Positions 1-64,000 of a stretch of DNA of 64,000 nt are shown here, piece after piece; positions within the stretch are counted from its first letter, which is position 1; each line of letters starts with the position of its first letter. Location: the NCBI GenBank assembly GCA_963820825.1, contig CAWGBN010000009.1, forward strand, positions 192,001-256,000. The letters run 5' to 3'. A program made the position numbers and the translations under genes. Origin of the DNA: Vulcanimicrobiota bacterium (GTDB lineage: Bacteria; Vulcanimicrobiota; Vulcanimicrobiia; Vulcanimicrobiales; Vulcanimicrobiaceae). Under the pieces are notes generated by a model. It did no database searches and was not told the DNA's origin. It worked only from the letters and a program-made list of their open reading frames with translations.

Positions 1-178
1 GGCGCGCCGCGAGCATCGCCGCGACGAGAATCCCGATCAAGGCGACGACGATGGAAGCGTATCGCCGAGCCTGTCGCACGGAGAATAAGTCGCCGATCAG
101 CACGACGAGCGCGGCGATCGCGACGGCGCCCACCGGTGCGATCGCGTGCCAGTCGGCAGAACTAAACGGAAGTTTCAT
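1..178 (-). CDS. nuoN: NADH-quinone oxidoreductase subunit N, N-terminal part (runs off window)
   Basis: Hand translation MKLPFSSADWHAIAPVGAVAIAALVVLIGDLF…, hydrophobic; ATG overlaps the nuoM stop (ATGA); expected operon position. Confidence 0.85.
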   Translation of the reverse strand, partial: MKLPFSSADWHAIAPVGAVAIAALVVLIGDLFSVRQARRYASIVVALIGILVAAMLAAR

Positions 179-1548
179 AGGCGCAGCAGCGGCGCCGGAT
201 CGACGCCTAAGGCGACCAATGCGGCGAGAAGCGGCGCGACGGCAAGGCCTTCGAGCCAGGTGAGATCGGCGCGAACCGGGACGTCCTCAACTTCGGGTCC
301 ATTCATGAGATCCTGGTAGAGCCGAATCATATAGGCTGAAGCGATCACGATCGCGACGAGCGCGACGACGACGGGCCAAACGTAGCCGGCCTGATAGACG
401 CCGATAAGGATGACGAGCTCGCCGACGAAACCGGCCAAACCGGGGAGACCCAGCGCCGCGAGCGCCGCGATGCAGAGCGCACCGGCGAGCCGCGGGTTCT
501 TCCAACCCAACCCGCCGAGCCGCAGCAGCGAGCGCGTCTCTTCGCGTTCCTCGAGATAGCCGAGCAGGATGAAGAGCGCCGCCGAGAAGAGCCCGTGCGC
601 GACGATGTAGACGAGCGCGCCTTTTAACGCCAACGGATTGCGCGAAGCGATCGCGATCACGATCAGCCCGAGATGCGAGAGCGACGAGTACGCGACGATG
701 CGCTTCGCGTCGTTCTGAACCAGAGCGATCGCGGCGCCGTAGATCAGCGAAATCGCCGCGAGCACGATCAACGGCTCGGCGTAGAGCCGCAGATAATCGG
801 GGAGCAGCGCGAGCGCGATGACGACGAGCCCGTAGAGGCCGGCCTTCGACTGCACGGCCGAGACGACCGCGACCATCGGCGCCGGCAATCCGCTATAGGT
901 CGGCGGCATCCAGGTGTGGAGCGGCCAGACCGGCGTCTTCACCAAGAAGGCGAAAGCAAAGCCCGCGAAAATCCACGGCGCCCACGCACCGACCAGCGGC
1001 GTCACGTTACGGCCGATTACGTCGGTCGACCCATAGATCACGCCGAAGGCGGCCGTCGCGAGCAGCAGCGTCAAGCCGCCGGCAAAGTTGTAGATGAAGT
1101 AGCGCCAGGCGGTCGCGGGATGCTCGCCCCAGCCGAGCAACCCGAAGAAGACCGGGATCAGCATCAGATCCCAGAAGAGCGCGAAGACGAGCAGGTCGCG
1201 GGCGAGAAAGAGCCCGAGCATCGTGCCTTCGAGCATCAGCAGCAGCGCGATGAAGTCGCGCGTGCGCGTCACGCGCACCGTCGGGATCGCGCACGCGGTG
1301 CAGAGCGCGAGCAGCAGTGCGATCCAGAACGAAAACGGCGTCGCACCGAAATGGAAGGCCGCCGTGAACGGCCGGGAGAGCCAATGCATACTCCACTCGC
1401 GCGTCCCCGCCGCGATCAGCATCGCAAACGTCGCAACCGCTACGGCGGTTCCGATCGCGCGCGAGAGCCCGCGGTCGCCGCGCGGCAGCGCAAAGAGCAG
1501 CGCTCCCACGACGATCGGCAACAGAATGGTGACTGGAACGAGTGTCAT
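175..1548 (-). CDS. nuoM: NADH-quinone oxidoreductase subunit M
   Basis: Antiporter-like membrane protein with KTPVWPLHTWMP and KRIVAYSSLSHLG motifs; operon order. Confidence 0.95.
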   Translation of the reverse strand: MTLVPVTILLPIVVGALLFALPRGDRGLSRAIGTAVAVATFAMLIAAGTREWSMHWLSRPFTAAFHFGATPFSFWIALLLALCTACAIPTVRVTRTRDFIALLLMLEGTMLGLFLARDLLVFALFWDLMLIPVFFGLLGWGEHPATAWRYFIYNFAGGLTLLLATAAFGVIYGSTDVIGRNVTPLVGAWAPWIFAGFAFAFLVKTPVWPLHTWMPPTYSGLPAPMVAVVSAVQSKAGLYGLVVIALALLPDYLRLYAEPLIVLAAISLIYGAAIALVQNDAKRIVAYSSLSHLGLIVIAIASRNPLALKGALVYIVAHGLFSAALFILLGYLEEREETRSLLRLGGLGWKNPRLAGALCIAALAALGLPGLAGFVGELVILIGVYQAGYVWPVVVALVAIVIASAYMIRLYQDLMNGPEVEDVPVRADLTWLEGLAVAPLLAALVALGVDPAPLLRL

Positions 1549-3488
1549 CAGTGCCCCATCGCCCCCGCGGCGACGGCGTAGTAGACGATGAAGCAGGCCG
1601 CGCCGACGAAGAGAATCAATGCGTACGCGCGGACGAGGCCGGTCTGAAACGAGCGGACGACTGCGCCGGACCAGCCGGCCCAGTAGGCGAGTTCGCGGAC
1701 CGCACCGTCGATCACGTGCGGATCGAGCACGCGTCCGAAGAGCAGACCGAGTCGCTGCGCCGGCTGCACGAAGAAGAGCTCGATGATCTCGTCGACGTAG
1801 AAGCGCTTGGCCAGAATGGCGGGCGTATGTTCGGCTTCACCGCGCAGGCGTTCGACCGCATCGCTCCGCGCCTCGGCGCGCGCGTAGCGGTACCAGGCGA
1901 TCGCAAAGCCGACGATGACGAGCGCGAAGACGAGTGCCGACGTCATTCCTTCGGAGATGGGTGGTGCGGGCAGGGTCGCGGCGACCGAAGCCTGCCGGGC
2001 GAAGAGCGGAGCGAAGTAGTGCGACCACGGCGAGTTCTCTCCGCCGAACATTAGCGCGCCGCCGATCGCGACGGTCGGCACCACTAAGATTCCGACCGGC
2101 AGATTCATCACCCAACCCGGCAGATGCAGGTGCGACGTATCGAGCTTGCCGCGATACTCGCCCAAGAACGCGACGAAGAGCAGCCGGAACATGTAGTACG
2201 CGGTGATTCCGGCGGTAAGAACGCCGACGCCATAGAGCCACGGATGGCCGTGCGCCAGCGCGCCGTAGATCACTTGGTCCTTTGAGAAGAATCCGCTAAA
2301 GCCGGGAATGCCGCAGATCGAGAGCACGCCGGTGAGCATCGCCCAGAACGCAAAGGGCATCTTCTTCCACAGCCCGCCCATCTGCCGGACGTCCTGCTCG
2401 TTCGCCAGTGCGTGAATCACGAGCCCGGACGTCAGAAAGAGCTGCGCTTTGAAGAACGCGTGGGTAAAGAAGTGCGCGATTCCGCCTTCGTAAGCGCCGA
2501 CGCCGACGCCCATGATCATGTAGCCGATCTGCGACATCGTCGAATAGGCGAGAATGCGTTTGATATCCCATTGTGCGGTGCCGAGAATCGCGCCTGCCAG
2601 CGCCGTGACGCCGCCGACCGTGCCGACCAAGAGCTGCGCCTGCGGGTTATGATTCCAGAGCGGCGCGCAGCGCGCGACGAGATAGACGCCCGCCGTCACC
2701 ATCGTCGCCGCGTGAATCAACGCGGAGACCGGGGTAGGGCCCTCCATCGCATCGGGCAACCAGGTGTGGAGCGGAACCTGTGCCGACTTTGCCGCGGCGC
2801 CGATGAAGAGCGCCACGCAGACGGCGAAGACGAGCGGGGCTCCCCACGAGCCTGCGGCCGCAAACGCGTCGCCGAAGCCGATCGAGTGGACATTGGCCAC
2901 GATCAAGAAGATCGCGAACATGATGCCGACGTCGCCGACGACGTTGATGACGAACGCTTTGCGCGCGGCGGCAACGGCCGAAGGACGTTCGAACCAGAAT
3001 CCGATCAAGAAGTAGGAAGCCAAGCCCACGAGTCCCCAACCCACGAGCAAGCCGACGAAGTTGTCGGCGAGCACGAGCGTCAACATCGCAAAGATGAAGA
3101 AACTCATGTAGGCAAAGAAGCGCGCGTACGCGCGGTCGCCTTCCATGTAGCCGACCGAGTAGAGCACGATCAGGAAGCCGACGCCGGTGATGATGAAGGT
3201 CCAGATCAGCGAGAGCGGATCGAGCAGCAATCCAAAATCGAAGCCCGGCAACCAGGTCAGCAGCGGCTGATGCGCGCCGAGCGCCTCGCCGAGCTGTTGC
3301 GTTCCGGCAACCCACGAGAGCACCGCCAACACGAACGATGCGCCCACCAGTCCCGAGACGAGCCATCCCGCCAGCGTTCGCAGTTGCGGACCGAAGGCCC
3401 AACAGATCACCGCACCGGCGAGCGGCAGCAGCCACAACGCGACGACCAGCGGATACGAGCCGCTCGAACCGAGCGCGTGATGGATCAT
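1548..3488 (-). CDS. nuoL: NADH-quinone oxidoreductase subunit L
   Basis: KSAQVPLHTWLPDAMEGPTPVSALIHAATMVTAG motif; start reset to the ATG overlapping the nuoK stop. Confidence 0.96.
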   Translation of the reverse strand: MIHHALGSSGSYPLVVALWLLPLAGAVICWAFGPQLRTLAGWLVSGLVGASFVLAVLSWVAGTQQLGEALGAHQPLLTWLPGFDFGLLLDPLSLIWTFIITGVGFLIVLYSVGYMEGDRAYARFFAYMSFFIFAMLTLVLADNFVGLLVGWGLVGLASYFLIGFWFERPSAVAAARKAFVINVVGDVGIMFAIFLIVANVHSIGFGDAFAAAGSWGAPLVFAVCVALFIGAAAKSAQVPLHTWLPDAMEGPTPVSALIHAATMVTAGVYLVARCAPLWNHNPQAQLLVGTVGGVTALAGAILGTAQWDIKRILAYSTMSQIGYMIMGVGVGAYEGGIAHFFTHAFFKAQLFLTSGLVIHALANEQDVRQMGGLWKKMPFAFWAMLTGVLSICGIPGFSGFFSKDQVIYGALAHGHPWLYGVGVLTAGITAYYMFRLLFVAFLGEYRGKLDTSHLHLPGWVMNLPVGILVVPTVAIGGALMFGGENSPWSHYFAPLFARQASVAATLPAPPISEGMTSALVFALVIVGFAIAWYRYARAEARSDAVERLRGEAEHTPAILAKRFYVDEIIELFFVQPAQRLGLLFGRVLDPHVIDGAVRELAYWAGWSGAVVRSFQTGLVRAYALILFVGAACFIVYYAVAAGAMGH

Positions 3489-3790
3489 CCGCGAAGCGCC
3501 CGTACGTCGTCCACGTCGACGTACTTCTCCGGCCGGAAGGTCGTGACGATGATTGCTAGGCCGATCGCCGCCTCCGCGGCGGCGACGGTGATCACCAGGA
3601 AGGCGAAGATGTGGCCGACGTTCTGCAGCCACGCGCGGGCAAACGCGATGAAGAGCAGATTCGCGGCGTTGAACATCAGCTCGATGCTCATCAGCATCAC
3701 CAGCGGGTTGCGCCGGACGATGACGCCGACGACGCCGATGAAGAACATCACGGCGGCGAGCGCGACGTAGTCGGTCAGCGGAACCGCCAT
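3485..3790 (-). CDS. nuoK: NADH-quinone oxidoreductase subunit K
   Basis: 101 aa, RRNPLVMLMSIELMFNAAN…VAAAEAAIGLA. Confidence 0.96.
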   Translation of the reverse strand: MAVPLTDYVALAAVMFFIGVVGVIVRRNPLVMLMSIELMFNAANLLFIAFARAWLQNVGHIFAFLVITVAAAEAAIGLAIIVTTFRPEKYVDVDDVRALRG

Positions 3791-4380
3791 CAGTCGCTTC
3801 CCTCGCGCAGAATCGCCTCACGCATCGCTCGCTCGACCTTCGCTTCGCTCCGGTTGAAGTCGCCGTCTTTCATCTGCTCGCCGCCGAGGGTGATTACGCC
3901 GATCACCGCGACCATCAGAATCAGCGCCGTAACCTCGAACGGAAGCAACTGCACGGTGAAGAGCGCGGTACCGAAGTCGGCGACGCTCCCAAACGCGTTA
4001 GCGGCACCGACGGGCGCCTTCGGCACGCGCGGCGCGATCAGTGCGGCCTGCATTACGGCGTAGACGAGGAAGCCGAACGAGACGACGACCACGATCGCCG
4101 CGGGCGCCCAGATCTTCGGCAGGCGATTCGGCCCCATGGGAAAAGGCGCCACGCCGCTGCTGAGCAGCGCGATGACGAAGACGAAGAGCACCAGAATTGC
4201 GCCCGAATAGACGATGATTTGAATGACTGCGAGAAACTCGGCCGAGAGCGTGACGTAGGTGACGGCGAGCACCGCGAAGTTGAGCAGGAGCGCAACCACG
4301 CTGTAGACGGGCTTCGATGCCGAAATCGTCCACACCGCACTCGCAATCAAAACGATTGCCAACGCCCAAAACTCAATCAT
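3790..4380 (-). CDS. nuoJ: NADH-quinone oxidoreductase subunit J
   Basis: AEFLAVIQIIVYSGAILVLFVF and LLPFEVTALILMVA motifs. Confidence 0.95.
   Translation of the reverse strand: MIEFWALAIVLIASAVWTISASKPVYSVVALLLNFAVLAVTYVTLSAEFLAVIQIIVYSGAILVLFVFVIALLSSGVAPFPMGPNRLPKIWAPAAIVVVVSFGFLVYAVMQAALIAPRVPKAPVGAANAFGSVADFGTALFTVQLLPFEVTALILMVAVIGVITLGGEQMKDGDFNRSEAKVERAMREAILREGSD
3837..3859. repeat. REP-like repeat copy inside the nuoJ C-terminus
   Basis: CCTTCGCTTCGCTCCGGTTGAAG. Confidence 0.4.
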
Positions 4381-5072
4381 TCCGCGCCGTCATCCTGGAC
4401 CCTTCGACTCGGCGCCGGGCGCCTCGCTCGGGCCGCGCTTCGCGCGGGCGAAATTGTAGGCGGCGGTTTGATCAGCGTAAGTCCCTTGCGTTGCGTCGTC
4501 AGCACCTCGCCGCGCCACGTCGCCAAGTAGCCGCGTTCGATGTCGGTCGTCGACTTGATCTCCGCAACGCGTCCGAGATCGCCGGGAATTCCGCCGGGCC
4601 GGTCGTCGGGCGCCGTTCCCACCCCGGCCTCGACGGGGACGATTAGCCGGTCCTTGTCGTAGATGAACGAGCCGCGCCGGTAATCGGACATTTCGAAGCG
4701 CGGCGTGAGCACGATCGCGTCGGTGGGGCACGCCTCCTCGCACATCCCGCAGAAAATGCAGCGCAGCTCGTCGATCTCGTAGCGAGCGGCGTACCGTTCG
4801 CCGGGCGAGTGCCGGTCATCGGGCGAATTCTCAGCGCCGATGACCGTGATTGCGTTGGCGGGACAGACGCTCGAGCAGAGCTCGCAGCCGATGCAGCGTT
4901 CCTTGCCGTCGGCGTAACGGCGCAGCTCGTGCAGCCCATGAAAGCGCGGCGCATGCTGCTTCTTGCGCGACGGATACGGAATGGTCGGACGCCGGCGGAA
5001 CATGAATCCGAAGGTAATCGACAGTCCCTTCAGGATCGCGCCGACGTTGAGGAGATGCTTGCGCGTCGACAT
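4377..5072 (-). CDS. nuoI: NADH-quinone oxidoreductase subunit I (2x[4Fe-4S]) with C-terminal extension
   Basis: CIGCELCSSVCP and CIFCGMCEEACP; start reset to MSTRKH at 5072. Confidence 0.95.
   Translation of the reverse strand: MSTRKHLLNVGAILKGLSITFGFMFRRRPTIPYPSRKKQHAPRFHGLHELRRYADGKERCIGCELCSSVCPANAITVIGAENSPDDRHSPGERYAARYEIDELRCIFCGMCEEACPTDAIVLTPRFEMSDYRRGSFIYDKDRLIVPVEAGVGTAPDDRPGGIPGDLGRVAEIKSTTDIERGYLATWRGEVLTTQRKGLTLIKPPPTISPARSAARARRPAPSRRVQDDGAE
4400..4433. repeat. REP-like repeat copy inside the nuoI C-terminus
   Basis: CCCTTCGACTCG-gcgccgggcg-CCTCGCTCGGG; ends nearly identical to the 33945 copy. Confidence 0.7.
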
Positions 5073-5080
5073 CCTGCCGG

Positions 5081-6061
5081 TCAGCCTTTGTACGCGACGA
5101 CGATCGCCGTCACGACCAGATTGAGCGTCGCCACGGGCAAGAGCACCTTCCAACCGAAGGCCATCAGCCGGTCGTAACGCAGGCGAGGCAGCGTAGCGCG
5201 AATCCACATGTAGAAGAACATGAAGCATGCGACCTTGACGACGAACCAGACGATGCCGGGAATCACGGTAAGTCCGAACGGCGCGTTCCACCCGCCGAAG
5301 AAGAGCAGCGTCGCGATGCACGAGATCGTCAGCATGTTGACGTATTCGGCGATGAAAAAGAGCCCGAAGCGCAGTCCGGAGTACTCGGTATGGAATCCGC
5401 CGACGAGCTCCGTCTCCGCCTCGACGAGATCGAAGGGGGTCCGGTTCGTCTCGGCGACCGCCGTAATGACGTAGATGATGCAGCCGACGAACTGCGGCAG
5501 AACGAACCACCAGCGAGCCTGCGCGTTGACGATCCCGTCGAGCGAGGTCGTTCCAGCGAGGATCAGCACGCCGATGAGCGAGAGCGACATCGCGAGCTCG
5601 TAGCTGATCATTTGCGCGGTCGACCGGACGCTGCCCAAGAGCGGATACTTCGAACCCGAGGCCCACCCGCCCAAACAGATTCCGTAGACCCCGAGCGACG
5701 CGATGGCGAGAATAAAGAGGATGCCGGCATTGACGTTGCCGATCGACCACGCCGCACCCGAGCGCGACGCACCGAACGGAATAATCGCGTAGACGGAAAA
5801 GGCCGTTACCAGCGAGATAAAGGGCGCGAGCTTATAGAGCAGCGGATCGGCCGTCTCCGGCGTCAGGTCCTCTTTCAACATCAGCTTCGCCGCGTCGGCG
5901 GCCGGCTGCAGCAGCCCCCACGGACCGACGCGATTCGGTCCCGGCCGCAACTGCATCCAACCGAGAATCTTGCGCTCGACGAGCATCGCGTACGCAAATG
6001 AGGTGACGACGACCAGGAGCAGAATCGCCGATTTCACCAAGACGATAATCCACCAGGGCAT
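5081..6061 (-). CDS. nuoH: NADH-quinone oxidoreductase subunit H
   Basis: ERKILGWMQLRPGPNRVGPWGLLQP, AETNRTPFDLVEAETELVGG, PRLRYDRLM. Confidence 0.97.
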   Translation of the reverse strand: MPWWIIVLVKSAILLLVVVTSFAYAMLVERKILGWMQLRPGPNRVGPWGLLQPAADAAKLMLKEDLTPETADPLLYKLAPFISLVTAFSVYAIIPFGASRSGAAWSIGNVNAGILFILAIASLGVYGICLGGWASGSKYPLLGSVRSTAQMISYELAMSLSLIGVLILAGTTSLDGIVNAQARWWFVLPQFVGCIIYVITAVAETNRTPFDLVEAETELVGGFHTEYSGLRFGLFFIAEYVNMLTISCIATLLFFGGWNAPFGLTVIPGIVWFVVKVACFMFFYMWIRATLPRLRYDRLMAFGWKVLLPVATLNLVVTAIVVAYKG

Positions 6062-6065
6062 CGCG

Positions 6066-8048
6066 TTACGCCCTCATCCCGGCCAGCGTCGGGTCGTGCT
6101 CCCAGGTGCCGCCGCCCGAGAGAATTTCCGCGCCGTCACCCTTGCCCAAGCTCGCGGTGACACGACCGGCAAACCGTTCGTCGCCGAGCGTGAAGCCGGG
6201 AGTCGTTTTCGCAATATGTGCGACGATCGCGCCGTGCAGCTCGTCGGCGGGCAGAACCGAGACGCCAAGCTGATCGGCGAGCCCGAGGAGCATCTCGTAA
6301 TCCGAGCGCACGGAATCGGGTGCCGAGAGCGAAGCGTTGACGGGAAGGAGATCGCCGCCGAGCGCGAGCGTCGTGCCCTCCTTCTCAAAGGCACCCTTTG
6401 CCGGCAGGACGAGCGTCGCGCGCTGCGCCGTCTCGGTCATGAAGAGATCGCTGACGACCAGGAACCGCACCATCTCGAGCGCTTGTGCGGCGGCGGCCGG
6501 ATCGAGCGCGTTTCGGGCGGGATTGACGCCGAAGAGCGCGAGCACGCCGAGTTCGCCGGAACGCGCCGCTTCGAGCATCGCGTAACCGTCGAGTCCCTTT
6601 TCGACCGAGAGAAAACCCGGGCCGCTGCCCGGCAGCATTCCCATCGCCTCCGCGCCGCGCGCGTTCGCCTGTTCGCTCGCAACGTAGGTTGCGATGCCGT
6701 CGAGATCGGCGAAGGCCTGCGCATAGCTGCGCCCTTGTGCGAGATCGATTCCATCCCAAATCAACGCGACGTTCGAGGCATCGCCGATCGCGTTGCGCGC
6801 CTCCGCCGCACTCGCCGCGCGGACGACCTTCACTCCGCGAAGCGCGGCTTTACGCACGCGCAGCGAGAGAACCGGCGCACGCTCCTCGAGCGGCAGTCCG
6901 GCGATGACGATTGCCTGCGCGCGATCGATGGCGTCGAGCGGCGCGCCGTGCTTTCCGGGAGTCGCTTGCCGCTGCGAACCGGCACGCCAGTCGAGATTCG
7001 TAACGCCGGCCGATCGGAAGACGTCCTGCAAGACATAGGCTTCCTCGTTGGTCAGCCGGCCGCCGCCGACCGCACCGACGCTTGCGGGGCCTTGCGCCGC
7101 GATCGCTTCGCGGATTGCCTTCGCCCACAGGATGTAGGCGTCGTCCCAGCCGATCTGCACGAAACTGCCGTTGCGCCGATAGAGAGGCTGCGTGAGCCGC
7201 TCGGGCGAGTCGTAGAAGCCGATGTTGTAGCGTCCACGATCGCAGAGCCAGCCATCCGATATCGTATCGTCCTCAACGGACATCGTTCGCAGCAGCGTTC
7301 CGTAGCGTACGTCCGCGAACTGCTGGCATCCCACGGCGCACTGCGTGCAGGTCGTGTGCGTACGATTCAAATCCCACGGGCGCGATTTGAAGCGATAGGT
7401 CTTCGAGGTCAACGCGCCGACCGGACAGAGCTCGGTGACGTTGCCGGTAAAGTTATGCCGGTACGGCTCTCCCGTCGCCGTCGCGATGATGTCGTGCGCG
7501 CCGCGATCCTTAACGACGAGCTGCCGTTCGTCGGCGATGATGTCGTCGAAACGGACGCAACGCTGGCAGACGATGCAGCGCTCTTCGTCGAGTACGATGG
7601 TCGGTCCGAGATCGACGGCTTTCGGCTTGGAGAGCTTCGGGTCGGCGACGTCGGAGGTTCCGCGAGCGTAGGCCATCGAGTAATCCTGCAGCTCGCACTC
7701 GCCGCCCTTATCGCAGATCGGACAATCCAGCGGGTGGTTTACCAGAAAGAGCTCGAGCACCATCGCGCGGGCCGCATCGACGCGCTCGCCCTGCGTGCGC
7801 ACGACCATTCCGTCGGTCGCGACGGTATTGCAGGCAATCTGCAACTTCGGCATACCCTCGATCTCGACCATGCAGATGCGGCAGAGTCCGGCCGGTCCCA
7901 ACTTCGTGTGATAGCAGTAGATCGGAATTTGCTGCCTGACGAGTTTTGCGGCTTCGACGAGGAGCGTCCCCTTCGGTACCGTTACCGGAACGCCGTCGAA
8001 GGTGACCGTCACCATCTCGGTGCCGGCGGCGAGCAATGGCGCGCTCAT
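6066..8048 (-). CDS. nuoG: NADH-quinone oxidoreductase subunit G
   Basis: CRICMVE, HPLDCPICDKGGECELQ, CIVCQRCVRF, CTQCAVGC…CDRG Fe-S motifs; start MSAPLL overlaps the nuoF stop. Confidence 0.95.
   Translation of the reverse strand: MSAPLLAAGTEMVTVTFDGVPVTVPKGTLLVEAAKLVRQQIPIYCYHTKLGPAGLCRICMVEIEGMPKLQIACNTVATDGMVVRTQGERVDAARAMVLELFLVNHPLDCPICDKGGECELQDYSMAYARGTSDVADPKLSKPKAVDLGPTIVLDEERCIVCQRCVRFDDIIADERQLVVKDRGAHDIIATATGEPYRHNFTGNVTELCPVGALTSKTYRFKSRPWDLNRTHTTCTQCAVGCQQFADVRYGTLLRTMSVEDDTISDGWLCDRGRYNIGFYDSPERLTQPLYRRNGSFVQIGWDDAYILWAKAIREAIAAQGPASVGAVGGGRLTNEEAYVLQDVFRSAGVTNLDWRAGSQRQATPGKHGAPLDAIDRAQAIVIAGLPLEERAPVLSLRVRKAALRGVKVVRAASAAEARNAIGDASNVALIWDGIDLAQGRSYAQAFADLDGIATYVASEQANARGAEAMGMLPGSGPGFLSVEKGLDGYAMLEAARSGELGVLALFGVNPARNALDPAAAAQALEMVRFLVVSDLFMTETAQRATLVLPAKGAFEKEGTTLALGGDLLPVNASLSAPDSVRSDYEMLLGLADQLGVSVLPADELHGAIVAHIAKTTPGFTLGDERFAGRVTASLGKGDGAEILSGGGTWEHDPTLAGMRA
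6135..6163. repeat. Degenerate REP-like copy inside the nuoG C-terminus
   Basis: GTCACCCTTGCCCAAGCTCGCGGTGACAC; resembles the 36865 copy and forms a GTCACC/GGTGAC stem. Confidence 0.35.
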
Positions 8049-9322
8049 GCCGGCTGCGCCGCCTCGGCGCCGACCATTCGCGATTTGAAGGCTTCGGGAA
8101 AGCGCTGCATCACCGATTTGAGGAAGGGTTCGATCGAATCGCCGAGCGCGCAGAGATTCAAGCCGGTGATCGTCCCCGAGACGCGCGCGAGCATCTCGTA
8201 ATCGCCGGGGACGCCACGATGATGCACGAGCCGCTCGAGCACGCGTTCCAGCCAGCTCCCGCCTTCGCGGCACGGCGTGCACTGTCCGCACGATTCGTGC
8301 GCGAAGAAGCGGACGAGATTATGCGCGGCCTTGACGAAATCGGCGGTGTCGTCGAAGACGACGAAGGCACCCGAGCCGAGCATCGAGCCGGCCTTTGTCA
8401 TGCTTTCGTAATCGTACGGCCAATCGAGATGCTCCTCGAAGATACATGCCGACGAGCCGCCGCCGGGCTGAACCGCCATCAGCGTTCGTCCCGCTCGCAA
8501 GCCACCGGCCAACTCGATCAGCTCGCGCACCGTCGTTCCTAACGGTACCTCGTAGTTGCCGGGATTGCGGACGTGCCCCGAGACGGAGACGATCTTGTAA
8601 CCTTTGCTGCGCTCGGTGCCCACCGCGGCGAACCACTCGGCGCCGCGTTCGAGGATCGGCACGAGATAGGCGAGCGTCTCGACATTGTTGACGACCGTCG
8701 GCATGCCGTAGAGCCCTTCGATCGCCGGGAATGGCGGCTTCAACCGAGGCTCGCCGCGCTTGCCTTCCAGCGAGTTGAGCAACCCCGTCTCTTCGCCGCA
8801 AATATACGCACCGGCGCCGCGATGGACGGTGACTTCGAGATCGTAGCCGCTTCCGAAGAGATTCTTTCCGACGTAACCCGCACGCCGCGCTTCCTCGAGC
8901 GCGGCGGAGAAGATCTCGTATCCCCGCTTGAACTCGCCGCGAATGTAGATGAACGCGTGATGCGAGGCGATCCCGTAAGCGCCGATCAGCATTCCTTCGA
9001 GAATCAGGTGCGGCACGTTCTCCAGCAGCATGTGGTCCTTGAACGTGCCCGGCTCGGCTTCGTCGCTATTGCAGACGAGGTAGCGCACGTGCTTGTCGGT
9101 CGGCAGGAACGACCATTTGCGACCGGTCGGAAAACCGGCGCCGCCGCGGCCGCGTAGGCCCGACTTCTCCGCGAGGTTGAGCACGTCGACCGGCTTGAGC
9201 TCGCGCACGACGCGCTCCCACTGCTTGTATCCGCCGCGCTGCCGGTAGTCATCGATGCCGCACATGTCGATCTCGCCGATCCCTTCGGTCAGGACTTTAG
9301 TGACCGGCACGGGCACCTTCAT
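8045..9322 (-). CDS. nuoF: NADH-quinone oxidoreductase subunit F
   Basis: SGLRGRGGAGFPTG, DEAEPGTFKD, GAGAYICGEET, ESCGQCTPCREG; exact start uncertain (9310-9322). Confidence 0.96.
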   Translation of the reverse strand: MKVPVPVTKVLTEGIGEIDMCGIDDYRQRGGYKQWERVVRELKPVDVLNLAEKSGLRGRGGAGFPTGRKWSFLPTDKHVRYLVCNSDEAEPGTFKDHMLLENVPHLILEGMLIGAYGIASHHAFIYIRGEFKRGYEIFSAALEEARRAGYVGKNLFGSGYDLEVTVHRGAGAYICGEETGLLNSLEGKRGEPRLKPPFPAIEGLYGMPTVVNNVETLAYLVPILERGAEWFAAVGTERSKGYKIVSVSGHVRNPGNYEVPLGTTVRELIELAGGLRAGRTLMAVQPGGGSSACIFEEHLDWPYDYESMTKAGSMLGSGAFVVFDDTADFVKAAHNLVRFFAHESCGQCTPCREGGSWLERVLERLVHHRGVPGDYEMLARVSGTITGLNLCALGDSIEPFLKSVMQRFPEAFKSRMVGAEAAQPA

Positions 9323-10076
9323 CTTCTTCGACGACTTCGACGACGGCGCGCGAATCGACGACGGCGCGCTCGGTCGTTCCGGTAAAGCGGTAGACGCTGC
9401 GATTGATGATGTTGTCGAGCATGATGATGCCGCTCGCGTCGCCGACTCCGCCGGCATTATTCGGCTGCGGAACGCCCGCCGCGCCGAGCGACTTCTTTCC
9501 GCTCGCGATCTGCTCGTCTTGCGGAATCGACCACGTCTCCCCCGGCGTCTCCGTCTGCGCCATCGGCGCGACGTTGTAGCTCCCGGCCCGCATCGCCGCG
9601 AGCATCTCGTCGATCATCTGCGGCGTCAGGTCGTAAACGAATTCGAGATTGACCTGCATGCAGGTCGCGCGGTCGCACGAAGCGAGACACTCGACCTCTT
9701 CATACGAGAAGAGCCCGTCGTCGGTCGTCTGCAGATGTCCGACGCCAAGCTTCTCGCGAAAATACGCCATGATATCTTCCGCGCCGTTGATCGAGCACGC
9801 GAGCCCGCGACAGACCTGCAGCATGTACTTCCCGACCGGGCGCCGGTAGAAGAGCGTGTAGAACGACACCGCGCCCTCCACTTCGGCCGGCGTGATCTCG
9901 AGCATCTGCGCCGTCGCGCGCATCGCCTGCGGACTCACGAAGCCCTCGTGCTGTTGAAACAAATGCATGATCGGCAAGAGCGCCGACCGCCGCTGCTCGT
10001 ACTGCGCAATAATCTCATCGCATTGGGGCCGCAGGCGCGCCAGCAACGCCGGGAAATTCTTCTCTCGCTCGCTCAT
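9297..10076 (-). CDS. nuoE: NADH-quinone oxidoreductase subunit E with long C-terminal extension
   Basis: QVCRGLACSING…VECLASCDRA [2Fe-2S] motif. Confidence 0.94.
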   Translation of the reverse strand: MSEREKNFPALLARLRPQCDEIIAQYEQRRSALLPIMHLFQQHEGFVSPQAMRATAQMLEITPAEVEGAVSFYTLFYRRPVGKYMLQVCRGLACSINGAEDIMAYFREKLGVGHLQTTDDGLFSYEEVECLASCDRATCMQVNLEFVYDLTPQMIDEMLAAMRAGSYNVAPMAQTETPGETWSIPQDEQIASGKKSLGAAGVPQPNNAGGVGDASGIIMLDNIINRSVYRFTGTTERAVVDSRAVVEVVEEDEGARAGH

Positions 10077-10264
10077 GCGCAACGGCCTCGACGAGACCCA
10101 AGCGCCGGACGCGCCGCTGTATGCCGCAGAGGGGACTCCGACGCGAGCGCCATTGACAGGAGGTCATAATCTTCGGCAGCAGATGGCGCGAGCGCGGCGT
10201 AGCAGGAGCGCCAAACGATGTGGCGCGACGAGCTACCCGACGCGGCATGCAGCGGCGAGTTCAT
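10073..10264 (-). CDS. Small hypothetical ORF inside the nuo operon
   Basis: 63 aa; ATGA overlap with the nuoD stop and with the nuoE start; no recognisable domain; may contain indels. Confidence 0.4.
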   Translation of the reverse strand: MNSPLHAASGSSSRHIVWRSCYAALAPSAAEDYDLLSMALASESPLRHTAARPALGSRRGRCA

Positions 10265-11480
10265 CGGTCGACCTCGCCGAAGACGGGATCGAGCGAGCCG
10301 ATCATCACGACGAGATCGGCGATGAGATTCCCGGGGCGATGCCTTTGAGCGCTTGCAGATTGTACATGCTCGGCGGACGCGTGCGGATGCGCCACGGGCG
10401 GTTCTCGCCGTTGCTGACGACGTAGTAACCGAGCTCGCCCCGCGGCGACTCGATCGATTGATAGACGTCGCCCGGCGGCACGCGGAAGCCTTCGCTGATC
10501 AGCTTGAAGTGATGGATCAACGCTTCCATCGAGAGCGCGATCGTCTCTTTCGGAGGGAGCGCGACCTTCGGATCGTCGATCATTACCGGACCCGCCGCGT
10601 CGAGCCGCTTGCGCGCTTGCTCGATGATGCGCATCGACTGCTCCATCTCGTCGAGCCGCACGAGGAAACGTGCGTACGCGTCGCCTTCGTCGCGGGTCGG
10701 TACGTCGAAGTCGTACGTCTCGTATCCCGTATACGGAAAGGCCTTGCGCACGTCGTAGGCGACGCCGCTCGCGCGCAGCGCCGGGCCGGTGACGTTCCAT
10801 TCGATCGCCGCCTCGGGCGTGAGATAGCCGACGTCAATGGTCCGGTCTTGGAAGATCGGATTGGCCTGCAGCAGACCGCGCAGCTCGCGTATGCGACCGG
10901 GAAACTTTTCGATCAGCGCGTCGAGTTTTTCGACGTATCCTTGCGGAAGATCGCCGTTGAGGCCGCCGACGCGGATATAGTTCGGATGCATGCGCGCGCC
11001 GCCCGAGGCCTCTTGGAGATCGAGGATGTTCTCGCGCAGGTCGAAGCAATAAAAGAAGACCGAGATCGCGCCGAGGTCGATGCCGTGCGTACCGAGCCAG
11101 ACGCAGTGCGAGGCGATGCGCGTGAGCTCCATCTGCAGAACGCGGACGATCTGCGCGCGCTGCGGGATGCGATCGGTGATGCCGAGGAGCCGCTCGACGG
11201 CGAGCGCGTAGCAGAGCGCGTTTGACGAGGGCGCGAGATAATCCATGCGCTCCATCACGGTCTGCACTTGCGTCCAGAAGAGTCCCTCGGCCGTCTTCTC
11301 GATGCCCGTATGAAGGTAACCGATCTCGGGATCGGCCTTGACGACGTTCTCACTCTCGATCTCGAGGACGATCTGCAGCACGCCGTGGGTAGACGGGTGC
11401 TGCGGACCCATCGAGAGCACCATCGTGTTGCCCTCGCGGCTGACCACGTCGGCTGAGAGTGGCGTCGCGGAGATCGTCAC
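10261..11480 (-). CDS. nuoD: NADH-quinone oxidoreductase subunit D (frameshift near 10330, probably an assembly indel)
   Basis: GPQHPSTHGVL, IGYLHTGIEK, ESPRGELG; the canonical C-terminus IADLVVMIGSLDPVFGEVDR is in another frame. Confidence 0.95.
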
Positions 11481-12070
11481 GAGCCGCGCGCCCGCTTCAC
11501 TTCTTCTTGCAACGCTTCGAGCGTTCTCCCCGAAGGCGGCGTGCCTGCGACGACGTTGCTCTTATTTGCAAAGTTCGGTCGCGGTGCGCGTTCGCGCGCG
11601 GGGCCGCGCATCGGATAATCTTTGCGCAACGGATGCCCTTCCCAATCGTGCGGCATCTGAATGCGGCGCAAATCGGGGTGTCCTTCGAAGACGATTCCGA
11701 AGAGATCGAAGACTTCGCGCTCCGCCCAATCGGCCGACTTCCAAAGGTCGACGGCCGAGGCCAACCGTTCGCCCTCGTCGAGTCCGCAGAGCAGGCGTAG
11801 ACGCGCCGGCGTCCCGATCTCCTTGACGCCCGACTTCTTCGCCGGCAGCTTGAGCAAGTGGTAGACGACGTCGAAGCGCGGAGCTCGCTGCAGATAGTCG
11901 ACCGCGCCGAGATCGAGGAGCATCGTATACCCTTCCGCCTTGAGCGCCTCGAGACGCGCGCGAAGCTGCGCGGGTACGATCCGCTCGATCGACGCGTCGT
12001 CGATCGGCGGGCGCAGGCTCGTTGGATCGATCGCCGCACCGGCGATCGGCGGAGTTTGCGTACTAGGCAG
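11477..12070 (-). CDS. nuoC: NADH-quinone oxidoreductase subunit C
   Basis: WAEREVFDLFGIVFEGHPDLRRI…GHPLRKDYP; frame stays open upstream of ATG 11923 to a CTG at 12070 preceded by GAGGG. Confidence 0.92.
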   Translation of the reverse strand: MPSTQTPPIAGAAIDPTSLRPPIDDASIERIVPAQLRARLEALKAEGYTMLLDLGAVDYLQRAPRFDVVYHLLKLPAKKSGVKEIGTPARLRLLCGLDEGERLASAVDLWKSADWAEREVFDLFGIVFEGHPDLRRIQMPHDWEGHPLRKDYPMRGPARERAPRPNFANKSNVVAGTPPSGRTLEALQEEVKRARGS

Positions 12071-12099
12071 GATGCACCCTCGAAGCTATGAGTTGAACG

Positions 12100-12578
12100 T
12101 TAGGCTCGCGCCAGGATTCCACCGCGTCCGCCCTCACGGATCTGCTGCTGAATCAGGTTGACCGCGTAGAGCAGACCGTCGGGCGTGGGCGGACAGCCCG
12201 GAACGTAAACATCGACCGGAATGATGGTATCGACACCTTGAATGATGGCGTAGTTGTCGAAGATGCCGCCCGAACTCGCGCAGGCACCCATCGAGATGAC
12301 CCACTTGGGATCGGCCATTTGATCGTAGAGACGCTTCACGACCGGGCCCATCTTCTGCGCGACGCGCCCGGAGACGATCATGAGATCGGCCTGCCGCGGC
12401 GAGCTGCGAAAGACTTCCGACCCGAGCCGCGCGATGTCGTACTCGGTGCCGTCACGCTCATCATCTCGATCGCGCAGCAGGCAAGGCCCATCGTGAGCGG
12501 CCAGACCGACGAGCTCTGCGCCCAGCGCGCGACGTCGTCGAGACGCGCGAGCATGAATTGCCCCGGTCCTAACGCCAT
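12100..12578 (-). CDS. nuoB: NADH-quinone oxidoreductase subunit B (frameshift near 12445)
   Basis: [15 protein letters not shown] in one frame; [12 protein letters not shown]…[10 protein letters not shown]…VPGCPP in the next frame. Confidence 0.94.
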
Positions 12579-12922
12579 ACGAAGCCGCCCTTCTTCCAAA
12601 CGTAGGCGTAGCCGATCGCGAGCACGACGATGAAGATCACCATCTCGAGCAGACCGAAGACGCGCAGCGCGTGCATCTTGACCGCCCAGGGATAGAACGA
12701 GGCCGCTTCCACGTCGAAGACCACGAAGAGCATCGCGATCAAGTAAAAGCGCACCGGGAATCGTCCGGCAACCGGCGACGTCGGTTCGACGCCGCACTCG
12801 TAGGCCTCGCGCTTGTGCTGGTTCGGTCGCGCTCGCGCCAAGAGGCCGGGAATGACCGTGAAGAGGAGGGCAGCCGCGAAGGCGACGCAGAGGTAGATCG
12901 CGACCGGACCGTACGGATTCAT
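12569..12922 (-). CDS. nuoA: NADH-quinone oxidoreductase subunit A
   Basis: YECG…[14 protein letters not shown]…WKKG. Confidence 0.96.
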
Positions 12923-12925
12923 GGC

Positions 12926-12943
12926 TTGTGAAAGTTTTCACAA
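12926..12943. promoter_or_regulatory. Rex operator (NADH/NAD+-sensing repressor site)
   Basis: TTGTGAA-AGTT-TTCACAA, an exact match to the TTGTGAA-N4-TTCACAA consensus, 3 nt upstream of the nuoA ATG. Confidence 0.85.
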
Positions 12944-12979
12944 GCGCTGCCCCATACCTGGCTCCAAACGGGCGCCACG

Positions 12980-15900
12980 GTGGCTTCGGCGAGCAAGGAA
13001 GACCTCGACGCCGACGAAGCCTCAGCCATCGCAACTCCCGACCTTCGCATCCGGCTCTTCGGTCACGTTGCCGTGGAAGTGGACGGCGCGCCGTTTCGTC
13101 TCGCGACGCCGCGCAAGACCCTGCCGATTCTCGCTTACTTGCTCATGAATCGCGACGCCCCGGTCGCGCGCGACTTCCTTGCGTACGTTATGTGGCCCGA
13201 CGAAGAGGAAGACTCGGCGCGGAGCAGGCTTCGGATGAACCTCTACGAGCTCGGACGGGTTCTGCCGCCCTCGCCGGCGGGAGGCCCGTTGCTGGTAACG
13301 ACCGACAGCGTCGCCGTCCGGCCCGATCTCCGACTCTGGCTCGACGTCGAAGCCTTCGACCGGCTCGTCACCGATCCGGAGCGTATCGAGGAAGCGCTCG
13401 CGCTCTACCGGGGCGACCTGCTCGCATCGCTCTACGACGAATGGATCCTTCCGGAGCGGGAGCGCCGGCGGAACCTCTACCTCGCCGGACTCTCGAGGCT
13501 GGTCTCCGAGGCGCGCCGGCGGCGCGATTTCCCCCTCGGGCTCGAGCGAGCGCAGCGAATCTCTCGCTCGACCCATGGCGCGAAGACATCGTCCGCCAAG
13601 TGATGGCGCTGCGCTCGGAGTCGGGAGATCGTGCCGGCGCGCTCGCCGAGTACGGGCGCTTCGCCGCGCTCTTGCGCAGCGAGCTCGGCGTCGATCCGAT
13701 GCCCGAGACGATGACCGTCCGCGAGACGATCGCGCGGGGGGAATCGCTCGACGGCGCGGCCGCAGACGATCCGGCGAGCCCGGCAACGCTCGCCCGCGCC
13801 GCAACGCTTCCGTTCGTCGGGCGGCGAGCCGAGCTCGATCGGCTCTTGGAGGCGTGGAGCCGGGTCGCACGCGGGGGGCGCGGAACCTTCGTCTTCGTCG
13901 GCGGCGAGGCCGGGGTCGGAAAGTCGCGGCTGGCGATCGAGTTCGCGCATGCCGTCGAAGAGCGCGGCGGACGCGTCTTGCTTGGAGCGACGGGATCGCC
14001 CGAGGCAACGCCTTACGAAAGCGTGGTCGATGCGCTGCGTTCGGCGCTGCCGCTCGTCGCCTCGCTCAAACCGACGATCTCGCTCGCCTGCGTCGCCTCG
14101 CTCTTGCCCGAGATACGCGTACGCTTTCCCTTGCTGCCGCATCCTCCCCAGATCGACGCCGAAGGCGAACGGATTCGGCTCTTCGAGTCGGTCTTTCGCA
14201 CGCTCGCCGATCTCAGCGCGCCGCGACCGCTGCTGGTGGTACTCGAAGATCTGCAGTGGGCCGGATCGGCATCGATCTCGCTCTTACAATTCTTATCGCG
14301 CCGTATCTCCGGCGTGCGCGTGATGATCGTCGTCACCTACCGCGACGACGCGACGCCGCGTCCGCATCCGCTCCACCGGCTCCGTCAAGAGGCGCGCGCG
14401 GAAGGGAGCGCGCTGAGCCTCTCGCTCTCGCCGTTATCGATCGGCGATCTCGAACAGCTCACCGGCGCGATCCACGAGATCCGCGAGATTCCCGCGGCAA
14501 CGCTGCTCGCAACCTCGGCCGGCAATCCGCTCTTCGTCACTCAGCTCGTCGACGATTACCGCAAAGGCGGGCGCGCCTTCCAGCCCCAGAGTCTGCAAGC
14601 GCTCGTCGAGCGCCGCATCGAAGACCTCTCTCCCGACGCGCGCTGCGCAGCAGAGATCGCCGCAGGCATCGGCGTTGCTTTCTCACGCGATGCCGTGCGC
14701 GAGGTGAGCGGTTGGGACGAAGCGACCTTTCGCGAGGCGCTCGACGAATTGATCGACCGCCGAATCGTGCGCGAAACGAGCGGCCGCGGTCTCTTCGAGT
14801 ACGCGTTCGCGCATCACGTCTTGTACGACGCGATAACGCGAGCCGCACCGCCAGAACGGGCGGCGAACCGTCATCATCGGATCGCTCGGGTGCTCGAAGA
14901 GCTCTATCCCGACCGGTTCCCGGAGCTCTCCGCGGCAATTGCGTCGCACTACGAGCTGGCCGGCGATGCGGCAAACGCCGCACGCTGCTATCGCGCGGCG
15001 GTACGGCGCTCGATGGCGCTCGGCGCGCTCGCCGAGGCGCGCGAGCAGTGCGATCGCGCCATCGCCCTGACGCGGGAGCCCCAACAACGCGCGGAGCTCT
15101 TGCTCGAGCGCGCCACGATCGAAGGACGTCGCGGCGACCGCGCCGCGTGGCACGCGGCGCTCGTCGCAGCCGAGACGGCAATCGCCGGCGTCGAGGATCA
15201 GGACTTGAAGCGAATCGCTTTGACGCGGCGCGTTGAGTTCGCATTGAGCACGAACGACGCCGCCGCACACGCGAGGGCGATCGCCGAACTGCGGGTGCGC
15301 GCGCAGGAGGGAGATCCGCAGTGGCAGGTGTCGCTCGGCATCGCCGAAGCGAGACTCGCCTACGCGCTCGGTCAACTCGCCGAGTCGTACGCCGCGGCGC
15401 AGACGGCGCTTGCGTTGAGCCGCGAAGCGCACGACGACGCGTCGGCAGCGCAAGCGCTGAGCTGCCTGGCGAATATTGAATCGCATCGCGGACATCTATC
15501 CGAAGCTGAGACGCTGCTCGAAGAGGCGAGCCGTGCGGCGACCAAAGCGAGCGATCCCGTCCTGGAACGCGAATCCTTACGAAGCGCTTGGACCTTGGCG
15601 TACCAGCGCCGCAACATGCCGCGGTGCATCGAACTGGGAACGCGCTTGCTCGAGCTATCGACCGCCTCGGGGGACCGGTTCGGCGAAGCAGTCGCGCGCA
15701 GCCGGCTCGGCATCGTCTTGGCTTCGGTCGGCGGCCGGTCTGCCGAAGCACGCGAGCATATCGCAGCGTCCACCGCCATCTTCTCCGAACACGGCAACGT
15801 CAGCGCGACGGCCGGCGAGCTGCTCAACCAGGCGGTGCTCGAAACCCGCGTCGGATTCTTCGACAAGGCGCGCGCCGCCACGGAGAAGGCCGTCACCCTC

Positions 15901-16503
15901 TTCGAGCGCGTCGGCGACGCGCGTGGACGTCTCACCGGGCTCGGTAACCTCGTGCTCGTCAGCGCCTGCGAGCGCGATCTCGCGGCGGCTCGACGAGCTG
16001 CAGGCGAGGCGCTCGAGGCATCGCGCGAACTCGGTTTTAGTTTGATCGAGGCGGCGGTACTCGAGAACCTCGCCTTCGCCGAAGGCGCCGCCGGCGACTA
16101 CGCAGACGCGATCGCCCATGCTGAAGCCTCGCTCGAGGTTCGCGCTCGCTCGCAGTCACAGATTTGGTCGGCCAAAACGCTGGCCGATCTAGCGATCTGG
16201 CAGGCCGCACTCGGCAATCTCGAGAGAGCGCGCGAGTACGCACAGCGCATGCTCGCCAGTGAGGAGACGTTTCTACGAAGCACGGAGTGGCCGCAGTACT
16301 GTTATTGGGCTGCGGCTCAGGTCTTTCGGCTCCTCGGGGACCGCGCAACGGCGGCCCGAATGCTCAAACAGGCGAAGCAAATCATGGAGAGCACCGCACA
16401 GGAGCTCGATCCGGAAGACCGGGAGCATTTTCTCGGCATCGCATGGCATCGCGATATCGCCGAAGCCGTCCGCTACGACGCCTGGCCGATTCCTCCGCGA
16501 TAG
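12980..16503 (+). CDS. SARP/AfsR-like regulator: wHTH + BTAD + AAA ATPase + TPR (frameshift near 13560)
   Basis: LRIRLFG…LAYLL…[29 protein letters not shown]…[17 protein letters not shown]…[20 protein letters not shown]-like helical repeats. Confidence 0.88.
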
Positions 16504-16545
16504 TTCTGAAACGATTTCGAACGCCGCCCCTGCTACGATGGTATC

Positions 16546-16625
16546 GGGAGTCGCGACAGAGCCGTAGCTCGTCGCGCTTGGAGCGCTCCGCGGGGGACGG
16601 GTCCGGGAGACCGTCCCCCCGCTCT
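16546..16625 (+). ncRNA. Candidate small structured RNA or leader (two hairpins downstream of an extended -10)
   Basis: TGcTACGAT at 16531-16539; hairpin CGCGAC-A-GAGC/cgta/GCTC-GTCGCG; GC-rich hairpin GCGGGGGACGG…CCGTCCCCCCGC. Confidence 0.3.
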
Positions 16626-16685
16626 CATCTATCGACGCTACCGCACCGCGGGGAACTTCACCGCACCAACGCAAAGAAATCAAGA

Positions 16686-17186
16686 ATGCGGTACGCCGTT
16701 CTGGGGACGCTCTTACTCTTCGCTTTGGGCGATTCGTGTTCGCCGCCGCCCAACGTCGTCGGCGTACAAGATTTCGGCCACGTCGTCGGGAGGGTTCTCG
16801 ATGCGATGACCAACCGGCCGATCGGCAACGCGCTGATCTCGGTCGGATCGCTCTATACGACCCGTGCCGACGTCAGCGGCGCCTTCAATCTGCGCTCGAT
16901 TGCAGGCGATCAGACGGTGACCGCCCGCGCGGCCGGATACTCGACGGCGACCGCCGACGCGACGATTCCCAAAGACGGTACCGCCTCGATCGGCTACATC
17001 CGCCTCGTGCAACTGACGGCACCGGCCGGAGAACCGACGCTCGCCCCGCCGGCCACGCCCTCGCCGCAGCCCTCGCCCACGACGCCGGCGGCCGCGCCGG
17101 CCTCAAGCATGCCGCCCTCAAGCACGCCGGCCCCTGCAGCGCCTGCCGCCGTCGCGCCGAGTCCCGGACCGAGCGGTTCGCCCTAA
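16686..17186 (+). CDS. Secreted/lipoprotein with carboxypeptidase-regulatory-like domain and Pro/Ala-rich tail
   Basis: Signal peptide ending …ALGDSC; GRVLDAMTNRPIGNALIS…TVTARAAGY. Confidence 0.7.
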   Translation: MRYAVLGTLLLFALGDSCSPPPNVVGVQDFGHVVGRVLDAMTNRPIGNALISVGSLYTTRADVSGAFNLRSIAGDQTVTARAAGYSTATADATIPKDGTASIGYIRLVQLTAPAGEPTLAPPATPSPQPSPTTPAAAPASSMPPSSTPAPAAPAAVAPSPGPSGSP

Positions 17187-17190
17187 GCGA

Positions 17191-18792
17191 TCAACTTAGG
17201 CGCAACGACGCAAGATCGAGATCGTACTCGATCGAGCGATAGATGTCGTCGGGAATTTCGCCGCCACGCCGCATCTCGGTGATCGCGCGGCGCTCGGCCG
17301 CGAGCGCCTCCTTCTGCAGCCCGCGATCGATTCGCGTCTCGCGCACCACGTCAATATCATCCTTTTCGACTTTTCCGCGTAGAACGTCGATGCGTTGCTG
17401 ATACTCTTCGAGCACGCGACCGGCAACCTCGCGTTCGAGCGGCGTCCTGCGCTCGGCCTCCGCTTCGCGTTCGCGCAGCCGCGCGATACCCGCCTCGAGC
17501 GCGCGAATCCGCAGATCGGTCTCCCGCCGTTGGCTTCGGCTGGTCTCCGTAACGCCGAGCCATTCGATAAGCGGTCCGAGCGTCAGCCCCTGAAAGACGA
17601 GCGTCACGAAGATGACGCAAAAGGTGAAGAAAATCGCGAGGCTGCGCTGCGGAAATGGATTATCGCCCAGCGTATAGGGCAGCGACAGCGCGACCGCGAG
17701 CGAGACGATGCCGCGCATTCCCGCCCATGAGAGTACCGTAACCCGCTCCCACTGCGGCGCCGGGTCGCTCTCGCGCACGCGGCGGCTCAAAATGTACGGC
17801 AAGTAGCTCGTGGGAAAGATCCAGGCGATACGGACGACGATGACGGTGAGGCTCAGGAGCAAACCGTAGAGCGCGTAATCGCGTACGTGCGGTTCGAGGG
17901 CCTCGATGATCGCGGGCAGCTGAAGCCCGATGAGCAGAAACGCGTACGCGTTGAGCACGAAGATGAGCAGACGCCAGACGGAGCCGGCGAGCACGCGGGA
18001 GTCGGAATCGATGAAGGCGCTCGAGCGCCAGCTCAACAGCATTCCGGCGGTGACGGCCGCAAGCACGCCGGAGACGTGGAGCTCTTCGGCGGGGAGATAT
18101 GCGGCGAAGGGCGCCAGCAAGAAGACGACGCTCGAGATCAGCGCGTCGGCGTAGCCGCGCCGGGCAATATAGCGAAGAACGCCTTCGAGCGCAAACGCGA
18201 TCGCCGCACCGACGAGCGCGCCGCCGACGGCAACGATGACGAAGGCGACGCTCGCGCGCGCCAGCGAGAACGCCCCGGTGATCGCCGCGACGAGCGCAAA
18301 GCGATAGAGCACGAGCGCCGTCGCATCGTTCATCAAACACTCGCCGCCGACGATTGCGGCGACGCGCCGCGGGATCGCCAACCGCTCGAAGATCGCCTCC
18401 GACGCCACGGCGTCGGGAGGCGAAACGATCGCGCCGAGCGTGAAGGCGAGTGGCCAGGTGAACTCCGGAACGGTGTAGTGAACGACGACCGCGACGACTC
18501 CCATCGTGACGATCACCAATCCCACTGCATGGAGCGTAATCGGTATCGCGGCGCGCTTGAACTCCAGCCAATCCGTCGACCACGCCGCGCCGTAGAGCAG
18601 CGGCGGGATAACCAGCAGCATGATGACGTCGGGGTCGATATGCGGGCGCGGCAGGTGGCGGCTGAAGGCGAGCGCCACGCCGCCGATCACGAACGCGATC
18701 GGATAGGGAACGCGCAAGCGTTTCGCGACCAGCGTCAGGATGACGATGGCGGCGAGAAACGTGACGAGGACGGCCGCTTCAGAGATCGGCGT
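17191..18792 (-). CDS. Na+/H+ antiporter, CPA1 (NhaP/YjcE-like)
   Basis: VPYPIAFVIGG, PPLLY, LGAIVSPPDAVA, GECLMNDATALV, WAGMRGIVSLA; the first TM helix lies upstream of the TTG at 18717, so the start is uncertain. Confidence 0.9.
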   Translation of the reverse strand, partial: TPISEAAVLVTFLAAIVILTLVAKRLRVPYPIAFVIGGVALAFSRHLPRPHIDPDVIMLLVIPPLLYGAAWSTDWLEFKRAAIPITLHAVGLVIVTMGVVAVVVHYTVPEFTWPLAFTLGAIVSPPDAVASEAIFERLAIPRRVAAIVGGECLMNDATALVLYRFALVAAITGAFSLARASVAFVIVAVGGALVGAAIAFALEGVLRYIARRGYADALISSVVFLLAPFAAYLPAEELHVSGVLAAVTAGMLLSWRSSAFIDSDSRVLAGSVWRLLIFVLNAYAFLLIGLQLPAIIEALEPHVRDYALYGLLLSLTVIVVRIAWIFPTSYLPYILSRRVRESDPAPQWERVTVLSWAGMRGIVSLAVALSLPYTLGDNPFPQRSLAIFFTFCVIFVTLVFQGLTLGPLIEWLGVTETSRSQRRETDLRIRALEAGIARLREREAEAERRTPLEREVAGRVLEEYQQRIDVLRGKVEKDDIDVVRETRIDRGLQKEALAAERRAITEMRRGGEIPDDIYRSIEYDLDLASLRLS

Positions 18793-19372
18793 CGTCCCCG
18801 ATCGACTCGCCCATCGCGCGTAGGTCGAGCGCGTAGCCGGCGACGACCAAATATATCCGCTCCGCGCGCCCTGCCAGCCGTTGGGTCATCCGGCCCATCG
18901 CGTCGCGAAAGAGCCGGGCCGCGGCAGCGACGGGCACGACGTCCCATCCGATCTGTTCGCTGACCGCGATAACGTCGGCCGGCGACTCGAGCATCGCGTC
19001 GACAAACCGCGCGGCCTCTTCGTCGAGCTGCGATTCGAGCACCATGTAATCGATCTCCAACAGATCGATCCGCGCGGCGATCCGCGCCGAAAGCCAGGTG
19101 CCGAGCGCGTCGACGATGAGACACGTGCCCGGCGCGGCGTCGCGAAAGAGCAGGAGTTGCGCCTCGCAGCTCATCGTGGCGGTCTCGACCGTCCGCCACG
19201 TAGCCGGACGATCGCGCACGTGACGCACGAGACGCGCCCGCCACTCGACGTCCTCCGGCGCGCCGGCCGCCGTGGCGATGTACGTCACCGGACGCCGGCT
19301 CTCGAGCGCGAGCCGCACGCCGAACGCGCTCTTTCCCGAACGCACCGGGCCGGTGATGAAGATCACTGCCAT
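18779..19372 (-). CDS. cobU: Bifunctional adenosylcobinamide kinase / adenosylcobinamide-phosphate guanylyltransferase
   Basis: IFITGPVRSGKS, YIATA…EWRARLVRHVRDRPATWRTVE, RLFRDAMGRMTQ, LVVAG. Confidence 0.9.
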   Translation of the reverse strand: MAVIFITGPVRSGKSAFGVRLALESRRPVTYIATAAGAPEDVEWRARLVRHVRDRPATWRTVETATMSCEAQLLLFRDAAPGTCLIVDALGTWLSARIAARIDLLEIDYMVLESQLDEEAARFVDAMLESPADVIAVSEQIGWDVVPVAAAARLFRDAMGRMTQRLAGRAERIYLVVAGYALDLRAMGESIGDDADL

Positions 19373-19436
19373 CGCAGCGGGCCATTTCGACTCCAGGCGG
19401 CCTGCCGCCCCGCCCCGCCGAATCCGTTCCGAAGCC

Positions 19437-20531
19437 ATGGTGTTGAACGTCCTGAGCATCGCAATCGGCGTCTTCGTGATCGCGGCGAGCCTCGCCGACG
19501 TCTTTCAGGCGGTCGTCATGCCGCGCGCGACCGGGCGCCGTTACCGCATCAGCTTCTACTTCTGGCGAACGATGTGGCACCTCTGGCCGCGCGTCGCCTG
19601 GCGCCTCTTCTCCGACGGCGACCGGCGCGAAGATTTCCTTGCGGTCTTCGCGCCCTTCATGATGATCTCGTTGATCGGGCTCTGGGTCGGACTGATGATC
19701 TTCGGATTCGCGCTGGTGCTCTGGGGAACGCGCGGCGGCATCGCGCCCTCGCACGCCTCGTTTGGATCGGCGCTCTACTTCGCCGGCACGTCGCTGCTCA
19801 CGATCGGTTTCGGCGACGTCGTCGGACGCAGCGCACTCCCGCGGCTCGTCTCGATCCTGGCCGCGCTCGCCGGACTCTCGTTTCTCTCGATCATGACCGC
19901 CTTCTTATTCGCCGTCTTCGGCTCGTTTCAGCAGCGCGAAACGTTCGTCGTCACGGTTGCGGCGCGCGCCGGCTCGCCGCCGAGCGGCGTCAACCTGCTG
20001 GCGATCGCGGGATATTCGCGAACGCACGACGATCTCTCGCCGCTGATGATCGACGCGCAACGCTGGGCCGCCGCGGTCATGGAGAGCCACTTAGCCTATC
20101 CGGTGCTCGCGTTCTTCCGGTCGAGCCACGACGATCAATCCTGGGTCGGCACGCTCGGCACGCTGCTCGACGCGGCAACGCTGATGATGACCACGCTCAA
20201 AGACGTGCGCGACGGACAGGCGCGCATCTTCTACAACGTCGGCCGCCACGCGACACGCGACCTCAGCCGCTACTTTCGCGTAGAGACCCCGGATGAGACG
20301 GCCGGTATCGAGCGGGCCGAGTTCGATCACGCCTGCGATCGCTTGGAGGCCGCGGGCTACGCGCTCAACGATCGCGACGAAGCCTGGACGCGCTTCGCGA
20401 ATCTCCGCTCCGGCTATGCCGGCCGCCTCAACGTTCTCGCCCGCTTCTTCGAGATTCCGCCGCTGCAATGGATCGGCGACCGCTCGACGCTCCATGTTGC
20501 CGCACATGGCGAGTTCAAGTATCCCGCCTAA
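19437..20531 (+). CDS. Potassium channel family protein (Ion_trans_2-like pore plus cytoplasmic domain)
   Basis: ALYFAGTSLLTIGFGDVV selectivity-filter motif flanked by TM helices. Confidence 0.8.
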   Translation: MVLNVLSIAIGVFVIAASLADVFQAVVMPRATGRRYRISFYFWRTMWHLWPRVAWRLFSDGDRREDFLAVFAPFMMISLIGLWVGLMIFGFALVLWGTRGGIAPSHASFGSALYFAGTSLLTIGFGDVVGRSALPRLVSILAALAGLSFLSIMTAFLFAVFGSFQQRETFVVTVAARAGSPPSGVNLLAIAGYSRTHDDLSPLMIDAQRWAAAVMESHLAYPVLAFFRSSHDDQSWVGTLGTLLDAATLMMTTLKDVRDGQARIFYNVGRHATRDLSRYFRVETPDETAGIERAEFDHACDRLEAAGYALNDRDEAWTRFANLRSGYAGRLNVLARFFEIPPLQWIGDRSTLHVAAHGEFKYPA

Positions 20532-20533
20532 CG

Positions 20534-21238
20534 CTAAAAACCGTGCGTGCGATCGTAACGGTGCAGAAATCGCTTGACGTCGTCGATCGGCACGGCAAAG
20601 CCGATGCTGCGCTCTTCATCGAAGCGCGATTCGGCGACGCCGACGACTTCGCCGGTCGTCGCAATGAAGACCGGCGCGCCGCTCTCGCCCGGAACGATCG
20701 AAAGCGTCACTTCGAGCGCGTCCTTGCGAACCGAGGAGAGGCGTCCGGTGTTGAGCGAGGTCGCGAGACCCAAACCTTCGTCGTCGAACTCATCGGGGAT
20801 CGGATAACCGAGTAGACCGACTTCCCGTCCCACCTCGCCTTGCAGATGGGCCGAAGAGCCTAAGGCCATCGTCGGGAGCGGATGGCGCGGCGTGCGCAGC
20901 AGTGCGAGGTCGAGATCTTCATTCGTTGCCACGACGCGGGCCGGCGCGTGCGAGCGATTTCCGATCGTAATGTGGAGATTCCACGCGCCCTCGATCGCAT
21001 GCTGCACCGTCAGAATATCGCTGCCCCAGTCGCCCGAGGCGACGACGAAGCCGGTGGCGTACGCGTCGTCGTAACGGTCCTTCTTGTGCTCGGGGGGTAC
21101 GCGCATCGACAACAGCACGACCGCGGGCCGGAGTCGTTGGACCGAAGAGACGAAGGCATCGTCGGCATCGCGGGCGCAGGCCGTAGCGAGAAAGAGCAGC
21201 GCTATCCCGCAGGCGATTCGGGGGGTCACTTGAGGCAA
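20534..21238 (-). CDS. Trypsin-like serine protease, probable lipoprotein
   Basis: ATGFVV, LTVQHAI, DLALL, PGESGAPVF catalytic triad motifs; LATAC lipobox. Confidence 0.85.
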   Translation of the reverse strand: MPQVTPRIACGIALLFLATACARDADDAFVSSVQRLRPAVVLLSMRVPPEHKKDRYDDAYATGFVVASGDWGSDILTVQHAIEGAWNLHITIGNRSHAPARVVATNEDLDLALLRTPRHPLPTMALGSSAHLQGEVGREVGLLGYPIPDEFDDEGLGLATSLNTGRLSSVRKDALEVTLSIVPGESGAPVFIATTGEVVGVAESRFDEERSIGFAVPIDDVKRFLHRYDRTHGF

Positions 21239-22275
21239 TCGCTCAGTGCGGCGCGCAATCCGTCGAGGCCGGCTCCGGTGCGCGCGCTGACGAAGAACGC
21301 CCCGGACTCATCCGGTGCTTCGGCCGGCCTCAGGTCGCACTTGTTGAACACGGCAATTCGGGGCGTCTGGTCGAGGCCCAGCTCGTGCAGGATCGCTTCG
21401 ACGGCGCGCCGCTGCCGCGGCCATTGCGGGTTGCTCGCATCGAGCACGTGGAGCAGGAGATCTGCGTTACCGATCTCTTCCAGCGTCGCGCGAAACGCAT
21501 TCACGAGATCCTTGGGAAGATCGGTGATGAAGCCGACCGTATCGGCGATGCGAACGTACTTGCCGGGCTCGAGATAGGCCCGGCGAATCGTCGGATCGAG
21601 CGTCGCAAAGGGGCGGTCGGCGACGTATGCATCGCTGCGCGCGAGCGCGTTGAGCAGCGACGACTTGCCGACGTTGGTGTAACCGACGAGCGCCACGAGC
21701 GGCTCGGGACGCGACGAAGAGCGTCGCACCGCGCGTTGGCGGCGAACGTCGCCGAGCAATCGGTTGAGGGCGGCGATGCGCGCGCCGATACGCCGTCGAT
21801 CGACTTCGAGCTTCGTCTCGCCGGGGCCGCGCGTCCCGATTCCGCCGCCCAAGCGCGAGAGATCCGCTCCGGCGCCGATCAGGTTCGACTGGCGATAGCG
21901 CAGTTGGGCGAGTTCGACCTGAAGCTTCCCCTCGCGGCTACGCGCGTGCCGCGCAAAGACGTCGAGAATGAGCATCGTTCGGTCGACGATCGGCAGCGGA
22001 ACGATCTTCTCGAGATTCCGGCGCTGGCGCGGGCGCAGATCGTTGAGCACCAAAAGCAATCCCGCGCCGAGCTCGGCGGCCCGTTCGGCGATCTCGCGCG
22101 CCTTGCCGCTGCCGACGAGCGTCGCCGGGTCGACGGTTTCGCGATGCTGTACGACGCGATCGAGCACGTTCGCCCCAGCAGCATGCGCGAGCGCTTCGAG
22201 CTCGGCAAGCTCGGGCTCGAGAGAATCGTGCAGCGCGCGCGTCGCGACGGCGACAACGAGCGCGCCGTCGCTCAC
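21226..22275 (-). CDS. hflX: Ribosome-splitting GTPase HflX
   Basis: SREGKLQVELAQL, GIGTRGPGETKLEVDRR, GYTNVGKSSL, FATLDPT, DTVGF, NKCD; GTG overlaps the btuF stop. Confidence 0.93.
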   Translation of the reverse strand: MSDGALVVAVATRALHDSLEPELAELEALAHAAGANVLDRVVQHRETVDPATLVGSGKAREIAERAAELGAGLLLVLNDLRPRQRRNLEKIVPLPIVDRTMLILDVFARHARSREGKLQVELAQLRYRQSNLIGAGADLSRLGGGIGTRGPGETKLEVDRRRIGARIAALNRLLGDVRRQRAVRRSSSRPEPLVALVGYTNVGKSSLLNALARSDAYVADRPFATLDPTIRRAYLEPGKYVRIADTVGFITDLPKDLVNAFRATLEEIGNADLLLHVLDASNPQWPRQRRAVEAILHELGLDQTPRIAVFNKCDLRPAEAPDESGAFFVSARTGAGLDGLRAALSDCLK

Positions 22276-23138
22276 GGCGTCGCGACTGCGAGCGGCGTCA
22301 GATGGTCGACGAGCCATCGTACTCCTTGATTGTACCCCGGGCCGGGACGCTCGATGATCTTCGGGTCGACGTCGTAGACGCGATGCAGCCGCACCGCGGT
22401 CAGGCTGCGCCACGGCTCGCGATCGAGCGCGCCGCTGAGATGTACCGCGGCATCGGCGACGAGCACGTTGGGTTGGCGGCGCACGAGCGCTTCGGCACTG
22501 TAGACGCCATAGGCCGCGTGCAGATCGCTCGCCGCGTTCGTTCCTCCCGCCAGCGCGATCAGCGTGGAAATATACGAGGCGGAGCCGGCCGTCCAAATCG
22601 GACCGCTGCCGAGCACGATGAAGACGCTCGGGTGGCGCGCGTACGCCGCGGTTCGCGCGTGGAGCTGCGCCGTCTCACGCTGCAGACGCGCGATCGTTAC
22701 CGCCGCTTCGCGCGAGCGACCGGTGAGCGCGCCGATGCGCTGCAGATTCTCGAATATTGAGGCATACGAGTCGTCGGCGAGGAACACGACGCGAATTCCC
22801 GCGTGTCGCAACGGCTCGGTGAGACGCTCTTGCGCGGGGATGCCCAGGACGAGCGTGGGACGCAACGCAACGATCGCCTCGTCGTCGACGCTGGCCGCGT
22901 CGGCAACGCGGGGAAGCGCCTTTGCCTGCGGTGCGTCCGTGTAGGAAGAGACTGCGACCAGCTGCGAGCCCGCTCCGACGGCATACGCGTCGTCGGCAAA
23001 CGACGGGACGAGCGTCACCACGCGCCCCGGGAGGGCCGGAGACGCCGCAGGCGAGCTCGCGGTACTCGAACGGGCGGTACAGCCGGCGAGCGCCGCTACC
23101 GCGGCGCACGCAAGCAGAAACGACCGCAGCGAACGCAT
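22272..23138 (-). CDS. btuF: Cobalamin ABC transporter substrate-binding lipoprotein (BtuF-like)
   Basis: LAGC lipobox, RVVTLVPS, EAIVALRPTLV, ERPGP; divergent from the B12 riboswitch and btuBCD. Confidence 0.8.
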   Translation of the reverse strand: MRSLRSFLLACAAVAALAGCTARSSTASSPAASPALPGRVVTLVPSFADDAYAVGAGSQLVAVSSYTDAPQAKALPRVADAASVDDEAIVALRPTLVLGIPAQERLTEPLRHAGIRVVFLADDSYASIFENLQRIGALTGRSREAAVTIARLQRETAQLHARTAAYARHPSVFIVLGSGPIWTAGSASYISTLIALAGGTNAASDLHAAYGVYSAEALVRRQPNVLVADAAVHLSGALDREPWRSLTAVRLHRVYDVDPKIIERPGPGYNQGVRWLVDHLTPLAVATP

Positions 23139-23189
23139 CCCAACCGAGTACGCAAGAAGGAGCGCGCCGCCCTTTGCGCAATTCGGCTC

Positions 23190-23340
23190 GTACGTTTGCG
23201 CGGGAAGCCGGTGTGAGGCCGGCACGGTCGCGCCACTGTATGCGGGGAGCCGCTCGAGCCACTGTCCTCGACTCGCTTTAGGATGGGAAGGCTCGGGCAC
23301 CGGCAACGATCCGCGAGTCAGGATATCGTCGCAAACGTTC
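23190..23340 (+). ncRNA. Cobalamin riboswitch
   Basis: GGGAAgccGGTG…CCGGCACGGTCGCGCCACTGT…GCCACTG…GGGAAGG…GAGTCAGGA elements; closing helix CGTTTGCG/CGCAAACG; upstream of a btuB-like gene. Confidence 0.92.
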
Positions 23341-23375
23341 TTCTGCAGATCCGCCTCGCGCAAAGGAAGGATGCG

Positions 23376-25277
23376 ATGCTCTCAACGCTTCTTGCGGCGA
23401 TCGCCGCCACGACTCCGTCACCCTCGCCCTCGCCAAGCCCCGTGCCGCAGATCGCGCACGTCGTAACCAGCGATCGCGGCCTCGAATCGGCCGCGCGAAC
23501 CGCTCGCACGACGTACGTTGTAACGGCCGCACAAATTGCACGCGACGGCGACCGAACGGTTGCCGATGCAATCGAATCGGTTCCCGGCGTCAACCTCGTC
23601 CGCTACGGTGCTTTCGGCGCCGCGGCGACGGTCGGCGTACGCGGCAGCTCGGCGCAGCAGATCTTGGTTCTCGTCGACGGGCTGCCGATGGCCGGAGGAG
23701 AGATCGACGACATCAACCTCGAGCAGTTTTCGGTCAGCGGCGTCGATCGCATCGAAGTCGTGGAAGGCGGCGGCTCGACGCTCTACGGATCGGGATCGAT
23801 GGGCGGGGTGATCAACATCATCACCGCCTCTCCCCCGTCGGGAAGCAACGCGACGATCGCAACTGGATCGTTCGACGAACAAACGTATCTCTTTCAAACG
23901 CCCTATCTAACGTTTCAACGCACGTATGCGACGAACGACTACTCGGTTGTGAATGCGCCGAATAGGCAGAACGCTCAGGCCGGTTTGACGAGCGTGACCG
24001 CGCGATACGCCCACGCCGTCGGACGGATCGACGTCACGTTGAGCGGCGATCTGACCGACGCCGACTCGGGAGCTCCGGGCGAGCTCGGATACTTTTCGCC
24101 GACGAGCGAGCAGAACAACGTGAACCGCGACGTGCGGCTCAACCTCGAGCACAAAGGCCCGCGCTCGTCCACCACCCTCGACTTGGGCGACTCCTCGCAA
24201 GACCTCGCATATACGTGCAACACGCCGGTCGATTACAACTGTCCGAACTCCGCATATCCAACGCCGCCGCCGGGAATGACGTCGAACCCGCCATACGCTC
24301 AGGAGCTCTACGACCAGCATTGGATGGCGGCCCTGCGCAACGTCGCCGGCGACGAGCACGAACGTCTGGTCTACGGAATCGACGCGATGCGCGGCATCGC
24401 GCGCGTCGATACGGGAACGGGCGGCGGCTCGCCGTTTGCAGCCGACAACGCGCCGGTCTTCGACCCCTACGCACAGACGGCGGCGTACGTGCAGTCACAG
24501 TGGTTTTGGGAAGACGGCGCACAGATCTACGCGGGCCTGCGTGGGGAGCGCGACGGCGGCCTCGGCGGCGCTTATTCACCTTCGCTCGGCGGTGTCGCCC
24601 CGCTGGGAAAGGCACTCCAGCTGAAGATCAACGCTGCCACCGCATTTCGCGCGCCGACCGCCGAGGAGCTCTACTATCCGGGCTTCTCGAATCCGGATCT
24701 CGGACCGGAGCGAACGCGCGTCGCCGACGCGACGGTCGTCGTTCCCGCTCTCGCCGGCGGTCTCAGTTTCGGCTGGTTCGCAATGAGCGGCTCGAACTTC
24801 ATCGTCTCGCCGCCGCCGGACTACATTCCGGAGAACGTCGGCCACGCCTCGATTGCGGGTCTCACGCTCCAGGCATCGACGCCTGGATATCGGGGATTCA
24901 CCGCGACGCTCGGCGTTACCAATCTCTACCGAGCCCAAAATCTCGATACCGACTCGCGCCTGCCCGGGAGAGGGCCGGTCTTTGCCGTGAATCTCGGCCT
25001 GCGCTACGTCGCGCCGCCGCAGAGCCGCTTCGACGGATTCAACGTCATCATGCAAACGCAAGGTCCGCAAGAAAACGCCGATCCCTACTTGCAGGCGGCC
25101 GACTCGACGTATCAGCCTTCGACGTTTACCGTGATCAATGGCTACGCCGGGTATCGGTTCGGCTCGCACCTGATTCTGTCACTGCGCGGCTACAATCTCG
25201 GCAACGATCGCTACGCGATCTACGCCGGCTTTCCGATGCCCGGCCGATCTTTCGCGCTCGAGATGCGAAGCCGGTGA
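23376..25277 (+). CDS. btuB: TonB-dependent receptor, BtuB-like (B12 uptake)
   Basis: Plug motifs VRGSSAQQILVLVDG and VDRIEVVEGGGSTLYG; AFRAPTAEELY; C-terminal GFPMPGRSF; downstream of the riboswitch. Confidence 0.85.
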   Translation: MLSTLLAAIAATTPSPSPSPSPVPQIAHVVTSDRGLESAARTARTTYVVTAAQIARDGDRTVADAIESVPGVNLVRYGAFGAAATVGVRGSSAQQILVLVDGLPMAGGEIDDINLEQFSVSGVDRIEVVEGGGSTLYGSGSMGGVINIITASPPSGSNATIATGSFDEQTYLFQTPYLTFQRTYATNDYSVVNAPNRQNAQAGLTSVTARYAHAVGRIDVTLSGDLTDADSGAPGELGYFSPTSEQNNVNRDVRLNLEHKGPRSSTTLDLGDSSQDLAYTCNTPVDYNCPNSAYPTPPPGMTSNPPYAQELYDQHWMAALRNVAGDEHERLVYGIDAMRGIARVDTGTGGGSPFAADNAPVFDPYAQTAAYVQSQWFWEDGAQIYAGLRGERDGGLGGAYSPSLGGVAPLGKALQLKINAATAFRAPTAEELYYPGFSNPDLGPERTRVADATVVVPALAGGLSFGWFAMSGSNFIVSPPPDYIPENVGHASIAGLTLQASTPGYRGFTATLGVTNLYRAQNLDTDSRLPGRGPVFAVNLGLRYVAPPQSRFDGFNVIMQTQGPQENADPYLQAADSTYQPSTFTVINGYAGYRFGSHLILSLRGYNLGNDRYAIYAGFPMPGRSFALEMRSR

Positions 25278-26275
25278 AGCGGTTCGCCGCCGCCGGCCTC
25301 GCCCTGCTCGTGCCTGCGGCCGGCGTGGCGAGTCTGCTCGTCGGCGGGACGCCGCTCACCATCGCGCAGATCGCCGGAGCACTTCTCCATCCGCACGGTA
25401 CCGGCGTCGTCGACGCGATCGTCTGGCAGCTTCGCCTGCCGCGCGTCTGCATCGCCGCGACGGTCGGCGCCTCGCTCGCGCTCTGTGGCGCGATGCTGCA
25501 AGGAATGCTGCGCAATCCGCTCGCCGATCCGTATCTCACGGGCGTGAGCGCGGCGGCGGCGGCGGCGATCGCGATCGCCGTGCTCGCCGGCGCGGCGATC
25601 GGGGCGCTGCCGATCATCGGATTTATCGCGGGACTCGGGGCGGCGCTGCTCGTTGCGGCGCTCGCGCGGCGCGGGAGCGGAATCGATCCCAATCGGCTCA
25701 TTCTCGCCGGCGTCTCGCTCTCGACGCTCTTTGCCGCGATCGTAACGCTCGCCGTCGTGCGCGCCGATTCGAGCGGTTACGCCGGAACGATCCTCGCATG
25801 GCTGGCCGGATCGATGGCCGGGCGCGGCTGGCACGATCTCGCGCTGGTGGCGCCGTACGCCGGATTCGGCGCGGTGTTGACCTTCGCATCGGCCCCGGCT
25901 TTGAATGCACTACGCATCGGCGATCTGCGTGCGCGCACCGTCGGCCTCGACGTCGAGCGCGCGCAGTGGATCGTTCTTGCAGCCTCCTCATTGCTCGCCG
26001 CCAGCAGCGTCGTGCTCGCGGGCTTGGTCGGCTTCATCGGCTTGATCGTGCCGCACGTCGCGCGGCGCATCGTCGGATCGGATGCCCGCGTGCTCCTGCC
26101 GGCCTGCATCGCGATCGGCGCGGCGCTCTGCATGCTCGCCGATGCGATCTGCCGGCGGATCGTCGCGCCCGCCGAGCTTCCGATCGGCGTGCTGCTCGCT
26201 TTCATCGGCGTGCCGGCATTTCTCTATCTCTACCTGCGCCCCGGAGCGAGCGCGGAACGAAGCGCGCGAACGTGA
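25274..26275 (+). CDS. btuC: FecCD/BtuC-family ABC permease
   Basis: IVWQLRLPR, LQGMLRNPLADPYLTGVS, GFIGLIVPH, ELPIG. Confidence 0.88.
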   Translation: MKRFAAAGLALLVPAAGVASLLVGGTPLTIAQIAGALLHPHGTGVVDAIVWQLRLPRVCIAATVGASLALCGAMLQGMLRNPLADPYLTGVSAAAAAAIAIAVLAGAAIGALPIIGFIAGLGAALLVAALARRGSGIDPNRLILAGVSLSTLFAAIVTLAVVRADSSGYAGTILAWLAGSMAGRGWHDLALVAPYAGFGAVLTFASAPALNALRIGDLRARTVGLDVERAQWIVLAASSLLAASSVVLAGLVGFIGLIVPHVARRIVGSDARVLLPACIAIGAALCMLADAICRRIVAPAELPIGVLLAFIGVPAFLYLYLRPGASAERSART

Positions 26276-27048
26276 TCGAGCTGCGCGACGTTTTGCTGCG
26301 AATCGGCGGACGGCCGTGGCTGACGCACGTCGACGCGCGTATCGAGCCGGGAGAGTTCGTCGCAATCCTCGGCCCAAACGGCGTCGGAAAGACGACGCTG
26401 CTGCGCGCGATCGCCGGTCTCCACCCGATCGGCGCCGGAGCGATCCTGCTCGACGGACGGCCGATCGCCGAGATGGCTTCGCACGAGCGTGCCCGCCGCG
26501 TCGCGTTCGTCACCGGCGACGAGCTGCTGCTCGACGCGCTCAGCGTTCGCGACGTGGTCGCGATCGGGCGTTTTCCGCACCACCGCTGGTGGGAGTGGCA
26601 GACGCGCGGGAACGACGCAAGCGCCGTCGCGCAAGCACTCGAAGCGGTCGGAATGGAGCGCTTTGCGGATCGGCTCTTCTCGACGCTGAGCTCGGGCGAA
26701 CGGCAGCGCATTTGGATCGCGCTGGGGCTGGCGCAAGAGACGCCGATCCTGCTGCTCGACGAACCGACGAGCCATCTCGACGTTCGCGTCTCGCACGAGA
26801 TACTCGGATTGCTGCAACGTTTGGCTCGCTCGGGAAAGAGCGTCGTCTGCGCGCTGCACGATCTCAACGAAGCCGCTGCCTACGCCGATCGCCTCGGCCT
26901 GCTCGGCGACGGAACGCTGCTCGCACTCGACCGGCCGGAGAGACTGCTCGCCGAACCGCTGCTCGAGCGCGTCTACGGAGTCGCGATGGAGTCTATTCGC
27001 CTCGGGGACGGAGGGTTGCGCGTCTTCGCGCGCGCGGCGCGACGCTAG
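26272..27048 (+). CDS. btuD: Cobalamin/iron-chelate ABC ATPase
   Basis: GPNGVGKTT, LSSGERQR, LLLDEPTSHLD, HDLN. Confidence 0.88.
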   Translation: MIELRDVLLRIGGRPWLTHVDARIEPGEFVAILGPNGVGKTTLLRAIAGLHPIGAGAILLDGRPIAEMASHERARRVAFVTGDELLLDALSVRDVVAIGRFPHHRWWEWQTRGNDASAVAQALEAVGMERFADRLFSTLSSGERQRIWIALGLAQETPILLLDEPTSHLDVRVSHEILGLLQRLARSGKSVVCALHDLNEAAAYADRLGLLGDGTLLALDRPERLLAEPLLERVYGVAMESIRLGDGGLRVFARAARR

Positions 27049-27434
27049 TGGTGGTCGCTCGGTAAAAAGCGAACGTCGGAACCGAGCACCCACCGCGTAG
27101 CCCCGCGCTGCGGACCGCTCGAGATCGTGATGCCTACGGCATCGTCGGGCGTCGCGAAGAGCGGCGATTCCACGTAACCGGCGACGCACGAGATCACGAT
27201 CGCGCGCGTACCGGGAGCGACCAAGACGGCATGCGGCAGCATCGCCTGCGCCTCGTCGAAGGAGGCCGCGTTATAGGCGCGCAGTCGCGCCCGCGAATCC
27301 CAGATCAGAACCGAGGGATCGTCGGCGGTGCTGTAGAGCACGACGTGATCTCCGTGATGGACTTTGCAGTCGGCCAAGGCGACCCCGGTCGTCGCCCCCC
27401 AGACGATCAGCAGCGCGATCCCGAGCCTACGCAT
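27045..27434 (-). CDS. Hypothetical secreted protein
   Basis: Signal peptide ending VALA; start overlaps the PP2C gene end. Confidence 0.65.
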   Translation of the reverse strand: MRRLGIALLIVWGATTGVALADCKVHHGDHVVLYSTADDPSVLIWDSRARLRAYNAASFDEAQAMLPHAVLVAPGTRAIVISCVAGYVESPLFATPDDAVGITISSGPQRGATRWVLGSDVRFLPSDHH

Positions 27435-28793
27435 GGATCGGCTCCATGTCCATCATTCGAATCGCCAGTATCGCCAGGTCGTCGTGCACGCGGCTGCCGC
27501 CACGAGCGCGAACCTGCGCGACGAGCTCGTCGGCGAGCTGCTGCGCGTGAAGACCGCCGCGCTCGATCAACTCCATCGCGCCGCTGCCGTTGAGCGGCTT
27601 TCCGTCGCGATTGCGCACCTCGGTCAAACCGTCGGTCGCGAGCACGAGCGTGTCGCCGGGATTGAGGTCGATCGTCCGGGAGTAGAACGGTTCTTCCATC
27701 ACACCCAAGACGGGTCCGGTCACCGCGAGCTGCTCGACGTCCGAACGCCGGCGCAGATAGGCGCAGTCGTGCCCGGCGCTGCCGTACTCGAGCCGGAACG
27801 TCGTCGTGTCGAGCACGCCGACGAACATCGAAACGAAGAGATACGGATTGCCCACCGCCTTCGAGAAGGCGCTGTTGAACTCGGAGAGAATCGCGCCCGG
27901 TTCGCTCTGGCGCAGGGCGATCGCCCGAATCATGAACTTGATGAAAGCCGTGAGGACGGCGGCATCGACGCCTTTGCCGCTGACGTCGGCAATGAGCACC
28001 AGCGCGCGGTTCGCCGAGAGCCGAAAGACGTCGAAGACGTCCCCGCCAACCGCAAGATGGCTCGTCGCGGAGAGATAAGCGCTGCCCACTTCGCAGTGCG
28101 GCAAGGGTACCGACTCGCTGCGAAACGCCCGCTGTAAGATCTCGATGATCGTGCGCTCGTGCTCGAGCTCGCGGTTGAGGCGCGAGCGAAATACGTTGAA
28201 GAGGATCGCGAGTACGCCGAATACGAGCACCCAGAAGGCGCGCGTATAAGAGGAGCGGTCGAGCTGTAGCTGCGTACTGTGCACCAGCGAGGCATCGGTG
28301 CCGGCGAGCGCTTCCCGAATTGCCGCGGCCGTCCGCGTCTCGTAATCGGAGAAGAGTTTGTTGCGCTTGTCGAACTCGACGAGCCGCTGCGGGTTACGCA
28401 AGAGCGGACGCGCGATCTCGTCGCGCCAGCGCGATTGCAGGTAACCGTACGCGCCCAGAAGCTGCAAGGGGTCGGTGAGGTGTTCGTCGCTCAGGATGCG
28501 CTGAATCGTCGCCTCTTTGGCGTCGTACCCGCCGGCGGCTTGCCGGTATTGAGCGACGTAGAATGGATCCGCGTCAAGACGTAGCCGCGCAGCGAGTTCT
28601 CTTCGTCGATCTGCAACCGCAGCAGTTCCTCGAGATCGAGCTGAGCCTGCTCGAGCTGCGCCTCGCGAGCGAAGGTACTGGTGATCTGGGCGCGCGTCTC
28701 GAAGGTGCCTTCGACCGCGAAGCCGAGCGTCACGACCAGGAATGCCGTCAGCAGCAGCGTCGCGGTGAGATCTGCGAGCGGTTCGTTCTTCAC
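27427..28793 (-). CDS. Membrane sensor PP2C/SpoIIE (RsbU-like) phosphatase with CHASE3-like domain (frameshift near 28570)
   Basis: TM + DEENSLRGYVLT; VGGDVFDVF, IADVSGKG, ATDGLTE, DDLAIL. Confidence 0.85.
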
Positions 28794-28831
28794 AAAGGCG
28801 TCATCGAGGCGCGGTCGAAGAACCGCAGGCT

Positions 28832-30198
28832 GTGCGAGTGGACCCCACGATTTTCAAATCCTACGACGTCCGCGGGGTTTATCCGTCCGAGCTCAGCGAC
28901 GACGTCGCCTACGCGATCGGACGCACCTTCATATCGCTGCTCGAATCGGAGCGGAGCGCCGGCAGCGCGCGTACGAACGTGGTCGTCGGCCGCGACATGC
29001 GCCCGTCGGGAGCGCAACTCTGCGACGCGTTCGCGCGCGGTGCCGCCGACGCCGGCGCGGACGTCGTCGATATCGGTATGGTATCCACCGACGCGCTCTA
29101 CTTCGCGGTCGGAAAGTTCGAGTTCGACGGTGGCGTCATGATCACGGCTTCGCATAACCCGGCCAATACAATGGAATGAAGTTCACCCGCTCGCAGGCCC
29201 AGGCAATCTCGCTCGACACCGGCCTGGCGACAATACGGGACCGGCTGCTTTCGGGAGAGCTGCCTCCCAAGAGCGCCGACCGGGGGACCATTACCCATCG
29301 TAACGTGCTCGACGATTTTGCGCAACACTGCCTCTCGTTCGTGGACCGCTCGAAGATCAAGCCCTTCCGGATCGCCGTCGATGCCGGGAATGGGATGGCG
29401 GGCGAGACGATACCGCACGTCTTCAAGAGCCTGCCGTGCGAGGTGATTCCGATCTACTTCGAGCTCGACGGCAGCTTCCCCAATCACCCGGCGAGTCCGA
29501 TCGAGCCGGAGAACATGATCGACTTGCAAGCCGAGGTGCGCAAGCACCAATGCGACCTCGGGGCGGCCTTCGACGGCGACGCCGACCGGATGTTCATCGT
29601 CGACGAGAAGGGCGGTCTCATCGACGGCAGCACGGTGACCGCGCTCGTCGCGCTCAACACGCTCAAAAAATACCCCGGCGCTAAGATTCTCTACAACCTC
29701 ATCTGCAGCCGGTCGGTTCCGGAGCTCATCCTCAAGGCCGGGGGCGTCCCGATTCGCTCGAGGGTCGGGCACTCGATCATCAAGGCCGTGATGCGCGAAG
29801 AGGACGTCGTTTTCGGTGGCGAGCACAGCGGTCATTTCTATTTTCGCGACAACTGGTATGCCGACTCCGGAATGATCGCACTCTTGCAGTGTCTTGAAGT
29901 TTTCAGCGAAGCGAAGAAACCGGTCAGCGAGGTGATCGCGCCGATCGATACTCGCTTCCGCTCCGGCGAGATCAACACTCACGTGAAGGACGCCGACGCC
30001 AAACTACGTGAAATCGAAGCGCACTATCCGGACGCTCAAATCGACCACCTCGACGGCGTAACGATCTCGTATCCGAACTGGTGGATGAACGTCCGTCCGT
30101 CCAATACCGAACCGCTGCTCCGCTTGAACGTCGAAGGCGACACGAAAGCGTTGATGGAGCAACATCGCGACGAAGCGCTGGCGCTGATTCGGAGCTGA
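28832..30198 (+). CDS. Phosphomannomutase/phosphoglucomutase (frameshift near 29165)
   Basis: IFKSYDVRG, ITASHNP then NGMK in the next frame, FDGDADR, GGEHSGH, RPSNTEP. Confidence 0.92.
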
Positions 30199-30207
30199 CT
30201 GCAGAGA

Positions 30208-31350
30208 ATGTCGGCGACCTTACTCGGACCCGCCTTTATCGCCGTCGGCGACGGCACGTCCACCTTCGGACGCCTCGCCGTCGAGAACGGCCGGATCGCC
30301 GGCGTGCTCGCCGCCGACGGACCGACGGATTTTCCGCTTCCGGCGGGCAGCAGCATCGCACCCGGCCTCATCGATCTGCACACCAACGGCGCCGGCGAGT
30401 ACCTTTTCAATCGCGATCAAGGCAACGCCGTCGGCATCGCCGGCGCGAGCTATGCGGCCAACGGCGCAACCGGATTCGTCGCCAGCGTCATGACCGCGCC
30501 GTGGGAATCGATGCTGCACGCGGCTTCGCAGCTCGTCGAAGCGGCGAATCAACTCGAGGAGGAGCCGCCGGCGGGCGCGCGCTGTCTCGGTATCCATTTC
30601 GAGGGGCCGTTCTTGAACGCGAAATTCCGGCGAATCCACCGTCACGAGTGGCTGCTCACTGCGAGCGCCGCGCACGCGCAAGAGATGGTCGACGCCTGCA
30701 AAGGGGCTTGTCTGCTCGTTACGATGGCCCCCGAGATCGACGGCGCCGCCGATGCGCTGCGCGTCTTCTTAGAGAACGGCGTCGTCTGTTCGGCCGGACA
30801 TACCGGCGCGCGATACCGCGAGGGCATGCTCGCGATCGGGCTCGGTTTCCGCTCGCTCACGCACGCCTTCAACGGGATGCCGCCGCTCGACCATCGCGAC
30901 CCCTCGATCTTGGCCGCGTTCATTCAGGATCGCCGGACGCTCGTGCAGGTGATCTGTGACGGCTTTCACGTCTCGCCGGTAATGATCGACATCCTTCATC
31001 GAACGCTGGGCGATCGCGTCGTCTTGGTTACCGATAACATGCCGGCCGCCGATCCAGGTTATCACATCGAGGGCGGCGTGATGCGGGCCGAGGACGGAAC
31101 GATTGCCGGCAGCGCCCTGCGCATCGACGAAGCGCTGCGCAACTATATGTCGTACGCACAGATTCCCTTTGCGCAGGCAATCGTCGCCGCGACGTACGCG
31201 CCGGCTCGCCTGATCCACCACGATGGCGAGATGGGACGCATCGCACGAGGCGCGCGCGCCGATCTCTCGTTCTGGGATAAGGATTATCGGGTCGTCGGCA
31301 CGATGGTCGGCGGCCGCTTCGTCTACAACCAGATCGAAGTCGCCGCGTAG
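30208..31350 (+). CDS. nagA: N-acetylglucosamine-6-phosphate deacetylase
   Basis: PGLIDLHTNG, GIHFEGPFL, TMAPE, AGHT, THAFNGM, ICDGFHV, LVTD, IAGS. Confidence 0.9.
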   Translation: MSATLLGPAFIAVGDGTSTFGRLAVENGRIAGVLAADGPTDFPLPAGSSIAPGLIDLHTNGAGEYLFNRDQGNAVGIAGASYAANGATGFVASVMTAPWESMLHAASQLVEAANQLEEEPPAGARCLGIHFEGPFLNAKFRRIHRHEWLLTASAAHAQEMVDACKGACLLVTMAPEIDGAADALRVFLENGVVCSAGHTGARYREGMLAIGLGFRSLTHAFNGMPPLDHRDPSILAAFIQDRRTLVQVICDGFHVSPVMIDILHRTLGDRVVLVTDNMPAADPGYHIEGGVMRAEDGTIAGSALRIDEALRNYMSYAQIPFAQAIVAATYAPARLIHHDGEMGRIARGARADLSFWDKDYRVVGTMVGGRFVYNQIEVAA

Positions 31351-31354
31351 CGCG

Positions 31355-32266
31355 TCAACCTAAGGATTCTGGAGCTGCGACCGGCGCGGAGGGCGCGGCC
31401 TCGCGCATTGCCGAGCGAAGCATCGTGACGGCAGCGTAGATCACGACGATCACGACGAGCCATCGAACCGCTGGAATCGGCAGGTGGTAGACCATGTGCG
31501 CGGCAATCCACACGCCGGGTATACCTCCGATCGTCAGTCCTAGAGCGGCAAGCATCGAGAATGCATTGAATCGGATGAATCGCAGGCTTGCGAACGGCAT
31601 GAGAAAGGCGCACGAACCCATCATAATCGGGAAGGCCGCGATCGGGTTCATGCCGAGCAAGCTCACCATGATCATGCACGGCGCGTAGAAGCCGATACCG
31701 ATCGTCATGAGCGCGCCCAGGCAAAGACTAACGAAAATACCGATCCACAGCCGCAACCCCGCGAGTCCCAGCGTATTTCCAGTCAGACCGAATTGGCTTC
31801 CCTTCAGATTCATCATGATAAAGAGCACTGCGGCCACTGCCAGCGCGGTGCCCATTCCGATCTGCACGTAACGCCGCGGCAGGCGGGAGACGAGACCGGC
31901 GCCTAACCACGCCCCGACGACCGCGGCCAGAATCAGCAGGATGAGCGTCCAGGGCTCGACCGCGATGATGCCGATGAAGATGGCGGCTTCCACGACCGTA
32001 GGCAGGGCGTGACCAACGTTCAGCGTTCCGGGTATGCGCTCGTCGGGAACGAAGCGCAGAAACTTATAGAGCGACGTCGTCGTCGCAAACGAGCCGATCC
32101 CGAGTGTGTCGAAGAAGTTCGTTACAAAGCCTATCGCCGTCGCGATCGCGCCGCTTTTCGGCGTGAGCGGGAGCGGATGATATCGGGGTACCGCGCGCGC
32201 GAGGGCGACGATCAGCATCAATGCGACGATCGCCAAACCGACGAACAGGATCGTGTGAACCGTCAT
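31355..32266 (-). CDS. Sulfite exporter TauE/SafE (TSUP)-like permease
   Basis: Multi-TM; NFFDTLGIGSFA…PGTLNVGH; AFPIMMGSCAFL. Confidence 0.7.
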   Translation of the reverse strand: MTVHTILFVGLAIVALMLIVALARAVPRYHPLPLTPKSGAIATAIGFVTNFFDTLGIGSFATTTSLYKFLRFVPDERIPGTLNVGHALPTVVEAAIFIGIIAVEPWTLILLILAAVVGAWLGAGLVSRLPRRYVQIGMGTALAVAAVLFIMMNLKGSQFGLTGNTLGLAGLRLWIGIFVSLCLGALMTIGIGFYAPCMIMVSLLGMNPIAAFPIMMGSCAFLMPFASLRFIRFNAFSMLAALGLTIGGIPGVWIAAHMVYHLPIPAVRWLVVIVVIYAAVTMLRSAMREAAPSAPVAAPESLG

Positions 32267-32335
32267 TTTGGGAGACGGTACGCCCACAACGTGCCGCGGC
32301 CTGCTACGAAGCGCATATCGGCCTCGAGCCGCCGG

Positions 32336-35300
32336 CTACGACGCGGCGAGCTCGCGCGTCGCAGCGGCGTTGAAGTACGCCGCCTGCGGATGGTGCATGA
32401 CGATCGCCGCGGTCGATTGTTCGGGGACGATTTGGAAGCCCTCGGTCAGCGTCACGCCGATTGCCGCGGTTGCGTCGAGCAGACGGAAGACGACCGCGTG
32501 CTGTTCGAGATCCGGACAGGCGCCGTATCCCCACGAATAGCGCTTACCGCGCGCCGCGTCGAGTCCGAGCTCGCGACGGATCCGGCGGTGCGTATACTCG
32601 GCGAGCGCCTCGGCGGCTTGCACCGAGAAACCGTGCAGGAAGTAGGATTCGCTATACTCACCCGCCGCTTGCAGCGCCTCGATGCGCTGCGTCGCCTTCG
32701 ACCCGACGGTGACGATCTGCAGCGCGACGACGTCGCTGCCCGCACCCTCGCTTGGGTCGCGCAGATAATCGGCGAGACTCAGGTGTTCGCCGCCGGCCTG
32801 CCGCGGAAACGTTAGACGCGCGATCTCGGTGCGCGCGTCGCCGGGGTCGTAGAGGATGACGTCGTCGCCGGCTCCCGCAGCGGGGAAGTAGCCGTAGACC
32901 ACGCGCGGTTCCAAGACGTTTCCGCCGAGCGCTTCATCTTGATAGCGGCGCAGCCGCGGATCGAACTCCTCCGCGACGAGCCGGTCGAAGGCGCTCCCCT
33001 TGGTATTCGATCCGCCCCACGAAAGCCGATAGAGACTGCGCAGGTCGAAGCACGGCCACAACTCGCGTAAATCGATCCTTCGCGCTTCGACTTCGCTCGG
33101 CGTGAGACTGGTTCGGTCACCGCCAAGGACACGAGCGCCCCAGAAAGGCGGCACAGGCACGTCGGCGCGGTGCTCCTTGATCGCGGAGCGTACCGCCGTC
33201 GCGACGCGTACCGGCGCCTCGCGCCGCCGCTGCAGCTGCTCGAACGCCTCGCGTTTGGTGCGCTCGACGAGCTGCTCGCGCCGCTGCGGATCGCTCGTCA
33301 ACGCATCGATCAGCTCGAGTCCTTCGAAAGCGTCGCGCGCGTAGAACAATCCCGGTTCGAAGAAGCGGCTTCCGTTCTCGAGCAGAGCGATTCGCCGGCC
33401 GAAGTCGCGGTTGATCGCTGCACCGCCGACGATCACCGGAAAGCGCAGACCGCGGGCATCTTGCTCTTCGAGACAGATCGGCATCTGCTTGCTCGTCGAG
33501 ACGAGCAGCGCGGAGAGGCCGATCGCGTCGGCGCGCACTTCGACCGCCTTCTCCAAGATCGTGTTGACCGGAACTTGCTTACCGAGGTCGTGGACCGTGT
33601 AACCGTTGTTCGCAAGGATCGTATGCACGAGATTCTTGCCGATGTCGTGTACGTCGCCGAAGACCGTTGCGAGCACGACGGTGCCTTTCGTCGCTCCCTC
33701 GCGCCGCTCGAGAAACTGCTCGAGGTGCGCGACCGCCTTCTTCATCACTTCGGCGCATTGCAGCACGAAGGGCAGAATCAGCTCGCCGCGCCCGAACCGG
33801 TCGCCGACGTCTTTCATCGCCGGCAGGAGGATCTCGTTGAGCACCTCGACCGCCGTGTAGCGTTGTAAGGCCTCGTCGATCTTCGTCTCGATTCCATCCT
33901 TGCGCCGATGAAGAATCGCGCGGTGGATCCGCTCCTCGATCGTACCCTTCGACTCGTCGCTGCGCTCCTCGCTCAGGACTGCGCTTCCAGCGGGCCCCTC
34001 TGCCTCGAAATGCTCGATGAGCCGCGTCAGCGCGTCGGGGCGGCGGTTGAAGACGAGATCGTCGCAGAGCTCGCGGATCGCAGCGTCGATCTCGAAGTAC
34101 GGGACGATCTCTTTGGGGTGAACCAGCGCGCAGTCGAGACCGGCTTCCACGCAATGGTGCAGGAAGACCGAGTTCAGCGCCGCGCGAGCGTTGGGTTTTA
34201 GGCCGAACGAAACGTTGGAGATTCCCAGCGACGTGAGCACGCCGGGCAACTCGCGCTTGATCCGGCGAATTCCCTCGATCGTCTCGAGGGCCGACGCGGC
34301 AAACTCGGCCTCGCCGGTCGCCAGCGTGAACGTCAGCGCATCGAAGATCAGCGCACCAGGGGGCAGGCCATACTCGCCGGTCACGATATCGAAGATGCGC
34401 CGCGCGACCTCGGCCTTATGCGATGCGCTCTTCGCCATGCCGCTCTCGTCGATCGTCAGCGCCACGACGGCGGCGCCGTGCTCGCGGGCGATGGGCAGCA
34501 CGGCATCGATCTTCGCTCGCCCCGATTCGAGGTGAACCGAGTTGAGAATCGCACGTCCCGGATAGTTCTGCAACGCGAGCTCGAGCACTTTGGGTTCGGT
34601 CGAGTCGATCGCCAGCGGAGCTTCAATCGATTGAGCGAGGCGCCGCACGACCTCGCGCATCTGATGGTCTTCGTCGGGACGCTCGGTCAGCGCGCAGCAG
34701 ACGTCGAGCACGTGCGCACCGCCCTCCACCTGTTCGCGGGCGACGAGTACGATGTCGTCGTAGCGCTCCTCGAGCAAGAGGCGCTTGATCTTTCGCGATC
34801 CCTGCGCGTTGATGCGCTCGCCGACGATCAGCGGCGCCGGCTGCTGCTCGAGGGCGACGGCCGTAATCGCGGAGGCGACCTCTTCACCGCGTTGCCCCGG
34901 CGCGCGCCGGGGCTTGCGCGCGACCGCATCGATTGCGGCACGCAGCGCCGCGACGTGCGCGGGCGTCGTACCGCAACATCCGCCGACGACGTCGACACCG
35001 AAGTCGCGCACGAATGCGACGAGCTCCCGGGCGAGCTCTTCGGGCCCCTCCGGATAGATGGTCTCACCCTGCGGCCCCATCAAGGGGAGGCCTGCGTTGG
35101 GAATGACGCTGACGAATGCGCGCGAGCGCTCGCAGAGATATCGAATCGAGTCGCGCATCTGTGCCGGACCCGTCGAGCAGTTCAGCCCGACGACGTCGAC
35201 CTCGAGCGCATCGAGCACCGCGCAGATCGCGCGAATATCGGTGCCGAGCAGCATGCGCCCCTCGGTGATCAGCGTCGGCTGCGCCTGAATCGGTACCCGG

Positions 35301-35863
35301 CGCAGGCCGCGCGCGAATTCGCTGCGGATTCCGGCGATTGCCGCTTTGAGTTCGAGCAGATCCTGCATCGTCTCGAGGATGAGCAGATCGACGCCGCCGT
35401 CGACGAGCGCGCGCGCCTGCTCGGCGTAGACGTCGCGCAGCTGCACGTAGCTGACGTTGGAGAGCATCGGGTCGGAGGACGAGACCAGCATGCCGGTCGG
35501 TCCCATCGAGCCGGCGACGAAGCGCGGATGCTCGGGCGTCGAGAACGTGTCGCAGGCCGCACGCGCGATCTCCGCCGCGCGCAGATTGATTTCGCGGGTA
35601 CGCTCGCCGAGTCCGTACTCGTCGAGCTTGATCCTCGATCCGGTGAATGTGTCGGTCTCGACGACGTCGGCGCCGGCGGCGAGATACGATTCGTGGATCG
35701 CGCGAACGATTGCGGGGCGCGTAAGCACGAGCCCTTCGTTGCACCCGTTGTAGGCGGCCCCGCCGAAATCGTCGGCAGAGAGCTCCAGCGCCATGAGTTG
35801 CGTGCCCATGGCGCCGTCAAAGAGCACGACCCGCTCCTCGAGGCGACGCAGATACTCAGGCAT
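32336..35863 (-). CDS. metH: Cobalamin-dependent methionine synthase
   Basis: FDGAMGT, GLNCSTGP, GGCCGT, IVGERINAQGS, GDVHDIGKNLV…SALL, RYSWGYGACPDL. Confidence 0.96.
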   Translation of the reverse strand: MPEYLRRLEERVVLFDGAMGTQLMALELSADDFGGAAYNGCNEGLVLTRPAIVRAIHESYLAAGADVVETDTFTGSRIKLDEYGLGERTREINLRAAEIARAACDTFSTPEHPRFVAGSMGPTGMLVSSSDPMLSNVSYVQLRDVYAEQARALVDGGVDLLILETMQDLLELKAAIAGIRSEFARGLRRVPIQAQPTLITEGRMLLGTDIRAICAVLDALEVDVVGLNCSTGPAQMRDSIRYLCERSRAFVSVIPNAGLPLMGPQGETIYPEGPEELARELVAFVRDFGVDVVGGCCGTTPAHVAALRAAIDAVARKPRRAPGQRGEEVASAITAVALEQQPAPLIVGERINAQGSRKIKRLLLEERYDDIVLVAREQVEGGAHVLDVCCALTERPDEDHQMREVVRRLAQSIEAPLAIDSTEPKVLELALQNYPGRAILNSVHLESGRAKIDAVLPIAREHGAAVVALTIDESGMAKSASHKAEVARRIFDIVTGEYGLPPGALIFDALTFTLATGEAEFAASALETIEGIRRIKRELPGVLTSLGISNVSFGLKPNARAALNSVFLHHCVEAGLDCALVHPKEIVPYFEIDAAIRELCDDLVFNRRPDALTRLIEHFEAEGPAGSAVLSEERSDESKGTIEERIHRAILHRRKDGIETKIDEALQRYTAVEVLNEILLPAMKDVGDRFGRGELILPFVLQCAEVMKKAVAHLEQFLERREGATKGTVVLATVFGDVHDIGKNLVHTILANNGYTVHDLGKQVPVNTILEKAVEVRADAIGLSALLVSTSKQMPICLEEQDARGLRFPVIVGGAAINRDFGRRIALLENGSRFFEPGLFYARDAFEGLELIDALTSDPQRREQLVERTKREAFEQLQRRREAPVRVATAVRSAIKEHRADVPVPPFWGARVLGGDRTSLTPSEVEARRIDLRELWPCFDLRSLYRLSWGGSNTKGSAFDRLVAEEFDPRLRRYQDEALGGNVLEPRVVYGYFPAAGAGDDVILYDPGDARTEIARLTFPRQAGGEHLSLADYLRDPSEGAGSDVVALQIVTVGSKATQRIEALQAAGEYSESYFLHGFSVQAAEALAEYTHRRIRRELGLDAARGKRYSWGYGACPDLEQHAVVFRLLDATAAIGVTLTEGFQIVPEQSTAAIVMHHPQAAYFNAAATRELAAS
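33074..33106. repeat. REP-like repeat copy inside metH
   Basis: GATCCTTCGCGCTTCGACTTCGCTCGGCGTGAG; encodes LTPSEVEARRI. Confidence 0.6.
33945..33979. repeat. REP-like repeat copy inside a metH interdomain linker
   Basis: CCCTTCGACTCG-tcgctgcgct-CCTCGCTCAGGAC; encodes VLSEERSDESKG. Confidence 0.75.
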
Positions 35864-36869
35864 TCTCAGGGACAATCGCTCGAACTTCTCCTACCACGTC
35901 TCCGGCCCGATTATACACTGCGGGGTGCGCAAACCGCTCGAGCTGAGCGATCTGCCGCTCGTCGAGAACCCCGATCCGCTGCAGTACGGCAAGCGTCGAC
36001 GGTCCGCGGGCGCGCGAACCGCCGTCGATCACTTTCGAGACGTATCCGTACTCTCGCGCGATCGCAGCGACTGCGTGAACTCCCTCCGCACCCGCCTTTG
36101 CGGCGATCGTGCCGCGCCCTGCGAGCATCAGCTCGGTGTCGAACTGGTTGGTTCCGGCGACGTACTCGGGATGAGCGACCATTGCGTCGCGCACGATGCG
36201 CAGCGCCTCCGCATCGCGATCGCCGACTCCGTGCAGCGACGCAAATCGTGCAAACGATCGGGCCGCCCGGCGCAGGCTGGTCGCGTAGACGGGGATGCCG
36301 CAGCCGTCGACCGCAATCGGCCAGACCGCCGGATCGTCGTCGGAGAGGCGCGCGCAAAACTCCAAAATCCGTCGTTGTGCCGGGTTGCGCGCTTCTAAAT
36401 AGGTGCCGGGATCGGCACCGATGATCTTGCAGAGGGCGAGAATGCCGGCGTGTTTTCCCGAACAGTTGTTATGCAGCGCGGTCGGCCGTTGCCCGGAACG
36501 CAGAAGTTCGCTCGCCGCGGCTTCGCCGTACGGCAGATGCACGCCGCATTGGAGCGCCGATTCATCCATGCCGATCTTCTCCAGTATCGAACCCACCGCG
36601 CGAACGTGCATCGGCTCGCCGAAGTGAGAGGCCGCCATGACCGCAATCTCCCGCTCGTCGAGACCGAACGCGTCGCGCGCGCCGGCTTCGATTACGGCGG
36701 CGGCGATGAACGGCTTTGCCGCCGAGCGCAGGTAGACCGGCACGTCGACGTCACCGGCGGCATACACGGTTCGATCCGCCGCATCGACCGCGCAGGCGGC
36801 GACGCGATGGACCGACTCGACGAGGTCCCCTCGCATTACCTCAACTAAGATGGCGCGGCCTGTTGTCAC
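35856..36869 (-). CDS. Asparaginase II family (Rhizobium AnsA-like)
   Basis: RGDLVESVH, RSAAKPF, ASHFGE, NNCSGKH, DGCG, AKAGAEG. Confidence 0.88.
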   Translation of the reverse strand: MTTGRAILVEVMRGDLVESVHRVAACAVDAADRTVYAAGDVDVPVYLRSAAKPFIAAAVIEAGARDAFGLDEREIAVMAASHFGEPMHVRAVGSILEKIGMDESALQCGVHLPYGEAAASELLRSGQRPTALHNNCSGKHAGILALCKIIGADPGTYLEARNPAQRRILEFCARLSDDDPAVWPIAVDGCGIPVYATSLRRAARSFARFASLHGVGDRDAEALRIVRDAMVAHPEYVAGTNQFDTELMLAGRGTIAAKAGAEGVHAVAAIAREYGYVSKVIDGGSRARGPSTLAVLQRIGVLDERQIAQLERFAHPAVYNRAGDVVGEVRAIVPENA

Positions 36870-36887
36870 CCTGAGCCTGTCGAAGGG
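36865..36887. repeat. REP-like repeat forming the cysK-asparaginase junction
   Basis: Minus strand CCCTTCGACAGGCTCAGGGTGAC. Confidence 0.75.
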
Positions 36888-37850
36888 TCAAACCAGCGCT
36901 GGTTCGACGATCGTCGCCTCTTGTTCGGCGAAGACGGGATTGCTCAGATAACGCTCGCCGGTGTCGCAGCCGATCGTGACGACACTCTTCCCACGCATTG
37001 CGGGGCGCGCCGCAACGGTGAGTGCGGCCCAGACGTTGGCGCCGGTCGAGATGCCGACGAGCATACCCTCCTCGCGTGCCAACCGGCGCGTGGTCGCGAT
37101 TGCATCGGCATCGGTAACGCGAATCACTTCGTCGTAGATCTGCGTGTTGAGCACTTTTGGTACGAACCCCGCGCCGGTGCCTTGAATCTTATGCGGACCG
37201 GGCTTGCCGCCGGAGAGGACGGGCGAGGCGTCGGGTTCGACGGCAACGATCGTCACGCCGGCCTTACGCGCCTTGAGCACCTCACCGACGCCGGTCATGG
37301 TTCCGCCGGTGCCGATCGCCGAAACGACGACGTCGACCGCGCCGTCGGTATCGCGCCAAATCTCCTCGGCGGTCGTACGGCGATGAATCTCCGGATTCGC
37401 CGGATTTTCAAACTGCTGCGGCATGAAAAACTTCTCGGCGCCGCCGGCGAGGATCTCATTCGCGCGGCGAAGCGCGCCCGGCATCCCCTCGGCGCCCGGC
37501 GTGAGCACGACTTGCGCTCCGTACGCCTTGAGCAGATTCCGCCGCTCGATGGTCATCGTCTCCGGCATCACCAGAATGAGCGGATATCCCTTCGCCGCGG
37601 CGACGAAAGCCAGCGCGATGCCGGTATTCCCGCTCGTCGCCTCGAGGATCGTCATGCCCGGACGGAGGCGGCCGTCGCGTTCGGCCGCTTCGATCATCGC
37701 GACGCCGATCCGATCCTTCACCGAGCCGGCCGGGTTGAACGACTCCATCTTCACCAATACGGTTGCGGGAAGATCGCGCGCCATTCGGGGGAGTTTCACC
37801 AGCGGCGTATTGCCGAACGTGTCGGCGAGATTCTCATAGATTCGTGCCAT
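36888..37850 (-). CDS. cysK: Cysteine synthase A
   Basis: [42 protein letters not shown]. Confidence 0.95.
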
Positions 37851-37907
37851 AGTACTCGGACTTAACCCTCACTAGGAGTCGGCCGTTGCAACTGAGTATC
37901 AGCGGCC

Positions 37908-39650
37908 ATGCGGTTACCCTCCTTCGCCACACGAGCGGCGCTCGTTGCAATCCTCATCTCGTGGACGCTCCCACCGGCTCCCGCACCGGCGGCCGGCGAG
38001 CCGACCATGGAGGCCGCACTCGACGCCATCGCGGCTTTCGCACCCGAAGCGATGCGCCGCCAGGGCACGCCGGGACTCTCCGTCGCCGTAACCGACCGCA
38101 CGCGGACGCTGCGCGTTATTACGCTCGGCTACGCGAATCGCGACGCGAGCCAGCCGGTCACGCCGCAGACGCGGTTCGCGATCGGATCGATCACCAAGTC
38201 GATGACGGCGCTCGCGCTGCTGCAGCTTCACGATGCCGGGCGCGTCGATTTGAACGCGCCGGTGCCCCGATATCTTCCGTGGTTCGCGATCGACAGCGGT
38301 GGAAAGCCGATCCTCATTCACGAGCTGCTCTCGCATACCGCCGGCATCCCCGACGATTTTGCGGCGGAGGCCGGATACCGGTACGACATCCTCGCGCTGC
38401 GTCGCGCCAAGACGCTCTTCGCGCCGGGAACGGCGTGGTCGTATTCGAATGACGGCTATGCGACCGCCGGAGCGATTCTGGCGCGGCTCGACGCACGCTC
38501 TTGGCCGGCATCCGTTACGGCGCGCGTCTTCGAGCCGCTCGGCATGACGAACAGCTCTGCAGTCTTCACGCCCGCGGCGATGAGCGGCGCGGCGATCGGC
38601 TACCAGTTCCGCGATAACGACCGCCCCGCACCGCAGAATCCGGCACTCGTTGCATCGCCGCCTCTCGACTTCGTCGATCCAGCCGGTTCGGTGCTCTCGA
38701 CGCCCGAGGACATGGCGCAATACATGCGCTTTTACCTCAACGGCGGACGCACGGCGAACGGAGACCAGCTCATTGCGCCGGCAACCTTTGCGGCGATGAC
38801 GCACTCGGACCGCCTGATCGATGGAAAGCCCGCCGGCTCGCCCGGCGCCGAACTCGCCGAGTGGCCGGAATTCTACCGCGGCTATGGATTCGGCCTATCG
38901 ACGTTCGATGACGGCGGCGATCATCTCGTCGGCCACACCGGGGGAATCTCCGGATACACCGCCTGCATGCAGATGAACCTCTCGCGCGGCTTCGGCGTGA
39001 TCGCGTTTGCCAATCTCGTCGAGGCGCCGCTCCACCCGTGCGCGATAGTGCGCTACGCGATGCAGGTGCTGCACGCGCAGAACCTCGGTGAAGCGCTTCC
39101 GGCGCCCCCGGCGCCGGACGACCCGATGCACGTCGCCCACGCGAACGAGTACGACGGCACGTATACGTCGGCCGACGGTACGTCGCTGCGCGTCGTGAGC
39201 CAAAACGATCGCGTGCAGCTTCTCGACGGTTCCAAGACGATCGCCCTCTATCCGCGCGGACCCGATCTCTTCTGGGCCGACGATCCGAAGTACGCGCTCT
39301 TTGCCCTCGCCTTCGGACGCGATCGCAACCGGTCGGTCGTCGAGATGACCTTCGGCTCGCTGTGGTATCCGAACGAGCGCTATCGCGGCCCACGCACGTT
39401 CTCGCATCCCGCGTCGTGGGACGCGCTCGCCGGACGCTACGAGAACACGTTCTTCGGGGAGCCGGCGGTCACGCGCGTTCTTATCGTAAAGAATCACCTG
39501 ACCTTCGACGGAACCGACGAGCTTAAACCGTTGGCCGACGGCAGCTTCGCGCTCGGGAGCTCCGTCGTTCGCTTCGATTCGTACGCCGGCAGCGAGCCGC
39601 AGCGCGTCTGGCTCGACGCGACGCCGCTCTACCGCGTCGAGCTGCCCTAA
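37908..39650 (+). CDS. Secreted serine hydrolase, beta-lactamase (AmpC-like) family
   Basis: Signal peptide; FAIGSITKS, LLSHTAG, YSN, HTGG. Confidence 0.88.
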   Translation: MRLPSFATRAALVAILISWTLPPAPAPAAGEPTMEAALDAIAAFAPEAMRRQGTPGLSVAVTDRTRTLRVITLGYANRDASQPVTPQTRFAIGSITKSMTALALLQLHDAGRVDLNAPVPRYLPWFAIDSGGKPILIHELLSHTAGIPDDFAAEAGYRYDILALRRAKTLFAPGTAWSYSNDGYATAGAILARLDARSWPASVTARVFEPLGMTNSSAVFTPAAMSGAAIGYQFRDNDRPAPQNPALVASPPLDFVDPAGSVLSTPEDMAQYMRFYLNGGRTANGDQLIAPATFAAMTHSDRLIDGKPAGSPGAELAEWPEFYRGYGFGLSTFDDGGDHLVGHTGGISGYTACMQMNLSRGFGVIAFANLVEAPLHPCAIVRYAMQVLHAQNLGEALPAPPAPDDPMHVAHANEYDGTYTSADGTSLRVVSQNDRVQLLDGSKTIALYPRGPDLFWADDPKYALFALAFGRDRNRSVVEMTFGSLWYPNERYRGPRTFSHPASWDALAGRYENTFFGEPAVTRVLIVKNHLTFDGTDELKPLADGSFALGSSVVRFDSYAGSEPQRVWLDATPLYRVELP

Positions 39651-39661
39651 CCGGTGTCATC

Positions 39662-39937
39662 CTAACTACCGACGTCCCAGAGCAATCCGAGATCTTTCTT
39701 CGAGAAGGACCGGAAGGCGATCAGCGTCTCGGTGCCGAGGATCCCTTCGAGCGCCGCGACGCGGTCGGTTACCAGATCGTTGAGCTCCTCGTGCTGCCGG
39801 ACGCGTGCGACCGCGATGAGATCGTAGGGACCGGCGACCGAATAGACTTCGGCGATGCCGTCGATGGCGAGCAGATCGTCGGCAATCGAACGCAGGCGCG
39901 GGCGCTCGACAGTCATGAGAATGAATGCAGTGACCAT
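39662..39937 (-). CDS. Lrp/AsnC ligand-binding-domain protein
   Basis: MVTAFILM…EVYSVAGPYDLIA…TETLIAF. Confidence 0.85.
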   Translation of the reverse strand: MVTAFILMTVERPRLRSIADDLLAIDGIAEVYSVAGPYDLIAVARVRQHEELNDLVTDRVAALEGILGTETLIAFRSFSKKDLGLLWDVGS

Positions 39938-39938
39938 G

Positions 39939-40100
39939 CTATGCGATCCCGGCCGGTGCGGCGAGCGCACCGTTGCAGTTCGGGCAGCGCCCGTTCATCT
40001 CGTCAGCACAGACCTCGCAGAACGTGCATTCGTACGAGCAGATTCGCGCATCGGTGCGATTCGGCAACGGCCGGGCGCACCGTTCGCAGGAGCTTTTCAT
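39939..40100 (-). CDS. Small Cys-rich DUF1272-like protein (53 aa, not in the ORF track)
   Basis: MKSSCERCARPLPNRTDARICSYECTFCEVCADEMNGRCPNCNGALAAPAGIA. Confidence 0.82.
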   Translation of the reverse strand: MKSSCERCARPLPNRTDARICSYECTFCEVCADEMNGRCPNCNGALAAPAGIA

Positions 40101-40160
40101 TCAGAAGCCTATATGCCGCCAATCGCAGCGGCACCTGGCGCGTTTGAGAGGAGCGAGTGC

Positions 40161-41102
40161 ATGCAAGCCGTCGTCGTCGAGCATCGCGGAGAAGCCGGAT
40201 CGTTACGAGAGATCGCCGCGCCCGAGCCGGGACCGCACGAAATTCTCGTTCGCGTCACGGCGGCCGGAGTCAATCCGATCGATTGGAAGCTGCGCGACCG
40301 CGACGACCGCCGTTTTCCATTCGTTCTGGGACAGGATTTCGCCGGCGTCGTGAGCGCGACGGGCGGCCGGGTTACGAAGTACCGAGAGGGCGAGCGCATA
40401 TTCGGAATCGCCCGCGACCATGGCGCTTACGCGCAGTACACGATCGTTCCGGAAAACGACCACGAGCAACCCGTCGCCAAAATTCCCGACGCCGTCGGCG
40501 ATGCCGATGCCGCAGCGCTGCCGACCGCCGGCTTGACGGCGCTGGCCGCACTCGAGGCGCTGCACGTCGCAAAGGGAACCACGCTGCTCGTTCTCGGTGC
40601 AACCGGCGGCGTCGGCGGCTTTGCCGTCCAGATCGCGCACGACCGCGAAGCGCGCGTCATCGGCACCGCCGGATCGGCAAACGAGGCTGCGGCGCGTTCG
40701 CTCGGCGTCGACGAGTTCGTCGCGTACGATCGTCAAGACGTTGCAGCGGCGGTGAAAACCGCACATTCGGAAGGCGTCGACGCCGTGCTCGATCTCGTCG
40801 ACGATGCGAAGGCGATCGAGGCGATGGCCGGCGTGATTCGTCCCGGCGGCAGCATCGTTTCCACAATCGGCGCGGCCGGCGTGGATTGGTTCACGCAGCG
40901 CAAGATCACCGCGCAGAATCTCGTCATGACTCAGACGCCGCAATCCTCGCACGCCGGGTTACGCACGCTGCTCGAGCTCGTCGAGCAGGGGCGAATGCGC
41001 GTGACCATCGCCGCAGAGCGTCCGCTCGCCGAGGCCGTCGACGCACTCGAACGGCTCAAGCGCGGATCCGTCACCGGCAAGATCGTGATCACGGTGGATT
41101 AA
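40161..41102 (+). CDS. NADP-dependent oxidoreductase (MDR/quinone oxidoreductase family)
   Basis: AAGVNPIDWK, LGQDFAGVV, LVLGATGGVG, GKIVI; SD GAGGAG. Confidence 0.9.
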   Translation: MQAVVVEHRGEAGSLREIAAPEPGPHEILVRVTAAGVNPIDWKLRDRDDRRFPFVLGQDFAGVVSATGGRVTKYREGERIFGIARDHGAYAQYTIVPENDHEQPVAKIPDAVGDADAAALPTAGLTALAALEALHVAKGTTLLVLGATGGVGGFAVQIAHDREARVIGTAGSANEAAARSLGVDEFVAYDRQDVAAAVKTAHSEGVDAVLDLVDDAKAIEAMAGVIRPGGSIVSTIGAAGVDWFTQRKITAQNLVMTQTPQSSHAGLRTLLELVEQGRMRVTIAAERPLAEAVDALERLKRGSVTGKIVITVD

Positions 41103-41113
41103 TGGAAGAGCTA

Positions 41114-41137
41114 CTTCGCCGCTTCGCTCAGGATGAG
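41114..41137. repeat. REP-like repeat, intergenic
   Basis: CTTCGCCGCTTCGCTCAGGATGAG between convergent genes. Confidence 0.6.
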
Positions 41138-41171
41138 AACTGTGGAGCCGCGCCGCTAGGACGCGCCGAAC

Positions 41172-42029
41172 CTACTTGTTCTTGAAGCGGGCGACGCGCT
41201 TTTCGTTGTAGGCCGCGAGCCCTTCTTTTGCATCCTCGCTCTTGAAGAGCAGCGACTGCAGTTCGCGTTCGAGCGCGAGCGCATCTTGCAACGGAAGCTC
41301 GGCGCCGGTCTGCACGCTGCGCTTGATGTGGCCGACGGCCATCGGAGCTTTGTTCGGCGAACAGAACTGCTTGGCGTAATCGAGGATCTGCTCGCGAAAC
41401 TCTTGCGCGCTGCCCTCGAAGAGATCGTTGAGCATGCCCCATTCGAGCGCCTGTTCGTAACTCACCGTCTTGCCGGTGGTCATCATCTCGATCGCGCGCG
41501 ACTTGCCGACGAGGCGTGCGAGGCGCTGCGTTCCGCCGGTACCCGGAAGCACGCCGAGCGCGACCTCGGGAAGGCCGATCTTTCCCGCGTCCTTGCGGGC
41601 GATGCGCAGATCGGCAGCCATTGCGATCTCCAAACCGCCGCCCACGCAGTGGCCGTTGAGAGCCGCGATCACCAGTTTCGGCGTCTGCTCGAGACGTTGC
41701 AGCGTCTCGTTGGCATGCAGACAGAACATGTACTTGAACTCGGGCGTTACCTGATTGAGCATGCCGATGTTGGCGCCGGCCGAGAAGAACTTCTCGCCCT
41801 TGCCGGTCAGCACGATCACTTCCACGTCGGAGTCGAAGCGCGCGTCCAAGATCGCTTCGTCGATCTGGCGCATCATCTCGTGCGTGTACGTATTTGCCGG
41901 CGGATCGTCCATCTCTACGAACGCGACGTGCCCGTCCTTCCAATAGTTGATGACGCGCTTGCCGTCGAACGGACGCGCCTCGCGTCCGAAGGGCGTCTGC
42001 TGGGCTGCTCTATCGACCGTCGTGCTCAT
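41172..42029 (-). CDS. Enoyl-CoA hydratase/crotonase (single domain; possible ring-opening partner of the BoxB-like enzyme)
   Basis: FFSAGANI, GHCVGGGLE, GLPEVALGVLPGTGGTQRL; ATG overlaps the stop of the boxB-like gene. Confidence 0.9.
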   Translation of the reverse strand: MSTTVDRAAQQTPFGREARPFDGKRVINYWKDGHVAFVEMDDPPANTYTHEMMRQIDEAILDARFDSDVEVIVLTGKGEKFFSAGANIGMLNQVTPEFKYMFCLHANETLQRLEQTPKLVIAALNGHCVGGGLEIAMAADLRIARKDAGKIGLPEVALGVLPGTGGTQRLARLVGKSRAIEMMTTGKTVSYEQALEWGMLNDLFEGSAQEFREQILDYAKQFCSPNKAPMAVGHIKRSVQTGAELPLQDALALERELQSLLFKSEDAKEGLAAYNEKRVARFKNK

Positions 42030-43147
42030 GCAAGTTTTCCTTTGGGTGCGATCCAGTTCGGATCCTTAAAGTACTCTTTGAGTTTCGTTTCGTCGGCCTG
42101 CGTCGGGAGAACGGTCGGCGCGTAGGCCTCCCATTCGGCATCCGTCAGAACTCGGCCGTCAACGCCATAGTGCTCTCCGGCGTAGTCGCCGATCTTCCGG
42201 TTGAAGCGCATGTCCGGAATATAGAGCTTCGTTTCGCTCGCGTTTACTTCGTTGACGCGGGCAACCGTCGAGAGCGCTTCCTCGTAAAACTGCGTACGCG
42301 CGCGCTCGTTGAGATGCTCCTTGTCCGGCTGCTCGCCGGCTTGATCCTCGTCGACGCGCCCCTTGATGCCCCAGGTATAGGCCCACTGTGCCGAACCCGA
42401 GTGATCGGTTCCGAAGAGATCGAGCGATCCCGAGAACCATTTGTTGTAATATTTCTGCTGGATCTCAACCGGGATGACGCCGGCTTTGGCGATGCGGCGC
42501 AAGCCGGTGATGCCCGTTCCCATGTGAAAGGACTCTTCGCGAAGCATCGGCCCCATCGACGCGGCGAGCGGAGCGAAGCTCGAATGCGAGAGCATCGTGA
42601 GCTGAAACTTACCGTCGCGGTCCATGAAGTTGGTGTAGGCGAAAAAGTCGAGCCAATGCGTGACGTCGTCGTTGAAGGCGTTGAGCAGCCGGTTCTTCTT
42701 TCCGAAGGCACGGCGCTCGAGCATCTTCTGCGCCTCGATCTTCCCTTCGCTGCCGAAGTGATTCACCATCAGGTGGCACATCTGATATCCATGACGAGTC
42801 TCTTCGACCATAATCCGCACGAGCGCGGCGAGATCGTACTCGCTCGGCGCGTTGTTGACCAGGAATCGCTGCTGCTCGTTTGAGGCGAACTCGGTGTCGC
42901 CCTGATAGACGACCATGTTGAGCACCGCGTCGCGCATGCGCTGGTCGGGAATCTCCCGCACGCGATCCCAGCGGCGGTCGCCTTTGAAGTCGCCGAAGTA
43001 GATCTCGCTGGTCGGCAGCTCGCCGTACTTCGCCTCGAACTCATACCCCGGCATGAAGCGGTCGACCAGCTCGCGGTCGAGGCCGATGTCGTGCCTCCAC
43101 TCGTCGAGCATCGTAATCCAGTCGTCAAAGGTCGAGATGCGGCTCAT
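42026..43147 (-). CDS. BoxB/PaaA-like di-iron aromatic-CoA epoxidase subunit (short, 373 aa)
   Basis: QGDTEFASNEQQ…APSEYDL…EETRH…DRDGKFQL…EESFH, resembling BoxB motifs; start set at the SD-led ATG 43147. Confidence 0.82.
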   Translation of the reverse strand: MSRISTFDDWITMLDEWRHDIGLDRELVDRFMPGYEFEAKYGELPTSEIYFGDFKGDRRWDRVREIPDQRMRDAVLNMVVYQGDTEFASNEQQRFLVNNAPSEYDLAALVRIMVEETRHGYQMCHLMVNHFGSEGKIEAQKMLERRAFGKKNRLLNAFNDDVTHWLDFFAYTNFMDRDGKFQLTMLSHSSFAPLAASMGPMLREESFHMGTGITGLRRIAKAGVIPVEIQQKYYNKWFSGSLDLFGTDHSGSAQWAYTWGIKGRVDEDQAGEQPDKEHLNERARTQFYEEALSTVARVNEVNASETKLYIPDMRFNRKIGDYAGEHYGVDGRVLTDAEWEAYAPTVLPTQADETKLKEYFKDPNWIAPKGKLA

Positions 43148-43163
43148 TACCTGCCTTCCAGCG

Positions 43164-43202
43164 TATAACGGATTTTCGTCGATCGTCGGGAATACCGTCA
43201 TA
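43164..43202. promoter_or_regulatory. Widely spaced inverted repeat, candidate PaaX operator
   Basis: TATAACGG-N23-CCGTCATA overlapping the -10 and predicted TSS of the boxB-like promoter. Confidence 0.45.
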
Positions 43203-43228
43203 CTAAATGCCCGCTGAGCGTGTGTCAA
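43200..43228 (-). promoter_or_regulatory. Sigma70-type promoter for the boxB-like gene
   Basis: TTGACA-17 nt-TAGTAT on the minus strand. Confidence 0.7.
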
Positions 43229-43278
43229 GTCAGAATTCCTTAACGACTGCGTATAGCGCAGTCCAGAGCGAGACGCCG

Positions 43279-44121
43279 GTGCGCCGAGTTAAAGGGGCGA
43301 GCGAACGGCAGGTCGCGCGCCCAAATTCCTTTATCTTCACGCTCTACGGCGACATGGTCCATCGCCGCTCGGGCGACACGTCGCTCTGGATCGGGGCCCT
43401 GATCCGCCTGATGGCCTCGTTCGGCGTCTCGCCTGCGGCCGTTCGCCAGGCCGTTTCGCGAATGGCGCGCCAGGGTTGGCTGGTCGCTCGCCGGGAGAAA
43501 AACCGGGCATTCTATAGCGTCACCGAGCGCGGGCGGCGACGGATCGAAGAGTTGAGCCCGCGGATCTACGGGCCGGTCATCGAGTGGGACGGCCGCTGGC
43601 GCTTGCTGACCTATGCGATCGGGGAGGCCCACCGCAAGCGACGCGAGCGCCTGCGCAAAGAGTTGAGCGCGCTGGGATGGGCGCAGCTCTCGCCGACTGC
43701 CTGGATCTCGCCCTCCGATACGCTGGCCGCCGCTCGGGCGGCCGCGGACGCGACCAAGACGCTCGACGCGGTCAACCTCTTCACCAGCGAGTACCGCGGC
43801 CCGCGCAGCGATCGGGAGCTGCTCGAGCGATGCTGGAACGTAGAAGAGATCGCGGCCGCCTATCGGGCCTTCATCGCCCGCTACCAGCCGCGGCTTCGTC
43901 GCGAGCGGGAGCGCAGCGGTTTAAGCGACGAGGCGGCGCTCGTCGAGCGGCTCTGGCTCGTTCACGATTATCGGAAGTTCGTTTACGTCGACCCGGGACT
44001 TCCCAGCGAGCTCTTGCCGGCGCACTGGCCCGGGACCGCCGCCGCCGCGCTCTTTCGCGAATACTACGCGGCGCTCGACGCGAAATCACAACGATACTTT
44101 CATCAATGTACGACGGCGTGA
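43279..44121 (+). CDS. paaX: PaaX-family transcriptional repressor
   Basis: SFIFTLYGD…AVRQAVSRM…WDGRW…DPGLPSELLPAHWPG. Confidence 0.9.
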   Translation: MRRVKGASERQVARPNSFIFTLYGDMVHRRSGDTSLWIGALIRLMASFGVSPAAVRQAVSRMARQGWLVARREKNRAFYSVTERGRRRIEELSPRIYGPVIEWDGRWRLLTYAIGEAHRKRRERLRKELSALGWAQLSPTAWISPSDTLAAARAAADATKTLDAVNLFTSEYRGPRSDRELLERCWNVEEIAAAYRAFIARYQPRLRRERERSGLSDEAALVERLWLVHDYRKFVYVDPGLPSELLPAHWPGTAAAALFREYYAALDAKSQRYFHQCTTA

Positions 44122-44159
44122 AACGGGGGCGCGCGCCGGCGCGTCGAAGCGACCCGCCC

Positions 44160-44548
44160 ATGCCCAAAAGCCTGCTCCTCGCGCTCGCCGTCGCCGCGCT
44201 CGCCATCGCGGCATGCAGCAACAACTCCGCCTCGCCGAGCCCGAGCGTCTCGCCCGGATCGCCGATGCCGGACCCCTCGATCACCACGGCCAAACTCTTC
44301 GTCTCCGTCAACGGCACCCGGCAGCAAAAATTCCCGTGGAGATATCGACGCCCAAGAACACGGCGAGCCCGCGTCCGGGCACACCCTTCGAGACCAAGGA
44401 TACCGGCAAGAAGGGACTGGTGAAATTCAAAGATCTCAAACCGAGCAAGATCTACTGCTGGGTCGCGATCATCGCGCCGAGCTTCAAATCGTCCGAGTGC
44501 GCCGGATGGCAAATCTGGCAGGGCAGTACGATTAATCTAGGGACTTAG
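44160..44548 (+). CDS. Hypothetical lipoprotein (frameshift near 44318)
   Basis: MPKSLLLALAVAALAIAAC lipobox, SP-rich linker; continues …KIPVEISTP…CWV…ECAGW in the next frame. Confidence 0.65.
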
Positions 44549-44871
44549 CTGTCATCGTCGTGTAAGTGAAGGTGGCAGCCATCTTCCGCTTCCGATAGCA
44601 CGTCGCGCGCTTCGGAGAGGACCGCCGTCGATAACGGACGGCTCGGCGGCTCGACCGAACCCGACTCGGCCAAGAAGTCGACTTCGCTCCAATCCTCCCA
44701 CGTCTCCAGCGGCTCGGCGTCTTTGCTCGCGGGGAAGCGCACGCAGAACCCCTGGTCGAGGTGAAGCCCGACGACGGTCACTTCGGTGCCGCGCGGGAAG
44801 TACGTTCCGTCTTTCCAGAGCGTCCCGTACGTCGTGCTGTACTCTCCGCCGATTTTGAGCGGTTCGTCCAT
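44545..44871 (-). CDS. Hypothetical acidic protein
   Basis: 108 aa directly after the aldehyde dehydrogenase gene; SD-like GAGAG. Confidence 0.6.
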   Translation of the reverse strand: MDEPLKIGGEYSTTYGTLWKDGTYFPRGTEVTVVGLHLDQGFCVRFPASKDAEPLETWEDWSEVDFLAESGSVEPPSRPLSTAVLSEARDVLSEAEDGCHLHLHDDDS

Positions 44872-44881
44872 AATCTCTCGT

Positions 44882-46378
44882 CTATACCCCGAATGGGTTC
44901 ATCGGTTTCTCGCCGATGTAGGTAAGCACGCTCTTGGTCTCGGTGTAGAGTCGCATCGTCTCCATGCCAAGCTCGCGGCCGTACCCGGATTGCTTGTAAC
45001 CGCCGAACGGTACGCCCGGAAAGACGGCGTACGGCGTGTTGATCGCGACGGATCCGCTGCGGATCGCGCGCGCGACGCGATTCGCGCGTCCGAGGTTCGT
45101 CGACCAGACGCTCGCCGCCAAACCGTACTCGCTTGCGTTCGCGAGTGCGATCGCCTCGGCTTCGTCGGCGAAGCGAACGAAGGTCGCTACCGGACCGAAG
45201 ATCTCTTCGCGAGCGATGCGGTGCGTGTTCTGCGCCTCAAATGCGGTCGGACTCCAGAACGTTCCGGCAGAAAACGCATCGCCGAGCTCCGGCGGTGCAC
45301 CGCCCAAAAGCACCTTCGCCCCTTCGGCGACGCCGATCTCGCAGTACGTCGCTAATCTTTTGGTGCTGGTCGCGCAGCGTGATCGCACCGATCTGCGTCG
45401 CCGGATCTTCGGGATCGCCGAGCCGCAACTGTTTTGCCTTCTCGGTGAAGAGCGCGACGAAGCGATCGTAGATTCCGCTCTGAACGAGAATCCGCGAACG
45501 CGCTTCGCAGCACTGGCCGGCATTGTAGTAGACGCCGTAGAGCGCGCCCGCGACGGCCGCGTCGATATCGGCATCGTCGAAGACGACGGCTGGCGATTTT
45601 CCGCCGAGCTCGAGCGTGACGCGTTTGAGGGTCTTCGCGGCCGCCGCTGCGACGTTCTTTCCCGTCTCGGTCGAACCGGTGAATGCAATCTTGTCGATGC
45701 CGGGATGCTCGACCATCCACGCGCCGATCGGCCGCGTCCCGACCGGTGAGCACGTTGAGCACGCCTTCGGGGACGCCGGCTTCGAGTGCGAGCCTCCCCA
45801 ACTCGATTGCCGTGAGCGGTGTTACCGACGACGGCTTCAAGACGATCGTGCAGCCGGCAGCGAGTGCGGGCGCGACCTTCCACGACGCGAGCAGCAGCGG
45901 AAAGTTCCACGGAACGATCGCGCCGACCACGCCGACCGGCTCGCGCACGGTGTCGGCAAGATATGGTTGGAATCGGTGGCGGAAGCGTCTCGCCGTAGTT
46001 CTTTGTCGCCGCGCCCGCATAGAATTCGAAGCAATCCACGATCGCGCCGACTTCGCCTTTTGCCGTCGCGATGGTCTTGCCGTTGTCGCGCACCTCGAGC
46101 AAGGCGATTTCGGCCGCGCGCTCGCCGATCAGTTGTGCGAGCTTGTAGACGATCTTCGCGCGCCGCGAGGCGGCCATCGTCGGCCAGCGCCCGGCATCGA
46201 AAGCCTGGCGCGCGGCGGCGATCGCCGCATCCACGTCCTCGCGCGTCGCGTCGGCGACGTCGGCAATCTTCGCGCCGGTCGCCGGATTGAAATTTTCGTA
46301 AATGCCGCCGTCGGCCGCATCGCGCCACTGCGAACCGATCAGCAGTTGCGTTTTGGTCATCGTTGAGGTCGTGGTCAT
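44882..46378 (-). CDS. Aldehyde dehydrogenase (about 3 frameshifts near 45965, 45740 and 45350)
   Basis: [49 protein letters not shown] spread over three frames. Confidence 0.9.
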
Positions 46379-47589
46379 GTCGCTGCCTTCAACTCCACGC
46401 GCTCGAATACCGTTGCGATCCCCTGGCCGACCCCGATGCACATCGTCGCCAAACCGTACCGTCCCCCGCGCCGGCGCAGTTCGTGCAACAGGGTAGTCGC
46501 GATGCGCGCGCCGCTCGCGCCCAAGGGATGGCCGAGCGCGATCGCACCGCCGTTCGGGTTGGTGCGCTCGCGATCGAAAGCGAGATCGCGTATGCAGGCA
46601 ATGGCCTGCGCCGCGAAGGCTTCGTTGATTTCGATCACGTCGAGGTCGCCTGCCGCAAGACCGATGCGATCGAGCGCTTTACGTGTCGCGGGAATCGGCC
46701 CCAAGCCCATGACGTCCGGTGAAACGCCGGCCGCAGCGCATCCGGCAAACCGCGCCATCGGTGCGAGTCCCAACCGGAGCGCCGTACCGGCTTCGCAGAG
46801 CAAGAGCGCCGACGCGCCGTCGTTGATTCCCGAGGAGTTCCCCGCGGTCACCGTACCGCCGCTCTTAAAGGCCGGAGCGAGCTTGGCGAGCCGATCGAGC
46901 GTCGTCTCCGGACGAGGATGCTCGTCGCACGTCACGAGATCCTCGGCGCCTTTGGCATCGGGTATCGAAACCGCGACGATCTCGTCGTCGAACGCGCCGC
47001 GTTCGATCGCCGCTTTGCATTTCATCTGCGACTCGAAGGCGAAACGGTCTTGCTCCTCGCGCGCGATGCCGTATCGTTCGGCCACCTTCTCAGCCGTCTC
47101 GCCCAATGCGATCGTCCACTCCGCGGGCATTGCGGGATTGACCATCCGCCAGCCGAGCACCGTATCGAAGAGCTGCTGCTTTCGCCCGAACGGCGCATCG
47201 CTCTTCGGCAGAACGTACGGCGCGCGCGTCATCGACTCCACGCCGCCGGCGATCATAACGTCGCCCTCGCCGCAGGCAATCGCCTGCGCCGCGGAGTTGA
47301 TCGCCTGCAGGCTCGAACCGCAGAGACGATTGACCGTCGCTGCGGGAACCTCGACCGGAAATCCCGCGAGCAGCACCGCCATACGGGCGACGTTGCGATT
47401 ATCTTCGCCGCTTTGATTCGCCGCGCCGAGATAGACGTCGTCGATCGCCGACGGCGAGATACCGTTGCGCTCGACGATCGCACGAAGCACGAGCGCGGCG
47501 AGATCGTCGGGTCGAACGCCGGCGAGCGCTCCGCCGTATCGTCCGATCGGCGTGCGAACCGCATCGATCACCCAAACCTCGCGACTCAT
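46375..47589 (-). CDS. paaJ: Thiolase, 3-oxoadipyl-CoA thiolase-like (PaaJ/PcaF)
   Basis: [45 protein letters not shown]. Confidence 0.88.
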
Positions 47590-49183
47590 TGCGGCGCCTC
47601 TTCGGCCGGCGTCTCTTCAGCCGGCGGCTGTTCGGCGACGTCGAGCGTCCAAAGGGCGCGATGCGGGGCAAACGCTTCGCCTTCGGCGGCAGCCAGACGC
47701 TCAGAATTCGGCTCACGCGCGCTCCGCCGATCTCGCGCCCCCATTCGACCGGCCCGATGGGATAGTTTGCGCCGAGCCGCATCGCCGTGTCCACGTCCTC
47801 CGGCGAAGCGACGTCTTCGCTCACGGCAACGACCGCCTCGTTTACGATCGAGCCGATCGTCCGTCCGAGAAAGAGCCCCGGAGAACTCTCAACCAAGATC
47901 GCGCCCTTGCCGAGCTCGGCAAAGAGCTCTTGCGCGAGTTCGAGCGCGTCGTCGGAGACCTCTTCGGCATCGACGATCTCGACGACGCTCTGCGCTTCGA
48001 GGCTGCCGAGGATGCCGTATCCGACGAGCCGCTCGGGATGGCGCATTCGCCGCGCACAAGCGGCGAGATCGGTTCCGTACGCATCGACGAAGAAGACGCA
48101 CTCCGTGCCGAGCAGCGAATCGAGAGCGGCCACGACGTCGCCACGATCGGTCGCTGCGTCTCCCGCATCGATTACGATCGTCGAATCGGCCGAGAGCTCG
48201 TCGAGAAAGTCGTCGTTTTCAATGCGCCGTACGTGAGCGTACCGGCGCTCGAGCCGTTCGGCGAACTCGTCGGCGCGCGCGCCAAAACCCACCACCGCAA
48301 CGAACTCCTCGGCGTTGCGTTCGCCCTGCGGCTCCTCGACGACGGGGTCGAAACGCTCGGCTTTACCATCGCGGTAGACGTAGAACCCGCGACCGCTCTT
48401 GCGCCCGAGGAGTCCTTGGGCGACCATTGAGCGCTGCAAATCGACCGGGGCGAAGCGTTCGGCTTGCGTGCGCTCGTAGATCGACTCGCTCGTCGCGAGA
48501 TTGACGTCGAGACCGATCAAATCCATCAGCTCGAAGGGGCCCATGCGGAAGCCGGCGCCCCGCGCGAGCGCGTCGAGCTCCTCGATCGAAGCGACGCCGC
48601 GCTCGAGCGCGTGCAATGCCTGGAGGTAATAGGGACGGGCGACGCGGTTGACGATGAATCCCGGCGTATCGGCGGCAAGCACGGCGGTCTTGCCCATCTG
48701 CTCGGCGGCCGCAAACGCTCGCTCGAGCGTCGCATCGCTCGTCTGCGGCGCGGCGACGACTTCGAGCAGCGCCATACGCGCCGGCGGGTTAAAGAAATGA
48801 AGGCCGACGACGCGCTCCGGATTCGGCACGGTGCCGGCGAGTTCGCCAACGGCCAGCGACGAGGTGTTCGTCGCAATCATCGCTTGCGGCGAGAGCGCGC
48901 GCCCGAGCGCGGCCAAGACCTCGCGCTTGAGATCGAAGCGTTCGGGTACGGCTTCTATCGCAATCACCGCGTCGCTCGAGCTCGGAATCGCATCGAGCCA
49001 AGCGATGCGCGCGCCGATTGCGGAATCGCCGCAGCGTTGCGCCTCGCGCTCGATCAGCGCGTTGCTGCGTTCGCGGGCGGCAGGCTGCGGTTCGACGATC
49101 TCAACGGCGTAGCCGCCGCGGGCAGCGACGAAGGCGATGCCCGCTCCCATGGTTCCGCCACCAACGACGAGGAAACGTTCCAT
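47586..49183 (-). CDS. paaH: 3-hydroxyacyl-CoA dehydrogenase, PaaH-like (frameshift near 47700)
   Basis: [47 protein letters not shown], duplicated C-terminal domain. Confidence 0.85.
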
Positions 49184-49239
49184 CGGCTCGGGTTTCGGCG
49201 AGAGGAGGTTCAAACGCCTCGCCGGAGGATTGGCTCGCT

Positions 49240-49788
49240 ATGGAAAAGCCCCAATGGCGCCTGCGCGCGTCGCGCTACGTCGTCGATTCGCCCTATATGC
49301 GCCTGCGAATGGACGAAGTCGAGCTTCCCAATGGAACGGTCGTGCCCAACTACTACGTTCGCGAGTCGCGCGGATACTCAGTCGTCGTCGCCTTGACCGC
49401 GGACGAGCACGTCGTCCTCGTCCGCCAGTATCGCTACGGGTCCGACGCGATCCACCTCGAGCTGCCGGCGGGGCTGCTGAACGAGGACGAAGACCCACGC
49501 GAGTGCGCGTTGCGCGAACTAGCCGAAGAGACGGGTTACGAGGTCGACCGCTGCGAGCTGGTGGGAGCGTTTCTCCACGAACCGGTCCGCTCGAACGCGC
49601 GCGCCTACGTTTATATTGCCGCGGGCGCCCGCAGCGTCCGCGCCCAGAACCTCGACCCGACCGAGCATCTCACTGTCGAGCTCGCGCCGCTTGGCCTCTT
49701 TCGGACGATGCTGGGGGACGGACGGATCGACGCGGGCGGCTCGATCGCGGCCGGCTACCTCGCGCTCGACAAGCTGCACGCGCTTTGA
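49240..49788 (+). CDS. NUDIX hydrolase (ADP-ribose pyrophosphatase-like)
   Basis: LVRQYRY…ELPAGLLNEDEDPRECALRELAEETGY Nudix box. Confidence 0.9.
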   Translation: MEKPQWRLRASRYVVDSPYMRLRMDEVELPNGTVVPNYYVRESRGYSVVVALTADEHVVLVRQYRYGSDAIHLELPAGLLNEDEDPRECALRELAEETGYEVDRCELVGAFLHEPVRSNARAYVYIAAGARSVRAQNLDPTEHLTVELAPLGLFRTMLGDGRIDAGGSIAAGYLALDKLHAL

Positions 49789-49825
49789 AACTTCCCGCTT
49801 GGGGCTCCGGTAACGGAGAGGTACC

Positions 49826-50038
49826 ATGAAAAACGTGACGAGGCCAAGGCTCAATCCGCTGCTCGCGCTCTTCTTGAAGGTGACGGCAGCGGTCACGATC
49901 GCGATCGTCCTGCTGCTCCTGCTCTGGCATCTCGTGAAGATTATCTTGATCGCCGCGGTGATCGCCGCAATCGCGGTCGGCGGGCTTCTCCTCTACAACC
50001 TCGTGCGCCGGCGCTCGAACACGCCCGCTATTCGATAA
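49826..50038 (+). CDS. Small two-TM membrane protein
   Basis: 70 aa hydrophobic hairpin; SD GGAGAGG. Confidence 0.7.
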   Translation: MKNVTRPRLNPLLALFLKVTAAVTIAIVLLLLLWHLVKIILIAAVIAAIAVGGLLLYNLVRRRSNTPAIR

Positions 50039-50825
50039 GCCACTCCTCGAGCGCCGCGGTAACGCGCTCCGGTTCCTCGAGCATCGGCAGGTGTCCACTC
50101 TCCTCGCAAACGACCAGACGCGCGCGCGGAAACGTCGCGACGATCGAACGCGCTTCGGCTCGATCGACGACGCGGTCTGCGCCCCCGGCTACGAATAGAA
50201 CCGGAACCGTCAAATCTTCGGCGATATCCTCGGCCGGCGAACGCAGGGCCATGCCGCGCAGCGCTCCGGCAACGCCCGCAGGCGAGTTCGCTCGCGCGAT
50301 CGCGTAGGCGCGTTCGACGACGCCGACGCGCCGCGCGATCGTGCGCGGTGCGAGCAGACGCGGCAGATACGACTCGATGACCGGTTCGACGCTGCCGTCA
50401 CCCTCGACGCGATCGGCGAGGTTTCGGCGAGCCGCCGCCTCGTCAGGGGTATCCGCACGCAGCCGGCTTGCGACTAAGGCCAGCCGCGTTACGCGCTCCG
50501 TGAACATGCGCGCAAAGGCCAGCGCAACGTATCCACCCATCGAGTGACCGACGAGCGCAGCACGCTCGATCGCGAGTGCGTCGAGCAGCACCGCAACGTC
50601 GGCCGCGAGCCGTTCCATCAAGTACGGACCTTGCGGCGCGGCAGATTCTCCGGCACCGCGCAAGTCGGGACGAAGCACCTGCGCGGTCGGCGCGAGTGCG
50701 TCCGCTTGCGCTTCCCAAATCGCGCGCGTGAACGGAAAACCGTGGATCAGAACGACTGCGTTTGCGTCTGCGCGACCCGCGACGCACACGTCGATGCACG
50801 CGCCGTCATCGGCGAAAACTTGCAT
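50028..50825 (-). CDS. Alpha/beta hydrolase (enol-lactonase-like)
   Basis: LIHGFPF, PDLRGAGES, GHSMGG, SGHLPMLE. Confidence 0.88.
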   Translation of the reverse strand: MQVFADDGACIDVCVAGRADANAVVLIHGFPFTRAIWEAQADALAPTAQVLRPDLRGAGESAAPQGPYLMERLAADVAVLLDALAIERAALVGHSMGGYVALAFARMFTERVTRLALVASRLRADTPDEAAARRNLADRVEGDGSVEPVIESYLPRLLAPRTIARRVGVVERAYAIARANSPAGVAGALRGMALRSPAEDIAEDLTVPVLFVAGGADRVVDRAEARSIVATFPRARLVVCEESGHLPMLEEPERVTAALEEWLIE

Positions 50826-50903
50826 TGAAGGGCGTAATACTGTATAAGGTAGGCAACACCCCTGGTCGGTTGCCGACCAGAGAAAGGATGACTCGTACCA
50901 ACG

Positions 50904-51230
50904 ATGGCAGTTCGAAAGAAAGCCGCGCGCAAAGCGGCCGTCAAGAAGGCGGTCGCAATCGCGTTGGTTCGCAAGGCGATTCGCAAGCGCGTTCGCCGAA
51001 AGGTGGCCCGCAAGGCGGTCCGTCGTGCAGTAGCTCGAAAGATCGTTCGTAAGAAGGTACGCCGTAAGGTAGCTCGCAAGGCGATCCGCCGCAAAGTAGC
51101 CCGAAAGGCAGTACGCCGGAAAGTGGCCCGAAAGAAAGTCCGACGTAAGGTAGCGCGGAAAGCCGTTCGCAGGAAGGCCGTCCGAAAGGCGGTTCGCAAG
51201 CGAGTTCGACGAAAGAAGGCCTCGAGCTAA
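50904..51230 (+). CDS. Extremely basic repetitive histone-H1/protamine-like protein
   Basis: 108 aa, 57 K/R, no acidic residues, ~9-aa repeat VRRKVARKA; purine-rich AGAAAGGA upstream; intrinsic terminator downstream. Confidence 0.8.
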   Translation: MAVRKKAARKAAVKKAVAIALVRKAIRKRVRRKVARKAVRRAVARKIVRKKVRRKVARKAIRRKVARKAVRRKVARKKVRRKVARKAVRRKAVRKAVRKRVRRKKASS

Positions 51231-51276
51231 TTCCCAATCCATGACTCCGCTCGGTGTAGTACCGGCGGAGTTATTT

Positions 51277-51310
51277 AAGCGAGTCGCGTCGTTCGCGACT
51301 CGCTTTTTTA
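51277..51310 (+). terminator. Rho-independent terminator
   Basis: AAGCGAGTCGCG-tcgtt-CGCGACTCGCTT followed by a T-run, between convergent genes. Confidence 0.85.
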
Positions 51311-52531
51311 TACCGTGCGCACGATCGGACGCAGCGCCCAGATTCCAAGGAAGAGCACGACGCACAGCCCGCCGGCGAGAACGAACGTTTCGCGCAGGCC
51401 GATCGCCGTCGCAATTGCGCCGTCGAAGAGCGCCCCGAGCGGAACGACGCCGATCGCAATCATCGTGTAGATCGAGAGCGCGCGCCCGCGCACGTCGTCG
51501 GGAGAGAGCATCTGAATCAGCGTGTTCGTCGCCCCGAGCGATGCGAGCGTTCCGACGCCCGCGGCAAAGAGCACCGGCAACGCGAGCGCGAGCGTCGGCA
51601 CGAAACCGAGTGCGGCGACGCCGGCCGACATGAGCAGACCGGCTTGAAACCAGAGCTTTGCGCGGCGTTCGCGTTGGGCGAAATACGCGGTCACGAGCGC
51701 GCCGCCGAAACCGCCGATGCCGATCGCCGAGACCGCCCAGCCGAGTCCGTGCGCGCCGGCGTGCAAGATATTCACGGCGAGCGCGGGTACGAGCAGAGTG
51801 TACGGGCGCGCCAGCAGCGCCGAGACGAGTTGCGCGAGCACGATCCAGCGCAATACGGGATGGCGCGCGACGAACGCGACCCCGTAGCGCATCGCCGCAA
51901 GTGCGGGTTCTCCGGCGCGCTGCGATGCCGGTGACGGGCGCATCATCATCACGGCGACGACGACCGCGAGCGTCGCGGCGGCATTAAAGTAGAAGGCGCC
52001 CGCGACCCCGATCCAGACGATGAGCGCACCGGCGAGCGCGGGACCGATCACGGCGGGCGCATTGAACGCGACGGAGTTGAGTCCGACCGCGTTGCCGACG
52101 TACTCGCGATCGACGAGCGTCGGCACCCAGCTCTGGCGCGTCGGCGAATCGAAGGCCATCGCTGCGGCACTGATGGCGGAGATCACGACCAGGCCCGGCA
52201 TGCCGAGCCGATGGAGGGTCGCGAGAATCGCGAGCATGAACGCCGCCGATGCCATCGTCGTGTTCGTGACGAAGAGCACGCGCCGGCGCGGCAGGCGGTC
52301 GGCGACGACTCCCGCGAGCGGCGAGAAGAGCAAGACCGGCATCGCCCGCGCGGCTCCGATGATCCCGAGATCGAACGCGGCGCGATGGGGCGATCCGGCC
52401 ATTCGGGCAACGAAAAAACCCATCGCGGTGAACTGCATCCACGTGCCTAGGTTCGAAACGAGCAATCCGATCCAGAGCAGACGAAAGTCGCGATAGCGCA
52501 GCGCCGTCAGAATGGACGCGCGCTGAATCAA
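51308..52531 (-). CDS. MFS transporter (MFS_3/EntS-like)
   Basis: LRYRDFRLLW…SNLGTWMQ, GVVADRLPRRR, FDSPTRQS; TTG overlaps the upstream stop. Confidence 0.88.
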   Translation of the reverse strand: MIQRASILTALRYRDFRLLWIGLLVSNLGTWMQFTAMGFFVARMAGSPHRAAFDLGIIGAARAMPVLLFSPLAGVVADRLPRRRVLFVTNTTMASAAFMLAILATLHRLGMPGLVVISAISAAAMAFDSPTRQSWVPTLVDREYVGNAVGLNSVAFNAPAVIGPALAGALIVWIGVAGAFYFNAAATLAVVVAVMMMRPSPASQRAGEPALAAMRYGVAFVARHPVLRWIVLAQLVSALLARPYTLLVPALAVNILHAGAHGLGWAVSAIGIGGFGGALVTAYFAQRERRAKLWFQAGLLMSAGVAALGFVPTLALALPVLFAAGVGTLASLGATNTLIQMLSPDDVRGRALSIYTMIAIGVVPLGALFDGAIATAIGLRETFVLAGGLCVVLFLGIWALRPIVRTV

Positions 52532-53136
52532 TTGCCGCGGGCTCGCACTGCTGCAACGATGACTGCGGCGCACCCGTCCGGCTCGAACCGCGAGGCGTCG
52601 ATGCAGAGATCGTAGTTGTGCGGATCGCCGAACGTCAGCCCGTACCAATCGCGCAAATGCGCGGTGCGCGCGCGGTCGATGCGGTCGATCTCCGCCTCGG
52701 CCGCGTCGCGGCGCGCTCCGGTCGTTTCGGCGAGACGCGCGATCCGCCAATCGCGCGGCGCGTGAACGAATACCCGCAGCACGTCTTCCCGAGCGCCCAA
52801 GATCGCCGAGGCGCCGCGACCGACGATGACGACGCTGCCGCGCGAGGCGCACTCGCGCACCGCGTCCTGAACCGCACGCAGCCGGTCCTCGTCGAGCGAC
52901 TCGCCCGAAGCGGCGGCGAGTTCCGGCGTCGCTCGCTCGAGGACCGTCAAGAAGCGCTCTCCGAGTGACCGCTTTGCATCTTCGCCCGCCGCACCCGCCT
53001 CGCGCCGCACGCGTAACCGCTTGGCGACGACGACGGGAAGCTGCTCGTCCACGTACTCGAAGCCGAGCGCCGCCGCGACCCGCTGCGCGACCGCGAGGGC
53101 ACCCGACCCGTACTCGTTGGAGAGCGTTACGACCAC
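52528..53136 (-). CDS. Cytidylate kinase-like family protein
   Basis: VVTLSNEYGSG, VVIVGRG, RVFVHAP, YDLCIDAS. Confidence 0.85.
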   Translation of the reverse strand: MVVTLSNEYGSGALAVAQRVAAALGFEYVDEQLPVVVAKRLRVRREAGAAGEDAKRSLGERFLTVLERATPELAAASGESLDEDRLRAVQDAVRECASRGSVVIVGRGASAILGAREDVLRVFVHAPRDWRIARLAETTGARRDAAEAEIDRIDRARTAHLRDWYGLTFGDPHNYDLCIDASRFEPDGCAAVIVAAVRARGN

Positions 53137-53153
53137 CGGAGAAGGAGTACGCA

Positions 53154-54179
53154 ATGCCGAACGCAGGTGTCCTGCCGATCGTAGCCACGCGCGATTTGCG
53201 CAAAGTCTTTCGCACCCGCAAGCGCTCGGAGGGGACCCTCGGTGCGCTGCGATCGTTTTTCGCCGGCGGCTACGAGGAACGCGTGGCCGTCGACGACGTC
53301 ACCTTCGCGCTCGAGCCGGGCGAACTGGTCGGCTACATCGGACCCAACGGCGCCGGCAAATCGACCACGATCAAGATGCTGACCGGAATCCTGGTTCCGA
53401 CCTCGGGCGAGGTCCGCGTCGCCGGACTCGTCCCTTGGAAGCAGCGGCGCGAGAACGCGCGGAATATCGGCGTGATCTTCGGCCAGCGCAGTCAGCTCTA
53501 CTGGGATCTCCCGCTGATCGAATCGTTCGAGCTCTTGCGGGCGATCTACGGAGTTCCGCGCGACCAGTACCGGCGCAACCTCGACGAGTTCGTCGAGATC
53601 CTCGACATGACGAGTTTTCTGCGAACTCCGGTTCGCCAGCTCTCGCTGGGTCAGCGGATGCGCGGCGACTTTGCCGCCGCGCTGCTGCACAGCCCGCAGA
53701 TCGTCTATCTCGACGAGCCGACGATCGGACTCGACGTCGTCGCGAAGGAGGCGATCCGCGAGTTCATCGCGCGCATCAACGCCGAGCGCGGGGCGACGAT
53801 CGTGCTGACGACGCACGACCTGGCCGACGTCGAGCGGCTCTGCAAACGCATCGTACTGATCGATCGCGGCACGCTCATCTACGACGGCGACATCGACCGC
53901 ATCAAGAGCGAGTACGGGCGCTTTCGCACGCTGATCGTGCGCTTCGCCGAACCGATCGCCGATCCGCATCTCGACGGCGCGCAGCTCGCCGGCATCGAGG
54001 ACTCGAGCGCGCGGTTCCGCTTCGACCGCAACCTGCAGCGGGCCGATCTGCTCGTGCGCCAAGCGAGCGAACGTTACCGCGTCGAAGACGTCAGCTTAGA
54101 AGAACCGGACCTTGAATCGATTATCCGCCGCATCTACGTTGAAGGATACGGCCAGCAATCCGAGGAGGGCGCGTCATGA
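53154..54179 (+). CDS. ABC transporter ATP-binding protein (ABC-2 exporter)
   Basis: GPNGAGKST, GQRSQLYWDLP, LSLGQRMR, LDEPTIGLD. Confidence 0.92.
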   Translation: MPNAGVLPIVATRDLRKVFRTRKRSEGTLGALRSFFAGGYEERVAVDDVTFALEPGELVGYIGPNGAGKSTTIKMLTGILVPTSGEVRVAGLVPWKQRRENARNIGVIFGQRSQLYWDLPLIESFELLRAIYGVPRDQYRRNLDEFVEILDMTSFLRTPVRQLSLGQRMRGDFAAALLHSPQIVYLDEPTIGLDVVAKEAIREFIARINAERGATIVLTTHDLADVERLCKRIVLIDRGTLIYDGDIDRIKSEYGRFRTLIVRFAEPIADPHLDGAQLAGIEDSSARFRFDRNLQRADLLVRQASERYRVEDVSLEEPDLESIIRRIYVEGYGQQSEEGAS

Positions 54180-54937
54180 TTCTATCGAGCGGTGCGAAGA
54201 GACCGAAGATCCATTCGAGCACCTACGTCGCGCCGAGCGCGACGATCGGCGGCGACGTGACGATCGGCGCCGATTGCGCGATCCTGCACGGAGCCGTGAT
54301 CACCGCCGAGGGAGCGCCGGTAACGATCGGCGCGCAGACCGTCGTCATGGAGAACGCGGTGCTCAAAGCGAGCGGCGGAAGCGCCTTGCAATATCCGCTC
54401 TCGATCGGCGACCGGTGCATCGTCGGACCGCACGCCTACGTCGTCGGCGCCACGATCGGTGACGGCTGCTTCGTCGCCGGCGGCTCGAAAATTTTCAACG
54501 GCGCAACGCTCGGGGACGGCAGCGGCGTCGCCCTCGGCGCAATCGTCCACGTGAAGGCTCGCCTTCCGGCCGCTGCCAGCGTCCCGATGATGCACGTTGC
54601 CTATGGCGATCCGGCGACGATCGTTGCGCCCGAGCGCGCGCCGGAGGTCCACGCCAAGGTCGACTTCTACGCCGACGTCTTCAATCTCGAGGCGGGCGAC
54701 GACGTTCGCGCCCGCGCCGCCGAGACGTACGCGAAGTTCCTTCGCAAGGTCCACGCACAGGACACGACGCTCGAAGAGCATCGCAACGTGAAACCGGCTC
54801 CCCGCCGGCGAGCCGGCGAGGAGCCGCCCCCGACGCAAGCCACCGAGGTCGACAAGGTCGTCGACGTCATGATGCTCGAGCTCGAAGAGATGGAACATCG
54901 CCGGCAGCAAGCGATCCGGCGACAGAAGGGCGGCTAA
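54176..54937 (+). CDS. Gamma-carbonic-anhydrase/PaaY-like hexapeptide-repeat protein with C-terminal extension
   Basis: PKIHSSTYVAPSATIGGDVTIGADC…IGDRCIVG beta-helix repeats. Confidence 0.8.
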   Translation: MILSSGAKRPKIHSSTYVAPSATIGGDVTIGADCAILHGAVITAEGAPVTIGAQTVVMENAVLKASGGSALQYPLSIGDRCIVGPHAYVVGATIGDGCFVAGGSKIFNGATLGDGSGVALGAIVHVKARLPAAASVPMMHVAYGDPATIVAPERAPEVHAKVDFYADVFNLEAGDDVRARAAETYAKFLRKVHAQDTTLEEHRNVKPAPRRRAGEEPPPTQATEVDKVVDVMMLELEEMEHRRQQAIRRQKGG

Positions 54938-54958
54938 CTCCTTGCGAGAGTCGCGCGT

Positions 54959-55750
54959 TTGAATCTAGAGCCCTACGTCGAGTTCGCGAAAAAAGCGTTC
55001 TCCCGCGAGGCGACCTACCGCATGGAGGTGGTCACCGAGGTGGGGTCGCTCGTGCTGCGCGTCTACATTCTGCGCGCGCTCTGGACCGCGCTCTACGCGC
55101 AGAATGCCGCTCCGACGAATCTCCCGCTCCACAGCATGATCACCTATGCCACGATCGCGATGCTGATGTCGCTCATTCTCGAGGTCGACGGCACCCGGAT
55201 GATCCGCGAGAAGCTTCGCGAGGGAACGATCGCGACCGATCTGATGAAACCGATCAGCGTGCCGCTCTACTTCTTCAGCGACGGAATGGGACAGACGCTG
55301 CTGCACGCGTTGCTGGTCGTACCGTCGTTGCTCTGCGCGTTGCTGCTCGTCCGCATCGACGTACCATCTCCGGCAACCTTCGCCGCCTTTCTCTTGGCCT
55401 TCGTCATCGGATACGGCGTCAATTTCTTCTTGAATTTCCTGATGAACTGCGTGGCGTTCTGGACGCTCGAGACCTTCGCGGCGCAGCTCATCGTGCGCTG
55501 GGTCTCCGATCTGCTCTCGGGTCAGATCATTCCGCTGACCCTCTTCCCCGGCATCCTCGGCAGGATCGTCTTCGCGCTGCCCTTTGCCGCGATCTACTCG
55601 ACGCCGTTACTGATCTACGTCGGCGTCATTCCGCCATCGCAATGGGCCGCCAGCATCGCGGCGCAGATCGCGTGGCTCGTGCTCTTCGCGGCCGGCTCGT
55701 CACTGGTCTGGCACGCGGCTTCGAATCGCGTGATCGTTCAGGGCGGATAG
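54959..55750 (+). CDS. ABC-2 family permease
   Basis: Multi-TM; EGTIATDLMKP, LSGQIIPL…FP, LPFAAIYSTP. Confidence 0.85.
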   Translation: MNLEPYVEFAKKAFSREATYRMEVVTEVGSLVLRVYILRALWTALYAQNAAPTNLPLHSMITYATIAMLMSLILEVDGTRMIREKLREGTIATDLMKPISVPLYFFSDGMGQTLLHALLVVPSLLCALLLVRIDVPSPATFAAFLLAFVIGYGVNFFLNFLMNCVAFWTLETFAAQLIVRWVSDLLSGQIIPLTLFPGILGRIVFALPFAAIYSTPLLIYVGVIPPSQWAASIAAQIAWLVLFAAGSSLVWHAASNRVIVQGG

Positions 55751-55752
55751 CT

Positions 55753-56484
55753 TTAGGAAGCGATACCCGGAAGATCCCAGAGTACGAGCTCGCCGCTACC
55801 GTCGACGTCGAGTCGCGGCACGTCGTAGAGCCGGATCGAATCTCCCGCTTTGAGCTCCTCACCGTTCGCCCGAGCCGTGCCCTCGGCAAGGAAGAGAAAA
55901 CCGTACCGCTGCGGAGCGAAGTCGAGAGCGATCGCCGAGCCTTCCAGTCGCGCGACGCGCAGCGTCGCGTTCTGCGTGATGCGAATCGGCGCGGTGACCT
56001 CGGGCGCGCCGCTTACCACCGTCAACCAGCGATTGCGCCGATCCTCGACGCCGAATGCCATCTCGCCGTACGACGGCGTCGTGCCGGTGCGCCCTGGAAT
56101 CACCCACATCTGAACGAGATGCAGCGGTTCGGTGGCGCTATCGTTGAACTCGCTATGCCGCACGCCCGTCCCGGCGCTCATGAATTGGATTCCGCCGGGA
56201 CCGACGACGCCGTGATTGCCCATGCTGTCGCGATGCGCGAGCTCGCCGGAGAGAACGTACGTCACGATCTCCATGTCGCGATGCGGGTGCGGCGGAAATC
56301 CCGATGCGGGTGCGATCCGGTCGTCGTTGAAGACGCGCAGCGCGCCCCAGTTGACGTTTGCGGGATCGACGTAATCGGCGAAGCTGAACGAATAATAGGT
56401 GTCGAGCCAGCCGTGGTCGGCGTGGGCTCGCTCCTCGGAACGCACCAGGGTAAACGACGGGGAATGCAGTGAGGTTGGAGTCAC
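55753..56484 (-). CDS. Pirin family protein (YhhW-like)
   Basis: HGWL…FSFADY, LRVFNDD, HPHRDMEI, HRDSMG, MSAGTGVRHSE. Confidence 0.92.
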   Translation of the reverse strand: MTPTSLHSPSFTLVRSEERAHADHGWLDTYYSFSFADYVDPANVNWGALRVFNDDRIAPASGFPPHPHRDMEIVTYVLSGELAHRDSMGNHGVVGPGGIQFMSAGTGVRHSEFNDSATEPLHLVQMWVIPGRTGTTPSYGEMAFGVEDRRNRWLTVVSGAPEVTAPIRITQNATLRVARLEGSAIALDFAPQRYGFLFLAEGTARANGEELKAGDSIRLYDVPRLDVDGSGELVLWDLPGIAS

Positions 56485-56499
56485 AAATCATGCGACCGT

Positions 56500-57408
56500 T
56501 CAGCGCGGCGCGAGGTTGCGAAGCCGGCCGAGCAGCAGATGGTAGTAGAGCATCCCCTTGACCGGCCCGAGCCGTTCGAGGAGCTCCGCCTGATCGACGT
56601 GCGCGCGGCCGGCGAGCGTCGCCAGCGTGCGCGCGACGCCGGAGTCCCGCAGTGGAAAGGTATCGAGCCGGCCGAGCCCGCGCAGCAGGATGACCGCGGC
56701 ACTCCAAGCGCCGATGCCGCGAATCGCGCAGAGCCGTTCCGCCGCCTCCGGCGTCGAGAGCGCCTCCAGTTCCGTCTCGTCGAGCCGTCTCGAGGTGACG
56801 GCCTCCGCGACGCTGCGCAGATGCGCGATCTTATTGGTCGAGATCCCAACGCCGCGCAGCTGCGCGCCGCTCGCCGCGAGCCAGCGCTGCGGCGGTGGAA
56901 ACGCGACGCACCGGACGGCGCCCGCGGCGATCTCGTCGCCGAGCAGCTCGACGGCGCGGCGCATGATCGCCGCCGCCGCGTGAATCGAAATCTGCTGAAA
57001 GAGGATCGCGTGCGCGCAAGCCTCCCAGAGCGTCGCATACCGCGGCGGCTTGAGCCCTCGCAACGCATCGGCGATCGGGACGAGCCAATCGATCTGACGG
57101 CTGCGCGCGTACCACGGGCGCAGGTCGACTTGCATCCCGAGCATCCGGGCCACGACCGGCAGCCAGCGTTCGGTGCGCCGGCCGGTCGCCCGAACCTCGA
57201 CGCTCGCCGCGCTATGCGGGCGCACCGCAACGACCTCGGTGCCGTCGCCGTCCTGCAGCGCGCGATAGTACGTACCGTCCGGACCGACGACGTCGACGGC
57301 GTTGCTCGCGAGACGGCGCAGCGCGTCGACGGTCAGGTCCAACCGAAAGGGCGGGCGCGCGGGTACCCTTCGCGCAATACCGAAACGCCTTAGCGGTGCT
57401 GGGCGCAT
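56500..57408 (-). CDS. DNA-3-methyladenine glycosylase II (AlkA-like)
   Basis: AILFQQISIHAA, AFPPP, HhH motif IRGIGAWSA, FPLRD. Confidence 0.85.
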   Translation of the reverse strand: MRPAPLRRFGIARRVPARPPFRLDLTVDALRRLASNAVDVVGPDGTYYRALQDGDGTEVVAVRPHSAASVEVRATGRRTERWLPVVARMLGMQVDLRPWYARSRQIDWLVPIADALRGLKPPRYATLWEACAHAILFQQISIHAAAAIMRRAVELLGDEIAAGAVRCVAFPPPQRWLAASGAQLRGVGISTNKIAHLRSVAEAVTSRRLDETELEALSTPEAAERLCAIRGIGAWSAAVILLRGLGRLDTFPLRDSGVARTLATLAGRAHVDQAELLERLGPVKGMLYYHLLLGRLRNLAPR

Positions 57409-58194
57409 ACATCGAATATTGGCGAATCAATCTGCTGACGCTGATCGAGTACCGGACGAACTTCGTCATGTGGTTCGTCTTTACGATCGTCTATCACGGC
57501 GTCGCGCTCGGCGCGCTGTGGGTGACGATGCACCAGTTTCCGTCGATGAACGGGTGGGACTTCCGCCAGATGGCTCTTCTTTACGGGCTTTGGATGCTCG
57601 GGCATGCAGCTGCACAACACGTTCTTCTTCACCGTCGGCAACGTTCCCGATTACGTCCGCGAGGGCCGCTTCGACCGCTTCCTCGTGCGTCCGCTCGACA
57701 CGCTCTTCCAAGCGCTTACCGTGCCGCAGCAGATCGTGGCCGGACGAGCTGATTCTTGCGTCATCACCTTCGCGCGGCGACCGTGTACGGCGAACGTCCA
57801 CGTCGATTGCGGCGTACATTGCGTTCGTGCCGCTCGTCGCCGCGGGTGGCGCGCTCATCGATTTCGGTATATCGCTGTCGTCGCGACGCTGCTCGTTTCT
57901 GGTTCATTCGCATCGATACGCTGCGCTGGGTGGTGATGTCGCTGGAACAAGACTTCACCCGCTACCCGATCAGCATCTACACGCGCGGCGTGCGCTTCGT
58001 GCTGGCGTTCGTTCTTCCGTTCGCGTTCATGAATTACTTTCCGGCCACGTATCTGCTTCACAAGACCGACACGGGACTTTCGCTGTCACCGTGGGTGGGT
58101 TTACTGACGCCCGTCATCGGCCTTGCTTGGGCGCGGCGCCGCCTACGCCTTTTGGCTCTTCGGCCTTCGCCATTATCAAGGGACCGGCTCGTGA
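57396..58194 (+). CDS. Second ABC-2 family permease (several frameshifts)
   Basis: EYRTNF…GWD; YVREGRFDRFLVRPLD; FTRYPISIY…LPFAFMNYFPA; ends YQGTGS. Confidence 0.8.
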
Positions 58195-59072
58195 GACGCG
58201 GCGCGTTTCTGGGTTGCGCCGGCGCGGCGCTGCTCGCATCGCACGCGACGCGCGCCGATGCCGCGACGGTAACTGCGAAGATTCGCCGGATCGCGCGCGC
58301 GATGCCCGGAAGGATCGGCGTCTACGCCCGCACGCTCGCCCCCGGTGCGCCGATCGTTGCCTACGACGCGTCGCACCGCTTTCCGACCGCGTCGATCATC
58401 AAAGTACTGATCATGACGACCGCATACGCGGTCGACGAAACGGAGCCCGGAGCGCTCTCGGCGCGGGTGACATACCATAGCGGCGAGCTGATCGGCGGCT
58501 CCGATTTCATGAGTCAGGCCAGAGACGGCAAGCGTTTCACCGTCCGCGAGCTCATCGTTCCGATGATTCAGTTGAGCGACAACACCGCCGCGAATATGCT
58601 CATCGGTCACTTCGGAGTCGCCACCATCAACGCCGTCGGGCGGCGTGCCGGCTTGAAGCGGACGCACCTCGCGCGCCAATTCATGGATTTTGCGGCAATC
58701 GCGCACCACAACGACAACGTCTCGACCCCGGCCGATATGGGGCATCTCCTCTATCTGATCGAGCGCGGCGCGCGCGAGGGCTTCGGCACGATCGTTTCGG
58801 CACGCCACTGCCGCGAGATGGTCGCGATCATGCTCGGCCAGACCGACCGCGACGGAATTCCGGCGGCGCTGCCGCACGGAACCTCCGTTGCGAATAAGAC
58901 CGGCGAGGTCGACGGGACGCGCAACGACATCGCGATCGTCGAACCGTTCGGCGACTCACCCTTCATCCTCGCGATTATGACCGCCGATGCCTACGACTAT
59001 GCAGCGGCGTACGCGGCGATCCACGCCGTGACGCGCGCGACCTATGCCGAGGCTGCCCACTCTTACGAGTGA
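58191..59072 (+). CDS. Tat-exported class A beta-lactamase-like serine hydrolase
   Basis: RRGAFL Tat signal; ASIIK (SxxK), SDN, KTG. Confidence 0.85.
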   Translation: MRRGAFLGCAGAALLASHATRADAATVTAKIRRIARAMPGRIGVYARTLAPGAPIVAYDASHRFPTASIIKVLIMTTAYAVDETEPGALSARVTYHSGELIGGSDFMSQARDGKRFTVRELIVPMIQLSDNTAANMLIGHFGVATINAVGRRAGLKRTHLARQFMDFAAIAHHNDNVSTPADMGHLLYLIERGAREGFGTIVSARHCREMVAIMLGQTDRDGIPAALPHGTSVANKTGEVDGTRNDIAIVEPFGDSPFILAIMTADAYDYAAAYAAIHAVTRATYAEAAHSYE

Positions 59073-59350
59073 GGCGTTTCCCGGTAGATCTTGCAGCCGT
59101 ACGCCTCGCCGCTTCGAAGCGTCGCGAGCTTCGCCGCGCGCGATAGCCGTTTGAAGCGCGCTTCGTGCGACTTCGCATCCGCGAAGGTTGGCGGGTGCCA
59201 CCAGGCAACGAGCGCGACCGGCAGGCGGCCGCGCGTGTATTTCGCACCTTTGCGGCGGCCGTGCGCCGCGAGACGCCGCGCGAGGTCGGTCGTCGCGCCG
59301 GTATAGAGCGACCCGTCCCGGCAGGCGAGCACGTAGACCGACGGCTTCAC
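59063..59350 (-). CDS. GIY-YIG nuclease (YhbQ/UPF0213-like)
   Basis: VYVLACRDGSLYTG…RRLAAH…GAKYTRGR…E. Confidence 0.88.
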   Translation of the reverse strand: MKPSVYVLACRDGSLYTGATTDLARRLAAHGRRKGAKYTRGRLPVALVAWWHPPTFADAKSHEARFKRLSRAAKLATLRSGEAYGCKIYRETPHS

Positions 59351-59410
59351 GCCGGTCACGTTCTCCGCGGGCGTCAGGAGCTCCGACCCGCTGCGTACAA
59401 CTTTGGAAGG

Positions 59411-60748
59411 ATGAAGATGCTCGCGCTCGGCGGCGCGCTGCTCCTCGGCGCGACCGGCGCCGATGCGTCGCTGCCCTCTCTCACGCCGTATCCGCCGGTC
59501 ACGGCCATGGTCGCCGCCGTCTCGGCCGATCGCCTCAAGAGCTCCGTCGACCGGCTCGTCGCGTTCGGAACTCGCAACGATTTCTCCGAGCGCAGCTCGA
59601 CGCCGGAACACGGCGTCTTCGGCGCCCGCGATTGGATCGCGCGTGAGTTCACCGCGATCGCGGCAACGACGAACGGCCGGATGAGCGTCAAGCTCGACAC
59701 CTATCTACAGGCAAAGACCGCGCGCACGCCGCGGCCCGTTCTCGAATCGAGCGTCATCGCAACGCTGGCAGGAACGGCACCCGGGCGCATCTACGTCATG
59801 TCGAGCCACTTCGACGATTGCGACGGCCACTGCACCGACGGAGCCGGAACCGCTCCCGGCGCGGACGACAACGGCTCGAGCGTCGCCGCCGTTCTGGAAG
59901 CGGCGCGGGTAATGGCCGCGACGCCGTTCCGCGGCACGATCGTCTTTGCGTGCTTCGACGGCGAAGAGCTCGGGCTCTGGGGTTCGGATCATTACGCGCG
60001 CGAGCTCGCCGCCGCGCACGCGCCGGTTCTGGCAGTTCTCAACGACGACATCATCGGCAACTCGGTCGGTGGTGACGGCGCGTCGGAACCCAACGTCGTC
60101 CGCGTCTTCAGCCAAGGGTTGCCGGCGGGTGCGGATATCGCGCGCGTCAATCTGGTCGGCTCCGAGAACGATTCGCCGTCCCGCGAGCTTTCGCGCTTCA
60201 TCGCCGAGCTGGTCCCGGTCTACGTGTCGGGATTCGAGGTTCGGCAAATCTTTCGAGCCGATCGCTTTCTGCGCGGCGGCGACCAAGAATCGTTTCAGGA
60301 CGCCGGCTACGCCGCGGCGATACGGTTCGTCGAGCCGCACGAGAACTTCGCGCACCAGCATCAAGACGTTCGCGTCGAGAGCGGCGTGCAGTACGGCGAT
60401 CTGCCGCAGTATATCGACGCGCAGTACCTTACGCGCGTGACCCAAGCGAACGTTGCGGCCCTCGCGACCCTCGCGCTGGGACCGGCGGCGCCGAGCGGCG
60501 TCCAGATGGTTCTTCACCGGCTCGGCTACGACTCGACGCTGCGATGGAAGCCCGCGTCCGATGCCGTCTCCTACGAGGTTCTCATGCGCACGACCGACGC
60601 ACCGCAGTGGGAGTACGCCCGCAACGTCGGCGACGTCACGCAGGCAACCGTTCCGGTTTCGAAGGACGACTACGTGCTCGGCGTGCGCAGCGTCGACGTC
60701 AACGGTCTGCGCAGTCCGGCCGTCTATCCCGTCGCGACGCGCGAATAG
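59411..60748 (+). CDS. Secreted M28 family metallopeptidase with FN3-like C-terminus
   Basis: SHFD, PGADDNGS, FDGEELGLWGS, NDDIIG, RGGDQ. Confidence 0.88.
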   Translation: MKMLALGGALLLGATGADASLPSLTPYPPVTAMVAAVSADRLKSSVDRLVAFGTRNDFSERSSTPEHGVFGARDWIAREFTAIAATTNGRMSVKLDTYLQAKTARTPRPVLESSVIATLAGTAPGRIYVMSSHFDDCDGHCTDGAGTAPGADDNGSSVAAVLEAARVMAATPFRGTIVFACFDGEELGLWGSDHYARELAAAHAPVLAVLNDDIIGNSVGGDGASEPNVVRVFSQGLPAGADIARVNLVGSENDSPSRELSRFIAELVPVYVSGFEVRQIFRADRFLRGGDQESFQDAGYAAAIRFVEPHENFAHQHQDVRVESGVQYGDLPQYIDAQYLTRVTQANVAALATLALGPAAPSGVQMVLHRLGYDSTLRWKPASDAVSYEVLMRTTDAPQWEYARNVGDVTQATVPVSKDDYVLGVRSVDVNGLRSPAVYPVATRE

Positions 60749-62142
60749 TCCAGCTCGCCCTTCGTCGCCGCCTCCGGCGGCCAGACGGCGCGCAGCACCG
60801 CTTTGAAGCGCGCGCGCTTGGCGATCGGCTCGAACAACGGCAGGGTACGCAGCATCAACAATGCGGGCTCGCGATGTTTCAATCCGCGCTCGAGATGTTC
60901 GAGCGCCTCTTCGAGCCGGCCCAAGCCGACCGCGACCGTCGCGAGGTTGAAACCGACGACGTACTCGGTCCGCGCCAACTCCAGAAGCGTTTGATAGATC
61001 GCTGCCGCGCGATCCGTGTCGCCGCAATCGGCGTACGCGCGGGCGAGCAGCGGCAACCGTATCGCGATGTCCTCGGCGCGATCGTGCGGGAGCAGCAGCA
61101 GATCGGCAAGCGCCTCGGCCGGCTGCCCGTTCAGAATGAAAGCCTGCGCGCGGTGACGCCGCGCGATAAAGAAATCGGGACCCGTCTCGATGAGGTTCGA
61201 AAACGCGTCGATCGCGCGCTGATACGCTCCGGCATGCAAAAAGAGCCGCGCCAAAAAGAGCTGCGGTACCGGCGACGACGGGTCGACCTGCAAGGCACGC
61301 TGCATCTGGCGCAGCGGATGGTCGCCCGAGCCCTTGCACATGTAGAACCACGCCGCGTCGATGTAAACCGAGGCCGATTTCGGGTTCGAGCGAATCGCCG
61401 TTTCGATCTCGCGCTCGGCCTCGGCCCAGTTCCAGTCGCATAAGAGAAGGATGCCTAGCGTCGCGCGCGCTTCCGGTGACGACGGATCGATCTCGAGCGC
61501 GCGGACGATCGCGGCCTTCGCCCTGGGAAACGTGAAGGAGCTGGGAGCGTACCAGTATCCGGCCATCAGCGCGTGCGCGCGAGCCAATCCAATCAGCGCC
61601 GGAACGTAGGAGCTCTCGACGCGCAGGGCCGCTTGGAACTGTTCGGCGGCAGCGGCGAGTGCGCTCGCGGTTCGTTTTTCGAGCAGGTAAGCACCGCGGC
61701 AATAATGATGGAGCGCTTCGGGCGCGCCGTCGAGGAGTACGTCGGCGATACCCTCCGCCGGAACCGTCAGCTCGGCAACCTGCGCCGGCGCCACCACGCT
61801 GACCGGAGCGACGAATCGGTATCCCTTCCCGCGCACGGTCATGACGTAGGCGCGATCCCGCGCCCGTTCGTCGAGGAGCTGGCGCAGCATGTACATATGC
61901 TGCGAGAGATTACCGTCGCTCACCGCGCTCTCGGGCCAGACCCGCGACGCGATCGTCTCTTTGTCGATGACGTCGCCGTTGGCATGAATCAACAGGCCGA
62001 GGAGTCGCGCCAAACGCTCCGGCAACGGCACGACCGAGGCACCGTGCGAGAGCAGACCGCGCGCGGGATCGAAGCGAAACGAGCCAAATGCATAGACCGG
62101 CGCCCGCGCGACGTACGGCTGCATCTCCGGTTGCCAGTTCAT
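60724..62142 (-). CDS. OmpR/CadC-type winged-helix + TPR transcriptional regulator
   Basis: YAFGSFRFD…VWPESAVSDGNLSQHMYMLR…TVRGKGYRF followed by TPRs. Confidence 0.88.
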   Translation of the reverse strand: MNWQPEMQPYVARAPVYAFGSFRFDPARGLLSHGASVVPLPERLARLLGLLIHANGDVIDKETIASRVWPESAVSDGNLSQHMYMLRQLLDERARDRAYVMTVRGKGYRFVAPVSVVAPAQVAELTVPAEGIADVLLDGAPEALHHYCRGAYLLEKRTASALAAAAEQFQAALRVESSYVPALIGLARAHALMAGYWYAPSSFTFPRAKAAIVRALEIDPSSPEARATLGILLLCDWNWAEAEREIETAIRSNPKSASVYIDAAWFYMCKGSGDHPLRQMQRALQVDPSSPVPQLFLARLFLHAGAYQRAIDAFSNLIETGPDFFIARRHRAQAFILNGQPAEALADLLLLPHDRAEDIAIRLPLLARAYADCGDTDRAAAIYQTLLELARTEYVVGFNLATVAVGLGRLEEALEHLERGLKHREPALLMLRTLPLFEPIAKRARFKAVLRAVWPPEAATKGELDYSRVATG

Positions 62143-62353
62143 TAACTTTCAAATGTTTATCAACGCTCGATTGTGACGCGCAACCAGCACGTTGCGCGCA
62201 AGCGTGAACGTTCTTGATGCGAAAGTCGCGCGAACGGCGTCTCTTTCAACACATATCAAAAGGTCGCACTCGCGACGTTTCGTGAAGCCGAGACGAACGC
62301 GCCGATAAAGGCGCTACAACTCGGATTACATCGAGAGGAAAATAACTCAATCA

Positions 62354-64000
62354 ATGAGAGTGCAACGAACGATCCGTTGCGCGACCGCAGCCGTTATGCT
62401 ACTAGGCATCTTCCTCTGCCAGGAAACTTGGGCACTGGCGGGAGTCACCGGTAACATCGCAGGCACCGTTCGCGACAACACCGGAGCCCCCGTTGCCGGC
62501 GCAAGCGTACAAGCAACCTCCGTCTCGCAGGTCGCCAAGACGACGACCGACGCGCACGGACACTTCGTATTGCTCGCACTCGTACCGGATACGTACACGA
62601 TCACCGTCGCCAAAGAAGGCTATCAGCCGACCTCGTTTCCGGGCAACTCGGTCTTTGCCGATCAGACCCAGCAGGTCGTCTTTACACTTGCGAAGACGCT
62701 CAAGACGATCGTGCGCGTCACCTCGCAGGCCGGCGCGTCGCTCGTAAAGTCCGGCGTCGGCGGCGACATCTACAGCGTCAATGCCGCGCAAGCGGCCGCA
62801 GCCGCGACGCTGGGCGGCGGCGGAAGCCTGCAAAGCGCCTATTCCGCAATGGCCTCGGTACCCGGCGTTCTCGTCGGTATCGGCCAGATGGGCTGGATGC
62901 AGCCGACCTTCATTCGCGGACAGAACACGTACTACACGGGCTTCGAGTACGACGGCATTCCCGTCAACCGGGCCTTCGACAATTACAACACCTCGACCGA
63001 ATCGAGTCTTGGCTTGCAAGAGCTGCAAGTCTACACCGGCGGCGGTCCCGCGTCGATCTCGACGTCGGGCACCTCGGGTTTCATCAATCAAGTGATCAAG
63101 ACCGGAACCTATCCGGGCTACGGAAGCTTTAGCGGAACGATCGGCACGCCGACCTTCTACCATCAAGCCGAAGTCGAAGCCGGCGGCTCGACGCCCGACC
63201 GGAACTTTTCCTATTACGTCGCGCTCTCCGGCTACAATCAAGCGTTCCGCTTTCTCGACAACCAGAACGGAACGAGCCTCGCCTCGATGCCCGGACCGGA
63301 GGCGCTCTACGCCGGCGGCGGCCCGATCAGCCAGGGCGTCACCGCGCTCTGCAACGACGTGACGGGTGCACCGCCCGCGGTCTATAGCCAAATGCCGTGG
63401 GGCAACGGCGGGTGCTTCATCGGCCTCAGCGGTATCGCCGCGGTCGTGAACCTCATCACCGACCGCGAAAACATCATCAACCTGCACTTCGGCATCCCGC
63501 AGAAGAACGGGCTGCGCGACGACATTCAGGCGCTCTGGAGCGCCTCCGCGCTCAATACCTACAACTACGACACGCCGTCGCAGCTCGGCGTCTATCCCTA
63601 CACCTTGATCAACACGGGGTTGCCGTATTGCACGAACCAGGCCGGATGCACCGGCGGCGTCTACGGCAGCGGAAAGTATCCGTATAATCCCGGCGTGCCG
63701 TGGCTCGACAGCATCGTCTACAACAAGCCGTTCGGCACGTCGATCGCATCGAGTCCGACGAGCATTACCCCACCGAACAACTACTACTTTCCGTCGAGCC
63801 CGTCGAATCGGGCCCTCTTCGCGCCGGCTCCGCTCAATGCGGGAACGACGCTCAACAACGATACCGGCATCGAAAAGCTCCAGTACACGCATGCGTTGAG
63901 CAGCAGCGCCTATCTACGGGTCTTCGGCTATTCGTTCTACTCGGATTGGCTGATCAACTCGCCCGAAGCACTCGCCTTGGCACAAGGCGCATACGACTAC
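62354..64000 (+). CDS. TonB-dependent receptor with N-terminal carboxypeptidase-regulatory-like domain (runs off window)
   Basis: Hand translation MRVQRTIR…LCQETWALAGVTGNIAGTVRD…PDTYTITVAKEGY…FIRG…YDGIPVNR…LQELQVYTGG. Confidence 0.85.
   Translation, partial: MRVQRTIRCATAAVMLLGIFLCQETWALAGVTGNIAGTVRDNTGAPVAGASVQATSVSQVAKTTTDAHGHFVLLALVPDTYTITVAKEGYQPTSFPGNSVFADQTQQVVFTLAKTLKTIVRVTSQAGASLVKSGVGGDIYSVNAAQAAAAATLGGGGSLQSAYSAMASVPGVLVGIGQMGWMQPTFIRGQNTYYTGFEYDGIPVNRAFDNYNTSTESSLGLQELQVYTGGGPASISTSGTSGFINQVIKTGTYPGYGSFSGTIGTPTFYHQAEVEAGGSTPDRNFSYYVALSGYNQAFRFLDNQNGTSLASMPGPEALYAGGGPISQGVTALCNDVTGAPPAVYSQMPWGNGGCFIGLSGIAAVVNLITDRENIINLHFGIPQKNGLRDDIQALWSASALNTYNYDTPSQLGVYPYTLINTGLPYCTNQAGCTGGVYGSGKYPYNPGVPWLDSIVYNKPFGTSIASSPTSITPPNNYYFPSSPSNRALFAPAPLNAGTTLNNDTGIEKLQYTHALSSSAYLRVFGYSFYSDWLINSPEALALAQGAYDY

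Follow-up and report, generated by a model that had tools for sequence, protein, structure and literature searches.

A seven-gene catabolic module built around a short diiron oxygenase is a conserved unit of the Baltobacteraceae-type Eremiobacterota, present in most of 80 related loci. The oxygenase belongs to the BoxB lineage and not to that of PaaA, yet it falls outside the clade of canonical BoxB proteins, and the short module is distinct from the phylum's canonical Box pathway. We place at about even the chance that the module serves to epoxidise benzoyl-CoA or one of its close analogues independently of BoxA and BoxC, drawing on an electron donor that is not module-encoded. The module points to a hitherto unstudied form of the aerobic degradation of aromatic acids. 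The observations of an earlier sequence-only reading of this DNA, which had seen a minimal Box/Paa hybrid with a one-subunit epoxidase under PaaX control, are confirmed, and its interpretation is partly supported.

Gene content and conservation of the module

The window, that is, the whole stretch of DNA analysed, comprises 64,000 nucleotides (C9:192001-256000), and the module occupies its positions 41172-49183. The host is a soil-dwelling member of the Eremiobacterota, a bacterial phylum with few cultured representatives. Translation and domain matching recovered the 285-aa single-domain crotonase, the 373-aa diiron protein, the divergent PaaX-like gene and the paaH-paaJ-aldehyde dehydrogenase operon, all of which the sequence-only reading had listed. 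Most genes are intact as it had them, but the aldehyde dehydrogenase is frame-broken, the dehydrogenase is shifted, and ORF108 had been missed.

On the reverse strand, the start of the crotonase gene (ECH-A, 41172-42029) overlaps the stop of the oxygenase gene (42026-43147) by four nucleotides, while the PaaX-like gene (43207-44121) is on the forward strand, divergent from the oxygenase. The paaH operon, also on the reverse strand, is composed of a PaaH-like long 3-hydroxyacyl-CoA dehydrogenase (47604-49183 in ORF 47399-49213, with ATG 49183 taken from the translation), a 404-aa PcaF/PaaJ-like thiolase of the 3-oxoadipyl-CoA type (46375-47589), an NAD(P)-dependent aldehyde dehydrogenase (44882-46378 in ORF 44882-46441) and, as its last gene, ORF108 (44545-44871). 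Among the 80 Eremiobacterota loci, the oxygenase is found in all 80, the PaaX-like gene and ORF108 in 79 each, aldehyde dehydrogenase matches in 78, the crotonase in 76, the thiolase in 74 and the dehydrogenase in 68. ORF108 encodes 108 residues with no Pfam or NCBIfam match and retains 70-95% identity across its 79 loci. It was not found in 80 metagenome loci of other lineages, and Vulcanimicrobiota is the commonest phylum listed for the clusters that resemble it.

The crotonase matches Pfam ECH_1 (184 bits), and its best NCBIfam model is a generic enoyl-CoA hydratase (211 bits). It stays below the cut-offs for PaaF (172 bits), PaaG (127 bits) and the alternative oxepin hydrolase (oxepin_alt, 124 bits), and although it is the genome's top BoxC match, it reaches just 86 bits where the cut-off is 712. 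Among solved structures, its closest relative is 2ppy (247 bits), and it carries the GGGLE and LPE motifs. By sequence, it thus resembles ordinary hydratases more closely than BoxC or PaaG. The thiolase scores 575 bits with TIGR02430 pcaF (cut-off 597) and 476 bits with TIGR01930 (cut-off 240). The dehydrogenase contains 3HCDH_N and 3HCDH domains, and scores 399 bits with PRK08268 (cut-off 508) and 348 bits with PaaH (cut-off 669).

Lineage and partners of the oxygenase

The Box pathway of Azoarcus/Aromatoleum evansii comprises the reductase BoxA, the epoxidase BoxB, the dihydrolase BoxC, the dehydrogenase BoxD and the regulator BoxR, while the Paa pathway of E. coli comprises the PaaABCDE epoxidase, PaaG, PaaZ, PaaJ, PaaF, PaaH, PaaK and PaaX. 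The oxygenase scores 225 bits with the BoxB model TIGR03225 (cut-off 499) and matches BoxB in the PDB (3per) with an E value of 7e-55; 3PER, 3PM5 and 3Q1G are structures of the BoxB epoxidase. The motifs GDTE..EQQ, EETRH, DRDG and EESFH, which had been read as BoxB-like, are all present in the translation and align with the BoxB ligands, so that the six iron ligands E86, E116, H119, D176, E205 and H208 correspond to E120, E150, H153, D211, E240 and H243 of BoxB. The predicted model (pLDDT 94.4) superimposes on 3pm5 with a TM score of 0.90. In the tree, the canonical BoxB clade excludes the oxygenase with support of 100/98 and 100/100, and the protein is about 100 residues shorter than BoxB, lacking four BoxB segments. 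A PaaA identity was ruled out by a score of 36.7 bits with the PaaA model (cut-off 280) and by TM scores of 0.53-0.55 to PaaA. The longer oxygenase reading frame, which extends to 43228, starts inside its own promoter.

As compared to the benzoyl-CoA pocket residues listed in PMC5489048, Q82, T85, S89, F158 and F168 are kept (Q116, T119, S123, F193 and F203 of BoxB), whereas F206 is replaced by Y171 and T210 by M175. Every short form carries Y or W at the former position and M, I, V, Q or G at the latter, with the exception of the ligand-less P0166, which keeps F206. T210 is linked to regio- and stereoselectivity in the same paper. A full-text literature search found no assayed member of the short BoxB-type clade.

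The oxygenase is encoded without its usual partners. In its own genome, which is 85% complete, the models for BoxA, PaaA, PaaK, BoxC, PaaE, PaaB and PaaZ gave no score above the cut-off. With 25 congeners that are at least 90% complete, neither BoxA nor PaaA exceeded its cut-off in any of the 26 genomes of the genus, and PaaK was found in 0/26 at E 0.001. The refuting outcome named by the sequence-only reading, a protein nested among canonical BoxB or PaaA sequences with a complete partner set elsewhere in the genome, was not observed. As had been noted, the window has no CoA ligase: AMP-ligase matches on the contig lie outside it, at C9:17787-19397 and C9:271192-272724. No CoA ligase closely resembling a benzoate-CoA ligase was found in the genome, the best matches being 27-38% identical and one of them frame-broken. 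No reductase for the oxygenase was identified. The single subunit had been regarded as a departure from known systems, but BoxB itself is described in a passage of PMC4498308 as monomeric and in need of no structural subunit, and the short oxygenase needs none either; the missing part is the reductase.

The sister genera possess a canonical boxR-boxC-boxB cluster. One genome, G048, the only such genome seen, carries this cluster with a benzoate-CoA ligase alongside the short module, and the substrates of the two forms may therefore differ.

The PaaX-like regulator and its candidate operator

The regulator matches Pfam PaaX, PaaX_M and PaaX_C, each above the cut-off, and scores 249.3 bits with TIGR02277 (cut-off 264.55). 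Its translation probably starts at GTG 43279 rather than at ATG 43207, given that conservation is lost over 43210-43290 and that a promoter lies at 43200-43228. This sigma-70-type promoter of the oxygenase-crotonase operon, on the reverse strand (TTGACA, 17 nt, TAGTAT), agrees with the consensus at 10/12 positions and is one of two matches in 41000-49600 (shuffle mean 0.9). In an alignment of 81 upstream regions, each hexamer is retained in 90% or more.

Directly downstream of the -10 box, a partly conserved block in the same 81 regions contains an imperfect inverted repeat, ACGGTATTCC..GAAAATCCGT (43168-43198, reverse strand), which we infer to be a PaaX site. The pattern recurs in the window only as one weaker site, at 58852-58888. 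As for the proposed control by PaaX, the motif backs it at the oxygenase promoter only; the region preceding the paaH operon yielded no matching repeat. The repressor probably acts on the repeat over the oxygenase transcript start, and an aryl-CoA would release it.

Proposed pathway and alternative readings

In the pathway that we propose, the oxygenase would use O2 and two electrons to form the ring epoxide of an aryl-CoA, the most likely substrate being benzoyl-CoA itself or a near relative substituted on the ring. The electrons would come from outside the module, probably from a general ferredoxin/flavodoxin system and not from BoxA. The translationally coupled crotonase, a candidate hydratase/hydrolase for either the epoxide/oxepin ring or dehydroadipyl-CoA, may hydrate the non-aromatic epoxide/oxepin and help its opening to an aldehyde, thereby taking over some or all of the work of the two-domain BoxC. 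The aldehyde dehydrogenase, a candidate oxidiser of the ring-opened product, would follow, and the PaaH-like dehydrogenase and PcaF/PaaJ-like thiolase would complete β-oxidation to succinyl-CoA and acetyl-CoA. The aldehyde dehydrogenase fits an aldehyde-yielding ring opening, as described for Box and Paa in a passage of PMC4498308.

The module shares with Box the oxygenase lineage, ligands, fold and most of the pocket, as well as the order of crotonase-family enzyme, aldehyde dehydrogenase and β-oxidation. Unlike Box, it has no BoxA, a 285-aa crotonase in place of the two-domain BoxC, an aldehyde dehydrogenase that is not of the BoxD type and a PaaX-like regulator instead of BoxR. With Paa, it has in common the repressor family, the long PaaH-type dehydrogenase, the PaaJ/PcaF-type thiolase, crotonase-family steps and, as a strategy, ring epoxidation of a CoA thioester; it differs in its oxygenase, in the lack of PaaB, PaaE, PaaZ and PaaK matches, and in having one crotonase where Paa has PaaF and PaaG. 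With regard to gene families, the term hybrid is thus fair.

Relatives in other soil phyla were compared in the 80 metagenome loci, whose oxygenases are 50-57% identical; neither BoxA nor BoxC appeared in the loci that were annotated. One type of cluster is a TetR-headed operon with two or three crotonases and sometimes 4-hydroxybenzoyl-CoA reductase (Hcr), and a second, three-gene type has NuoE/NuoF-like partners; the tree does not resolve which of them is nearest to the Eremiobacterota form. Orthologues of the crotonase (56-70% identity) occur in 27/80 of these loci. In L168, L171 and L174, the aldehyde dehydrogenase and the thiolase (about 60% identity) share its operon, and in L128, L129 and L164 the aldehyde dehydrogenase alone does so. 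Unlike the TetR type, our module has a PaaX-like regulator, one crotonase and the long PaaH-type dehydrogenase; the epithet minimal accordingly holds within Eremiobacterota, but not for relatives with more crotonases. ORF108 was found in the Eremiobacterota loci only, 0/80 of which have Hcr or a NuoE/F-like pair within 10 kb.

The context of these relatives also narrows the substrate, which had been called unknown, by pointing to benzoyl-CoA-type compounds. At L158, Hcr adjoins the cluster (alpha 1027 bits, cut-off 994.55; beta 334; gamma 179), and an HcrA-like gene is present in 4/80 metagenome loci. Relatives also have a crotonase resembling cyclohexa-1,5-dienecarbonyl-CoA hydratase (194 bits), and a gene of the benzoate-CoA ligase family (424 bits, cut-off 375) adjoins the P0136-type relative. 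The NuoE-like 2Fe-2S ferredoxin that adjoins the oxygenase in 19/80 loci, accompanied in 14 by a NuoF-like flavoprotein, suggests a need for outside electrons. Several observations tell against benzoyl-CoA: F206 and T210 are altered in the short forms, one crotonase faces ring hydrolysis, isomerisation and hydration, the aldehyde dehydrogenase is not of the BoxD/PaaZ type, and neither a benzoate-CoA-ligase-like ligase nor a reductase was found.

The Paa-like dehydrogenase and thiolase, and a regulator that has all three PaaX domains and nearly the TIGR02277 cut-off, instead suit a Paa pathway whose PaaABCDE epoxidase has given way to the short enzyme, with phenylacetyl-CoA as the compound epoxidised. 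The two activities of PaaZ would then be split, the crotonase serving as the oxepin-CoA hydrolase and the aldehyde dehydrogenase as its dehydrogenase partner, before PaaJ and PaaH act. In the systems covered by a passage of PMC4498308, phenylacetyl-CoA binding frees PaaX from DNA. The intact aldehyde dehydrogenase orthologue, of the BADH/HpaE/StyD type (470-516 bits), reaches 465-470 bits with phenylacetaldehyde dehydrogenase models, and the 25 families listed for it include neither a BoxD nor a PaaZ model. In other phyla, the gene immediately upstream of the oxygenase encodes a PaaG-like crotonase (214 bits), and the one immediately upstream of the aldehyde dehydrogenase is the crotonase orthologue. 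The two clusters of G048 suggest different substrates. Nevertheless, we consider this pathway unlikely: no PaaK-type ligase was found in the 26 genomes of the genus, Q116, which hydrogen bonds with the benzoyl thioester in BoxB, is kept with most of the benzoyl pocket, the aromatic-specific neighbours in relatives are Hcr and the benzoate-CoA ligase family, and the crotonase falls short of the cut-offs for PaaG, for PaaF and for the alternative hydrolase of oxepin.

Equally doubtful is a different acyl-CoA, either heteroaryl or alicyclic (cyclohexene- or cyclohexadiene-carboxyl-CoA), or a different diiron reaction such as hydroxylation, desaturation or aromatisation, with the neighbours performing ordinary β-oxidation. 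The two selectivity-related substitutions (P0166 keeping F206), the plain hydratase character of the crotonase, the dienoyl-CoA-hydratase-like crotonase of relatives and the heterogeneous contexts of the family, with NuoE/F-type loci that have no crotonase or aldehyde dehydrogenase nearby, are consistent with it, and if the substrate itself gave the electrons, no reductase would be expected. On the other hand, the ligand set, CoA-thioester contact and fold match those of BoxB, an arene epoxidase, the conserved aldehyde dehydrogenase is not easily accounted for unless ring opening forms an aldehyde, and the NuoE/F-type partners argue for a reductant-dependent oxygenase.

The Aldedh match is split into two stretches, with the middle of the translation out of frame. 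With the intact 499-aa orthologue L017:6825-8321 as the tblastn query, the gene was recovered in four pieces (frames -2/-3/-1/-2), with breaks near 45965, 45741 and 45358; the dehydrogenase, also as compared to L017, is shifted near 47702-47741, and its ORF thereby extends to 47399. These four breaks might indicate that the module is decaying in this genome, with both genes as pseudogenes, independently of what the intact module does, but such decay is improbable, as unrelated genes are also frame-broken (e.g. the ligases C3:2275-3775 and C9:17787-19397), partial domain matches are strewn along C3:1-14000, the genome of nine long contigs is only 85% complete, a pattern that we ascribe to assembly indel errors, the oxygenase, crotonase, PaaX-like, ORF108 and thiolase genes are all intact, and the oxygenase is kept in 20/20 sampled genomes of the genus.

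The oxygenase and its place in the BoxB family

Aerobic organisms have few ways of breaking the benzene ring, and one of them is the CoA-dependent ring epoxidation of the benzoyl-CoA (Box) and phenylacetate (Paa) pathways. To our knowledge, this strategy has so far been studied in two enzyme systems, both of them served by a dedicated reductase. The diiron oxygenase of the module (373 aa, 42026-43147, minus strand) is related to the epoxidase BoxB but lies outside its canonical form. With the BoxB model TIGR03225 it scored 225.3 bits, below the equivalog cut-off of 499.1, in two stretches covering positions 85-325 and 348-440 of 471; the canonical BoxB proteins of relatives score 750-790 bits with this model. 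The PaaA model TIGR02156 gave 36.7 bits and did not reach its cut-off of 280, and the best solved relative by sequence is the BoxB structure 3per (E 7e-55). The motifs quoted for the diiron protein in the sequence-only reading were all found in the translation.

For the active-site comparison, we aligned the oxygenase to the canonical BoxB P0152 (908 bits) and took the list of active-site residues from an excerpt of PMC5489048, which gives E120, E150, H153, D211, E240 and H243 as the diiron ligands of the Azoarcus enzyme. In the alignment all six ligands are kept, as E86, E116, H119, D176, E205 and H208. The benzoyl-CoA pocket (Q116, T119, S123, F193, F203, F206 and T210) is retained at five of seven positions, with F206 replaced by Y171 and T210 by M175. 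Alteration of these two residues is common to the short forms, and neither is altered in the canonical sequences; among the short forms P0166 is an exception, in that it retains F206. This protein (367 aa, labelled as from a Myxococcota MAG) is a short BoxB-like paralogue in which five of the six iron ligands are gone (QADCH, QENVTS, NLCAK and QQHGEH), a loss that recalls PaaC, the non-catalytic relative of PaaA. As compared to BoxB, the window oxygenase is shorter at both ends, where an N-terminal stretch and the C-terminal tail are missing, and it also lacks a 21-residue insert, 19 residues that follow the second ExxH helix and a segment of about 25-45 residues.

The AlphaFold model of the oxygenase, computed from a 26-row alignment, has a pLDDT of 94.4. 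The predicted fold superimposes on the BoxB-type structure 3pm5 with a query TM score of 0.90 at 31% identity, and on PaaA chains with 0.53-0.55. In two trees the oxygenase falls outside the canonical BoxB clade (clade support 100/98 and 100/100) and clusters with further sequences from Eremiobacterota and a single metagenome locus that is linked to PaaX (100/99). Nesting within canonical BoxB or PaaA, which the sequence-only reading had named as one half of the result that would overturn it, is thus excluded for BoxB by both trees, and the PaaA score is low. No sister clade could be assigned to the Eremiobacterota enzymes, since in both trees the other short forms make a polytomy around the window oxygenase, and several rows are long-branched.

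Partner genes and the absent Box and Paa components

The oxygenase gene overlaps at its stop the start of the crotonase gene (41172-42029, minus strand), which encodes 285 aa as against about 550 aa expected of BoxC. The crotonase matched the BoxC model TIGR03222 over positions 52-235 with 86 bits, for a cut-off of 712, while true BoxC proteins of relatives reached 826-877 bits. A second minus-strand operon begins with the 3-hydroxyacyl-CoA dehydrogenase (start at 49183) and contains the thiolase (46375-47589), the aldehyde dehydrogenase (ALDH, 44882-46378) and ORF108, a frame of 108 aa (44545-44871). The thiolase falls narrowly short of the PcaF/PaaJ model TIGR02430 (575.1 bits, cut-off 597) and exceeds the cut-off of subfamily TIGR01930 (476 bits, cut-off 240). 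The dehydrogenase scored 347.7 bits with the PaaH model TIGR02279 (cut-off 669, about 500 aa) and 399 bits with PRK08268 (residues 11-505, cut-off 508); both values are lowered by a frame shift of the assembly near the 3′ end of the gene. An intact ALDH orthologue from a relative (L017) has BADH, HpaE and StyD as its top families (465-516 bits), and the BoxD (NF008868) and PaaZ/PaaN (TIGR02278) models are absent among the 25 families listed for it. In our own genome the best match to TIGR02278, 102 bits, lies elsewhere than the module. ORF108 has no family in Pfam or NCBIfam, and Vulcanimicrobiota is the commonest phylum in all of its look-alike clusters. A metal site at its near-C-terminal Cys is unlikely, because some orthologues have Ser there. 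As a candidate small subunit of the oxygenase it was not supported: complex prediction from two alignments gave no answer (score 0.00).

The genome (2.98 Mb in nine contigs, scored 85% complete), of which the window is C9:192001-256000, has as its closest named records MAGs of Eremiobacterota/Vulcanimicrobiota that bear the label Candidatus Cybelea or Baltobacteraceae, and in its assembly two genes of the module are frame-broken. In the ALDH translation the middle third does not keep the frame; aligned to an intact orthologue of 499 aa (L017:6825-8321), the gene splits into four pieces (frames -2/-3/-1/-2), and single-base indels were located close to 45965, 45741 and 45358. A shift near 47702-47741 makes the dehydrogenase ORF overrun the thiolase start. 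Unrelated ligase genes are also frame-broken (C3:2275-3775 and C9:17787-19397), and partial domain matches along C3:1-14000 mark further broken frames in unrelated genes. The breaks in the ALDH and dehydrogenase genes are very probably assembly indels rather than decay. No sequencing run containing this genome was found; four runs were listed, each with 5-6% of the sampled words, and there was no RNA among them.

Searches of this genome for BoxA, BoxC, PaaA, PaaB, PaaE, PaaK and PaaZ found none of these usual partners over its cut-off. The best match to BoxA (TIGR03224) was 28.5 bits, on an 82-aa ferredoxin; PaaK and PaaE gave nothing at E 0.001; PaaB had no match; the sole match to PaaA was the oxygenase itself; and the best match to BoxC was the adjacent crotonase. 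Like the window, in which the sequence-only reading had noted no boxA or paaE, the genome searches thus yielded neither. Because the genome is incomplete, the BoxA, PaaA and PaaK searches were extended to 26 genomes of the genus, 25 of which reach a completeness of 90% or more. Neither BoxA nor PaaA exceeded its cut-off in any of the 26, the sole PaaA-like match in each being the orthologue of the window oxygenase, and PaaK was matched in none.

Canonical Box clusters do occur in the same phylum. Five genomes, picked for weak, partial matches in a survey of 121, all encode a canonical BoxB of 750-790 bits. In the three annotated clusters (L186, at G048:C32:33000-52000; L187, in G112; L188, in G103), boxB stands beside a true BoxC and a BoxR-type regulator. 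In G048 the cluster also includes a benzoate-CoA ligase (733 bits), with a flavodoxin gene located between the ligase and boxR, and in G103 it also includes BoxD (709 bits). BoxA exceeded its cut-off in none of the five genomes, so the canonical epoxidase may be run without BoxA in these sister genera. In G048 the short module coexists with the canonical cluster, and together with the canonical clusters of the sister genera this indicates that the short module is not merely the phylum's version of Box. Our own genome holds no close homologue of the ligase, flavodoxin, BoxC, BoxD or BoxR of the G048 and G103 clusters.

Several candidates for the missing functions were considered in our own genome. 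Two NuoF-like genes were found, one in the nuo operon of the window and a second copy at C6:346981-348117, and neither is linked to the module. The former region (4377-11480, minus strand) is part of a complex I operon with NuoD-, NuoE-, NuoF-, NuoG- and NuoI-like genes. For the window, we rejected the idea that a phenylpyruvate:ferredoxin oxidoreductase supplies the thioester as well as the electrons: its two ORFs of some 1,180 aa are a full-length methionine synthase MetH (32336-35875, minus strand, 1075 bits) and a kinase/TPR regulator (12928-16503, plus strand, 1191 aa), the latter matching kinase/cyclase and TPR regulator models weakly. The heavily frame-broken region C3:1-14000 (L176) encodes a sodium:solute symporter and an AMP-ligase, split by a frame break, that is the genome's best benzoate-CoA ligase match. 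It also holds a reading frame of crotonase/acyl-CoA-dehydrogenase type and pieces of old-yellow-enzyme and FAD-monooxygenase domains. This region may be a further cluster for aromatic or alicyclic acids, and the missing ligase might come from it.

Neighbourhoods, electron supply and substrate

Conservation of the module was counted over 80 Eremiobacterota loci with flanks of up to 10 kb, at thresholds of at least 50% identity and 50% coverage, many loci being cut by contig ends. The oxygenase is present in all 80, the PaaX-like protein and ORF108 in 79 each, the crotonase in 76, the thiolase in 74 and the dehydrogenase in 68. ALDH is matched in 78 of the 80, although over the coverage threshold just once because the query was the broken window translation. 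The flanks consist of variable genes, with no ligase or reductase among them.

The short oxygenase family recurs in other soil lineages. A scan of 1.84 billion representatives returned 878 proteins at E 0.001, among which only a handful of full-length short ones form 50%-identity clusters. A word-indexed search scored 4,984 matches, and the best 120 of these were all of 370-394 aa and 78-92% identical. Among 121 sampled Eremiobacterota genomes, including the unpublished G110, 75 had an oxygenase match at E 1e-30, a tally in which weaker matches to canonical BoxB are included; all 20 sampled genomes of the genus were among them.

The arrangement around the gene differs outside the phylum. We collected 80 metagenome loci of other lineages, most of them 48-62% identical to the window oxygenase and the P0136-type relatives 37-43%, on contigs many of which are too short to judge. 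An orthologue of the crotonase (56-70% identity) accompanies the oxygenase in 27, and in this type of locus an ALDH and a PcaF-like thiolase are further members of the operon. A TetR regulator is found in 16, a second crotonase in 15 and a third in six; in locus L158 these extra crotonases are PaaG-like (214 bits) and cyclohexa-1,5-dienecarbonyl-CoA-hydratase-like (194 bits). The short-BoxB operon of this locus is headed by TetR and includes three crotonases, and downstream of it lies a 4-hydroxybenzoyl-CoA reductase trio (12931-16799), whose alpha subunit exceeds its cut-off at 1027 bits. HcrA-like subunits of this reductase occur in four loci in all (also L122, L146 and L164). A benzoate-CoA ligase family gene (424 bits, cut-off 375) adjoins P0136-type relatives in four loci, and a CCG/4Fe-4S protein is found in two. 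In another type, checked with Pfam in L114, L116, L131 and L166, the oxygenase is directly followed by a NuoE-like 2Fe-2S ferredoxin (thioredoxin-like, 107 aa) and a NuoF-like flavoprotein (419 aa), with a radical-SAM gene and a GAF-PtsP-like gene upstream and no crotonase or ALDH nearby. Judged by similarity, the NuoE-like gene is present in 19 of the 80 loci and the NuoF-like gene alongside it in 14.

According to an excerpt of PMC4498308, Box and Paa first convert the CoA-bound ring to an epoxide; hydrolytic ring opening then yields an aldehyde, which is oxidised, and beta-oxidation follows. The conserved set of BoxB-type oxygenase, crotonase, ALDH, dehydrogenase and 3-oxoadipyl-CoA-type thiolase is the logic of these pathways. 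As for electrons, the NuoE/F-type partners elsewhere argue for the use of external reductants by the short BoxB-type family, and the flavodoxin of the BoxA-less G048 cluster hints at general carriers in this phylum.

There is roughly an even chance that the substrate of the oxygenase is benzoyl-CoA or a near analogue. This reading is favoured by the retained thioester contact and pocket, and by the Hcr and benzoate-CoA-ligase-family neighbours in other lineages. Phenylacetyl-CoA is an unlikely substrate, and another substrate or reaction is about equally unlikely. In favour of these two readings are the PaaX-like regulator, the resemblance of the downstream genes to Paa, the changes at two pocket positions and the presence of canonical Box together with the short module in G048.

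It is possible, though less likely than not, that the short BoxB-type enzymes represent a third aerobic route of aryl-CoA epoxidation beside Box and Paa, independent of BoxA and BoxC and spread over several soil phyla. In this route, the ring would be opened by ordinary single-domain crotonases and a class-1/2-type ALDH, and the donors would be lineage-specific: one clade would use a NuoE/NuoF-like pair, and the Eremiobacterota a ferredoxin or flavodoxin encoded apart from the module, with a PaaX-family protein there sensing an aryl-CoA other than phenylacetyl-CoA. The literature, searched in full text, yielded no description of the short BoxB clade or of aromatic-CoA pathways in Eremiobacterota, and the terms benzoate, phenylacet-, benzoyl and aromatic are all absent from the main text of the paper on Vulcanimicrobium alpinum, a cultured member of the Baltobacteraceae (PMC9758169). 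The short clade marks a gap in the known biochemistry of CoA-dependent ring epoxidation. The module poses the questions of how a BoxB-type diiron centre is reduced without BoxA, whether a plain crotonase can open an epoxidised ring, and which ligand a PaaX-family repressor senses in organisms without PaaK. Environmental annotations of 'boxB' may conceal a different pathway, a different electron wiring and perhaps other substrates among the plant- and lignin-derived acids of peat and acid soils.

Regulation and flanking genes

The PaaX-like gene (43207-44121, plus strand) is divergent from the oxygenase. Its product exceeds the cut-offs of Pfam PaaX, PaaX_M and PaaX_C (79.5, 76.1 and 97.6 bits) and stays just below that of TIGR02277 (249.3 bits, cut-off 264.55). 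Upstream of the oxygenase lies a promoter, TTGACA-17-TAGTAT (43228-43200), one of just two consensus matches in 8.6 kb, and an alignment of 81 upstream regions shows each of the two hexamers kept in at least 90%. The TTG start of the longest oxygenase ORF is the -35 box itself, so the start at 43147, giving 373 aa, is the better one. Conservation collapses over 43210-43290, and the PaaX-like protein therefore probably starts at GTG 43279. An imperfect inverted repeat at 43168-43198, immediately downstream of the -10 box, is a candidate operator. A shared operator before the paaH operon was also sought, and no similar repeat was found in that region, a 56-bp gap facing a NUDIX hydrolase gene.

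This NUDIX gene (49240-49788, plus strand, 182 aa), divergent from the paaH operon, is there in 66 of the 80 Eremiobacterota loci, and its motif looks closer to that of ADP-ribose pyrophosphatases than to the CoA type. Downstream of the crotonase, 36888-41102 encodes a PALP-family enzyme, a 580-aa beta-lactamase-family protein and a PIG3-type quinone oxidoreductase, an order that recurs in 57, 45 and 31 of the 80 loci, respectively, and is unlinked to the module in other phyla. The last of these, a zinc-ADH/quinone reductase (about 40161-41102), was rejected as a module partner, as it adjoins in just 31 of the 80. In two loci (L085:5811-8546 and L087:5883-8558), a TonB-dependent receptor with a CarboxypepD_reg domain lies between ORF108 and the PaaX-like gene.
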